From positions 2,666,001 through 2,730,000 of the forward strand of contig JAYWIR010000030.1 of assembly GCA_036172245.1 (NCBI GenBank): a DNA stretch of 64,000 nt, given 5' to 3'. Of the stretch, positions 1 through 64,000 are shown in pieces (the first letter of the stretch is position 1; each line of letters opens with the position of its first letter). The translations under genes were made by a program, and so were the position numbers. Under the pieces are notes generated by a model. That model searched no databases and was not told the DNA's origin. It saw only the letters and a program-made list of their open reading frames with translations. Source of the DNA: Raillietiella orientalis (lineage: Eukaryota).

Positions 1-3000
1 AAAATCAGACAATCAACATGGACATACATTACAAGTTTCTAGCTTTGTGTACCGGATCGAAAAACTACATTTCGGTGACCCGAGTGTACTGTTGCTTTCC
101 GTCACGATTTCCTTCCACTTGAAATTCACAAAAGCTGTGTGGTTAACTCTGATTTGCGTGTACAGTGTTTTACAGCTCGACTGCACACTTCATAAACCGA
201 GATGCACATTGGCGCTAATACACGCCTTTTGTTTCCATAGCACATTTCTCACGAGTTTTCGTCAATGAACACATTTGGAAGAAAAACGATGAAGTTTTCA
301 AAAAGGAAAATCAGTATGCCTTTCTCATGTGGCTGCCCTATAGTAATGTCTCTGCATATTGGGACATTTAATATTGCATACCTCACATCAGCTCCAGGTT
401 TCCTTTGCTTGTAATATACGGCATTTCACCATCAAAGGGAGAAATGCAAGTCTTTGAAATACGTGAACACATTCGAGCACAAATAACGAATTTGATCTTT
501 TCATCCCCACAAAGCCTTAGCATTCAGCACTGAATGGTTCCCATCAAAATGATTGCAATAGACTGAGGATGCATCTTTCCTTTAAAATATGATTTTTTTT
601 TCTCTTCTTTCAACTACCCTAGACATCGACAGGCTCTGTTGCCATGATTTCGACACATTGAACTTTTGATGGCATTTCTACTGTTTCCTGACAGATCTGG
701 CTATTCAGGAACCCACTGATAAGAACCGTACACAGCATCTGCTTCAAGATCATGTTGTTGTCTTTTCGGTGAAAATGCAAATCTTGACTGGGCTATTAAG
801 AAACATTTCAAAGATTTCCGACTGTTCCACTAGCTATACGTTGTAAGCATGTTCTCATCTGCTTTTCGATAATTCTGCGTTATTTCATATGTAATCTTTA
901 GAGGAATTTTTTTTCCTTTTCCCGTGTTCGGTCCATGCTCTGTTTCCACGAATCATGCTTTTGGGTTCATCTGACGGCTTCGCTAGACTGACTATTCCAA
1001 CTAAGGGAGAACACGTATTTGAATGCAGCAAGAATGAAATATCCTGTTATTTGTAACACATTTCAAGTTTCGAGTTCAGATCAGGGAAAACTTTCGAGCT
1101 CGAAAAACTGAAAACTCGCTTTGTATCTCATCTTTAAGAATTACAAGAGTCACTGCGCCTTCACGCGGAGACTGTGATGGAGAAAATGTGTTTCAGCGAG
1201 CACTCACTAGAGGGAGAAATGGAAAGGAGAGTTTTGTTTTCCGTGTCATTAGTATAGGCAGAATAAAAGTGTTCCCCCGAGCAGTGGGAAAGTTCCACGT
1301 CATGGTTTTAAGTGGCACCAACACCTACCTAACCAATGCAGCGTGTTCTGCTTCATGGCATGTCCCCAGGAATTTATATAGTTGACAGTAGTGGCAACTA
1401 GTGTTGCAAGCAACAGCGATCCTCGACTTACATGAAAGACGAAAAATAGCGTGTCATCGAATTGGTACTTTGGTGGATTTGTTGGAATTCAGTAAAGCGC
1501 ATGTGATAAACAGAATTGTGCACAAAGTGGTGTTCCTATGGCATTGCCTTTGGGTTCCATGTTTTTTCTAGTGTACAGCATTAGGAAAAGCCTAATAGTG
1601 AAGTATCTTTCTTACTCATCGTGGCTACCATTGTCTTCATTCTGCGAATGTTTAGGTGACGGTGCATTAGCATGATTGTGTTAGAGTCATTAGTCATCAC
1701 CTTTGCATGTTGCAATGTTCATGTTGACATTCATAATCCTGGAAAACCCTGCGAAACCTGACCCCTGTACTGAGGTGATTTTTGAAGTCGTCTCAGTACA
1801 GAAATTTGCATTGGATTGCTTTCAATTTTTTCATTTTAAGGCGAGTCGCCCTGATGATTTTAGAAATCCGCCTTCCTAAACAGTTAGCAATTTTATTCGA
1901 GAGAAGGTGCTCCATGTCTTTGGCTTTTGGAACGAGTCCAAAGAACTGAGTTGTGGGGGGCATTTTCGCATCCCTTAGGCTAGAGAACGTCTTACTGAGG
2001 TCTCCACAATATGTTGATTTAAACACTTTTATAGATAAGTTAATCTTGACTTTACCAGCTCAATACATTGATTGAACCGGCGTTGCCCTGTCATCACGCA
2101 TTACCTGGTTTGTGGTGGTTTGTGGTCATCGGTGTGAAAGATGCAGTTGTCTCAGATCTACAGAAGTCGCCTGTCCAAGTATCTCATTTCACGTCCACTT
2201 TTTCCTCGGTTAGTATTTGAAGTATACTGAAGCAGCCATCGAGGCATGTAAAATATCATCGGATAAGGGTTTCCCTCCTTCCCCCGATTAGAGTTGGAAT
2301 TTCTTGATGTTTGAGAAAAACGAGTGATGGGGGCTTTTCCGACCGATTTACTCTTCCGTTTCTGAACAGAATTCATGCGTTTCCCCGACCTTCGAGTCTT
2401 CAGTGATTGCTTTTTGCATTTGTTTGACGCATGGGAAAGATTGACCATTGGAGAGTTTCTTGAGTTTAGCAGGTCCTCCTAATATCAGGACGTGCTGTGA
2501 CAACTTTGCATAAGCGTGATTTGCTTTTGTGTGTGTTGAGGCAATCACACGACCACCTAGAACATAAGATCCCTTTTTCATTTATTCTCTTCACCTGAAT
2601 CATCTTCTCACGCATTCTGTGGAAATATTATTATATCTTTGCTTTAAAATGAAGTATAAATGCCATTTTGCTCACCCATGGTCCACAAAATATAAAGACG
2701 TTTGCATTTCGATGCATTTCATCCAAAGTAATAATACAATGTTTGCATCCTAAAACAAAATAAACCAACGCCCAAATAGGCAATTAGTGAGTGTGTATTC
2801 ATGTAGAGTTTTCCTGGCAAACTCTTCAAAGTAGCATCTATACGAGACTGCAGATCAAAGCTACATATTAAGTGGGAGGCACGATGGTATGGTAAAAAAA
2901 TGAAGTACCAAAGTATGTTAGAAAAATGATTGACCCAAACCAATGTCACAAGCTCTTAAAGTAAATGCACATTAATTTCTAAACAAAGAAATAAAGTTGG

Positions 3001-6000
3001 AGTTCTATTTGGAAATTAGAATGAATCACAATGACTCAAAGGTGATTAAGTTCGAAGCTTAAAATATGAATCTTCATAGAAATCCTATAGGAAATGAAAA
3101 TTTATACTCATAATCACAAGATTATAAGTCTTATTAATGCTTTTCTGGCTTTACGGAATCTTGACATTTTAATTCCAGTGAGATTTTTCTACGGACCTTA
3201 CAGTAAATTCAATTTTCCTATTCGAGAGTACATAGCTCGCACGTGAGTTCACTGTGATGATTAAAAGTAAAAGATAGAAAAGATTAGTTGCAAGTTTTTT
3301 TTTTTTTCGATTAAATCCGTCTTCCTATCTTTTCTGTGTGGTTTTCGATAGCTTCCGGTGTTTCATTTACCATTTATTTCCTGTGACAGCAGATTTGCAT
3401 GCTTTGAAGAATTAGTCCGTGGACATTTGTAAATTTGAAGAAATTCATCGTCTTTTCGTTTGCAATATTCTCCTTACGGTGATTCAGATCTCAGGTTTCT
3501 TCGTTTTCATCGACTTCAGCCTCGAGTTTTCCATATGTGTCCCATATGAACCCTACTTGTCATTATGTCATTTGGTTTCTTTAACTTCGAATGTTTAAGT
3601 TTTTAAGCTTTCCCTTTTGGAACCCAAGTTGCTTGTAGTTCCTTGCAGAGATTAATAGCTTCAAACGTTTTCTCTAATTTGCTTCATTTTTTTCCCCACT
3701 TTTTTATTCTTTCCATTTCCGTCGACATGAGTGTTTCATGACTGATGCACACTCTTATAGCCACATGTCAAAAACCATAACGAATTCGTGACTGATTGCG
3801 TCTTTTTTCTTAAGCAAAATTGTTCTTCAGCACATTAAGAACTTTAGTCGTTCACTGATGAATTTTCGCATCCGTGCAAACTTTTCATAAAAAGACTTTC
3901 GTAATGTAGTGCGACATTGTTGAACCGCTGGACCACACTGCTTGTGGTTGGTGTGAAGATCCAAACCTCTAACGATAGAGCGAATCTCACCTTTGCGGGC
4001 AAACACACTTTATTACACATTTACGTGTTGGGCACCTCTCTGCATGACCAGAGAGGTGCCAAACTGCAAGGGTATCACCTAAAAAGCTAAGACCACGAGC
4101 GACCCATACCTAAACAGCTGCTCAGTAGTGTTGAAAAAAGACTGCCTCCTGTCGGGAAAAGAATCTGCAAGCTTGCAGCAGAATATGACCTCTGTTGTAG
4201 TAATGCTTGGCAGCGTACTTTAGAATGTCTTCCCCGAATTTCTAGGAAGGTCAAGCTTCCGTCATGGAACATTTGAAGGCGTATCCTAACGGCAAACCCA
4301 AGGAACATTGGTTTTAACTTCTCTTATCTTCCTCATAATTACGTATTATACAAACTGCACTGGGAACGGGCATTGCATCGCCAGCAGTTTTTCCGCACAC
4401 TTGGTGCAGTTGTAACTCGGTCACCGATGTCGAAGATTCGATTGCTTTGAGGAAGCTGTTCCTGTAGGAATTGCATTGCACACATTTTATTGCAATGAAA
4501 AAATAAAAAACAATTGTATGGCTTTTAAAACCTTTTCTTTCGGGAATTTCACATCACAGTGCACATTCGATATGGTGATCTTCTATCGAAGATGCTTTTG
4601 ACATGAGCAGCCCTCGATGTGGTCAACATTTTCAGTTTTCTGTCGTTCGGTAAAGGAAACTTTCTTCAACCGCGTTAAAGACAGGGGGGAAAAAGGGGGG
4701 GAGATTCGCTCCCTGTGCAAATGAAAGGTTAGGTGTTTCACGTGAAATCGAAAAGGGAACGAAGGTCAAAGTGCCGCGTTTGAAATCTGACGCGGATCAA
4801 TCAGTCATTTCGGAAATCGCGCCGAACAGAGAGGACCGAAGGGAAGGCCACGTCGCCTCACGCTGCGGTGTCCCGAAAAACGGGATGACTCGGAATGTCC
4901 CGACATGGAACGAGCCCTACATCCGTGGCTTCTGGCCACAGCGAGGCTTGGAAAACGTCATCGTCCCAAATGAAATCTGGAAATTAGAGGCCACGGAACT
5001 TCATGCTCGGTTGGGATGCGATGGGGAATTTTCGGCAAGTGGTGGGTGGCCGAGCAACGTGGAAGACGTGGCATTCGCTCGTTCACCACATCCGGGGAGA
5101 AACTTTCGTGCGACGCCTCACGGGCTCCAGCTTCCTCGGGAAGATTTAAAGAGACAGTTCATGATCCGTTACGAGCGTGCAGGAGGAAACGGAGATGAGA
5201 ATAAGGGAGGTTCAGAAATTTGACAAAGTGATTGACCACCCATTCAGCTCAGCTATGGAGTGGTCAGCAAGCGTCTGCCCCTTCCCGTTCGTGACGTCCT
5301 CCTCTCCTGAGAAGAATGCGGGAAAAAGAAATGGTGAAAAAGCTTGGATGAAATTTCGTATCACCACGCAGCGTCACCATTTTTACTTTTGCAATGTTAC
5401 CAAATTCGTTCGTTTGATTATGAAAATTCGTGTTACTGTTCAACGATTGGGTTCATTTCATTATCCAAAATTAAGTTTTTTTTTTTTATTCCGACTACCA
5501 GTCTCGGTACGATCCACAACATTCTATGAGGGTAACAACATTTTTGAAATTTTGATTCCAACAAAGGTGACCATGTCGAATGCCCACTGCTCAAAATTTT
5601 TTTTTTATTAGCAGCCTCTATTGATACTGTTTTTTTTTTCTTACCTCACAAAACATAGTTTGGTGAATTAAATTGTCTGTCCGCAACAGTTATGTGTGTG
5701 TTTTGCAACAAATTCCTGAATCTTGAAGGTTTGGATTCCTATTGCAAGCATACCTTTTAGTACCCAATGAAATTTGGAATAAAAGTAAAATGACATAAAC
5801 TCCATAACGTAATATATATAAGTCTTTGAAATAAATAGCTCTTGAGCTCTTCAGCACACTGGCTTTACTTTGATACAAATCTTAAGACAATACTAGAGTA
5901 AAAACCCGATTAAGTTTCTCGCCAGAACTTACAAATCTTTTGTTCAATAATGCAGAAACAGATAATGGCATGAATAAGCAAACAGCATACTTCAACTAAA

Positions 6001-6252
6001 TTTCTATAGCATTCAAAGTTAAAAACAATCAAACACTAGAAAACACAGCTGAGAAATATTTCAAAAACTTCCAATTCAAAAATCATTTTCTTTACCTCCC
6101 CAACCAACTGTAGTCAGTGAAGAGCTAAGTAACAACAAACTTAAGTTTATTATTTTACCTATTAGTTATGATATGAACTGTTTCCATTTTCATATCCCAC
6201 TTTCCATAATTGGAAAATTAGCTTTTAAAAAACTAAAAACAGAGTTGAAGTA

Positions 6253-7464
6253 TCACTTAGGTTGTGCATTCACTGAGTATGCACGTCTGTAAGGTCTTGT
6301 TTGTGTTGTATTCAGATATCCCTGCTTTTCACATTCAGGAGTGCTAGGAAAGTCAGGGTCCCAATAAGCTATAAAAGTAATTAACCTCTATTCGTATTGG
6401 TAATCTGCAGGCATACCAGGTGGTGTTTCTGGGTGAAAATGCTTGTAGCGATGCCTTGAACAGACCTGGACATGGTTTGCCCTATCAGGGGCATTTGTAG
6501 TTGCATAATACTGTATCAAAACACTGAATTTTCAAAACAAAACTGATCAGTGAGATACTGGCCTGTTGGCACTGTGCACACTCTCTACCAGGAAGTTTCA
6601 TCAATTCCTGACGCTGATGGACAGCATTACGAATATACTTATAAGGGGGACTATTTTGTGGAGAAGGAATGCTAATAAAACATGAAATTCGATTCCAAAG
6701 ATGATTGTTTATCTACATATCAAACTCTGAAGAATTTTTTTGAGATGTTTGAGCAGTATCCTTTGGTGATTCTTTGGGCACTTTAGTAATGATGCATGCC
6801 TTAGCTACAGCAGAATTTGCAGGTATTAAGGATGGACTGACTGCACTTATACCACATGTTTTTTTCATCTGGACAGGGCATGTAGTTGTGCCTCTTCTCA
6901 AATACTTGGGTGAACCATTTTTTGTACAGAATAAGTTGCGGGCAACTTTTGATTTTTTGACTCTAGAAAACTCCACAACTGTAGAAGGCGCATGTGCAAA
7001 GTTTGGTTGACCTGATCTCACAATAGCTTGATCTTTCAGACAATTTTGCTCACTTTCACTGAGAACAAATTTTTTCTTTACATAAAGCCATTTTAGAAAA
7101 ACATACTTTTTTCCTTCGTTAATATTACTTTCTCCTTTCACATTCAGGTATCTTAATTTCTCTTCTAAAATTTTTTGTTGACTTTCCATTTTTTCCAATT
7201 TACTTTTCGTCGTATTTAAGTCACACACCAATTGTGCATTATAGTTTTCTGTCATCTTCATCTTCTGATTTACTTCTAAAAAGTTTTGGGAGGTTAATTA
7301 TTTCATTTTCTAAAAGAACTTCATTCGAGTCTCAAACCTGATACTATTCGATTAAATGTACGGAGCAGCATCTGCACACATATCAGCAGTCTATCGGCAT
7401 TTGAATCTATGGTGTCAAATTGAGTGTTATCATATAAAGATCGCCAAAGGCGCTCCAAATCCAT
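6253..7464 (-). CDS. RBBP8: CtIP/Sae2/COM-1 DNA end-resection factor, 5 exons (7464-7338, 7275-6717, 6671-6563, 6510-6417, 6368-6253), 334 aa
   Basis: Manual splicing gives 1005 nt in frame. The N-terminus MDLERLWRSLYD resembles the CtIP tetramerisation motif and is followed by a coiled coil. The C-terminus has the SAE2-domain motifs LPGRECAQCQQYY...CSRHR...PETPPAYWDPDFPSTPECEKQGY. Confidence 0.9.
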
Positions 7465-10400
7465 AACGAACAACTGTCAAAAAATTTCTGCACTGAGGTA
7501 GTCAAAGACTCGAATCACAAGACTTATTGCAATTCAGTTACTTTTATAGAAATCCCTGCACGTCTTCCGAATCACTGCGTGCATCTGCTCCACTGAATGC
7601 CAGGATTCCCATATGAAAACATTTCAAGATTAGCGCGTGTCCTTGCCACCATTCGAATTTTCAGATTCGATCTAAAAAAATAAAAAAAAACACCGTTAAA
7701 TGACAAACCAAACATAAGCTTCAAATTATTTTATATGCCATCCGAGGACAAAAGTTTTACTGTTTATTGCGTTTATAAGCATAAATTTCTAAATACAAAT
7801 ATATACACTAATTTTCTAAATACATTTCTAATGAATTTAAAAAACATCATCATACCAACGTTTTGACCGAAGTAAACTATATTCCTAATCAGCCAAAATT
7901 ATATTTTCTGCATTCTGTCTTCAAAATGGAATGAAAGGATGAAATTAAAAAATCGCAACTTCCGTTGTTATTTGATAGAAAACTTACCTTTTCTTATCCT
8001 AAATAACCTAGGAAGTATGATCCATAAAATCTGTTAGCATCATGCATTTTTCAAGAGACAATGCACAGTATTTTTTTCAGTATTGCTTGCCATGAGATAA
8101 TCTTGTAAAAGAAATATGTTTTCATAGGCTCGTTTCTGTCGTCAGGTAAGTCCCATTTCAAGGACTAATAAAAAGGCAAAAAATCAGAGAAAAAAAAGAA
8201 AATGGGTTAGAAGATAATTTCTTCTCCAAGGCCCAAGATAAGATGCATGCATACTTTGATAAAATTACTGAGGTTTATCTTACATATTGATAGAATAGCC
8301 AGTTTTGATTAAAATAGTCTGACACATAAAACAATAAACAAGGATAACATAAATAAAAGGTTAAGAACAATTCGAATTCATAAAAATTATTCTAAACATG
8401 ATGTAGCAGATATCATATGAAATGCTATACTGCCCCCAGATGGTCTAAACACATCTCCGCACTTCATATGTCAGATGCAAAGAACAAGCATGAACCACTG
8501 GAAGGCACAATACTCAACGATATAGGTAGCGTATCAAATGTTAAGTTGAAAAGAACAGATTATATGAATGGCTTTACAACATGATGACACCGTATCTTTT
8601 GCGTCTGATCCACACATTACAGACCATATTAGTATACGCGGTGTAAATAGCACAAAGAACACCATTCAGAATGACTTCAGAAATAAGTTTGAAGAGATCA
8701 TTCATTATCCTGAGGCAACATAGAGTAATAGTTTTACAAATTCAGGGTAGTCAGTTGACAATGCAAGAAGGTTTCATTCTAATTCTAAGGTGCTTACTTT
8801 TTCATCAAATCATCTCGTAAGCTTAAAAAATGCCTCAGAAATTCGGAAAGTTTCGGAGATTTCCAATGAAGCTAAACATTGCTTCCATTCTCAAAGAGCA
8901 AGCTGCAGAAATAACAATGTTCTTCAGTCACTAGCATGAGTTCAAAAACTGATTATGTATCACGCGTGCTTTCTGTGGTGTGCTTCGGATGATATATATC
9001 AGCATCTGGATCTTAAGCCAGTAGGAGCAAAGTACCTTTTTGGTCGAGAGATCTCAGAAGTGTTTAGAATTGTTTTCTGTGGTTCTTCAAGTGGTTTTCC
9101 TTTCTGAGGTCCGCAAGCTGCAAACAGTCAAAGTGGCAGTTTGTTTATCCACGCATGTCCAAGGCTTAGTGTGGTCTTTTTGTGTAGTTTGGATGTTGCG
9201 ATGGATGTTTTGAAGGAGCTCTTTATGCGAATTTTCACGCCGTCCTCATGTCGTTTGTACCGATGTGCAAATGTCTTTTCCTCCAGATTCTTTTTGCTCT
9301 TTGTGTAATTGCTGCTGCAAGGGGAACATGTATCTCTGTGAGAACATAATATGACTATATTTTTGATTAGTATAGACAGTGTATGCCACTTGTTAGATTC
9401 GTTAAACCGTCCATGCTGATATGAGGCTATGCACCGTGATTACCATTTCAACTGCCGTTATTTTGTAGTTTTCGATTTTTTTCCCGTATGTTTTTGGTTT
9501 AAGATGCCGTCTTGTATCGCCACCATCACTTGAGAGCGTACCAAACTCTTCTTCATCAACGGTGGTCGCTATCGGTTCACCACTTTTTATTTGCCTTTTC
9601 TCTTTATTCTCGACCTTGACCTCTGGAACGTTTTTCACGCATCTTTGCTTGTGTTCTCGGTGCGCTTTCTTTTTCCCTGGTCTGCAAGTCGGTGGTCACT
9701 TTTTTCTTTTTTTGCAGGTTTCGTGTTTGTGGCTTGCTTTTTATGCTTCGGGTTTCTATTTCTAGAACAGTTTTGATATGCTTCTCAGTCTTTTAGCCTG
9801 TGTATTCCTCCTGCAGCGTAGAAAGGGGAATTTGGCTTGCCGGTATGTAGCCCTGTTATACAGTTTGTTTACTGCACATGATTTCCGCACTGTGTACCCT
9901 GTGAACAATATGCTGGTTGCCAGTTGCAATTTGTCTGCCCGTTCGTTGATCGCTGGTCAATCTGAGCGTTCATGGAGATGCCTTCGTTATCATCCAGCTA
10001 GATTTTTATTCTATATCTCCCTGCAAACAGTACGGCTAAGTCTGGGTTGTTCGTCAAGTGACAGTGTTTAATATCCGCATAATTCTGGATATTGTCTTCG
10101 TTTTTCCCCGGTTTCATTTGTGCTGATCGGTTCTTTCTGATCGCACTGTGGCTACCGAACTGTGACATTTCTCATTCACCGTCTCATTCACAGCAGAATC
10201 TGAAATCTTGTCCCACACTGTTTGAAAACAGGGAAATAAATCTTTATTCCTCTTTAAACATTTCCTCTAAAAAAGGGAATGTGTATACAGCAAATGTCAA
10301 TATGCGAACAGAGAAATGTGGCCTCAGAGGACAGCGATTTCCATGAGCGTAGCTCATTGCATCGCTCGTAGAGGTCAGCATGTCCTCCGCTTGGTGCTGT

Positions 10401-10599
10401 TGACGATGCTTTGGTAGGAATCTTTCCAATGCACGGTGGTGGACGAGGTGGCAATTGATCCCTCCGACGTTGGGAGCCTTTGGTGGCTTCATTAATACAA
10501 GCGGTGAAGGGGTAATGGAAGACACCGAGTCTTCTCGCAGGATGGTGACTGCCGGTGACGCGCGTGGTTAACTGAAGCATGCAAACTGTGGGTAGAATG

Positions 10600-12055
10600 C
10601 GACCCGCAGTAATGCTTACTCACCATCCTCTTCCACGTAGCCACCCCATTGTCGACTGGTGTGGCCAGTTGCAGTTTCGTAACAAGAACTGCAGCAGCCC
10701 ACCACCAGGTGCATTCTATTAAAGGACATATTAGGTTTATACACGAGCAGGAAGTGGAACGAGTTCATTACAAATGTCGTTATTGCTCGGACTTGAGAAC
10801 CTGAAGACCGTCTGACCATACATGCGCTGAACCACATGTGCAGTCAGTAGCAGTGGAAGATTCTCCACTTCGTCCGTCTGTTGTGGAGGCACCCATGAGG
10901 TATAACTGCAACAAACCAGACTGTGGCATGGCATCCTCCTCAAGAAGAGGTCTGCTTAATCATCAGCTCTGGCACGATCGGGCGGTGAGGAGAGCAACAT
11001 CTTCGTCTACGATGAGTCCATTGGGAGCACAAGAAACACAAGAACCAGCAGGAGGACCCGTAGCAAGAAGCGGAACATGAAATCGAGCTCGAAGCTCCAG
11101 AAGATCTGAGAATCCACTTGCATGAAGAAACTTATCCAGAAGATACTAATAACTTGAGTGAAAGGGGAATAAGTAACTACGAGAATGATGACGACTTAGG
11201 ATTTGAAAAGTTTGTGGTGGGTGGAGAGGGGTTTGGGAGAAAACTTTCATCACCAACAGACGAGGATCTTGCAAAATATCTGTCGGCGGATACTAATGGA
11301 AAATTTCAGCGTGATGGTAATGATGCTGAAACAACGATGGACGGTGAGAAGACAGGTCTCAAGAAGACCGTCTGCATCTTGGGAATGGGTTGGTGGTGAC
11401 CCTAGGATCTGTATTTCGAAGGTGATTATTGATGCTACCCACAGAAAGAATATTGTTTCGACAATTTGGAGTCTCCAGCAGGAGTCAGCATGGCTTTCCC
11501 TAATTAATAAGCATTCTGACCAAGGGAAAGCCATGCGGTGTGTTGGACTCCATCAAGCCTATAGTTTCTTTCTGACTAGTAGCGACTATCTGCGTTTCTC
11601 AGATTTTCGTTTTATCCAGGCCTCAAGGTTAAATTTTTTGCCGATTAGAGGAATCCAAAGAATACTTGAACAGAATCGACTCTTCCGCCGATGTGATACA
11701 TAGGATGAAACCCTACCTCATTTATCAAACCACTTTATGAGGCATTTTCGTCTGTACTAACAACGGCACAATGTCTGGATAAAGCCTGATCTCTGCGAAC
11801 TAGCAAGTCCCGAGGACTCATCATGGCGACTGGACCTTGTCCTCCAGGATGAACACAAAATGGTGGTGCTGGATGTTTCTTGTTGAGACGAGCACCTGAT
11901 GATGCTTGCTACCAGAGGGAGTTCCTGGATCCCGATGCCACCTAGATAACCATGTGAAAACCAATGCTGATCAGCGATCAGGAAGAAAGGGTGAGAAGAC
12001 TGAGCACAGGCATAGTGGCTAATTCTTAAACCTTTGTTAAACCCTTTCATAAATA
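10600..12055 (+). mobile_element. Utopia/NeSL-clade non-LTR retrotransposon, internally deleted (no RT core), degraded
   Basis: The N-terminal zinc finger CNKPDCG..RRGLLNHQLWH is homologous to ORF 53210-53938. Sequence then jumps to the post-RT motifs DLAKYLS and QGKAMRCVG..LRFSDFRFIQASRLN, followed by CCHC and RLE remnants. It ends directly on a U2 3' fragment. The 5' boundary is approximate. Confidence 0.85.
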
Positions 12056-12207
12056 ATCTGTTCTCATCAGTTTAATATCTGATACGCCACCTATCTGATG
12101 GTCAGTATATTAAACTACTTTTCGGAAGTGGATGGGATGATTGGAGATTGCTCCTCTCCTGTCACGGATTGACCAGTAATGCAGTACCTCCTGGATCGCC
12201 TCACTAC
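12056..12207 (+). pseudogene. U2 snRNA 3' portion (from about nt 38), degraded
   Basis: ATCTGTTCTCATCAGTTTAATATCTGATACG...TATATTAAA...TTGGAG.TTGCT...TGCAGTACCTCC matches U2. The Sm site is mutated and the 5' part is replaced by the retroelement. Confidence 0.9.
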
Positions 12208-13359
12208 TCCCCATCGCGAAAGGACGGAAAAAACCTTTGTAAAAAGAGAGAGGCGCGTTCCGCGCTCCCTCGGGAGGCGAGTCGTCCTGCGCTTTGCGGG
12301 AGAAGGCTGTCCATCAGGCATATTCCTCCGAGCTTCGCGCCCGCTTCCGAATGTGGCGGTAGGAATAAGGCCCTCCGATTCCGCGATTCTTATTTCGTCG
12401 CTAGGCAACCGAACGATCCGGCCCCACCTTTCCATTCCATTCCATTTTCTCCCCTTTTTTTCCATTCTAGAGAGAGAACATTTCCTGCCCTTAACAGTGC
12501 GGCGGACGGAAAGGGCATGGCAAAAGGGAAGGATAGGAGTCCTTCGATTGTTCTATCAAGTTCCAGGGTTTTGTGGCTCTTAGAAAACGAAGAAACCGCT
12601 GTTGCGGGTCTTTTGGTCATCTATGGGCTAGCTCGAGAGAGCTGATCAAATGGAGGAGTGAGATTCGTTTTTGTACGTGCTCTCTCGGAGTTTGGTCAGA
12701 AAGTTCAGGCTGATAGCCGAATCTGCAGCCTCATTCCATGGAAAGAGCTCCAAAAGACGGATAATTAATTGGGCAGGCAGGCATCGACATTGCCGCTCGT
12801 TAGTCAGTTTCAATGTCCAAATAACCAGGGGAGCTCTCATCGACATTGCAGAGCATATCATGTTGAAGGGGCATGGCGTAACCTTCAGAGCTGTTGCCAT
12901 TACCGTAGTTTATGTGGAAGCCCACAAAAGAGGATGGGAGGCATGATTTTCTAAAGTGTTCTGGTATTACCGAGAACTCTTGGGGAGATTCCATCGTAGG
13001 GGGAGGCGGATCAGTCGCGGACAGATCACGCGAGGGAAGCAGGTTTTTGGAGGAACAAGGGACTGCCGTGGGAGGCTGGCACTCGATATGTCGAGAGTAT
13101 ATGTGCCTCTAGGCACGAGTCACAGAGGAAATAACTTAAGTACGTAGGGATTTGGCAGGAGTCTCGGACTACCCAAGCCTGCTAATCACCTCTTCGTTAC
13201 GTGGATTCCAAAAGTCAAGAGTTCCTGGAATCAGGGAGTGGACTTAAGTCTGCAGATCTCTACTTTTGAAAAACTCCGCAAGTTGATCATATTTTTTGGC
13301 TTTTTCTTCCTGTACTATGAACGTATTGAGAGGATTTTGCAAAGGAGATGCACACGTCT

Positions 13360-14450
13360 ATTTCCACCCGGGTGTGCCGGGGTGTTTGTTTTCATAAACT
13401 TATTACATAAGAAAACTGTGGTTGGACCACCGGTCCAACCACGCCCAATTTCAAAGAGACCTGCCGGGTCGCCGGTACTCAGACCGATGCAGTCCACCAC
13501 GGCAGCAGAGGGGAGGGGAAGAAAAAAAAAGAGAATACAAGAAAACAAAAATAAAAATGCAGCTTTGGGGGGTTGGGAAGGGATCACTGTCTGCTGTTGG
13601 CAGTCCGGTCCATCCTCTCCAGGATGTCGGCAAGGTCTAACTGCATGTTCACATCCAGGTGGTGTCATCGTGTCGTTGCCATCCTAATGAATTGAATGGC
13701 GAAATGGATGGCATTCCTATCGCTGGGTCCACCCACTGCTTTGCTCCAGACTGTGACGATCCCGCGTAGGCAGCACAAGGCTGCAAGAGAGGCCGCTGGC
13801 CAAGCAGAATCGCGAACGAAGAGGGGTTTTAAAGCGTCCCTGAAATTGCCTGAGGGGGTTCCCGAGGCAGCGGCAAAGCGTTTCCAGAGGGGCCGGAGAT
13901 CAACACAATCAACTAACAGGTGGGGAGGGATTCCCGCTCCCCGTACCTAACACAATTCGGATCGACAGCCCCCGCGTCCAGTGGTGACAGCGGGCGTTGC
14001 ATAGGAGACCCCAATGCAGCACCAACAGCGCCGACTGTTGCCACTTTATGGGCAGGGTGCGCGTGTCCATAAGCACCGAGAGCCATTTCAGATGTTCCAC
14101 CCGAACATCCAGCAGCTCGCCCCAGCGCAAGAGTCCATGGGGCGGTATAATCGGGTCGCAGCGTCGGTGAGCTGACCCGTCTTCCACTCGTCCATTCCTT
14201 TCTCTTTTCCGGAGATGGTTGCCTTCACTTCCCATTTCGCCGCAATGCGGCTACCCAGGTGTTCCCTGAGGGAGGGCAGTGCTGCGTCGAGGGAAGTTCG
14301 TCCTGCATACGCTCTTTTTCCGGAATCCTCCAGGAACTCTCGGGTATGCAACGGTTGTTGCGCAAGAACGGGAAACGGCACACCTGACTTGTGCTTTGCT
14401 CCTGGCTCCCCGCCCACGTGGGAACGGTTTCCTGTAACCAGGCGCTACCG
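13360..14450 (-). mobile_element. L1/Tx1-clade retrotransposon 3' fragment with 3' UTR
   Basis: GLLRWGELL..LPIKWQQSALLVLHWGLLCNARCHHW is homologous to ORF 26079-27830. The UTR is homologous to 27830-28032. Confidence 0.85.
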
Positions 14451-14599
14451 TTAGCTGGGAGGCAGGGGATTCATCTTGAGTTCTCTCTCGTCACGTTGGC
14501 CACCCTTCGAAGCTGCAATCCGCGGTGAGCGATGTGGCGGCCCTCCGAAAGGGCAATCCTATCCAACGTCTAAACTAAGCTAAGAGCAAGATCTGATGT

Positions 14600-15050
14600 C
14601 CCAGAACTGTTCCGAGAAACGAACAAAGAGTACGGTACAAAACTTTCAAAAGATCTGCAGCGGACTCGCGGATTCTAAAGCGTTGGACTCCAGAGAAGAG
14701 ATATTCCTAAAATGCGGAGAAGGCACCTCGAAAATCGAGTCCAACTGCGCACACATTTTGAAGATGCAGCCTAGCATTATGTAGGAAGATGGACAATGTA
14801 AACGTGTGCTCCGAAACGCCATCAAAAGGAAGACAACTTTGAACGTAAACTGAGCTCCGCGCATTCCTTCGTTTTCCAGGTACAAAGTATTCCTGAAGAC
14901 ACTTCTTCACGACATGTTGAAAACATCGCAATGTTTCGGAGTTGGTTTGCAGCGAGGGGCGATTCGCCTGTCTCACACGCAGCTCACGCCGTGCTTTCAG
15001 GTGTTGTCTTGACATCACTCCAGTACTGATTGGCACTCCAACGAGTCTCC
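14600..15050 (-). mobile_element. Degraded NeSL/Utopia RT fragment
   Basis: LPFDGVSEHTFTL...VCAVGLDFRGAFS matches the GFLPFDGVLEHNF...DF.AF RT motifs of the other copies. Confidence 0.7.
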
Positions 15051-16649
15051 GACAAATTGCTCTTGCCTCATGGGTAAAGAATATGTGAGCAGTGGCGACC
15101 GATTCGATTCAAGTCATCGTCAGCGATAACTCTTTAGAAAGAGTGAAGCCAGGAAAGCAAACCAAGATGTACAGATGATTCAGACCCCTCACCCAGCCTC
15201 ACAGTGGAAATTGTTCCATCGCTTCAACTAGGAGCAGACTGCACAGCCACGAGCACCTGACCAAAGGAGAACTATTAGCGAGGAGCGTGCTCGAAAATAT
15301 CTATGTAGCATTATCCATATATAGCACAATCGACGCAGTTTGCAATTCTTCTCGTTGAATAAAAATCTACCAGACGCCAACCATTTCCAACTAATTGAAT
15401 TTGTTACCATCGCATGGTAGCAACTAATCTAGCTCACTTAGATCTGAACTCAAATCATCTACGATTTTTAGTCCGAAAGACTGTTACCGTACATCTTCTA
15501 CACCTTATGGGTACCTAATTCGAAATCAAGATCGCCAACTCCCACATCAATTGGAATTCTCCATAAATATGACGCTGGGTTCCATTTTAATTCTTTCAAG
15601 ATCACTGAAGCTCCATAATTAATGTTCCAACTGTTGTATAATTCCTTATTATCCTCCCCGGGTAGCCACTCCTAGAATGTTAACTCACCATCACCCCTTT
15701 GCATCCTCAAAGACATTAGTCTTAGAGGTTCTTTCCATTCACTATCAATTTTTGAATGTATCATTAAATTCAGAATCACATGATAAGACGGCTTTACCCA
15801 ACACTGCCTTTTATTCACGGCATGAATGAAAAACCTAATCCTTATGCTACCGCAGCACAGTCAAAGCTCCGCAGTTGTTTATTATCACAGAGAGCAGACA
15901 CAATCACTGATAAATACATATTAAGTAAGATTTTGCAGAAATTTTCATCATATTTTCAGTTTTTCTTTCCCTTCTTATTAATAGCCGTTACATCACCTGA
16001 ATTATTGTTGATTTCACTCTATAGATGTGACTCTCAGAAAATTGATCTTCATTCAGAATTAAAATTCCATAATCACCATCTGAAAGAGCAGAGTTGTATT
16101 CATTATGATCAATTTAAGAAAAAAGGGAAAACTCAAATTCAATCCCAAATTTCATGCACATATTTCTGCCACATCGTTGCCTTAACAAAATTTAGAGTTG
16201 ATTTCAATAACCAGCAAAATAATCTTCGAGAGTTTCTGTCCCTTGTGAACAGAGTGCAATCACTGAGCTATTTCTCGCTTTTTATATAAGTCTTAAGACA
16301 TCAACATAAAATTAATACTCATGTAATCAAAATTTCTAAGAACATGACATTCACTCACTTTGAATGGATGATATTTATCCTCAAACGGTACTCCCTTGAG
16401 CACTATCAATCCAAGTGTTTACGATTTCGTATCATTCAAAGCACATTCCTTCAGAAGCCTTCAAGTTATGATCACAAATACAATACGAAAGTAACATATT
16501 GCAGATTTCAAAATGACGATTTCTGCAGTGGATCTGCAATCATATGCCAATTCATGCTACAAGATTTTCTTGCTTTCGAAGAAACTAGGCCAGCAACTTG
16601 TGCAGAGTTTTGAGAAGGTGCACATTTCCCTACAACAAGAAAACAAGAA

Positions 16650-18780
16650 ATGTGCACTGGTTCGCCCCTCTCGGCGGCTCATAATACACGTGAGGTGTCT
16701 GGAGGGGATGTCGTTTGCGATGAGAATACCGACCGGTTGCCCCCACCATCTTCTCTGTCTTCACAAGATTCCCCTGCCCTCGGTAGTCTGCTTCCCGACT
16801 GGAGGCCGGCGAACGTTCGTAACTATGAGATGACTCTACAGAAGGGTCCTAGCACACGCCACTCTGTGCCTGCGAAACGCCGGAAGTCGGTCCACTCCAT
16901 GAAGAGCGAATTCTTCAGGAGCACACCCCTGTCACTGTTTAACCAAGACCTGTCTCGAGAGCTCGATGGACTTTCCCTACTCCGCCAGGGATTGACACAT
17001 GGGAGAGGACCCCCCTCGTCCTCGGAGAATTTCGCTCCCGAGTCGCTCACGGTGACCGAAAAGGATCCGTCAACGATCTCGCAAGGATGCTGACCCTGGC
17101 ATCACCAGAAGAACCGGCCGCGTCCGCCTGTAGTGCCTCTACAGAGTGAATCGCAGGCGAGCCTTATGTGAAATCCTTGGCCTCAACAAGAGGCGATGCA
17201 CTGCCGCTCCTGGAACCATCTGCGAGCACTTTCTTAACATCAACTTCCTTAAGGAGTTCGATGACATCTCCCTGAATGCCATATCCCCCATTCCACCCCT
17301 GGAGGATCCCCTTGACCTCCTCCTCTTCCTTGCCGAGGAAGTATTCCCGTGCCTTCCATCCTGTGAGAACGGTGTCCTCGAGGAAGACAAAATATCTGCC
17401 CTCCAACGAGCGGATCCACAGTGCACCTTGCTTAACGGGATCCTCAACCTCTGCCTTGCCCACCTCTGTCTCCCTAGCGAATGGAAAGATAGCTTCTGCA
17501 TTTTTATTCTGAAGCAACCCCACGTCACAGAGGACGATACTAGGCACGATGAACTGACAGATCTTGCAGGAGAGCTCGATAATGACAATCGACTCCGCCT
17601 TCAAACTCCTCACCAGCCCGGATCCCAAGGTGGTTGAACTTGCCATGAATTCTCTACTTGACGTCGTTACCCGCAAAGCGCTCTGCCCTCCACCTCCAAC
17701 CCCCCATCCCACTGCCCCCCAAGCCACAACTGCAGTGACCCTCGGAACTTCTGGTCCTCCGTACGGAAGGCTACAAGGAGACTCCCTGTCGTCTCGTTGC
17801 TACAAGATGACAGCACTGAGCTCCTAATTGGACAAAAGAGAATCACTAAGTACCGTCTTCAGCAGGCTGCGCGCACCCTTCGGAACCTCAGACGCGAGAA
17901 AAGACATGTGACTTTGTTGCAAAAACCAGATCAAGGACGGATCCTCGACTGTGTCTCCTTCCACCCCGCCACCACTGGTTTCCCACAGAGGTGCGACCTC
18001 CGCCAAATGCGGCTACATTCACCTCACCAATGCACGCGCTGCTGGCACGCGGCCGACAGTGTTTCACGTGAATGGGGCGCCAATCCCCACAATGGACGAT
18101 ATAAACACCTACCGCTACCTCGGGAAACCGGTAGGTTTCTATGCCCTGGAAGACGACGCAGACGACGTCCTGCTGCCCTTTCGCTGTTGAGTCCCCCCCT
18201 TTGCCCTAGCAAAAACTTGATGCTAGTAAAAAAAAAAAAAAATCCTGCCATGACTCACTTCCTTCGGCTCTGCAGAAACCCTTAGCCTTCTGAAAGAAAC
18301 TAGAAAAGATCGTTAAAGATGAGACCAACTATTCAACATCCTCACACTTCCTCAGACTGCCTCCCTGGAATATATGCAAAGTGCTCAAATGGCTGGTAGA
18401 TGAATTGTGTTATTTTGCAGGAGAGTACCATTATGAATGTTGACTCGTTTGTAGGCAGAGTTCTCACCCCATGGTGGTGGAGCTTGCCGTGAACTTCCTG
18501 CGCGATATTGTCTCCCTCATGGCTCAGTGTCCCTCTCAAACGTCCTCTTCTCCCACTATCTCAACGAGGACCTCAGTCCTCCCTCTTGACAATCACCGAG
18601 GCTACCCTAGGAGCTTCTGGTCCTCTGTGAGGAAAATTACGAAGAGGCTGTTCGTATATTTGCTGGTGCAGAATGATGGCATCGAGCTCCTGATAGTTCA
18701 TAGGAAATAACCAAGTTCCAACGTCGACAAATTGCACGGATTCTTCGCAGCTTGTGTGCTGCTTGTGGCAAGGCAGAGCA
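16650..18780 (+). mobile_element. Scrambled, degraded NeSL/Utopia fragments (lineage B)
   Basis: ALQRADPQCTLL, YRYLGKPVGFYALE, MTIDSAFKLLTSPD and KPDQGR are homologous to 61021-62475 but out of collinear order. Confidence 0.8.
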
Positions 18781-19139
18781 TCTAACCATACAGGCGTGAT
18801 TGAGGTAAGGCAGTCTGGCGCTGGTGATTGCTACTATCCGGCATGCCTCCCACACTGGCGTGTGATTCTGGCGCCTGTAGTCGCGACATTAGAATACAAG
18901 AAGAAAAAGGCGAAGTTCTGCCCGGCAGCAGTCTCGAGTGGCCTACCCACTTGTGGATAAAGCCACAAACCATCTCTCTGCTTTCCCCAATTTTATCACA
19001 TGCGACTTAGTGTTTTGTTCGGACGACTCTTTTCCCCAAGTCCCACAAGGGGTGGGGTGAATTTATTTTCTTTTATCATTCACTCTAGATATCCGTGCAT
19101 TCAGTTTCTCGAATCATTTTACTTATGTCACCTGGAAGT

Positions 19140-21550
19140 CTGCTTCGTGATATTAACACTGAGGTTCACAACACTTGGAGAACTGGGCGTCGTTTATGCA
19201 TGGATGTTGTCCTCAATCCTGCTCAGGATATGTCGATAGTTGCAGGCCTGTACTCTTCCACAGTTTGTAATGCCGATCTCCTTCTGGATAAGCTCTTTCA
19301 GGATTTCCATTGGAGATACGGCGGTCCTGGTGGTCTTCATCTTCCACCACCACACATGAATGCCGGTGATGAAGAGGGTGATGGTCATCCTTACCATGGG
19401 ATTGTAACAGGGAACATCCCCATTTCCTTGGAACATGCCTGCTAAGAACCCCATGGTCGATTTGGTGGAAACCCTATTACCCTTTCCAGGGTTTGCCAGT
19501 CTTGATGCAATGTGGGACACCTCAAGACATGAAGTCTCGTGTCAGTGTCTCCACATGCTCTGCAGATTTCTTCCTCTTCTTCCCGTAAAAGGACCCGCTC
19601 AGGATGCCTCCATGATAGGACATTAGGAGGTCTTACTGGGTGTCCAGTGACAAGTCACTCCTCCAGAGCGTCGTTCCTATAGCTAACAAGTTGATTTCGA
19701 CACTACCGTGGCGATCGGCGGCTTCTTAGAGGGCACTGGTGTCTTTTTCCTCTTCGACTATTAGTCGGCATAGGTTCCTTTTTAATACCCTGGACCACGC
19801 GAGGTCGTTGTGGTTTTTCCACACTTTGTGGGTCTTGTGGGTGAATCTTCCAGCTATCCTATCAATGTATCGGACTATTCGGGAGTTGTGAAGGTACTCT
19901 CCTCGTCTCCATGCTTGAACTGCCTGGACTGCTGATGGATCCAGTTCTCCGTATCTGGAGGTACGGGGAGCATTCACGGGATCACCAGGATGGATTCCTC
20001 CTGCCAGAGTTCCTTGTTCCTTGGTATGATTTTCACTGGTGCTTATGTACCAACTGCTGCTTTCTTCTCCAGGTTGAGTCGATGGTGACCCGTTTATCCT
20101 CTCGACCGAGCAGCGCAGTCATCAGTCCTCTCGAGTTATTTATTAACAACGAGTAAGCCCTGTGCGTTGCATACGGCTAGTCTTCCCAGTTTTCCGACAT
20201 GTCCAGGGGTTGTCGCACGTCCATGGTGTCCACAGCGTGTGCAAGCGAATTCATCCCGGTACCGCCTTCCTCCTTAGGGCGACACAGTGGTTTGAGGCGG
20301 ATTCTCGGTCGATAGCCTCCGCAGAGGGTTTTCCTTTGTAGCTTCTCTACCTCTCTTCTGGTGTCTTTATGCATTCTGCAGAAGGCCTCTCCGAAGAGTA
20401 TCTTTGGAAGGAGTATCTCATGGTGTTCCTCTGTTCCTCGCTGGCGAACAGTTTTGCGTTTAATTACTGTTCCATGTCGAGACTGAAATGTTGTCCCATC
20501 ACGTGGGTTTCCTGCAGGCACACTATATCTTGATGTGCGATGGTCCGCACAATCCTTTTTCGCTTTGCCTGGTCGGTAAGTACATTAACATTCCAGGAGG
20601 CGATGTTCATTCTCCTGACGGTGGACGAGGCCATAAATAGGTTTTATTTTTTAGCCTTTCGGAATTTCTTCTGCCAAGGAGACTGTTGTCGCCCCTGCGC
20701 AGAAGGTTCCTCGCTACCAGAATCGCTTTCTGTTTCGGTGAAGTCAGTGAATTCTGCCTCCATCGGGTTTCCCGCCTCCACAATCACTTTGCGTGGGAGC
20801 CTCTCCAGGCTCACTGTCGCACTGAAGTTCGATTTCATGTCGAAAAGCTTGCCTTCCAGCTTCACACGCTGGGTTTCATCCATCAAATTATTTATGTCCT
20901 CCCGAACCTTGGAGATGCGTTGCAGGAGTTTCCCCTGCTCCTCTCCGCTGGTTCTCGGCAGGACCTCTTCGTTCAGCTTCGCCACTTCCTCGTTGATTTT
21001 TAGGTTTCTGAGTTTCCGGGACAGGCTCAACTGTTTCCATTTTCTCTTCTAATTTTTCTCGGGCTCGTCGGAGGCCTGCTGTTCCTTAGCGAGCATCTTC
21101 CTCTTCCCGCAACAGAGGGGGGTCCGCTCCTTTAAACAACTGGAATGGTGCCTGCTCCTGCTCCCCAGTGTGGTGGGTCCCCTCTCTGTTGTACGACCGG
21201 AGGGGAAACTCCCCACTCCTTGATTCCTGGAAGGACCCGAAGGTCGACTCCCATTGTTCCGGCATCTGGGGCCTCCGGCTTAAACGACCACCGGTGCCAC
21301 ACCCGAATGTCTCGGCCAACCAGCTCCATTGCAGGAGAAACTCGGAACCCAACGACGCAGTGGCGTCAGTTTCTGCCGGAGTATTAGAACCTTCGACGCA
21401 TGGTACCATACGCGGAAGCTTTAACCACAAAGCCTCCGAAGCGGGCAACATTCGGACGACTCCCTATACCTCTTGTGCTCAGTGCTGCCGTATGCCACGT
21501 TGGCGAAAGCCTATTTGCACTAACCAAACCACTTGCGATGAGCCGTTCGC
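19140..21550 (-). mobile_element. L1/Tx1-clade element with putative ORF1 and internally deleted ORF2
   Basis: A charged ORF1-like remnant ends at 20644. ORF2 starts at 20610 with the AP-endonuclease motifs MNIASWNVN..DIVCLQETH, then jumps to post-RT LCRPKEEGG.G and the CCHC knuckle CRACGDTDTRLHVLRC. The stop is at 19194. Confidence 0.8.
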
Positions 21551-21559
21551 CCTCCCCAC

Positions 21560-24500
21560 CCAAATGTTTCATGGACGCTGACTGCTGCCTATGGGAGTGC
21601 ATCCTTACCCCACTCCCCCTCCTTTATCCGATTGAAGGTTGCCATGGGTGCTCGGTCGCCTCCACGCAAGCGGAGCGCTGCTCCAGCATTAAGCGCCACT
21701 TAAACCGCATTCATGGCATCATAGTAATTGGCATACTCCCATCCCCATACCTGCCCCGACAGTACATGTATGCAGAAAATCTGCTATCTCACTTCCACCT
21801 GGTGTTTGCAGACTCAAGATTAGATGTCAGATGTGCCCTAACAGCTTCTTTTGAAGGACCTGTTGAAAAGGCACGTGCAGGTAGTGCATAAGGAGCGGAA
21901 CAATCACTCCTTTGACAACACCGATGAATACGACGAACCACCCTGCATGCAACCTGAATTTGCCTCTTGCATTCCGCCTGCCGCGCCTTCCTGCAACTCC
22001 TGTTCTGGCAGCACTCCCTCCACGCCCAGTCTCTCACGCGCTGCGCCATCCACGAACACTTCCAGCAGCTCTGTCCTAACGATTCAGTCCCCCTCACAGA
22101 CGGACTTTGCCATGCTTGCTGAAGCCGTACATGCACGTATGCTCCTTGGAAACCCAGTGCAACCCATACCTGAGAAGGTTCTCAGCAGCATGAGAAGCAA
22201 AGGGTCTTGAGCTGGGAGGCTGAGGGCCCCTTCCGATAAAGATGCGACGAGAGGCACTGCTACTCATTCCCTTACAGGCGAGGCTCCCCAAGACCCACCT
22301 CATTCACATGTAAAGCATTTGGCCCAACTAGGCATTTACCTCCAACGTGACGCTCCTCCAATCTCTGAGGCCTACGTGAGGGACGTTTCCTCTAGACTGG
22401 GCTCCAATGCAGCCCTCCTCTGCATGAGCGACAAGTGTTGAGCCCCTGCAACTCGGTGGCAGTTCCTGTGTCCTGACTTGGCCTTGGCTTCCCCCCCGGA
22501 ACTTAGCAGTAGATGACCCTCCTAGTGACTTGTCTCTTATCAAAGGGTGGATGCTGCTTGTACTTTCTCCGATGCCCAAGCACACGAGATGCCTAGTGCG
22601 CGGATATAACTGCGAATCGAACACTGGGTATGCTAGCAAGACTCTTCAATCTCTGAAGAACACATGCTGTAAGTGCATAAGCAACACATTGCCGGCCACT
22701 CCCTGGTATGCGGCCGTTGCCTCTGACCGATTTCCCTCTCCACACACTTGTACCGCTGTGCGAGAATGGCCGAGGGCCCTACACTCTTCGAAGCCTTCTT
22801 GGATACCCTGCTCTCTCGTCCAGTACTTTCTCTCCTTTCCATGCGACACTGGACTGAGAAACTACCATAGATGGCATCACAAAATAAGGCGACAATACTC
22901 GAGGCGCAACTTCACGCCTACTGCGACTGTCACCGCTCTTTCGGACAGTTTCCCTCTTGCAACCTTCCCTGTGGATGAGGTGACCCACTACAGCAGACAG
23001 CTCCGGACGGAGCAACTTAACCTCATCCGCTTCGTGGACGGATGCTGGGCTTCCTCTGCATTCCCCACCTGAACATAATGGAACCGGGGCTGTCCGCGCC
23101 CTGACACCTCGAGTCAGGTGAGGGAAGAAGAATACCCCTTTGCGATCAAGATCTGGCAGACTGCCCCCAGTGAGGAAAGAGTTCTTTCGCAGTTGCTCCG
23201 AACACATATCAAACGTGGACATTATGCGTGAGCTCGATGGAATTTCTCTCCTCCTTCCAGGGATTGATACATGGGAGAAAAACCTCCTTACTCTGGGTGA
23301 CTTCAAAGCGCAAATACATGCTGAGATGCCCAAGTCTCTCCGTCACCTACGCCTTTCTGGTCCGACCTCGACTCAGAGAGGAAGGTTCGGTTGTACCCAT
23401 CTAAACTTCCTATATAGGGTGAATCGTAGCAGGACGACTCGAGAAATTCTTTAGCTCCACAAGGATCGGTGTGCTGTTGGCCTGGACACTATACACGAAC
23501 ACTTCACGGCCCTACACTCCCCCAAATCATTTGATGGCTCCTCCCTGGACTTTCTTCACTCCCTCAGACTGAGACCCTTGAACTCCACCCTTTTATGCCT
23601 GAAGAGGTGCTCCAATGCCCCTCCTGAGGGAACATCCTACTGGGGAGGATCGCATTTTATATGCCACACTCCTCCGCGCGGATCCACAATGTGCGATACT
23701 GACAAGACTTTTCAACACTTTCTTGGCCTATCCACGCTTTCCCGAGGAATGGAAAGACAGCTTTTCCGTCCTGATTCCAAAGAAAGCTGGACCAAACGGA
23801 GGGAATATCGGAGACTTGCGTCCCATCGCGATTGGTAACACGATGAGCAAAGTGTTTGCAAAGTGACTCGCGAGAAGACTACATGGATCCATAATGCGGC
23901 ACTCAGTGATCAGCCTGCGCCAGAAGGGCTTCCTTCCTTTCGATGGTGTTCTAGAGAGAATTTTACGCTTTCCACCTTCATTGACTTCATCGACTTGGCT
24001 TAGTTACCTGGTTGGCTTGGTAGTGTGCAGAGTGTGCTTGCATAAAAAAATATACTTGTGGTGTGTGATTTCTTATTCCTAGATGTGCAGTTGATGCGCT
24101 CTTGTCCGCGCGCCGTCCCGGCGTCGCGCTGACTCGCCCATGCGATTACTGGACAGGCGCGCGCGTCCGTATGCGCGCGGAGCGCCTTCGCTCTCCCTTC
24201 GCTCCAGTGGCTCGCGGTCGCATTGTTTCCCACGTCTTTTGCGCGGCGCCGCAGTTGGGCCGATGGCTTGGCGCTGGAATCGTTCCTCCCCTGAAAGCAA
24301 ACTGAACGGTCAACGCGAAACGTGGCTCCGGGTTCCGGGAGGGTCACGCCGCGCACCGAATCGCGCGCGGTTTCCGCGCGATGAAGTGCCGAACCTCGGA
24401 GCAGTGGCTCGCGGGAGCGTTGTTTCCCGCGCCATTCGGACCGCACCGAACCCGGACCGATGGCTTTGCGCTCAAGTCCTTCCTACCCTGAAAGCAAACT

Positions 24501-25930
24501 GAACGGCCAACGCGAATCCGGGATGCAGGTCACGGGAGCTCCACGCCGCGTCCCCATATAGGCTTTCGTTCGCACCTTCATTGACAACGCCCGCCTCCAT
24601 TGAAAGAGCTTTTGCATAGCATGGCTTGACTTTAAAGATGCTTTCTCCTCTCTTCCTCTTGAATACTTCCTTGCCTTCCTGGCTAAGGCGGGTGAGCATT
24701 TCACGAGTATCATACGGGATCTGTACACGGACTCTGTGACCTCGTTCAGGTATGGGACCAGGGCATCTGCGCAGGTAAAAATACGCGCCGGCGTTCGACA
24801 AGGATGCCCTTTGAGTAGGTTGTTGTTCAATCTTGCCTTAGAACTCATCCTTCGACACCTTTCGGACGTGTGTCCTGGGTGCGTCACATTAGTATAGGCG
24901 GATGACATGCCCTCATATGCGAGTCTTCTCCAATCCTCCAAAGCGCCATTGACGCTGTATCGGAGTCTTTTGCCCTCTCCGGGCTGGTGATATATCCTAC
25001 GAAATGCAGCACGCTTCAACTCTCACGAGCGCCCTGTCGGCACGCGACCGACTTTCTTCAAGGCTGGTGAAATTCCAATTCCCACGCTCGAAGAAACGAG
25101 TGTTTATTGGTAATTGGGGAAGCCGATGAGCTTGTACGCCTTGAAATTCGATGCGGATGAGACTGATGTTCTTGAGGCGCTTTAAAATATCGTCTTTTCT
25201 TTCCTGACTCGCTGGCAGAAATTACATCCTTTCAAGGTATTCTGCTTCCCAACAGAGGCACATGCCCTAAGGCTGGGACACAAACCCCTAGCCTTTTGGA
25301 AAAAACTTGATAAGATTGTGAAAGACGTCATCAAGCCAGACATTCTCTCCCTCCACCAAGCTGCGTCACTGGAATACCTATACACCGCCTCCATGACGAA
25401 TGGAATGGGATGCCAAGTCATGATGGAGGAATCCTCCATCATGACTGTAGACTCAGACTACAAGCAAAGGTGAGCCACGACCCGATGGAGGCTGATCTTG
25501 CCTTGAACTCGCTCCGTGAAGTAGTCTCTCCATCAGTTCGTTGCCCTTTCGCCAATCTGCCCCTTGCGCGATTTCTCAACATGGAATCCTCTCATCCCTT
25601 GGGTCTCCCCTGAGGCGATCTGCGAATCTTCTGATCTTCCGTGAGAGCTGCCTCTAAACGATTACCCATGACGTGGGTGGTGTAGGACAATGACGTTGAA
25701 CTCCTGGCTGGCGAGAAAAGACACTCAAAATACCAGAGACAAGTCGCTCATACGCGACGCAATGTGAAAAGACACGGCGGCATGGACTCCCTCTTGCAGA
25801 AACTGGACCAAGGGCGCATTCTGGACTGCGCCTCCCTTCACACCGCTTCCACTGGGTTCCAGCAGAGGTGCGAAATGTTGAGATTGTGGGACTGGAGGTT
25901 TATTCATTGCGCCTGACTTAATGCTGGCCG
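21560..25930 (+). mobile_element. Near full-length degraded NeSL/Utopia element (lineage B), interrupted at 23986-24572
   Basis: Contains ZnF remnants (IKRHLNRIH, LKRHVQVVH), RT motifs (LRPIAIGN, QKGFLPFDGV, WLDFKDAF, GVRQGCPLS) and post-RT motifs, with many stops and frameshifts. Confidence 0.85.
23986..24572. repeat. Inserted U2-spacer segment flanked by a 13-bp target-site duplication
   Basis: CACCTTCATTGAC occurs at 23973-23985 and 24573-24585. The interior matches 63640-64000 (reverse complement) and 55100-55150. Confidence 0.85.
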
Positions 25931-25949
25931 ACCCGACCGTTGTCATCAA

Positions 25950-28032
25950 ACCGCACGCCCTTCACAGCAGCGTCGACGGGAGCTCCTGGAGCGCACGGGC
26001 TTCCCACCCTCCCTTCTAACCTACCTGCGCTCTTGCTGGCGCAGTGCCATCATAAACGTTTCTTTCAGCAGTCAAAATGTGTATGGCGTGCCGGTGCGGC
26101 GGGGCATAAGTCAGGGCGATAGTCTGAGTCCCCTGCTCTTTAGCACCTACTTTGAGTTGGTACTGAGAGCGTATAGGGTGACTTTGGCCCCCTTGCCGAG
26201 CTCGTGCCCCGGCACGCCCGCCGTAGCAGCGTATGCCGACGATCTTCTGCTCTTGTTGCCCATGTCCACCCCGGCGAAGGCGGTCGGAGACTTCTTCGAT
26301 CTGCTCAGCCGCGGGACCGGACTTCGGGTGAACAAGGCAAAGTCGTCGGTGGTGCCAGTTGGTGCGGCGTGGGCTGGGCAGCAGGACTGGGTCCGTTTGG
26401 GGATCCCCACGGCCAGGTGCTTGAAGTACCTTGGCGTTCCGTTGGGGGACTATTCCCCTTCGGATGCGTGGTCCGGCTGCCTCCAAAAAGTGGAAACGGA
26501 GATCGGCCCGTTCCTGGAAGACAAGTTTCTCCTTCCGGAACGGGCCGCGGTATGGAACGCGTTCGCGGCTCCCATCCTCCGCCCCCTGCTTTTTGTTTGC
26601 CCCGTCCTTCGGGAGTTGAAGAAACGGACGAAGGACCTCCTGAGAATTGCCCTTTGGGGAAGAGGGAGGCCCCGAGTCCCGTTGAAGGACTTGTGTGCTC
26701 CACGTCGGGATGGCGGTCTCGGCCTCTTGACGTTGGAGCGAGTAGAGATTCAGCTGCGATGGCGCACCCTCGCCATAGCAGCGAAGTTATGGAGCACCCC
26801 ATGGTGCGTTCTGGCCCGACTCCTTGCCAGCCGTGTATCCGGGACGGAGGGTCTCGCGTCTTATCTTCTGTGCCGTGGCTCGAAGATCAAGAGATGCGGA
26901 CTTCTCCTGGGACGCATGGCAACTCTGGCTAAGGAAAACGGCTGGATGGTATGCAGCTCCGCCAACTCCTCCGCATGGTTGGAGGAAACAGCTCGCACGT
27001 GGGCGAAGATAAATGAGAGCAATCAAGAGATGTGGAACTGCCTGCGACGCGGCGCCTACTCCCGCTGCACTCTGCGGAAGATACTTCAGTGTCCCGCGAG
27101 AAGCACGTGGGCAGAGACAACCTCCCTAGCTACGGCGTTGCCCTTCCTGAGGAGGGCGCTCTCCAGCAGCCGCGAGTCTAGGTGGCAAGTCTCCTGCCGC
27201 ATCGCAGGCAGGGAGAAGTTGATGAGCGGCTGGTCCATGGGGAAACTGGCGGACGCCACTACCCCTAGTGTCCAGCCGAGAGGACTTTTGAGATGGGGCG
27301 AGCTGCTCGGCATCCAGACGGATGACCTGAAGTGGCCCCCGGTACTCATTGGCTCAAGGATCCTCCCCCTGAAGTGGCAGGAGTCGGCGCTTCTGTTGTT
27401 ACATTGGAGCCTGCCCTGCAACGCACGCCGTCACCACTGGACTAGGGGTCGAGTAGATCCTGCCTGCATCAGGTGTGGGGAGCGGGAAACCCTCCCCCAC
27501 CTTCTTGTTGATTGTGCTGCCCTCCGACCCCTGTGGGAACGTCTTCGTGCCTCCCTACGGATCCAGGAGGGCAGCCAGCCCAGAGACGTTTTTCGGCTTC
27601 TGTTCGTGCAGGATGCCCTGCGACCAGCCGCTGCCCTGGCTGCACTTTGCTGCGTACGCGGGATTGTGACGTGCTGGAGCGACGTCAGAAGACCGAGCCA
27701 CGACAGGGATGCCGTCGTACTTGCAGTCTGCTACCTGCGGATTGCGACCAGATGGCCCCACCTGGGAATCATACGGACAGACCTCGAGGGCATCCTGCAA
27801 AGGATGGACTCTCCTCCCAGTGGTCAGTGATCCCTCCCCAACCCTCCAAAATCTTTTTGTTTTTTATGTTTTATTTTTCTTTTTGTTTTTCCCCCCATCC
27901 CCTTCCGCTGCCGAGGAGTCGCGCCGGTCTGCGTACCGGCAACCCGGCAGGTCCTGTTGAGTTGGCCGTAGTGGGGCCTCGCACCACGAATTATAGAGAA
28001 TTTATAGTAAATGCCCCGGCGTGACCGGGTGG
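25950..28032 (+). mobile_element. L1/Tx1-clade retrotransposon, 5'-truncated, with an open RT C-half to CCHC ORF (26079-27830)
   Basis: The 583-aa ORF contains RGISQGDSLSPLLF, YADD, GLRVNKAKS, KYLGVP, GGLGL and CIRCGERETLPHLLVDC. A T-rich, structured 3' UTR follows. Confidence 0.9.
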
Positions 28033-28300
28033 CAACAATCAACTTGGCGTCCGCGTTCACGATCGTGGTCGGACGCCAGTTGTTCAACTTACGGAGGTCT
28101 CCTCCCTTAGGAAGGAGCCTCATCCTAGCTGACCGGAACGAGGTGGGAGCATCGCCTTCGTCCTGGATCAGCTGTGTCAACCTAAGCACCAGGGGGGTCA
28201 TCTCTGCAGCGAAGCTTTGAAACAACTCCGCGGGCAGGCGGTCCTCCCCTGGTGCCTTCCGCCTCTTGAGCCTTTTGATCGCGGTGATTTCACCGGTCGT
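28033..28300 (-). mobile_element. Inverted L1/Tx1 RT N-terminal fragment
   Basis: LLPKGGDLRKLNNWRPTTIVNADAKLI corresponds to RT motifs 1-2 of L1/Tx1. Confidence 0.75.
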
Positions 28301-30331
28301 AAAGGGCTCGTCGTGGCTTTCCCTCCTCCTCCCCTACGGCCGGGGCTCCCTCCGGAAGCAGGAGCCGCGAGGCGTCCAGCTCGAGAGGCGCCCTGGCGTA
28401 ATGGGAGGAAGAAAACCTCCGCACGATGTGTCGTATCGCGTCCGGGGATTATTAAAAATAAACTGTTGTTCATTATATATGTTAACTTTTATATCGATAG
28501 ATAAATAAACCTATAGAATACATATGTTTCGCAGATTATAACAAAGGAATATGTGTGCCGTTCACGTGTACTGATATAAAAAATTTATATGCAGCTTGAT
28601 ACACAAGTTCATTTTAACGTGCATATCCATTGCTATTATTAATAGTATGTATCAGGACACATAATAAGTTTTCCGAAAGTCAGTATACGTTTTATTATGT
28701 ATTTGAATATGATTTATGATGTTTGCATTATACATATATTATACATATTATTATACATTTTCACAATTTAGAAAAAATAGACGTGAAACGAATATACAAA
28801 TATACTAGATGAGAAGCATGCTTTTTTTCAAGGGATCAAAATCTCGAAAATAGAAAATGTGATTTCCTGAGGAAGTTTCATTTACAGATTTTTGCAAACG
28901 AAGGGAAAATCAAGGGCAGAATTCCCTTTTTCCTCTCTTTGGTTTATTCGCATTTGTCTTTTTTTCCGTGTTTCGAATCGTCACAATATTCTTCTTTTTG
29001 CTTTGTAAAATTTGATATTCATTCATTTGTTCCACATGTTTTTATTATACATGTATATATATGTTCATGTACATAATGAAGATATGTTTTCATTTTTCAT
29101 AATCTTGGATATATGTTCTAATGATAATATATATGTACATACATTAAGAATTATATCAATCAATCAATATGTACGCTGAAACAAAGTTGCATATATCCAT
29201 GTACATAGCAAACCAGATAATGAACACATGCATTTATGTTTTGTTATCTTCGCAATATATGTATCTATTCATGAATCCATGTATAACAATCGTATTAATC
29301 ATATTAATAACACGCATATAATTACTGTTCGTTACTGCATACAATTCAAATATTGGTATTAATAATTTCTGCCAATAATACTAATAACTATGTAAATACG
29401 TTGGAATAAATTTGTACGTCGATCTCTATATAAATGTATACATTTATGTACATAAATGAGTGAGTATACTTATTTTTTACAAGTTTCATAATATACATCA
29501 TTCCACACATTAATCCCCGTATGAATTTCATTATGTATCGATATATAGAATAAGATTATTTGGGTTCAAGATAATTGGGAATTCCGGCGATCGGGCTTTG
29601 TGACCAAGCCCGTGTTGTATGTGTGCCTGGATTCCAAGCTGATTTCAGGGGATTGTGAATATTTCTCGTGATTTCCGTTGCAAAGACTTTCAGTATGCAC
29701 ACCAAATCAAGATGAATGCATTTGTTGGATGCATAATTGTCATGATATGATTCATATGTTCTCGTGCTAAACTCACAGTTATCGGAAGGGTCTGCGTTTT
29801 CTGCTGCAGATTCAAAGTAATTCTGTGAAAGTATACACATCGATTGATGGAGGATGTGAGTAGGTAAGTCGTATTCCGTATCGAAATTGAACAGGAGGAG
29901 TGCTCTGATAGCAGGCCTTCCAGAATGGGACTGCGACAGTTTCGGCATCCACGAGAACGCTGTGAATCCCAGTGGATATCCTTCAGGCGCTTGCATGAGC
30001 AGTGTGTTCAGGAGGCACAGCCAGGATGATCAAGGGAGTCGCCAAAGGAAAATTCCGCGTTACAGTGTTTTTGGAAAATCGAACGATCCCCGCATCCGTC
30101 CCGGCTTTTCATCTTCGTAAAGGCCCACATGCCGCTTGAGGAGTTTCTTCCATTCCATTCGGAACTCAGCCTGGCAAAAAAAAGTGGGCAGAGTGCTGTG
30201 CTGTGAGGTTTGTTGGAGATGGGTTGTTCGTGTACCAGCAGTCCTCACTGAACAACGTAACGTCTGCGACGAGGATTCCGTCTCCGAGAGATGTGGCTCT
30301 TCCTGCTTTCCCACCATTCAGTGGTCCAGGC

Positions 30332-30589
30332 CAGCGTTTCCCAAACTTTTGCTGTGACGACGGAACACTTCACGAATCCTTAGATCTCAACGGAACACCT
30401 TGATTATTTTACAGCGTTGGTGGATATCGATCATCAAGAAATCAAGCAAATAAATATAAGACTTAAGAAAACGAAACAAACATTTGTTCTCGGATTTTAT
30501 TTGCGTAAAATCTTCATAGTTTTCCACGGAACCCTTATGAGTTTCCGCAGAACACCAGTGTTTCAAGGAACACCGTCTGGGAAACGCTG
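30332..30589. mobile_element. hAT-type (Charlie/Buster-like) MITE, 258 bp
   Basis: TIRs CAGCGTTTCCCAAAC / GTCTGGGAAACGCTG, 8-bp TSD GTCCAGGC / GTCTAGGC, and internal GGAACAC repeats. Confidence 0.85.
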
Positions 30590-30775
30590 GTCTAGGCAGT
30601 CCCAGAACTTCTCGGAAAGCCAGGGATTGCAAGGAAAGAAGTTTAGGATTGCCGGACACGCACCATAGCGTGCAGTCGTGGCCCAGTAAACAGTACGAGC
30701 GCCGTACAGAAATGGTCACTCCTTTTCCGACGAATTTACGAATCCAGATGTGTCTGGTACATGGGATAGCGATAG
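30573..30775 (+). repeat. ~200-bp direct repeat, copy 1 (copy 2 at about 32401-32592)
   Basis: The near-identical sequence CCGTCTGGGAAACGCTGGTCTAGGCAGTCCCAGAAC...GGTACATGGG..GCGATAG occurs at both sites. Confidence 0.9.
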
Positions 30776-30866
30776 TATTTTTTTATTGAAATTCAATTAG
30801 AATCAGTCTGCAGACAATAGAATCTAATGCTCTCCTGAGTATTAGGTACCCTGTTTTGAATGCGCG

Positions 30867-32320
30867 TCAGTCTTCGTCCGACAAGGACTCGTACTTGGCC
30901 AGCAGCAGCGGCGCCGGTTCTTCTCTGCTTTTGCTTCCGGAAAACGTGGAATGAACAGCATTGGTGGTGCTGGGGATCGTGCTGCCTAAGGTGCGTACGG
31001 AAAGCGCCGAGTACGGGTACGCGTAGTTCTGCGCCAGGTGGTACGCAGAGTTGTACGAATTCGCAAGAATGGATTCGGTTGGTGGACTAGAGGGACGGGA
31101 AACTTGAGGGGCGGAATTGTCAGCTTGCAGGAAAAACACGTCGTCTTCGCGGACCGACGATGGACTAGCAGCACCGTTCACATAGCAACCCTCCATACTG
31201 TTCAGCTCGTGCGTTCTTGCGGTCCTCTGATCGTACCGCGAGTTCACCATGCTGTCGTCGATCTCTGTTTTCGAGGGCGGCTTGTCCTCTGGCAGGTAGG
31301 GTCTATACAAATCGAGTGGGCTTGCACGAGGGACCGAAATGATCGAACTCTTGGGCAACGGGAGGCAGAAGGGATTCGTGCGGCTCCAGATCGATCCTGC
31401 CCTCGCCCCGCCTCCTGTCTGTTCAGAAGTGTGCGCATGACCTCCGCAATTTTGCGAGACACATAGTCGAACAGGCGGGGTTTCTGCCGGTTCGAGCGCC
31501 ATGCGTCCGGGATGGAGGAGGGGACATCCTCCACGGAATAAGATATTTGGTGATGCCCCCGGGGGTGCTGCATCAGGTTGAAAAGCCGCTCGTCTGCAGA
31601 TGCGCGCTCCTTGCCCACTCGGAATGCAACGCGCGCCTTAGTTTCCAGTTGACCGGCCGCGGATCGCTGTCCACACCAGAATTCTGGGATGGCTCCAGTA
31701 CCAAATCCTTAACAACTATGTTATCGATGTTGTCTGCAGCCAGACAAACATCCCTGTCCGATCCACACCGTTCCCTCTCTATGATTTTGTCGGATTGCAC
31801 TTCCTGGGATCTGAGACACGTGATGGCATTTTTGACGCACTGTTCATCTTGCGAAGTATCGTTGCTACCTTTCACTCCGTCGGATATGCCACTCTGGTTG
31901 ATGGAATAGTGGATGATGGCATCGATTTAAGTTCCGGAGCTGAGCGTCCGATCTGCATCGCTCCTCGCTGTTTTTTCGGCGTCCTTTGGAAAGAGCATCT
32001 GAGACATCTTCTTTTCCAAAACGATGGTTCTGTGGTTCTGCACGGAGCGCCCGTTCCGCCGAATGTACCCCTGATTCAGCTCATGCTCGAACTGCTCTTT
32101 GGAGAACGGCTGTCCGTGGTACGTGGAGTTGTCCAAGAGCAGAATCCTTTTGTCGACCGAACTCTAACTCGTCGAACTAACGAGTCCACGAGCCCTTCCG
32201 GTTTCCCATCGGGCTGCATCGGGCTCCACGGCGAAGGCAACGAGGTTTTAGGCACCGCCAAACTCGGCTGTGCAGCTACCACGTTGACGAACGTGGCAAA
32301 AGCATCGTGGTCTGACGGAT
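30867..32320 (-). pseudogene. NCoR/SMRT (SMRTER/GEI-8-like) corepressor C-terminal pseudogene fragment
   Basis: Motifs AFATFVNVVAAQPSLAVP, CoRNR-like IDAIIHYSI and LAADNIDNIVVKDL, WKLRRAL, DYVSRKIAEVMRT and terminal EEPAPLLLAKYESLSDED (LSD motif) occur in order. There is an in-frame TAA at 31927 and several frameshifts. Confidence 0.85.
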
Positions 32321-34814
32321 AGGAGAGAGAGTCAAGGTAATTCGTTAGATTCTTTCAAAGAATACACTAAAATGAATTACCAGCGACCTCTCTCTCCTAT
32401 CCGTCTGGGAAACGCTGGTCTAGGCAGTCCCAGAACTTCTTGGAAAGCCTGGAATTGCAAGGAAAGAGGTTTAGGATTGCCGGACACGCACCATAGCATG
32501 CAGTCGTGGCCAAGTAAACAGTACGAGCGCCGTACAGAAATGGCCGCTCCTTTACGAATCCAGATGTGTCTGGTACATGGGCTAAGCGATAGCAGTTCTG
32601 GTGCAATGCCACAGCGATAGCAGAGTTACTCAAACAGAGAGTATTCGAATCAAACCAAGCGCCTTGGTATGCTTGAGTTAGCGCGATGGCGGCCCGGCTG
32701 AAACAATGAGCAATCCTGGCGCGCCTGCATTGCCGAGCAGGGATTCGCCTTACAGAGAAGCGGCAAGAGACTGACGTAGACTGAGGAAGCCAGAAACGAC
32801 TGCCGTAGGAGCGTGAAGTGTGGATTCTGTTTTTGCTGTTCGTGGCAATAATCCTTGCGGCGGCGAAGGAACGGTAAAGACGACAGCAGGAAAGATGCAC
32901 AACAGCTGAGTGGCCCAACCTTTTCACCTTAGCAGTATTCATATTTTTGGACCACATCTACCTCATTGAGGCACGCTTATCTTCGAAGTGAACTCCAAGA
33001 ACCTTTCGGAGTGCAGTCCGCATCAAGGTCGAAGCACTGAATTGCAGTTTCCTTTTCAACTCAAAAAATGCGTTTTCCTATTGCGGATCGCAGTGGTCTT
33101 CGTGCTGCACTTTCACGTCGCAACGTCAGGAAGCTGTGGTAATTCTTCGCCGCTTCCAAGAGATTCAGTCAGTCCTCAGACGGAGGATGCCATGCGTTAG
33201 GTGAAAGACCTTTTGGCAGTGGCAACACGCCGAATTCGATGCGGACGTGGTCGCACAGCGTGGACCTAATCATACCTCTCTATTCACCCACGAATTGAGG
33301 TGTTCCTCGCGATAGACGTGGTGAATGCTTTCTTCCACTTCGGTTTCCCAGACAAACAAGTGGCACGTGTGAAATGCTGTGTTGATAAGGCTGTGCTCAC
33401 TGCTAGACGCACTGGATGGCAGACGGATATTGAATGCGCCTTAGCTCAGGCGAACTGAGCGCAATTCTGCTTCCTCCACACTTCCGTTCTTCAGGGATTA
33501 GGACAAATAAGTTCGTTTCCTGTACAAAGGAATGCTGCTTGGCTCGAAAACGTTCATCTTGATTCCTACGCTTGGCTACAATTTTACTGACTCGACCGAT
33601 CCGACTGAAGAGCATGTTCGGAGCACTGGAAGATTTGTCAAACTATGGCACCGTCCATGCTCTGTAGGAAATGCCCAACTGTTTCGAGGGATTTGAATAG
33701 GCCAAGATTCTGTGGGAACGACAACCGATTCTCTTCGAGATGAAGGCTGTCCATCGCTTCCACATAAGTTTACACTGCCTGATGCCCCTCCTCCAGTCTC
33801 CATCTTCACCTCGCACATGTAAATCCCGAGAAAGTATCTGCTTCTGTCGACAATTTCCACAGACCTTTCATGTAACCACAAGAAAGAGGGCCCAGTCTTG
33901 ACCTTAATACTCCATACAGAATTCCTGTATGGAGAGTATGCGAGATCCCCGAGAGAACTCAGATATTCATCATTCCACAACACACTGGGAAGGAAGCACT
34001 GGCCTTTCCCAGTTCTCTTTTGTGCCATATTTTACAATCTGATAATGCATGCCACATGGCAAATGTCATGCCATAATCGTATCTACCATGCTGTCTCAGC
34101 ACTCTTTGCATCGTTAGAGTTAACGGGTGAAGCAGGGCAAGCCCTGTGAGCATTTGCTTCGAAGAATTTCGATAATTGATAGTTTGGTGTCATCCGTGAC
34201 ATGTTCAAAAATACCCATCTGCACATTTTTCCATTCTAGAAACCCGATTATGCGATGTGAACCGTACATGTAGTTGCCTACCATTCCTCAAAGGAGCATG
34301 TCAGCAGAGATGGCAAGTGTAAATACAACATGAAGCAATTTACACATTCAGACTTTGAACCAGACTCGCCATGCTATTTCAACTCAATAGCTGCTAGAAC
34401 AAAAGCCATATAAGCCTGCCTATGCCCTACTCATGCCATGCTTTCAAGTACCATCAGTCACTACAGAAGAAATAATTACTGAATTAAATACTGCCAAACA
34501 TGAATGAATTCTTCAGGATGGTTGGATTTTGAATATAATTTCTGCGAGAAAGTTGGATGATACAGGTGATATTTAACTAAGATTTCAACAGTACAAAAAA
34601 CTGAAAACGCAGATACGTTGCTATTTCCAGTTCAGTCATATTTCATATAATTTACAAATTCCACACGTTGTCACTGTGCATTCAGAACATCCCATGGAAA
34701 ACACAACTTTGGAAATTTTACCAACATGCAGAAAAAACATTTCACTGGGGTAAAACTGAAGTTTTTCAAATAAAGAGAAAATTAAAGGGAATATTTACTT
34801 TTCATATGTAAGAA

Positions 34815-37800
34815 TCACTGAGGACTGCACTGTAATGGAGTATTATCTGCGAGTGGTTTAGCCTTTACAACTTGCATACTGTTCTGTGAATTTTCTGTGA
34901 AACTATTTCTAGTAAATGAGCTTGAATTCCTAACAGGATTAATAGACTGTCCACCCAGATCAAGGGACACTCGGCAAGCATTATCAATTAAGAAAAATGA
35001 ATCATTTTTATGAGGATCTGTGTCGGTTTCACTTTTTTTTTTTTCCAGATCCGAAAGGGTTTCACATACACCTTTAAAAGGAAACTTTTGGGAGGGACTT
35101 TCGACAACATCAAACACTTTTTTGGAATCTTTTCTTTGGGCAGTATGCTCCTTTGGTCCACTGTCCTTTGAAAACATGCTTTCTTGAGATGAAATTCTGA
35201 AATCTTGATTTGGAACATCTGCTGCTTTCCCATGAGCATCAGTATGATTGAAAACTTCCCAAGGAACTACAGCAACCATACCTTCATCAGATAAGTTATT
35301 TTCAATCTTGACTTTCAATCTAAGGAATTCAGTTTGCAAAGCATTTCTTCTGCATTCACTATCCCATAATTGCTTATGAAGCATCAAGTTTTGATCTTCC
35401 AGGATCACTATTTTTCTTTGAAGAATCTCAGATTGAAGCTCTGCATTTGCCATCTTTTCTCTAAAAATATACTCCCAGCTATAATTTAGTTTATCAAAAA
35501 CATACCTTTCAACTGTCCACAATTTCTGGAGCATAGATGCGGACAAATTATCGGGAAAAATGGCATTTGTGCTTTTGCTTTTGTTGTCTGAATCAGTTTC
35601 TCGATTTGTACATTTGTCGCATGCTTTTCTCTTCAAATCCTTTATTTCCAACTTTAAATTTGATAATGCCTTTTCCAATGCATAAATGTAATTTTGGCTT
35701 TCTGATCTCTGTTCTAACTGTTTAAGTGAAACTAACTGCATCTGGTAAGAAAGGAAGAAAGAATTTATAAGCCACAGAATAATTTCACCTTTAGTTCTTT
35801 ATTTTCGTCAAAAGCCTCGGCATACTTTTTAATCAGCTGCTCATAATTGGTGCGTAAAAAAATATATTCCTGTTCTAGTCTGTGACGTCGATCTTCAATT
35901 TCTGCAAAAAGTGAATTGCCTTTTTCGTTTGGGTTTACATTTTCCGTTTGTAACTCAGTGACAATTGTTTCAAGTTGTTGGGCTCTTTTTTGCTCCTCCT
36001 AAAATAAAGCACTATAGGATAAATCATATAAGCATCTTTCACTTTTAGTAACATCAGCGTTTGTTTATTTTCAGTTTTCATCTTTTCTAATTCTTGTTTG
36101 TAGGTATCATGGGATCTTAAGAGAGTTTCTAAAGTATGTTGATTTTGTTCATTTTCTGCTTTTGTAACCCGCAGTTTATCCTGAAGATCTGCAATCTCCT
36201 CTTTCAGCAAATGAATATCTGTCTTCTGTGCATCAATCTCTTCAAGTTGCAATTCTATAAAATGTATAAAAAAATTTATATTCGGGATGCATATCAAGTA
36301 AATGTTACCTTTATTTTCAATATAAAGGGCATGATCACATTTCAACTGCTCCTCCAAAGAACATATTTTATGGAGCAGTTTATTTTCATTCTCGCTGCAT
36401 TTTCCTGCATCCTCATTATGTAAAAGTAAATTTATGTTAAACTAAAAAACATAAATACGATCCTACTTTTTTGAAAGCACCTGTTTAGATCGTCAGTATG
36501 CAAAGTATTTATAGCATGCCAGGAATTCGCAGCATACTATCCACTATGTGAAGTCTGTTTAATTCCCAAGCATTCTGAATTAGAAAACACATACTAAATA
36601 GCTTTTTCTAAAAAAACAGACGGTCTTGTCAATTAACATTTTACATGGAGTCCACAAATACACACATACATGACTTAACCCTAACTACTGCACTGCTGAA
36701 AACACTAAAAGGTAGTAGCTGTTGAAGAGCAATCCAAAAGGGCTACATGCTTCATCACAAAATTTAAGCAACATACTGAAATATCATATTTGAAGTAACC
36801 TTTGAACTTCAACGTGAAGAACAGTACATCATAAGAAACTATTCTATACACAAGAAACCACATGCATTTAAGCATTTTCTATAATGAAGTCATCTAAACT
36901 TCAGAACAGTGTAAATGCACAAAAGACAATCATTTTTAATTGTTCTGGAATGCATGGTAGTGTAATGAACTGTTAACTAGAGATGCACCTAGAAGGTTTT
37001 TCTGCAATGAAAACAATGGCATACTATGCCATTCATGTCAAGAGTGAAAGAAATTATTAACTGACAGAAATGCTTGCACAAAAATTAGAAACACGAAACT
37101 ATTTGCATCTTTAGCTTTTAACAAAGAGTTACATTTAACATTCTGATGAAACTTTTGTTTTGTTTCCATATTTGCATGTGAACCAGATATGTGGAGCTGC
37201 CACAATAGGAGAACATTGCAAACTCACCAGATACTTTTAAAGAAGCAAAATCATCAATATATGCAAAATTGATTGGTGGTAATAAAATCGAATTGTGTGT
37301 TTCATGGATTTCACACTTTCACCAGCTTTACAAATACTACTAATCAAAGAAAACTGGAGAAGACTACATGGAAATTATGAAGTACTGTGTTTTTTCACAC
37401 AGAAAAATCTTCACTTCTACTTCACAGTTTCCAAGCATCTACTTCGAAACAGAAGATTTAGAATGGGGATATCTATTAAGATTCTGGTAAATATTCACAA
37501 CAGCAACGATGCATAATATGGAAACACATTGCAGCTTAGGATCAGAATGAAGTATGCATGCACGCACACACACACACAAATACCTAATCTAACATAGGAG
37601 CCCACATTTAAATACCAAATTTAATGAAGCTCTACTCAGATTGCTTTCACTTCAAAAAATGGAATCACATGACAAGATACATGCATGCATGGAATTCTGT
37701 GGCTTTTTGTGCAAACTATTAGTATCAGGAGAAATAAGATTTAAAACTTACAGGATACGTTCCAACAGCAGGGAAATTATTTGATAAGTTGGCTGAATCT

Positions 37801-38020
37801 ACAACAATTTCAGATAAGATACTATCAAACCAAATAACAGTACTGTGTAAACCATACAAACATTTGGATGGTAAACTGAAAAACGTAAATCAAATAAACA
37901 TATCTTGGAAAAGTGAACAAAGATTTCAAAAGACTTCAAATTCATGCAGCTGGAACAAGTCCCAAGCTTATAATACTTTGAAATCATGTTAACAGTGAAC
38001 AAGTAAAAAAGCATTGAAAC

Positions 38021-38051
<31 letters not shown>

Positions 38052-39346
38052 TATCCCAGTTGCTTGTAAGTTCTCTTTTTGTTTAAGCTCCTTATTCAGC
38101 TTCCAAACACTCATGCCTTGATTCCTGAACACAACTCACTTTTACATAACATGCTGGCAACAACTTTGCAAGTTTGGTGAAACATTCTGCTGTACTCCTA
38201 AAGATCCAAAGCACATAGTGAAAATCCAACAATGATGGACCTTGCAAACATTTTTCAGCTGTAAATACTGGTCATTCAATTCCCACCAAATCAAGATTAC
38301 ACGCAAACGGGATACTCTGACTTCAACATCCAGGTTGTATCATTAGTGACAAGCACAAACACCTACACAATACTGAGCACATCACATCACCTACAGTGGC
38401 TGAACTTCAATCTTGACATCAATGTTTAAAATAGACAGTCTTCTCCATTCAGTTTACCAAAGTACAATTCTGTTCACCAAAAGTACCAGTTAATAAAGCA
38501 CTAAAGTACTCATCAAGTTAATATACTTCCGCAAGTGGCATGCCTTTTTACCAGTGTGGTATGACATGAAATGCTTATCTTATTACTGTGCTCTATGCAA
38601 ACGTATCTTGAGCAATCTCAAGAACAACCTATTACACAAATCACTTAATAAATATCAAAAACTTGAAACACAAGAATTGACTGCATACCATGTCAATATC
38701 ATGTCCTTGTCAATATCATATTATGTCAATGTCATGTCCTATCATGTCCTTACAAACATTCAATTATTTGACTCTTTTCAAGGAGGAACATTCCATTTGA
38801 AAAATACATTTGATGCGACCCCTTCCGAACTTAATCCTGAGACTTCCTGTTTAGTAACTCGCTCCATTATCGTTCTGTCTTTAACAAAGCATTACACACT
38901 GTTTTCAAATCATAGCAGTTCACAGAACAAATCCACTTAGATGTCAGTGAGCACGCACACGTCGTGTTCTTACCTGTTCGTTTAAATGCAAATTATCGGT
39001 CTGTAATTTCTTTACCAACTTCTCCAATGCTTCAACTGCTGCATTTTTCTTGTCCATTAAATCTCGAAAATATTCCAGTTCATTCCGATAGTGTTGATTT
39101 TCAATTTTTAGTTTTTCAAGTTGCATACCTAAGATGTGCTTTCCTTGCTGCAGTTCCTGATTGTAAAAGATGAAATTCATTCTAAATACAGATCTGTGTG
39201 ATTGTCAAGGAAAATAGATGAAAGTAGTTTCTGAGAATCGGTTTGTTAAAAACCAAGTAGAAATACAGGATCAACGCAGAATTGTATAAAAGATCTTTTC
39301 TAACATCAATCCTTGATGAACTGCTCGGCTCCTCGACAGCATCCAT
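34815..39346 (-). CDS. SPDL1: Spindly, kinetochore dynein adaptor (exons 39346-39305, 39156-38974, 36441-36309, 36254-36043, 35998-35789, 35741-34815; 5' exons less certain)
   Basis: Coiled-coil exons are joined by phase-consistent GT-AG introns. The Spindly box GNSLFAEIEDRR lies at 35885-35920, and the protein ends in CaaX-like CSPQ*. Confidence 0.88.
38025..38051 (+). repeat. Poly(A) tract inside a Spindly intron
   Basis: Run of about 27 A. Confidence 0.9.
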
Positions 39347-41449
39347 GACGTCTCCCTGTAATAACAGATTCAATCCAGAGCTCGCTCCACAGCAGTTCAA
39401 ACACTTTGCCGCCTCTGCGAGGACTTGGTTTGGCCAAACTTCCGCAATGGTTCTCATGCTACCTTCGTCAAGGGTAATGAGAGCCTTAATAAAACACAGT
39501 AAGACGGAGTTTCCCTGCTGTCATATTTAATTTGGACAATTACTTCCAAATTCATATCACTAGTGTTGCGTTCATAATTTTAGAGGTAGAGAAACAAATT
39601 TCAAGAGATACAAAATAGGTTTTACCCTGCTGAGCTTTTTCCTCATTGACATAGACGTTGTAATCCAGTACTTGATACCAAGCAATCACTGAAAAGACAA
39701 TGTAAAATCAAAAATGCAATCCCAATAACTGGGGGCAACTGAGAAACTACTTTATTGGTTTTGTAACTGTTTACAAAAACCCACGGAACCAATAAAATAT
39801 GCAGCCAACTATATTTTTTCAATAAGGTCTTTTAAAAAGACTACTAATATGAACACGTACTCTGTGCAATCAATAATGCAATTCCACAATGGCATTGCTA
39901 CAAACCAATATACTCGATCAGATGACAGCATTTCAAACAAGTACAATAATACAAAAAACTTTACCGAAATCAGGCGGATTTCTCAGAAACCAATGACCTT
40001 TACTGTCATCTTCATTAAAAAAAAAAGTGCATACCATGATAAGACGAGACCAAAGAATGATTTCACAGAATTCCGATACAAAAGTATTACAGGTATTCGT
40101 TGGTTTATGCTTCGTGCAACCTGAATTCGATGTGCAGTAGAAATCCTGTAGACACTGCATTAGTAGGTATCGAACAAATTGAAGGAACATAGAACTCTCT
40201 GTCCATAACACTCATAATCAGTGCTACAATCATTATCAAATGCTCTGAAATCGCTTCATCATGGCAGTCTGCCATTTACAGCCACCAGTATGATACAATG
40301 AAAATAATATGATACCTGCAACGGAAGGCAACGAATTTCCATCGAAATGGTTTCACTGCTCGCTTCAATGAGCCTGATTTTTCTATATTTCAGCGGATTG
40401 GATGTACTAACTTTTCATTAAAAGCTATTGTGTTGGCACTGTAGTGCCACCCATGGAAACTTTGGTAGAACAGCAGTTATCGTGATAATGATGTCGTCGG
40501 ATGTTCGAAAATTTATGAGAACCAAATGTTTGGTGACCTTTGAGAAGTTTGTGTAAACCACTTCTATTAGCTGTGGTTTTTCAAAAATTTTACAGAATAT
40601 GCGAAACTCTTTGAAACGAAACAAACATCGAAATTTGATAGTGCTGCCTGTGCTTTCTGCCACGTTCCTCACCGGCTCAGGAAGCATGTTGTATTCTCTG
40701 AAAATCAATATTATTTGAGGGTACAAATCAATTGGGCAACATGGGATCAAGATCTCAGGGGAACCAAATTCTTGGACCGACACCTATGTCTTTTCTGAAG
40801 GAGGAACATGCGTACATATTCGTACGAATTCGATACCAGTCTTGTTCCGTTATCAAGTATTTTGTTTTTGTATCAATTGCAGCAAAAAGAGGAGACCTGG
40901 GGAAGTTGGATTGAAAAAGGTAGAGATTTCCTCACGTTTGTTTTCTTAATTTTTAGCTGGCATTCAGCAGCTCGAGCAGCTCGGGAAGCACGGCAAGGCG
41001 GAACAGTGAGGAAAAGGGAGCCATCCACTCCTGGAATGAAATCCTACATCTTTTGCTTCTTCGAACACTTCTTTCCACTCCGAGAAGGACTCGTGACCGA
41101 GGAAAGGTGCTGTGCGATCGACACATTGCTTGAAACTTTTAACAAGGGCTGGGAAAGCTCTGAGACGTTAACGCCTCGATTTAATGCAACTGTAGGTTTC
41201 CTCTATTCGTGCCGTTATAAGGGAAATCAGGAATGAATTCAAGCTATTTTTCATAAACATCAGTAATAGTATCATGCGAGAAACTAGGGGTGTCGTCCAG
41301 AAAATGTATTTGGGAGCGACTATCGTGCACAGTTTGTCCCACAGCATTGGCTAACGTACTTTTTCAATAGGTAGGTGGGAGTTCATTTGCACACAAGCAC
41401 GTTGGGGATAAAAGTGAAGATGAGAAGTTGAGTGTTTGTGCCGCTATCG

Positions 41450-42340
41450 ATAGTAGTTTACGGGCCTGGGGTTTGCTGATTTCCGTCACTGGTGTTAGGA
41501 GTTCCCAGTTCTACGATTTCTCCGGGAGAATATTCAATGTGCCTAGGGTACATGTCTCTGGGTGCACGCATTACAGAAGGAACAAGTCTGACCCCAAGTG
41601 TCTTGGAGGCATTTTCAGGGATACCAAGTCTCGTGAGTATCTCATCGTTGCGAGGGTCCAAGATCCAAGAGGGCCAATCATGATGGAGTCAACGAGCGGC
41701 TGTTTCCCTGCGCTTCGAAAGTATCCACCGAGTTACGACTGTTTTCTGATTTTTTCCATTCTCGCACTGGTGAACACCTCGCGCCTATTCTGAAATGACA
41801 AACAAAAACTGGTAATAACCACATGGTATTCGTCGCCGGCGCTAGCACGGGACGCATCAAGGCGTTCGAGTTCTCCACTTGGCGACCACTTTGAAGTTTC
41901 GCCAGAGTGACCGTATGGCCTCGGCTGATTCAATAAGGACAAGGTGGTGACAGCGGGTGACAGAGCCATTAAAAAGAACTAGGAGAGCGTTGCGCTCTCA
42001 CGCACTGAAAGGCTTTCCCTTGGTCCTGGTGCTCTTCCTGAAGGGATTGCAATGCGTGCGGTCTTTATGGAGCTCGTGTCATAGGAACAAATTTTTTCCC
42101 TATGTAGACATTGAAAGCGACTTCGTCCACTATTGTCCACAACTCTTCACCAGCAAATGCCCGTAAGGATTTTGATCTCAAGGAAGCTTGTCTTCTCTTA
42201 TATCGCAAGCTCCAATTGTCCCCAGGGATCCCCGAAAACTTCCCAGACGAGCTGCCAGACATGAATCTGCCAAGATCATAATCATTCGGTGGTGACATGG
42301 AGATCGCATTGAACACCAGTTCACGGATCTTCCTGAGGCC
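41450..42340 (-). mobile_element. Degraded NeSL/Utopia 3' fragment (post-RT plus RLE)
   Basis: DLGRFMSGSSSGKFS and DPRNDEILTRLGIP..RDMY..H match the RLE tail of ORF 56364-57020. Confidence 0.75.
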
Positions 42341-43235
42341 AGTTTGCATGCAACCAGTACCACACCTCTTGTGCACATTCCATCACAAATTCTGCTAATA
42401 CGATGGGTTTTCTAGAAAGAAAGTTAAGAAGTGTTGCCTAGAAACACTCCGGCATGGTTTTCCCGATGAATCCTTCCCTTCTGTTTTCATTAGTAATTTT
42501 GGTCGGAAGTGCAAGTCAGCTGAAATGGAGGAACTAATTGCCTGCACATGATATTAATGTTGAATCCGAATAACCTTTTCCGCTACCTTTGACCAAGACA
42601 CATTGACGATGAGATGCTATTCATTGAGTTTGCACATTCCATCCACTTATTGAAAAGCTCTTTCAAATTAGGTAATAAATGGTAAAGCTTCTTTCTCTTC
42701 CAACTTCACTAACAGGAATGTGGGTTAAGCACGTAGGTTCTCGCAGTTATTAGGACGGAAAGGCAACGCAAAAGCTTGATGAGAATCGCATTCAAATACG
42801 CGTATCGCCAAGGAAAACCTTAGCATGCGTGATACCGGAGAGATGGTGGCGGAAACGCGTGCGTTTCCGTCGGCGACGGAATTGTTGGTGTGCGCGATAG
42901 CATCGTGCTGAGGATTGCATTGTACTTAAGTGGGTATATGGAAATATGTGAGATGCTATGATCTCCTTCCTGCTGTAATTGGTAAATGAAGGAGATGCCG
43001 CGAAGCAGTTCCGCAGTAAAAGGTATGTTTTCGATTTCTGGGTGAGTGTTTAAACTCTGCACTTTCCTAAAGGGCATCAATGCACATGCAACTTCAAAAG
43101 CGAAAGGCTGTCATTGCAAGGATTCGTTTTGCACTGGATAATCGTTGCATTCCATGTACATAAAGGTAGCTCGAGACACACAGTGCTTTCAGTCGTGTGA
43201 GGGGAACAGCAAGCAGGAAACCTTCAAGTTCTGTC

Positions 43236-43252
43236 TGTGTGTGTGTGTGTGT
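43236..43252 (+). repeat. (TG)n microsatellite
   Basis: About 8 TG units. Confidence 0.8.
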
Positions 43253-46200
43253 TCAAAAATGATGCATTTGTTGTTATGAACTGCAACTTTGTACTCACCC
43301 AGGTGAGTTAGATGCATAATTGAAGTCAAAGAATGTTTAGCGAGGCTACGAGACATGTATCAGCAGTCGTTTGTAGTGGATAGGCGGATTAGTTGTCTGA
43401 ATTCCCAAATGGAAGTGCACTGCCGTGGAGTTGGGATTTGAATTGGAAAATTACACAAAAGGTGGACCGGTGTTTTGGATCGGATACGGGTCATTTATTG
43501 TAGTTGTGATTGCTTCACCACGTGTAGTTTGTGGCTGCATTCTCTAGTTCATGGTCTTTGAGAGATTCAGGAAGGTGGTATTTTGATTTGGCTGCTTTTG
43601 CGCAATGGTACGTCAGAAGGCTGTAATCTTTGGACGCTTACGCATGAATTTCCAGAAACCAAAAACAAATGTCACACTGCTTGAAAGTGTGGCTGCTGAT
43701 ATTGACTGTCCAGGTCACACATGTAAAATTCTGTTAGCTAAAACAGATTGGAAGCAAGTGCACTGGCCATGAGGAATTGGGTCTTGCTTGAAGCTTCTTG
43801 TTGTGGTGTGTTAAATGGACATATATTTTGATTTTGAACTGCACAGTTATTAGCAGTGCAGGAGTTTTCTCTTACAGTTCCTAAGTTATCCTAGAAAAAA
43901 AAACTCATGCTTTCCTTACTTAGGGGCAGGAAGGCTGCTTTTGTGTACTTGTCATTGTGTTTGGTTTTCCTTGCTTTGGAATGGCTGTCCTAATCTCATG
44001 AAGCGTATGGTTGTGCTGTGTTTGAGACGAGTTATCGAAATTTGTTTTTCCTATTGAGAAATTCAATCTTTATTTTGTTGTTGCAGTCTTTATTTGTTTC
44101 AGTGAATGCATGCCATAATCTTCACTCACACTGTATCTTCTGTAGTGATTTTGCTTATTTCCTTGTAATGATAAATGCTGGCAAAGACAGCCTTATTAAT
44201 ATGTTAGGGACGAGTAAATTTTATGATCGAATCAGTAGTAAGTATGAGGAGACATCCTTCTACTTGGCTCTTTAGTGAGTGTAAGACTTGTTGTTTTGTT
44301 TTTTAGAGAATAGTTAGTTTATAGAGAATTCAGATTATGCATGCAGATAAGAAAGGAAGTTTTCTGCTAATCGCTAACTTTGCCATGAGGAAAACTTACT
44401 AGAGTTTCTAGTTGTTATTGAATTGGAAACTCGTGGTTTTGGAAGGCTATATGCACTGGAATTATATGCCATTGCTCATTAGGGAATTCTTATCCTTCAT
44501 GAATGCTCTATACCTTCAATCCTTGGGATTTAGCAAAGCTAACATGTGGAATATGTGGAATCATTTCTTATTTTCTGTGTTCTTTGGTGTTGGTCTCTTG
44601 TACCTTTTTAGTTGGCATTTGATGGGATTGTCATTTGAAATGCTAGAGTAGATTGAAAGGTATTGTTTAATTTTAATTTATGTTGCCATGGATCCGCTGC
44701 ATATGCATTACACATGGAGTGCTGTCATAATTCGAGTTGCATTTAATAAACATCATAGGCTTGTTGCAAAGATCAGTTTGTTACTGCTTGTAGTGTTGTG
44801 ATTGATTAGAGCGTTGTGTCTGGTATTCATAAACTTTCTGGTTGAATGGTTTACTTTGAAAGGAATGATGCAAAGTGATGTGCATGCAATAATTAATATT
44901 CGAAAGTTTTGTACCGGAAACTGGTGTTTCCTTAAGTCCGGAAACCCTTTTTTTCCCTTCCGAACTGCATCGTAAGTTCTGCCTTGTTCTTATTGAAGTT
45001 GATGTCCTAGAGCTGGTGTTGTAACTGATGCAGACTTATTCCAATGGTCTTCTGGTTACAAGGTGTTAATTTTTGTGTTGTGTGGAAGGCACTGCGGGAT
45101 TGAATGCAGTCGTAGAAAATAAATGCTGATTCCACACCTGCAGGATTAAATCCGTTGGTTCGCAAATGTTTCCCACAGCACAGAATCTATGGCCATTGAT
45201 TTGAAAGTTTCGTAAAGTGTCGCGCTTGCTATCTGAGGTACTCTCGAAGATCATTGAACGGTTTCGCACATTACATATGAATATGTTTTGTGGTGTTCCT
45301 GTGCATTGTATGTGATTGATTTGGAATGAAAGGTGATGAAGAAATGCACGTTTCCTCTTTTCGGTGCAGGAATCGCAAGCACGAATATAATAGGAGTAGG
45401 TCTTTAAGCATGTCCGAGTGTTTCCCGTTGATTTGCGTTGTTCCTTACTTGAATTGAAATAGGCAAGACATGTCATTTCTATTTCGGTTTTAATTGCGTT
45501 CTCGGTAATGTCATTGTCTTAAAGTTTTATCACGAGTGAGTCATCACTTGTCGCTCTCTCCGTCACCGGCAAACAAACGCACTGAAAAACGTGTTTGTCC
45601 TCGGACATGTGTTCACTATGTCGAGTGTATTGATATTTGTTTCCTCGTACTTAACAAAATTAACACGTATTTGTAGAGGTAGATGAAATTGCAAGTGTGC
45701 TACTGTTGTAACTGTTTCTGCGCTCCTTCCTATATCTTTGAATTCCTATCAAGGGGCTGGTTAGGTCAGTTTTTTGAGCAAGCGATGTAATGCTATATGA
45801 GTCATCGTGTGCTTGAGCCGCGTTCTGTCAGTTTGATTGCATTTGGTTGTGATCATCGTTTTTCAATTGTTGTTATTGTGAGTATTCCGAGTTTTAACTT
45901 GCCAGGTCTCCTATCTCATTCCGTTAGTGCATTTCTGATGAACTTTTTATAAAGTTGCATGTTGGCAACGAATGGTTTTTCTTTCACAGTGTCATCGCGT
46001 CTTTTTTGTTGCAGCTGCATGAGTGCATCCATTCCGTATCCTTGCATCTTGTAGAAGGTTGTTTGCCATGTAATTTTTCAGTTTATGATTGGAAGAATAT
46101 TTGTTTCCAGGAGGTGTATTCTTTTATCATGTTGTACAAATAAGGTTTGATCACGTGCTTGAAATGCATATTTGATATCGGTGTTTAAAGTGAGGTGTTT

Positions 46201-47949
46201 TGCGTTTACATGGAGCCAGGGCCGCACCGCGATGATTGCATTCGTTTTTGGAGGTTAATTTTGAGCTCGAAATTCCGTGTTTGTCAAATCCCTCCATGTC
46301 CCAATTCTGCAAGTTTCTCAGTGCGATTCCACATTTTCCGTTATAACTCGGGTCGCTCGTCGACTCGGATGTTTAACTTGTTTTGGATATTTCGTATGTT
46401 CGTATGGCTGAAATTAAAGGACACAAATGGATCTGGAAGCTGCAAAATGTGGCAAACTGTTATGAAGTTTCGTAGTATCCATTCTTGCGTTTGCGGTAGT
46501 TTTCCTCATTGTTTTCATCTGCATGTAGTTTGCAGCTCCATGCGCTCCGCAAAGTTCAGCAAGGTATTTTCGATGTTGCACAGAGTGCAAGGTTATGCCT
46601 TTTTGCAAATGGTGTTGTGATCTGTATCATGAGGAAAGGGTAGCAAGTGTTCTTTGTGGGTTACGCTGGCAAGTTTGATGAATATGGCTACGCAGGTTTC
46701 GTGATTCTGAAACCATGTGTGCATTTTTAAAGCATTCACCTCGAAGTTTCCATCTCTACTGCTGTGGACTATGAATAGTATTTCAATTTTGTTAGGCACA
46801 TTAATAATTGTAAGTTTGGCACAATTCCGCTGGGTGCCTGCGGAACGCTTCCAGCTGCTGAATTTTTGAAGCGTGTTCCTTTTTGTTTTTCTGTAATTGG
46901 ATTCCATGAAAAAAATTTTTCTTCGTACTTTGAATGAAATGTTGAGTCTTGGTATCAAGGTGTGCGCAACTGTTTTCTTTCTGGGAAGCTGAAATTGCTT
47001 CTGTGTGCGTATACCACTTATGTTTGCTTTGGTTGATCGATTTGTTGATATTCCTAAACATAAAATGACAGCGAGAACACAGTACATAGTCGGGCACCAG
47101 CATGCAAACTTGTAGATAATGGAAGGCTTCGGTGTGAAGGAAGGTAGATTTTGGTCACTGCAGCAACCCGTAGAAGGTTATTTTTGTTGGATGAAGATAA
47201 TTGATTATAGAAAGAGTGGGAACGTAAAGCCTGGTGAACTGTGGACTGTGCCCATAATTCCGGTTACACTGTTGACGGGTTTTCAGTGAGAAATGAAATA
47301 AGTTTTAGTTGTCGTACAAGTGTTGTAAGACCTATGATAACATTTTCTGGATTGTGCCGATCACTGCATTGAGTACATAGTGAGAATAACCTGCATTTAT
47401 TTTTCATGTGGGAGATGAAAGGAGGAAGTTTTCGTTTTCCGAATACCAAAGGACTTCGTTTACATCATGCATCTACATGCATCTATTGCTTCGTTTCCAG
47501 TCTGTTATTCGTTTCCCGGAGTTTCATCGGTTGTTGAATTATCATGTGTCTAGTGCAGCGGGCCGTTCTTATGCATATTTAACTGATTTGTTGCTGTCGT
47601 CAGAAATGTGGGTGTTTGAAGCACTCTGATGTCTAATATTTTGCTATTAGATTTTACTGGGCAGAGTTTCACAGTTTTCTCGGTTTGCTGCTATTAGAGC
47701 GAGTTGAAGTGGAAGATATGTACTGGGGTAAACGATTTTATTTTTCATTCTTCGTTTATCTCAATGTTGTGGTTTGTGTTTGCAGCGACCTTGTGTTGAT
47801 TGTGAAAAACCGTTAAACCGGCGTATGTTATGATAAGTTCAGGTCTTTGATGAACCATGATGAGGTTAAGTGTGTTACATTATGGAAGTGAGCTGCCCTC
47901 ATATGGAGATGGAGAGGCATATTCCTGGTGTAACATTTTTTGACGAGTG

Positions 47950-48700
47950 GCGCTCTCAATGTGCACTGAACGATTGCACCGAATCCTTGATGTATTGTTG
48001 GCATTTAGTGTGCTCGTGACTATCGTATTCTGCTTGCAGTCTCAGCGCGATTGCATTATTCCTAGCGATGTACATGGGGAAGTGCCTCACAATAGTTGAG
48101 TCTTTGAGGCAGCGTCTCATTCCGAGTGTTACATGTAGGGCATAAACCATCGGCTGGCAATGTTCTTGCCGCACCTCTTGGTAGGACGTTCGGTCTTTCG
48201 GCACGAATGAAGCGATAATCTGCGAATCGGAGACAGTCACCTGAAGTGAGAAAGTCTTTGGAGTGCTGGTGCAGTCCAACGCAGCGCATGATTTTGTATA
48301 GATCTTTGTGATTTTCGATTAGAGAAAGGTACATTTCGCGTTGGATTGAACGGACCTTGGACGCGAACTTCTCTTTCACGGAGCTGCCCAGCATCAATCC
48401 ATGTATTCCTCTTGAGTTCAACTTAGCCGAACCTTTATATGGCCTCAGTGCTCCTAAAAGCTTGACTATCAATCGTCCGTAGACGTTCGATATCGTCGCT
48501 GCTCGCATGTTTCCCATTGTTCTTCCTAGACTGGAATCTGCCAATTCTTATTCCGATTGGAGTATTTTCTTTGATAGCACTTCACGAAGAGATCTCTTTA
48601 CGGCATTTTTGACTCTGGAGAGTTCAAAAGTTTGAAACAGGTATCTATGGTGATGAATGTGGCTATCTTCATCTGAAGGTAGCGGTTTCATCGGATAGCC
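47950..48700 (-). mobile_element. Degraded NeSL/Utopia post-RT/CCHC fragment
   Basis: MRCVGLH..LRFADYRFIRA..CPTCNTRNETLPQRLNYC. Confidence 0.75.
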
Positions 48701-49009
48701 ACATTAGCTTAATACAGGGCGTGGGAGATGGCCACTTTTACATTACTTTTCGCGAAGATAACTCTTCACTTGCCATCTCACAACTCAGTAAAACACTGAG
48801 GGTTGATGAATTGCGACTTCATTGAAGCGTTCATTATGAACCCTGATCTAAGAGCTCCTACTCCATTGATCGTGGAGGCGACTCATTAGATTTCACCGTT
48901 AAACAGAACTCCGCTTTGTTGATTCACCACAAGAGCACTTAGAAATGCATCTATAGGCGCAAAGCCTGCAGCGGTACACACGACTACTACTGACGAAGTG
49001 GTAACATTC

Positions 49010-50110
49010 TCAGGTGTAGTCATCTGACCTATTTATCGCGCTCCTAGCGGTCAGGAGGGAGTGCCATTCATCTAGGAACTCGGGTGTTCCTGTGTTGATG
49101 ACATTCCGGCCCTCTAGCGCCCGAATGAGACGCGAAGACAAAAGACAAAGAACTTCATCTTTATTGGGGTGGGTATCCTCCTGCTTTGGGGCAGTGCAAG
49201 TGAGCCCTTTCGACAAAGGTGCACGGTCGGTGGGATGGGGGAGCGACAGGCGACACAGAAGAGGCTACTGCCAGTGATCGCAAGGCCATGCGTCCGTATT
49301 GAGTGGCGCTTGATGTTCCTGCGGCTTTCGGGCTCAGGGGGGGGGATTGAGCAGCCACGTCACCCATCGATCGGGCATCCAATTGGGAGCGGCATGTTCG
49401 ATCTTGCTGTGGTCTCCTTGATATCGCACGAACCGGGATTAGATTCAGGCTTGCTGTGTGGATGAACCGAAAGTCAGCGAATCGCAAGTATTCGCCTTTC
49501 TTATTAAAGTAGCTGGAGACTCGACGGAGTCCAACGCAACGAATAGCTTTCCGTTGATCGGGATGCTTATTTATCAGGGAATGTCATGCCGCTTCTCGCT
49601 GGTGACTCCAGATTGTCGAAGTCACCTTTTTTCTCTGTGTGAATTCAATAGTCACATCAGAAACGGAGATCTTGGGGTCACCGTCGACCCAGTTCCACTT
49701 TTCGGACAACCTCTGCGAGGTTTCCCTTCCTACCTTCCAAAGACATTTAATGTCACCCCCTTCTCGCTTGAATTTCCCTCCTTGTTCTGAGGCAAGGTAT
49801 TTTCCTAAATCGTCATACGTTTGAGGAGAGAGGGTTCTTTTCAAGACAACATCTTGTATAGAGGATAATGCCAATTTCTTCACTTCGGCATCAGGTGAAG
49901 TAAGAAGTTTAAAATAGGAATCCAATGTAAAATTATCCGCTTCATCAGATAGTTTCATCATTCTCAGGCAGTCCTTCTTTCCCTCACCATAAATGTATCC
50001 ATTGGCGGCTCTGGGAGGTAGATGAAGCATTTCTTTCATCATTCTTCTGATTTCCTTATCGAAGAACGACCAATCACCTTTTCGATGCTTTCCGTATCTG
50101 ATCAGATGTT
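49010..50110 (-). mobile_element. Utopia lineage A 3' fragment
   Basis: LHLPPRAANGYIYG..LSDEAD..FKLLTSPD..DLGKYL and RFADFRFIH. Confidence 0.8.
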
Positions 50111-51085
50111 CCCTTTAAGGCGGGTCGGATGGATAAATCGGCAATCACAGAACCTGAGGTAGTCGCACCGCTGCAGGAAGCTTGCTGATGCCGGGTGCCA
50201 GCATACGTAATCCATGACACGGCCTTGGTCAGGCTTCTGCAGGAGTGCTTCCATCTTTCGGTGCCTCAGGGTAGCACGAATGGAGCGGGCGATCTGCCTT
50301 CGCTGGCAACGGGTGAGGCGTTTCTCACCAAGCAGCCCATACCTCCGTACATGGAAGCCGTATATAGGTATTCCAAGGAGTCGGACTGGTGCCGCGATAG
50401 GATGTGCGTTTTCACCAAGGCTTTCAGCATGTCTAGCGGATTCCAGAATTTCAAGGGTTTATGCCCTGAGCGGGGGAGTGTGTGAGGGCGGGGAAGAAGA
50501 AAACTTCAAGGGCATCCCGTTTCTGCCAAGGGGTCAGAGGGGAATCCATCATTCTCTGGAGGGAGTCAAGGATATGTGCCTATCCGGCATCCAATTCGAG
50601 GGCATAGAAGACCACCGGCTTCCCAAGGCAGGAGTAGACACCTGAATCCTCCACTACGGGAATGGGGACGTTGCACACCCGAAAGGTTGTGGACCGACTG
50701 CCAGCCGGGCGCTGATGAACCAAATGAAAGGGTCCGCACTTGTTTGGGTTCATTCGCAAGCCACCTTTCGTCGACGCGGAATAAAACACATCCAGAGCAC
50801 GTTGTAGGGATTGAAGGGACTCACAGACAAGCGCTACGTCATCCGCGTATGCGATGTGTCTGTCTCGCATACGCAAACATCCGCAGTCTGGGCACCGGTT
50901 AGGGAGGGTAGACAGGATGGGTTCCAATGCCAGGTTGAACACGAGGCCGCTCAGAGGGCAGCCCTGTCTAACACCTGCTCGGATAGCTACCGGTTCTGTT
51001 GCCCCACTCGGCCCTCTAAAGATGGTCACGGATCCATCGTAAAGGTCGCGTATGAGGTCAGTGAAGTGTTCACCCAGCCTAGCGC
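50110..51085 (-). mobile_element. NeSL/Utopia lineage B RT fragment
   Basis: GVRQGCPLSGLVFNLALEP, YADDVAL and LGKPVVFYALE. Confidence 0.8.
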
Positions 51086-51664
51086 GGGAAAGTGGCTAAA
51101 TGCTCTGCAACTATGTCAATGTAGTGGAGTGCATCAGCACGTAGGTAGAGGGCCAGGGCTACGACTGATTGAAGAAAGAGAACAGCACAATCAGGCGTGT
51201 ATGGAAGGCAGGTGAGACTTGGCAGCTGCTAATCCGGACCTAGGAACCTAGGAGCGCCAGGCGCAGAGAACACAACCACACGAGTTAAGTGTAGACTGCG
51301 GGAAGGGCAGCTTCAACGAAGCGCCTCCGTAGAGCCCTCTTGGGTTATACCCCAAGGGAGCGAAGACCACTCCAAGCAGTGGAGCAGATCTGGATCGTTG
51401 CTGGCAAGTAGTGGGAGAGGTACGTCCACAAGCACGTATTTACGGATGGCAACCTCCTTAAGTTAGTCCGTATGTGGTGAACGCGCTACCACCGTAGGCC
51501 AACCAAGTGGCAAAGTGGTGAACGCTGTGCGTCAAATTGCCAACTCGATTTTCCTTGAGTTCCACAAGGGGTGGGGTAAATTTATTTTTCTTAATTTTCA
51601 TTCACGTTTCGTTCTCCTTCACATAGTTTAAAGCACTGATTTCTCACTTGGAAATCCTTTGGGG

Positions 51665-54044
51665 TGTCTCATCAGGAGATGAGGGGAGCTTAAAGCAACT
51701 ATCGACGATGAAGGTGTCCGCTTCATCAGATAGTCGCATCAGCGCCATACACCCCATCTTCCTCTCACCATAAAGGAATTCATTCGCTGCTCTTGAAGGG
51801 AGATGCAAAATTTCCTTTATACTTTGTATTTCCCGACCTACATGCTTCCAATCTCGTTTCTGAAGGGTGCCCAAACGTTGAAAATGTACTAAGCTTGGGA
51901 AGTAGAACGTTCTGATGGCATCCATCTTTTGCCAAGTCGAGAGGTCAGATTCAAGAATCTTAACCGCCTTGGCTACCACTTCTTCCTTGGTTGGAATACA
52001 GGGGAACACCTGTATTCCGAATGGCTTCCCCAGATATTTATACGCTTCTGGGAGCGTAAGATCGGGAACAACTCCGTCGTCAATTTTCAAAGCAATGCTT
52101 CTTGTTCCATTCGGTGTACTCTCGGAATAGGACAAAGTCGCACACTTGTCAGCGTTGATCTTGAGACCTGATCGCTGGATTAATGACTTGAAATGTTCAA
52201 ACTTCTGAATGAGGTCTTTCTCCGAATTGGCCATAATTGCCAAATCGTCGGCATAGGCCAGTAAAGAACTCTCACCATATGATTCCCGCAATACACGGAG
52301 AAGTGGTTCCATGGCGATAATAAAGAGCAGAGAGCTCAGGGGACATCCTTGCTTTACCCCTCGACGAAGAATAAAAGGTCTTGTGGACGTGGTTTCCAGT
52401 TGGATATACGTGGAGCTATCCTGATAAAGATCTTTAACCAGCTCCACAAAAGTGCTACGAACATTGACATTAGGCAACGTTTTCATTAACATGTGACTCA
52501 ATGAACCAAACGCATTGGCTAAGTCCACAAAAACAACACTAAAACCCTTAGAGGATCTCCTACCATGATCAAGACACGTTTGTAGAACAAAATTGTGTTC
52601 TAAAACGCCATCGAAGGAAAGAAATCCTTTTTTCTGGGGACATATCACTTGATTTTCGAGAATCCAGTCCCGCAGACGATCAGCCGAGCATTTGGCATAG
52701 AGACGATAACTGGCGTTATCAATAGAAATTGGACGCCAGTCAGACATGTTCAATGAAGAGGGATGGCTCTTCGGTATGAAAACCGTACGCGTGCATTTCC
52801 ACGATGATGGAATTTTCTTATACTTTAGCAGGTTGTTAAAGATGGCAGTCAACAACTCTGCTTCAGGGTCTATTGTCTTCCATCCTGAATAGGTAATTCC
52901 ATCCAGACCTGGTGAAGAGTTCTCTGCTTTTTTCAACCAAGAAGCCACTTCCTCTTGAGCAAAAGGGGACAATTCTAAGGGAGCAACTTGCATGCTTCTC
53001 CCTCGAAGAATATTTCCCGGCAGATTGCAATCAATCGTCGGGGATGATTCTAATTCTTCATGAAAGTGCTTCTCAACCTTCCCGGCATCAATCTGGCAAT
53101 GAGATTCTGCCTACCCTCAAGTTGATCGGAACGCCCTCTGCCGGTTCATGCGATACATTCTCTGTATCTCAGACATATTATTTGCCGTGACCCTAATGTG
53201 GACTAATTTTCAGAATCTTTCGAATCTTCTCGACCAATTCTTCAAAGGCTTATTGAAGTTGAACCATTCAATAATGTCCGACTTCAAGTATCCGGAGAAG
53301 GCCTTCCTGTCCACCTCGAATTGTTCGCTAATTTCAGTTAAGTTAACTCGGTTTCTTGACGTTCGAGTAGGGGCATCAGTAGTGTGAGCCTCTTCAATTG
53401 CTTCAACAATATTGTGTAATCCTTGTTCTTCTCCAGACTCAGATTCTATAATCCTTGCTTCTTCAATTACAGGGAATAGAGGAGCATCGCACCAGATCCT
53501 AAGATCCATGGGTTGCTCATCCACTATCCCAGAATGTGTAATATCTTCCAAGTTGACCTCCTCCAAGGCTTCCCTCATGATTTCAGCAACGTTTTCAAAG
53601 AAGGCTACTCCTAGCTCATCATCCTCTTCAATTACGCTGACTTGAATAGGGCTAGGAGTTGCTTGTACAACTTGTTCACCTCCTGAGGGACCAACACAAA
53701 CAGGAGAAAGAGATCGTGTTCTCCTATCCACCCGAACATGCCAGATTTGGTGGTTCAGCAATCCCCTTCTTAAGGAGAACGCCATTCCACACTCTGGGTT
53801 GTTGCAGAAAAACCTCATCGGTACTTCCGCCACAGGTGGACGAGGGGGGGAATCGGTTCGTTCTTGCTCAGCGCTAACATTGGCGCAACGATGGTCCGAG
53901 GGCCTCTGGATACAATTGCTTCCGAACATAGTCGGCACTTGTATACCAATCGATCCACCTCAAATTCATGGATACTTCTAAAATGCCTTTTGCGAGAGTG
54001 GATCTGTTGGTGGACAACAGCTGTTCTCGTTGATCAAATTGTTG
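51665..54044 (-). mobile_element. Utopia element (lineage A) joined to a U2 5' fragment, ZnF plus complete RT, 3' end missing
   Basis: ZnF CNNPECG..RRGLLNHQIWH (53210-53938) and a 449-aa RT ORF (WRPIS, GFLSFDGV, DLANAFGS, GVKQGCPLS, YADD, YKYLG). The element starts immediately after U2 nt 33. Confidence 0.9.
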
Positions 54045-54077
54045 ACTTTGATCTTAGCCAAAAGGCCGAGAAGCGAT
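54045..54077 (-). pseudogene. U2 snRNA 5' fragment (nt 1-33)
   Basis: The reverse complement reads ATCGCTTCTCGGCCTTTTGGCTAAGATCAAAGT, the canonical U2 5' end. Confidence 0.95.
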
Positions 54078-56110
54078 AGCTTGGGAAGCTGCGGAAGATC
54101 GGTACTTCTCGGAAGATGCGTCCTCCTCACAGTGCAGGACCGCCCGGCCCCCGGTTGCGGCGCGACGGCGCTCCCGCGGGGATGCGCTCGCGCGCTCGCA
54201 CGCGGGCCTCCGCTGGCGCCTGGCTTTTCCAGTGGAGGGGCGGCACCTGACCAAAAGGGGCGGAGTATTCGGAAGCCCTCCCGCGCACCGGTTGGCGCAG
54301 CGCTTCCGCGCGGGGGAGGCGCGTCCCCTTTCGCGCAACCCTTCCCCGCTTCTCGCGCCCCGAAATGGCAGGCGAAGCTGGCATCCGCCCGCAGAGGAAA
54401 TCTGGCTAGAGGATCTCTGCGAGCGTTTCCCGTTGGACTGCAGTCACGGAACGCGACTTCCAGTCGAATTGGTTTCGCACGCGATCGCCCTCGCTCGCGA
54501 ACCCAGGGCGTCCGAACGCTCGGCCGCACCGGCATCCGAAACTGGAGTAAAAGGTGGGAGCGGTTGGGACGACCGGAGCAAACTGGAAATGAAACAGCGG
54601 ATCCCGCGCATGCGCGGCGGCCGTTCGGAAGCTCCTGTGGGTAAGGAGGGGAACTGCGGAACGAACATGACCGCAAGCGCGGCAGCCGGCCGTTCGCCTG
54701 CAGCAAGTCACGGAGGCGTCTTTGCGCGGGAACGACGGCGAGGATGTCGTACAAAGGGAAAACGAAGAAAAAACTCCGAAACGGAGCCACAGTAGAGGGA
54801 GGACGCCAGCGCGCCATAAGCGTCATTACGCGCCGCGCGAGCGCTTTTTCCGACGCACGCCGGAGGGGATGGCGCGGGGACGCCAAACGACGGCGGATCG
54901 GTCGAAGAAAGGCGCCATGTGCGCGTCGGACGCTCAACGGGGAAAGCCGAGAAGAGGGCGGGAAGGCGGCGAACCGTGCTTGCCGCGAGGGAAAGCGCGG
55001 CGGACGGGGTTCCCGCCATCTCCAGGAGAGCTGCGTAAGCGACCGGGGTGTGCCGCTCCTTCGCGAGAGGGTGCAGCGCGCAGCGCCCACCGGGAGGTCG
55101 GGATGCAGGTCCCGTGAGCTCCACGTCGCGTCCCCATATAGGCTTTCCTTCGCGCGGTTCGCGTCGGTGTCTCCGAGCAGTGATTCGCTCTCCGCTTTTC
55201 GCCTGCGTGCCGCCTCCTTTGCCGCGATTTCCAGGAAGATTCCCAGCAGGCGTGGTCGAGCCTCCAAAAGCGAGCTAAACAGTCAACCTGGAATCCGACT
55301 CTGAGCCCCGGGTGGGCAGGGGGGGGGCAAACCTTTGTCGAGCCCTGTTGCGCGCGGGACCTGCATTTTCCTCCGTGTAGTGGCCGTCAGCGGCATTGTA
55401 TCCCTCGGCGCCCGCCGCTCGCCCGGACCGGGAGCATCTGTCTTGGTCTGCTTGGTTCACGCGAGGAAAGCAAACTGAAAGGTCAACGCGAAATTGCTGA
55501 CCGGTCTCCGGATAGGCGACGGGGAGCATTTCATCCCGCGCTCGGTCTCACGTGCCGCCCTTGCGCCACTCCGAGCAGTGGTTCGCTGGTACTCGGTCCG
55601 CCGTGCTGCGCGCCTCCCGTCGGGAGCGAGCGGATCGCTTGGCCAGGACGTCGTAGGGTATCGGAAAGCTAACTGAACGGCCAACGCGGAATCGGCTATG
55701 AGGCACCGGGAGGTCTTCGCAGCGCGTCCGTTGGTGCGTCAGCAGAAAGCAAACGGAACGCTCGAAGCGAGAGCGAACGGAGGCGTACCTTGGGCAAGCA
55801 GAAACGAGAGAATTCAGGGGAATATGAGCGCGTATGTCTTCTGGCCTATTACCGTCCACGATGGAAACCCATCCCGGAATCGATCGCTGTCCCCGTGGTT
55901 GATGTTTTCGATGCTTTTAGTTTGCGTTTTCTCTTTTGCCGCGCCCCTGAAGGGATTACCTGAACTATTCAGCAGTCTGCGTAGCAGCGTCGACGGACGG
56001 AACCTGCAGAGATCCGCCGGAGCGAACCATGCCGAAGACGAGCCACCGAATGGCTCCGCCGGGCGAAAAATTCGTCTCACTTTGCGTTCCGCTTTTCGGT
56101 CCTCCCGTGT
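54078..56110 (-). repeat. GC-rich U2 tandem-array intergenic spacer containing ~197-bp subrepeats
   Basis: It lies between a U2 3' end and the next U2 5' end on the same strand. It is homologous to 59235-60590, 62875-64000 and 24080-24572. Confidence 0.85.
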
Positions 56111-56114
56111 TGAG

Positions 56115-56265
56115 GGGTAGTGGGCGGATCCCGTAGGTACTGCAATACCGGGTCAACCCGCGACAGGAGAGCAGCAAGCTCCAAGCATCCCGTCCACTTC
56201 CAAAAATTTAATATACTGGCCACCAGATAGGTGGCGTATCAGATATTAAGCTGATAAGAACAGAT
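56115..56265 (-). pseudogene. U2 snRNA 3' portion, well preserved
   Basis: The reverse complement reads ATCTGTTCTTATCAGCTTAATATCTGATACG...AAATTTTTGGA (Sm site)...GGTATTGCAGTACC (stem-loop IV). Confidence 0.95.
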
Positions 56266-59235
56266 TTTTTTTTATTAAGAAAATACAAACATAGTACAAA
56301 TTTGCAGAATAATTTTGCCGTATCTCCTTCTTAATCTCTCCTGGCTCATGTAAAAAGGGCCATTTAATGGGGTTTCCCATTATCCAACGTTGCATGTAGA
56401 GCATCACCAGGTGGGTACCCTGAGCGATGCGTCCAGTAGATGTCCCTGCTGTATTTCATAGTACTTGCAATGATTAATTTTGTCATGGTGTCAGAGTACC
56501 GACGGGGAATTTTCAGTTCTTTCAATACTGCATCATTTCTGGGATCCCATGAACCAAGAGAGCCAACCAAGAAGGCGCGGGCTTCTGCGCTGCATCCAAT
56601 CCTCCTAAAATATTGAACGATGTCTTGGTACTTGTCTTCCTTCTCACTTCTTGTTGTAGTAAAGGACTCTTCCGTCTTTTCAAACGGACAGGAAACATCC
56701 AAGACAACAACGGAATTAGCCTTTTGTAAAACTAAGTCCGGACGCAGCGAGCTTCCACTTCCTCTTATGGGCTGATTTGCTGTGAAGAGCTGCCATCCAG
56801 CCACTTTCTCCGCAGCTTTACATAATCTCCTTACAATTTCATCATGTCGGGCAGTATACAGACGAGAGTGCCTCATGCAGTGGTTGAGTACATGAGGCAA
56901 GGTCTCATCGTATAGAGTGCACCTTCTGCAGCTTCTCTCCGCAGGTCTTCTCTTCCCTCCCCTAATCGATGGAAGATTTAGTCGTGCTGCATGAATAAAT
57001 CGGTAGTCGGCAAAACGCAAGTACTCCCCATTATTGATAAAAAAACTTGATGCACGATGCAGACCGACTCATCGCATGGCTTTCCCTTGATCAGGATGCA
57101 AATTAATAAGGTCTAGCCATGCCTGATGTATCTGTGCATCGCGAATCGCAGCAGTGAATCTTCGGCGCATTACAGAATTAAATGACAGGTCTCCTACATG
57201 GAGCTTGACTTCTTGATCTTCAAAACTCTAAGTTGCATGTATCCGGGAAGAAGCTTGGCGACCTGTTGTCCAGATTCTCTTAATATCGCCAGAAGATCTT
57301 GAGAATTTGTCAGAACAGTCACCACTCATAAATCTTGCCAAGTCTTCGGTGGGTAGTTGCAGAATTTTCTTCTTCACTACCTCACGTAAGGAATTCTTGG
57401 CAAGATGGGAGACTGACTGATCATGGGATGAAAGCAACTTGAAGCAGCTGTCTATAATGAAGGTGTCCCCTTCATCCGAAAGCCGCATCAATGCCAAACA
57501 TCCCATCTTCCTGTCACCGTATAGATACTCATTTGCAGCTCTCGCTGGAAGATGTAATATTTCTTTAATAATCTTTCGTATTTCCCGATCGACAAACTTC
57601 CACTCTTGTTTTTGATGGGTGCCCAGCCTTTGAAAATGAACAAGGCTCGGAAAATAAAAAGTTCGGAGGGCATCCATTTTTTGCCAAGGCGAAAGGCCAG
57701 AGTTTAAGATCTGGCTTGCTTTGGCAACCATTTCCTCCTTTGAAGGGATATTGGGGAATACTTGAATTCCAAATGGTTTCCCCAAGTAACGGCAGGCTTC
57801 AGCTAATGTCAAATCAGGAACAATTTGATCTTCAACATGGAGCTGTAAACTTCGGCATCCCTTCGGTGTTTTCCCGGAGTACAGCAATGACGCACACTTA
57901 TTTGCATTGATCTGTAGACCTGCTCTTTTAATGAGAGTTTTAAAGTGATCAAATCTTTGAATTATTTCTTCCTTAGAGTTAGCCATTACTGCCAAGTCGT
58001 CAGCATAGGCTAACAGGGAACCTTCTCCATAGAGTTCCCTCATTTCACGCAGAAGAGGCTCCATAGCTAAAATAAAAAGCAAAGAACTTAAAGGGCAACC
58101 CTATTTCACTCCTCTTCGCAGAATGAAAGGTCTTGTTGTAGAATTATCCAATTGTATATATGTGGAGCTATCCTGGTAAAGTTCTTTTACCAGCTCCAAA
58201 AACTTCGCGCCAACGTTGATTCTCTCCAACGTGTGAATCAACATATGATGACTCAACGAACCAAATGCATTGGCGAGGTCAATAAAAACCACGCCAAAAT
58301 CTTTGGAACATCTTCTGGCCTGGTCTAAACAAGTTTGCAAAGCAAAATTGTGTTCTAGTACACCATCAAATGGCAGGATTCCTTTTTGCTGCGGACGTAT
58401 TACTTGATATTCTACAATCCAGTCCCGCAGACGACCAGCCAGACATTTCGAGTACAGGCGAGAGATGGCGTTACCAATTGATATCGGACGCCAATCCGTT
58501 ATATTCATAGATGTCGAGTCACGTTTTGGAATCAATACGGTTCGCGTACACTTCCACGAAGATATTATTTTCTTGTGTTTTAACAGGTTGTTAAAGATGG
58601 ACGTAAACAACTCTGCCTCAGGGTCTACCCTCTTCCACCCTTAGTAAGTTATACCGTCGAGGCCAGGGAATGAGTTCTCTGCTTTTCTTAGCCAAGAGGC
58701 CACCTCTTCTTGAGTGAAAGCAGACAGTTCTAAAGGAGAAACTTGAGAGTTTATCGCTAGAAGTATATTCCCCGTCAAATTACATTCTATCGTAGGGGAT
58801 GACTCCAGTTCTAGTTGAAAATGCTCCTCGACCTTCACAGCGTCGATTTGGCGGTGTGTTTCCATCTGTCCCAAGATTGATCAGAACGAGCTCCAGCGAT
58901 TTCTACGATACAAGCATTGTATCTTCCATTTATTTTGCGGGTCCACTTGCTTAGGTTTACTATGACCTTTTGGTGGATTAATCTTTAAAATCTTCTGTAC
59001 TTTCTTCACCAACTCTTCGAAAGCATTATTGAAGTCGGACCATTCCATAATATCCGATTTCAAGTAACCAGAAAAGGCCTTCCTGTCTTCTTCGAATTGA
59101 TCACTAATCTCAGTGTGTTGAAGACGTTTTCTAGATTGTCGTCTAGCAACATCGGAAATATGCGTCTCATCAGGGACCTGAGCAATATTGTTTGCTTGTT
59201 CTTCTTCAGATTCAATTGGTCTTTGCTCATGACCT
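56266..59235 (-). mobile_element. Utopia element (lineage A), RT-CCHC-RLE with intact 3' junction, inactivated by stops
   Basis: The RT is split by stops at 58641, 58101 and 57228. CRRC..ETLPHVLNHC, RHD and LRPDLV..LDVSCPFE..KEDKY are present. The 3' UTR ends in AATAAAAAAAAA joined to U2 TCTGTTCTT. Confidence 0.93.
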
Positions 59236-60591
59236 AGTCGAATGGGTTTCGCACGCGATCGCACTGGCTAGCGAATCCCGGCCTATCGGTGGGCGCTGCG
59301 CTTCCTTTCCTCTAGCGGACGAGCGACGAAACTCTTTCCGCCTACGCAGCTAGACGGGAGATGGCAGGCACGCCGTACGCCGCGCTTTCCCTCGCGGCAG
59401 GCGCGGTTCGCCGCCTTCCCGCCCTTTTATCGGCATTTGTCGTGGACCGTCCGACGCGCAGACGGCGCTTTTGTTGGGCCATCTGCCGCCGTTCGGCGCC
59501 CGCGCACCCTGGCTTTCGGCGTGCGTCGGAGAAACTGCTCGCAAGGCGCGCTGCGCGGGAGGACGCGGATGGCGCGCGCGCGTCGTGGCGAGACGGGGTC
59601 CCTGTTTCGTCGTTTTTTTTTTTTTCTTCTTCGTTTTATGTTTGCACGGAATCCTCGCCGTCGTTTTGATGCGAAAAGACGCTTCCGTGGCTGGCTGCAG
59701 GCGAACGGCCGGCTGCCGCGCTTGCGGTCAAGTTAGTTCCGCCGTTCCCCTCCTTATCCTCGGGAGCTTCCGAACGGCCGCAGCGCAACGGCGGCAAACG
59801 CTGCTGCATCTCCAGTTCGCCCCGGTCGACACAAACGCTCCCGCCTCCGCCTGGCCACTCGTATGCCGGTGCGGCGGAACGTTCGGACGCCCGGGGTTCG
59901 GGAGCGAGGGCAATCGCGTGCAAAACGCATTCGACTGGAAGGCGGGTTCCGTGACTGCAGCCCTACGAACAACGCACGCAGCCATCATCCTCTTGCCAGC
60001 TTTCCTCTCCGCGCGCATGCCAGCTTCCGCGCCTGCGATTTCGGGGCGCGGGAAGCGGGGAAGGGTGGCGCGGAAGGGGACGCGCCTCCCCAGCGCGGTT
60101 TCGCTGCGCTAATAAGTGCGCGGGAGCGCTCCCGAACGCTCCGCCCCTTTCGGTCACGTTCCGCCCCTTCTTCGGAACAGCCCGCCGCCAGCGGAGGCCA
60201 GCGTGCGAGCGCGAAGCGCATCCCCATGGGAGCGCCGTCGACTAACGAACGCGAAGGCGCCGCTTCCGGCTCAGCGCGACACGCGTGCAGGATGCATTCC
60301 GTGCAGCCATCTAGCCGAATGCGCGTCCACCACGCTCGTCTTCCGCGAGATGGCGCGCACGACGCGGCGTGCCTCGGGCGATCGAGGTCCTCGTCTCGCA
60401 CGCGCGGACGGTCCCGCCGCACCGCCCCGCGGGCGCCGCAGCACTGAGCTCGGGAAGTCCAGACGGCGCGTCGCGCGAGCTCGCCGGGCACGTGGGCGCG
60501 CTGCCGCGCCGCAACCGTGTGCCGGGCGGTCCAGCACTGCGCGGAGCACGCATCTTGAGAGAATTACCGATCTTCCGCAGCTTCCCAAGCT
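59235..60591 (+). repeat. GC-rich U2 upstream spacer, inverted homologue of 54078-55040
   Basis: It aligns in reverse complement to 54078-55040 and carries an extra ~250 bp near 60240-60490. Confidence 0.85.
60530..60591 (+). promoter_or_regulatory. Candidate U2 promoter/PSE region
   Basis: GAG.ACGCATCTT..GAGAA.TACCGATCTTCCGCAGCTTCCCAAGCT is shared immediately upstream of both U2 5' ends. The position fits an snRNA PSE, but the motif itself is not identified. Confidence 0.55.
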
Positions 60592-60627
60592 ATGGCTTCT
60601 CGGCCTTTTGGCTAAGATCAAAGTGTA
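60592..60627 (+). pseudogene. U2 snRNA 5' fragment (nt 1-36)
   Basis: ATGGCTTCTCGGCCTTTTGGCTAAGATCAAAGTGTA is followed by unrelated sequence. Confidence 0.95.
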
Positions 60628-60829
60628 AGTTTTACTGTGCTTTGGTCGGTCATTTGGCCAAGGGCGCTCAAATCGATTACAGCCAATGGCTGTGAACGAT
60701 ACTCCATACGTATCTCCATTCTTATTCTTCGTTTGACCTTATATAAAAATCTGTTCGATCTCATCATCCTGCACAATCCAATGTACGGGAAGTCTGCGCG
60801 TGGATTTCCGCACACGGGATTAAAAGCTT

Positions 60830-62870
60830 GTCGGATCTCCGCCAGGATTGTCGAAGGGGGGACTAAGATCACCATTAAGATAACTTGCTAGGACATTCGA
60901 TGGGGCCACGCGTGTTTTACGCGAGACTACGTCTCGGAGCGTGTTCAAGGCAAGGTCAGCCACCATGCGATCTGGGCTCGTAAGCAGCTTGTACGCCAAG
61001 TCGATCGTCATAATTCCGCTTTACTCTTGAAGGATCATGCAATTCATTCCACCGGACATTTGGGACGTATATAAATATTCTAAGGATGCTGCCTGGGGGA
61101 GCGTTAGAATCTTGATCTTTATCGCATCCTTGACGATCTTGTCCAGTTTCTTCCAGAACGCCAGGGGCTTCTGCCCAAGTCGCAACGCGTGCGTTAGGGC
61201 AGGAAAGAAAAAGGTTTTAATAGCGAAAAGTTTCTGCCACGGGAGAAGGGGACACTCCAGGAGCTTCTGGAAGGAGAGTATAATGTTGTCCTCATCAGCG
61301 TCGTTTTCCATCGCATAAAAACCAATGGGTTTTCCCAGATAACGATAGGTTCTTGTTTCTTCCAGGGCAGGCATTGGCGCTTGAGAAACATAAAACCTGG
61401 TGGGACGTGCGCCGGACGGGCGGGTATGGGAAATTTGAAGCGAGCCACATTTGCTTGGATTGCTCGTCAGGCCGCAGCGGGCGGCAGCCTGATGAAGAGT
61501 GTCAATCGCTTTCTGCAGGGTTTGGGGAGATTCACTTATCAGTGCGACATCGTCCGCGTATGCGAGTGTCACACAGCTGGGAACAGAGGCTGCGAGTAGC
61601 CTCAGTATGGGTTCTAATGCAAGGTTAAAAAGAAGCCCGCTGAGTGGACAACCTTGCCTGACACCCGCTCGTATGAGGACCGGTTCGGACGTTCCTTTCT
61701 CTCCGCGAAAGATAGTAGCGGACTCCTCATATAATTCCTTTATCAGGTTGGTGAATTGTTCACCAACGCCACAGTGTATCAAGGAGTCGAACAGGTATTC
61801 GTGCGGAACAGACGAGAACGCATCCTTAAAATCTACCCACTCCACACATATATCCTTGCGATGTCTGCGTGCTTCCTCAATAAACGTATTGAGTGTAAAA
61901 TTGTTTTCCAGCACACCGTCAAAGGGCAGGAAACCTTTTTGATTGAGGCTGATAATGCCATTACGCATTATCCAGCCTCGTAGCCTCCTAGCAATGCATT
62001 TCGCGAACACTCTCCCCATGGTGTTCGTGATGGCTATGAAGCGAAAGTGTTCGAGGCTCGTCTCCTGGGGATCGGCCTTTTTTGGGATTAGGATGGAAAC
62101 ACTGTTTTTCCATTCCTTTGGGAGCCGTCCGTGAAGTAAACACAGGTTGAAGATCCTGGTCAGCAGGGAGCATTGCGGATCTGCTCGCTGCAGTGCATTA
62201 TAGCATATCCTGTCTTCTCCTGGAGAAGTGTTTTCACAGGAGGCTAAGTTCTGTGCGACCTCTTCAGGGAGGAGAGGGGAGAGGTCCAGGGCGTCTGCAG
62301 GCGGGAAGGGGGGGGTAGTAGCAAGCAATTGAGCATCGAAGCTCTTCACTGCGTGAATGTTTTGGAAGTGCTCGCGAATTTCATTCAAGGGGACCGTGCA
62401 TCGCCCTTTGTTAATCCCTTGTATTTCTCTAACAGCACGCCTACGATTCGTTCGGTAAATGTTCTGTAGGCGCACGCGGCCGGTTTATTCGCTTTACCCT
62501 TATGGCCGGAGGGATTTTTGTTGGGGTTACGTGAACGAGTTCTCTGCACATGTATCCGGGAGCGAAATTCCTGTAAGACAAGCAGTGTCTTCTCCCAAGT
62601 ATCGAGGTTAGGAGTTAGCTTTGCGATATCCTCGAGTTCCCGTATCAAATCGAGGTTCGTGCTGATCGTTTCTCCATGTTCAAAAAAGCTTTCTGCCGCT
62701 GGGTGCACCTCCGATGTGTCTGGCTAGTCCCTGCGATCATGTCGATGAAGGCGGTGAACGGTTAGACTCGATTCTCGGCAAAGATGTTGAAATGTTTCGC
62801 TAGCAAGAAACCTCCTCACCTGTCGTTCCCATGGAAACCATCAGGTGTTACAATTACGACAGGCGAACCT
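60830..62870 (-). mobile_element. NeSL/Utopia lineage B element with an open 484-aa RT ORF, inverted within a U2 locus
   Basis: ORF 61021-62475 has all RT motifs (QKGFLPFDGV, DFKDAFSSV, GVRQGCPLS, YADD, YRYLG). Confidence 0.9.
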
Positions 62871-62874
62871 AACG

Positions 62875-64000
62875 TGGAAGCGGAACGCGAAGCAACACGA
62901 AGTTTTCGCCCGGTGGAGAAGCCTTTCGGTTGCGCGTCTTCGGCATGGTTCGCTACGGCGGATCTCTGCAGTTTCCTTTCTTCGACGCTGCTGCAACGGA
63001 TACTGCTCAATCGTTCAGGCAATCCCACCAGGGGCGCGGCAAAAGAGAAAACGCAAGCCAAAGGAATCGCAAACAAGAACCACGGGGAGAAGGCAATCGA
63101 TCCGGATACGGGTATCCATCGGGGACGGAGATGGGCTGGAGGAGACACGCGCGCATCTTCCCCTGCATTGCCTCGTGTACGCTTGCCCAACGTACGCCGC
63201 CGGGCGGTGTGGCTTCGAGCGTTCCGTTTGCTATCTGCTGACGGTACAAGGGTCGCGCTGGGCATTGCTCGCGGAGCCTCGCAGCCGAATCCGCGTTGGC
63301 CGTTTAGTTTGCTTTGCTAACGCGAACCAAACACACCAGGATAGATGCTCCCGGTCCGGGCGAGCGGTGGGCGGCGCGGGAAACAATGCCGCCGGCCTCC
63401 ACTGCACGGAGGAAAATGCAGGTCCCGCGGGCCATGGAGCGAGCCACCTGTTGGCCCCCCTCCCGCCCGCCCGGGGTTCTAAGCCGAATTCCACGTTGAC
63501 GGTTTAGCTCGCTTTCGGAGGCTCGAGCAGGCCCGATGGAAAGCTTCTTCGGAATCGCAGCGAACGAGGCCGCGCGCAGGCGACAAGCGAAGAGCGAATC
63601 ACTGCTCCGAGGGGCGGACGAGATCCGCGCGAAGGAAAGCCTATACAGGGACGCAACGCGGGTCTCCCGGGAACTGCATCCGGTATTCGCGTTGGCAGTT
63701 CAGTAGGATTTCAGGGTTGGTACGATTTCAGCGCAAAGCCATCGGTCTGGGTTCTGTGCGGTCCGAATGGCACGGGAGACAACGCTCCCGCGAGCCACTG
63801 CTCCGAGGTTCGGCACTTCATCGCGCGGAAACCGGAGCCGCGTTTCGCGTTGGACGTTCAGTTTGCTTTCAGGGGAGCAACGATTCCGGCGCCGAAACGT
63901 CGTCCCAACTGCGGCACCGCGCGAAAGGCGTGGGAAACAATGCGACCGCGCGCCACAGCTCGGGAGAGCGAAAGGGCTTCGCGCGCACCCGAACGCGCGC
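62875..64000 (+). repeat. GC-rich U2 downstream spacer with four subrepeat boxes
   Basis: It is a reverse-complement homologue of 55100-56095 and 24155-24572. Boxes end at 63316, 63516, 63712 and 63870. Confidence 0.85.

Follow-up and report, generated by a model that had tools for sequence, protein, structure and literature searches.

A ~197-bp two-box subrepeat array in a U2 snRNA gene spacer of Raillietiella orientalis

Arrays of rRNA genes are classically regulated through spacer subrepeats that carry conserved boxes. The subrepeat arrays of the rDNA intergenic spacer comprise enhancer repeats, spacer promoters, and repeated terminator boxes, and their typical layout combines diverged tandem subrepeats, short boxes set in variable linkers, unequal exchange, and a GC-rich tract. 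Tandem units of ~200 bp are likewise found in LINEs, where 5′ UTR monomers, as in mouse L1, lie upstream of the ORF in variable number. For arthropod-type snRNA genes, we know of no spacer element of this kind that has been described.

U2 genes are also hosts to retrotransposons. Specifically, parts of Kojima & Jurka 2015 (PMC4640811) give the domain order of Utopia as an N-terminal finger, a reverse transcriptase (RT), and a C-terminal finger with a restriction-like nuclease, place the resumption of U2 sequence at nt 39 following Utopia insertions, and report tandem occupancy of U2 arrays. Spacer subrepeats go unmentioned in the abstract and in sections 6 and 9 of that paper. A literature search for U2 spacer subrepeats, or for anything comparable in snRNA gene clusters, yielded none among the matches listed, and the words “enhancer” and “distal” are both absent from an insect snRNA promoter study (PMC1761439).

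Here, we focus on a window (the whole stretch of DNA analyzed, 64,000 nucleotides) in which units of ~197 bp occur as nine full copies at three loci: 24181-24573, 55098-55894, and 63086-64000, the last of which is inverted. Each unit contains two short boxes, A and B. Judging from the sequence, we lean toward the view that the array forms a repetitive section within the U2-cluster spacer and that its boxes once served as protein-binding sites acting in cis.

The U2 spacer and its retrotransposon neighbors

Two copies of the spacer exist in the window, in opposite orientations, and both preserve the same order of segments. Read on the U2 strand, that order is a U2 tail, a flank of ~22 nt, a 200-bp segment that we call T′, the array, a segment of ~1 kb that we call P′ and that includes the presumed promoter, and a U2 head. 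The features are as follows:

51644-54044, minus strand: L1, a Utopia-like RLE-type retrotransposon, 3′-truncated
54045-54077, minus strand: U2 head (nt 1 to ~33), with the Utopia-like L1 directly after it
54078-55104, minus strand: P′ of copy I, a GC-rich (67%) proximal spacer reaching up to U2 +1, with the presumed U2 promoter inside
55098-55894, minus strand (U2 sense): array of spacer copy I; boxes as written in the earlier note are on the plus strand
55895-56094, minus strand: T′ of copy I, linking the U2 3′ flank to the array; 86% identical to 62878-63085
56093-56114, minus strand: U2 3′ flank, ~22 nt, common to the U2 tail at 12 kb (12210-12231)
56115-56265, minus strand: U2 tail (~nt 38/39 to end), immediately following the terminal A-run of the upstream retrotransposon
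56266-59228, minus strand: L2, a second Utopia-like copy, with 73% amino acid identity to L1 over the RT ORF
59275-60591, plus strand: P′ of copy II, opposite to copy I and with an extra 274 bp
60592-60707, plus strand: U2 head with degenerate remainder (head 60592-60630, perfect 27-mer 60595-60621)
60923-62877, minus strand: L3, a piece of a LINE from a related family, truncated at both ends; left limit approximate
62878-63085, plus strand: T′ of copy II
63086-64000, plus strand (U2 sense): array of spacer copy II; boxes as written in the earlier note are on the minus strand

The array of copy I is preceded by a U2 tail (56265-56115) and followed by a U2 head (54077-54045), both on the minus strand. 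Thus, the array lies in the U2 spacer, which is where the earlier note had located it. Unit II reads along the plus strand from P′ (59275-60591) through the U2 head (60592) and the L3 fragment to T′ (62878) and the array (from 63086), which continues past the window edge into leader sequence. The two P′ segments are 78-86% identical, with the maximum (86%) next to U2; that of copy II is joined to L2 via a short rearranged junction (59236-59281). The spacer as a whole is a GC- and CpG-rich island, and in the array the GC content is 62-65% and the CpG observed/expected ratio is 1.2-1.4.

The spacer reading draws on two units, both of them rearranged: copy I is without the leader, unit 1, and most of unit 2, and in copy II the L3 fragment sits between U2 and T′. 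Nowhere in the window does this spacer accompany an intact U2 gene. Downstream of the U2 tail at 12 kb, the sequence differs from that downstream of the copy I tail; homology to the 12-kb locus stops at the ~22-nt flank, and there homology to the 62878 locus starts.

What Rfam reports as U2 genes are U2 tails from ~nt 39, each preceded by an RLE-type Utopia-like retrotransposon with an A-rich end. The Rfam span of the tail near copy I is 56115-56292, of which the first ~36 model positions are not U2; U2 restarts after the A-run with TCTGTTCTTATCAG... at 56264, as it does at 12057 in the 12-kb locus. A perfect 27-nt motif of the U2 head, for which zero occurrences are expected by chance, is present at 54048-54074 (minus) and 60595-60621 (plus), and both sites are also matched by cmscan. 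About 35 bp past 60707, at ~60740-60765, comes an A-run with another short piece of U2 behind it, resembling U2 from ~nt 38. Utopia-like retrotransposons of the RLE type break every U2 copy in the window at ~nt 33-39, and therefore this stretch of the cluster is dead.

Between them, the interrupting elements L1 and L2 show an N-terminal zinc finger, RT, and a C-terminal finger with a restriction-like nuclease motif. In L1, an N-terminal C2H2 finger ORF (53210-53959) precedes the RT ORF (51644-53110). L2 lacks its 5′ part and ends in an A-run before the U2 tail; its C-terminal ORF (56364-57068) displays, by eye, a CCHC-type finger and a PD..D..K-like nuclease motif, with no profile match. A Pfam scan identified RVT_1 in 6 of 15 ORFs, with an E value of 4.5e-31 for the flanking Utopia-like elements. 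Together, domain order and the U2 junction at ~nt 39 suggest that the elements flanking the array are Utopia-like. L3, whose RT ORF (61021-62484) has 37-39% amino acid identity to those of L1 and L2, is in antisense orientation and separates the U2 head of unit II from T′.

Conservation and spacing of the boxes

A unit HMM run over the 64 kb detected nine full units, with E values of 1e-38 to 6e-47, and one partial unit of 53 bp; the rest of the window contains no further match below E=1. We considered whether P′ consists of more degenerate units, and the unit HMM finds none there. The nine units align over 197 columns free of gaps. They are old duplicates, 42-55% identical to one another, and number five to six per spacer array. 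The array escapes Tandem Repeats Finder, as its units are less than 70% alike. The units and boxes of the two spacer copies are positioned as follows, and as written the boxes are antisense to U2:

55098-55153, 55154-55353, 55354-55551, 55552-55748: copy I unit 2 tail, unit 3, unit 4, and unit 5, followed by a partial sixth unit
55266, 55466, 55664, plus strand: box A of copy I, with a half-box at 55745
55170, 55370, 55568, plus strand: box B of copy I
63316, 63516, 63712, 63870, minus strand: ends of box A of copy II, with a half-box at 63235
63412, 63612, 63808, 63966, minus strand: box B of copy II

Scanning recovered every box A site listed in the earlier note, namely 24293, 24490, 55266, 55466, and 55664 on the plus strand and 63870, 63712, 63516, and 63316 on the minus strand. 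At three or fewer mismatches, the box A 27-mer has six matches, compared with any match in 0 of 100 dinucleotide shuffles. At nine or fewer, there are 13 hits: the nine full sites, the half-boxes at 55745 (plus) and 63235 (minus), and two that are unrelated (63053 and 33332). Distances between successive A boxes are 197 bp at 24 kb, 200 and 198 bp in copy I, and 158, 196, and 200 bp in copy II. The spacing of mostly 196-200 bp noted earlier is therefore what we measure, except for the 158-bp interval, which is due to a 39-bp deletion in that unit of copy II.

Box B precedes box A by exactly 96 bp in all nine units, and from box A to the next box B the distance is 100 to 104 bp. The offset of “~88-90 bp” given before corresponds to this 96-bp offset measured instead from the GCAGTGG core, and its constancy holds. 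In a weight-matrix scan, the nine array sites of box B score 19.8-30.6, and the next-best window scores 10.4.

Among the paralogous units, mean pairwise identity is 0.83 in box A, 0.67 in box B, and 0.42 in the remainder, in agreement with the strong divergence between boxes that had been remarked on. A second, non-independent set of units gives 0.76, 0.68, and 0.40, respectively. The conserved block of box A is matched by none of 2000 column shuffles. The value for box B falls inside what shuffling yields (maxima averaging 0.64 and extending to 0.77) and is not significant alone; because of this, the case for box B rests mainly on its fixed position. The earlier proposal that both boxes are kept better than the rest of the unit thus stands clearly for box A and only weakly for box B.

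Neither box has a known counterpart in the sources searched. In text searches with the box sequences, the box A 15-mer matched nothing and two short strings gave hits that look like primers, and Rfam detected no family in the arrays at E values up to 5. The earlier note, likewise, had recognized no described element. A metagenome scan for box A found one exact match, on a coding contig of bacterial appearance that has no units nearby, which we take as chance.

The boxes can also be accounted for without function. It is possible, albeit unlikely, that the array is a neutral tandem repeat of the spacer: a ~197-bp duplication spread by unequal crossing-over, with no sequence-specific role, in which the boxes became prominent because exchange or short-tract conversion re-used the longest shared stretch, or through chance heterogeneity. 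Consistent with such a history, the breakpoint of unit gain or loss falls in box A. Specifically, the copy II unit at 63232-63428 is a hybrid whose sequence follows copy I unit 4 on the upstream side of box A and copy I unit 5 on the downstream side, and the junction of P′ and array in copy I also lies at a box-A-like stretch. Moreover, the boxes of unit 2 diverge between the spacer copies about as fast as the rest of the unit (4/27 differences in box A vs 22/149 in the rest), and box B is not significant alone. For unit 3, the counts are 3/27 in box A and 2/21 in box B vs 40/149 in the rest. After the split of the spacer copies, no clear slowing of the boxes relative to their surroundings is seen. 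However, exchange should homogenize whole units rather than 27 bp, and here linkers stand at 0.42 and box A at 0.83 with 0/2000 shuffles. Neutral duplication likewise fits poorly with a B-to-A offset that stays at 96 bp in 9/9 units despite the divergence, and with the preservation of an AT-rich box in a GC- and CpG-rich tract: the first 15 nt of box A are the most AT-rich stretch of the GC-rich array.

Insertions and deletions are scarcer in the array than in T′ and P′, in keeping with constraint on the array. Between copies I and II, the array has zero indel events in 626 bp, T′ has three in 200 bp, and P′ has ten in 1017 bp. Between the 24-kb fragment and copy II, the array has three in 353 bp.

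Mobility and transcription of the array

Part of the array exists outside the U2 cluster:

23973-23985, plus strand: left copy of the target-site duplication (CACCTTCATTGAC)
23986-24573, no strand assigned: transposed fragment of 588 bp, 85-89% identical to spacer copy II
24574-24586, plus strand: right copy of the target-site duplication (CACCTTCATTGAC)

The fragment consists of 95 bp of AT-rich sequence, ~125 bp of leader, and units 1 and 2 (24181-24573), with box A sites at 24293 and 24490. It splits the RT gene of an L3-like LINE between ...TFID and NARLH..., and its target-site duplication is perfect over 13 bp. Given that this piece of the array has transposed and is bracketed by a target-site duplication, the spacer is in part capable of acting like mobile DNA.

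Could the units themselves belong to a mobile element? We judge this improbable. In one form of the proposal, they would be the monomer-type 5′ region of a retrotransposon; in another, T′, the units, the leader, and a short tail would make up a non-coding retroposon that landed behind U2 and elsewhere. The 13-bp duplication that brackets 23986-24573 inside an unrelated RT gene speaks for such an element. In addition, T′ starts at the same base in both spacers (56094 and 62878), exactly where homology of the U2 flank stops, and both copies outside unit I are antisense to L3-type LINEs. On the other hand, a U2 head and a conserved upstream region intervene between the array and the Utopia-like ORFs, and therefore the array is not the 5′ UTR of the Utopia-like element. 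A free element also leaves unexplained why P′, U2, T′, and array keep their order in two units; a long ORF across P′ has no Pfam match; the 95-bp tail of the moved fragment has no other match in the window; and at least eight other sites in the window carry L1- or L3-type RT fragments with no units.

Two specific versions were rejected. With U2 heads between P′ and the ORFs, the array cannot serve as 5′ UTR to the LINE at 51.6-54 kb. The array and the adjoining T segment as a sense 5′ region of L3 fare no better, as L3 is truncated at 62877 and the L3-like copies at 17 and 23 kb are without units.

The earlier note also raised the idea that the array is a series of small transcription units. 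We consider it very improbable that each unit combined a promoter-like box with a short RNA, or that the array was a source of small RNAs. If the 24-kb duplication marks retroposition, an RNA across units 1-2 once existed, and the setting of the spacer, a CpG-rich island, would suit transcription. Against this, RNAalifold detects no conserved fold in the unit alignment (consensus -1.4 kcal/mol on the plus strand and -2.2 kcal/mol on the minus strand), ARAGORN reports 0 tRNA genes, which also disposes of a pol III-type reading, and the absence of any Rfam match in the arrays at E values up to 5 speaks against degenerate copies of U2 or another snRNA. Nor does the U2 promoter resemble the boxes: the box matrices reach nothing above 6 bits in either U2 upstream region, and 2 of 20 unit-to-promoter alignments attain the 5-in-100 shuffle level (each at 4/100), which over 30 tests overall does not go beyond shuffles. 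A likeness by eye between box B and the U2 proximal promoter element (-64 to -44) was dropped on the same grounds, with matrix scores below 6 and alignments within shuffles. A third alignment with a low shuffle count (0/100, 1 of 30 tests) is to T′ and not to the promoter, and involves a weak inverted stretch resembling box B/C, which we treat as a lead.

A nucleosome-phasing role, likewise put forward earlier, gains nothing from dinucleotide periodicity. In arrays I and II, the observed WW/SS power at ~10 bp is reached by 68-122 of 200 shuffles. In the short 24-kb fragment alone, the WW periodicity is matched by 5 of 200 shuffles. Bound factors may position nucleosomes translationally. The absence of promoter similarity, of an RNA fold, and of a 10-bp periodicity is also in keeping with a neutral repeat.

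Proposed role and comparison with known systems

We return to the view that the array is a spacer part with cis-acting boxes. In an active cluster, the boxes would be bound by one or more sequence-specific DNA-binding proteins, with one bipartite site per unit, and would act on the U2 units. Their most likely role would be that of a repeated barrier, terminator, or insulator, and the next option would be an enhancer array like the subrepeats of rDNA spacers. The former is preferred because the array lies 0.2-1.2 kb past the 3′ end of one U2 and 1-2 kb before the promoter of the next; position is the sole basis for regarding a terminator or insulator as most likely over an enhancer. Unequal exchange within box A would have altered the number of units. 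Once the spacer copies diverged, the boxes would have drifted roughly as fast as the sequence around them, which dead copies are expected to do.

A bolder version, which we hold to be doubtful, is that box A together with box B at 96 bp forms the site of a dedicated factor that organizes U2 arrays, either as a polar terminator/insulator or as an enhancer module. If so, the array would be the snRNA-cluster counterpart of rDNA spacer elements, placed between consecutive Pol II snRNA genes. Should the boxes bind a factor, they would offer a clue to how dense, very highly transcribed snRNA genes are insulated or coupled, and a marker for the decay of the U2 cluster after a Utopia-type invasion. 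Should they bind nothing, the array would be no more than an old tandem duplication of the ordinary sort, left in a gene cluster that is dead.

Among known systems, Utopia resembles the neighbors of the array and not the array itself. L1 and L2 share with Utopia the domain order and the U2 junction at ~nt 39, and L1 is set apart from the array by a U2 head and the ~1 kb upstream of it. Like the 5′ UTR monomers of LINEs, the U2 array consists of ~200-bp tandem units, variable in number, upstream of a LINE ORF. Unlike those monomers, it is parted from the L1 ORFs by the U2 head and 1 kb of conserved upstream region, its units are antisense-defined, old, and highly diverged, and its order recurs beside a different LINE fragment. 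The rDNA spacer offers the other parallel: in both cases, diverged tandem subrepeats within the spacer of a tandemly repeated RNA gene form a GC-rich array in which boxes are better kept than linkers, and the number of units would change through unequal exchange. The two differ in that the U2 array belongs to a Pol II snRNA gene and the cluster seen is dead, and, in contrast to rDNA subrepeats of the spacer-promoter type, the units of the U2 array carry no copy of the gene’s own promoter.

Boxes and units of the array

The array consists of diverged units of ~197 bp, each with a conserved 27-bp box (box A) and a weaker second box (box B). At three or fewer mismatches, the box A 27-mer has six matches in the 64-kb window, and 0 of 100 dinucleotide shuffles matched. 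At nine or fewer mismatches, a scan of the window returns 13 matches: two half-boxes, two unrelated sequences, and all nine sites listed in the earlier note. The boxes and spacings of that note are thus present.

Box A sites recovered by the loose scan
24293, 24490, 55266, 55466, 55664; plus strand; box A
63870, 63712, 63516, 63316; minus strand; box A
55745, 63235; half-boxes of box A

Scanned with a profile of the unit, the 64 kb yields full-length units at nine places (E 1e-38 to 6e-47) and a single partial one of 53 bp, with nothing further below E = 1. The alignment of these nine spans 197 columns with zero gaps; the array is absent from Tandem Repeats Finder output. A box B matrix recovers nine sites at 19.8–30.6 bits, the next-best score in the window being 10.4. 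In all nine units, box B starts exactly 96 bp ahead of its own box A; from box A to the next box B is 100–104 bp, or 62 bp where a unit has lost 39 bp. In a metagenome scan, the sole exact match to the box A pattern (1016–1038 of its contig) falls in coding sequence that looks bacterial and lacks neighboring units; it is taken as chance.

The U2 spacer and its retrotransposon neighbors

At gathering threshold, Rfam reports two U2 genes, at 56115–56292 (minus strand) and 12028–12209 (plus strand). In both alignments, the first ~36 positions are not U2, and U2 resumes at TCTGTTC... after an A-rich run. Both are U2 tails from about nucleotide 38/39, each preceded by a retrotransposon whose 3′ end is A-rich. 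They have ~22 nt of 3′ flank in common and diverge from the identical base, which fits a unit copied from RNA ending just past the U2 3′ end. A permissive Rfam search combined with a pattern search finds two U2 heads, each with a perfect 27-mer (54048–54074, minus strand, and 60595–60621, plus strand; 0 expected by chance). A short extra U2 fragment at 8522–8563 (minus strand) matches 12053–12094 in inverted orientation.

Spacer copy I, in minus-strand order
59228 down to 56266; minus; L2, a Utopia-like retrotransposon copy, terminating in an A-run
56265–56115; minus; U2 tail
next ~22 nt; minus; flank common to the 12-kb U2 tail
56094–55895; minus; T′, the spacer segment between U2 3′ flank and array
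55894–55098; minus; array, copy I
55104–54078; minus; P′, GC-rich spacer up to U2 +1, with the presumed promoter
54077–54045; minus; U2 head
directly after the U2 head; minus; L1, a second Utopia-like copy

Spacer copy II, in plus-strand order
from 59275; plus; P′, 78% identical to copy I overall, 86% next to U2
60592–60707; plus; U2 head and degenerate remainder
RT ORF 61021–62484; antisense; fragment of L3, a related LINE family, 37–39% amino acid identity to L1/L2
62878–63085; plus; T′
63086 to window end; plus; array, copy II

Copy I has a U2 tail before the array and a U2 head after it, both on the minus strand, which bears out the earlier placement of the array in a U2 spacer. The boxes as originally written lie on the strand opposite U2 in both copies. 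Missing from copy I are the leader (the sequence adjoining unit 1), all of unit 1, and the greater part of unit 2; the copy-I junction of P′ with the array falls at a box-A-like stretch.

A third locus suggests a rival reading, namely that the array units are part of a mobile element. Specifically, a 588-bp insert (23986–24573) splits a plus-strand L3-like RT gene between ...TFID and NARLH..., with a perfect 13-bp duplication, CACCTTCATTGAC, on both sides (23973–24586 overall). This insert is the main argument for that reading. It holds 95 bp of AT-rich DNA, unmatched elsewhere in the window, and then the leader followed by units 1 and 2, 85–89% identical to copy II; the final 39 bases of the window, in copy II, match this leader at 85%. 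The insert start (TTCATCGAC) is a near-repeat of the duplication end (TTCATTGAC). The order P′, U2, T′, array is found twice in the window, in opposite orientations. For this reason, we assign T′, the array, and P′ to the U2 intergenic spacer and not to a retrotransposon. The 24-kb insert is a moved piece of that spacer, most simply a retroposed RNA.

The spacer (54078–56094, 59275–60591, 62878–64000) forms an island of 55–68% GC and CpG o/e 1.2–1.4, beside LINE DNA at ~0.75; the minimum in parts of the window is 0.3 (36–38 kb). Within T′, 55995–56027 (minus strand; offsets 68–100 from 56114) resembles box B plus the next GCATTGTTTCCC-type segment, inverted relative to the array, and scores above all 100 shuffles in 1 of 30 comparisons.

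Around copy II, the P′ segment and U2 head adjoining L2 (59228–60630) are inverted relative to L2, and could reflect an inversion or a twin-priming-like event; the P′–L2 junction is a short rearranged piece (59236–59281), a direct copy of 54462–54507. After the U2 head, 60630–60765 runs ~110 bp to an A-run and then into a short U2-like stretch from about nucleotide 38, and may be a heavily 5′-truncated insertion at the usual U2 site. The sequence is then interrupted and gives way to the L3 fragment in antisense.

L1 and L2 have the components of an RLE-type retrotransposon, with a C2H2 finger at the N-terminus and a reverse transcriptase (Pfam RVT_1, E 4.5e-31), and show 73% amino acid identity between the two over the RT ORF. 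The L2 C-terminal ORF has no Pfam match; a CCHC-type finger and a PD..D..K-like nuclease motif were read by eye. The first ~170 codons of L2 are missing. Compared by description, this finger–RT–finger/nuclease architecture and the U2 junction resemble Utopia, for which PMC4640811 describes such domains and a junction at nucleotide 39. Upstream of the 12-kb U2 tail lies a C2H2-finger N-terminus fragment of an L1-like element (10805–11071, plus strand, 48% amino acid identity). Further RT fragments, from at least three LINE families, lie at 49869–51077, 13608–14913, 17113–18423, 23389–25464, and 25917–27830 (the last with RVT_1 and zf-RVT). Most of the window is made up of retrotransposon remains.

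Conservation and turnover of the units

Paralogous units are 42–55% identical overall (65% for units 1 vs 2), and one given unit compared across loci is 70–87% identical. Conservation was measured as mean pairwise identity per column in five paralogous units (set 1) and in four units of the 63-kb locus (set 2, non-independent of set 1).

Mean pairwise identity
Box A; set 1, 0.83; set 2, 0.76
Box B; set 1, 0.67; set 2, 0.68
Rest of unit; set 1, 0.42; set 2, 0.40

Conservation equal to that of box A over 27 columns arose in 0 of 2000 column shuffles, and the box B value of 0.67 falls within the shuffle range (mean of maxima 0.64, largest 0.77). Thus, box A is solid and box B is mainly based on geometry: the notion that both boxes are more conserved than the rest of the unit holds clearly for box A and only weakly for box B, which is supported mainly by its fixed 96-bp position.

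Up to box A, the copy-II unit at 63232–63428 matches unit 4 of copy I; beyond box A, it matches unit 5, so unit number changed by exchange within box A. The array is also poor in indels: the 55-kb and 63-kb copies align over 626 bp with 0 events, and the 24-kb and 63-kb copies over 353 bp with 3. At similar substitution levels, 3 events fall in 200 bp of T′ and 10 in 1017 bp of P′. The array is an old tandem duplication inside the U2 spacer. It keeps one strong and one weak box at an unvarying 96-bp offset, has few indels, and turns over its units through box A. We consider this structural reading very probably correct.

Between the spacer copies, unit 2 differs at 4/27 positions in box A vs 22/149 in the rest, and unit 3 at 3/27 in box A and 2/21 in box B vs 40/149. 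By these counts, the boxes are not clearly slowed relative to the rest, which argues against continued constraint and fits every U2 in the window being broken.

Candidate functions of the boxes

The suggestion of a series of small transcription units finds no footing: neither strand of the array shows a conserved RNA fold (consensus −1.4 and −2.2 kcal/mol), and the array contains no tRNA and no Rfam family (E up to 5). Nucleosome phasing is likewise not supported by dinucleotide periodicity: in both long arrays, the 10-bp WW/SS signal is not above shuffles (68–122 of 200 reach the observed power); WW periodicity appears in the short 24-kb fragment only (5/200 shuffles). Box matrices find neither box in the U2 upstream regions. 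Among 30 local alignments of units against two promoters and T′, three reached the 5-in-100 shuffle level, as multiple testing explains.

We propose that, when the cluster was still active, the boxes would have been bound by sequence-specific protein(s) acting in cis. Protein binding is a tentative suggestion, about which we are slightly more doubtful than confident; as the best explanation overall, we lean modestly toward U2-spacer subrepeats with protein-binding boxes. Lying between transcription units, the array might serve as a repeated barrier, terminator, or insulator or, as a second choice, as an enhancer array. We prefer the former because of position alone: the array begins ~220 bp behind a U2 3′ end, and ~1 kb separates its far end from the next promoter. 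In an insect snRNA promoter paper (PMC1761439), the words "enhancer" and "distal" are absent.

Among the literature matches listed, we found no report of subrepeats in U2 spacers, and a literature text search found no printed occurrence of the box A 15-mer, in keeping with the earlier note, which recognized no described element. The closest analogues of the U2-spacer array are the subrepeats of rDNA spacers.
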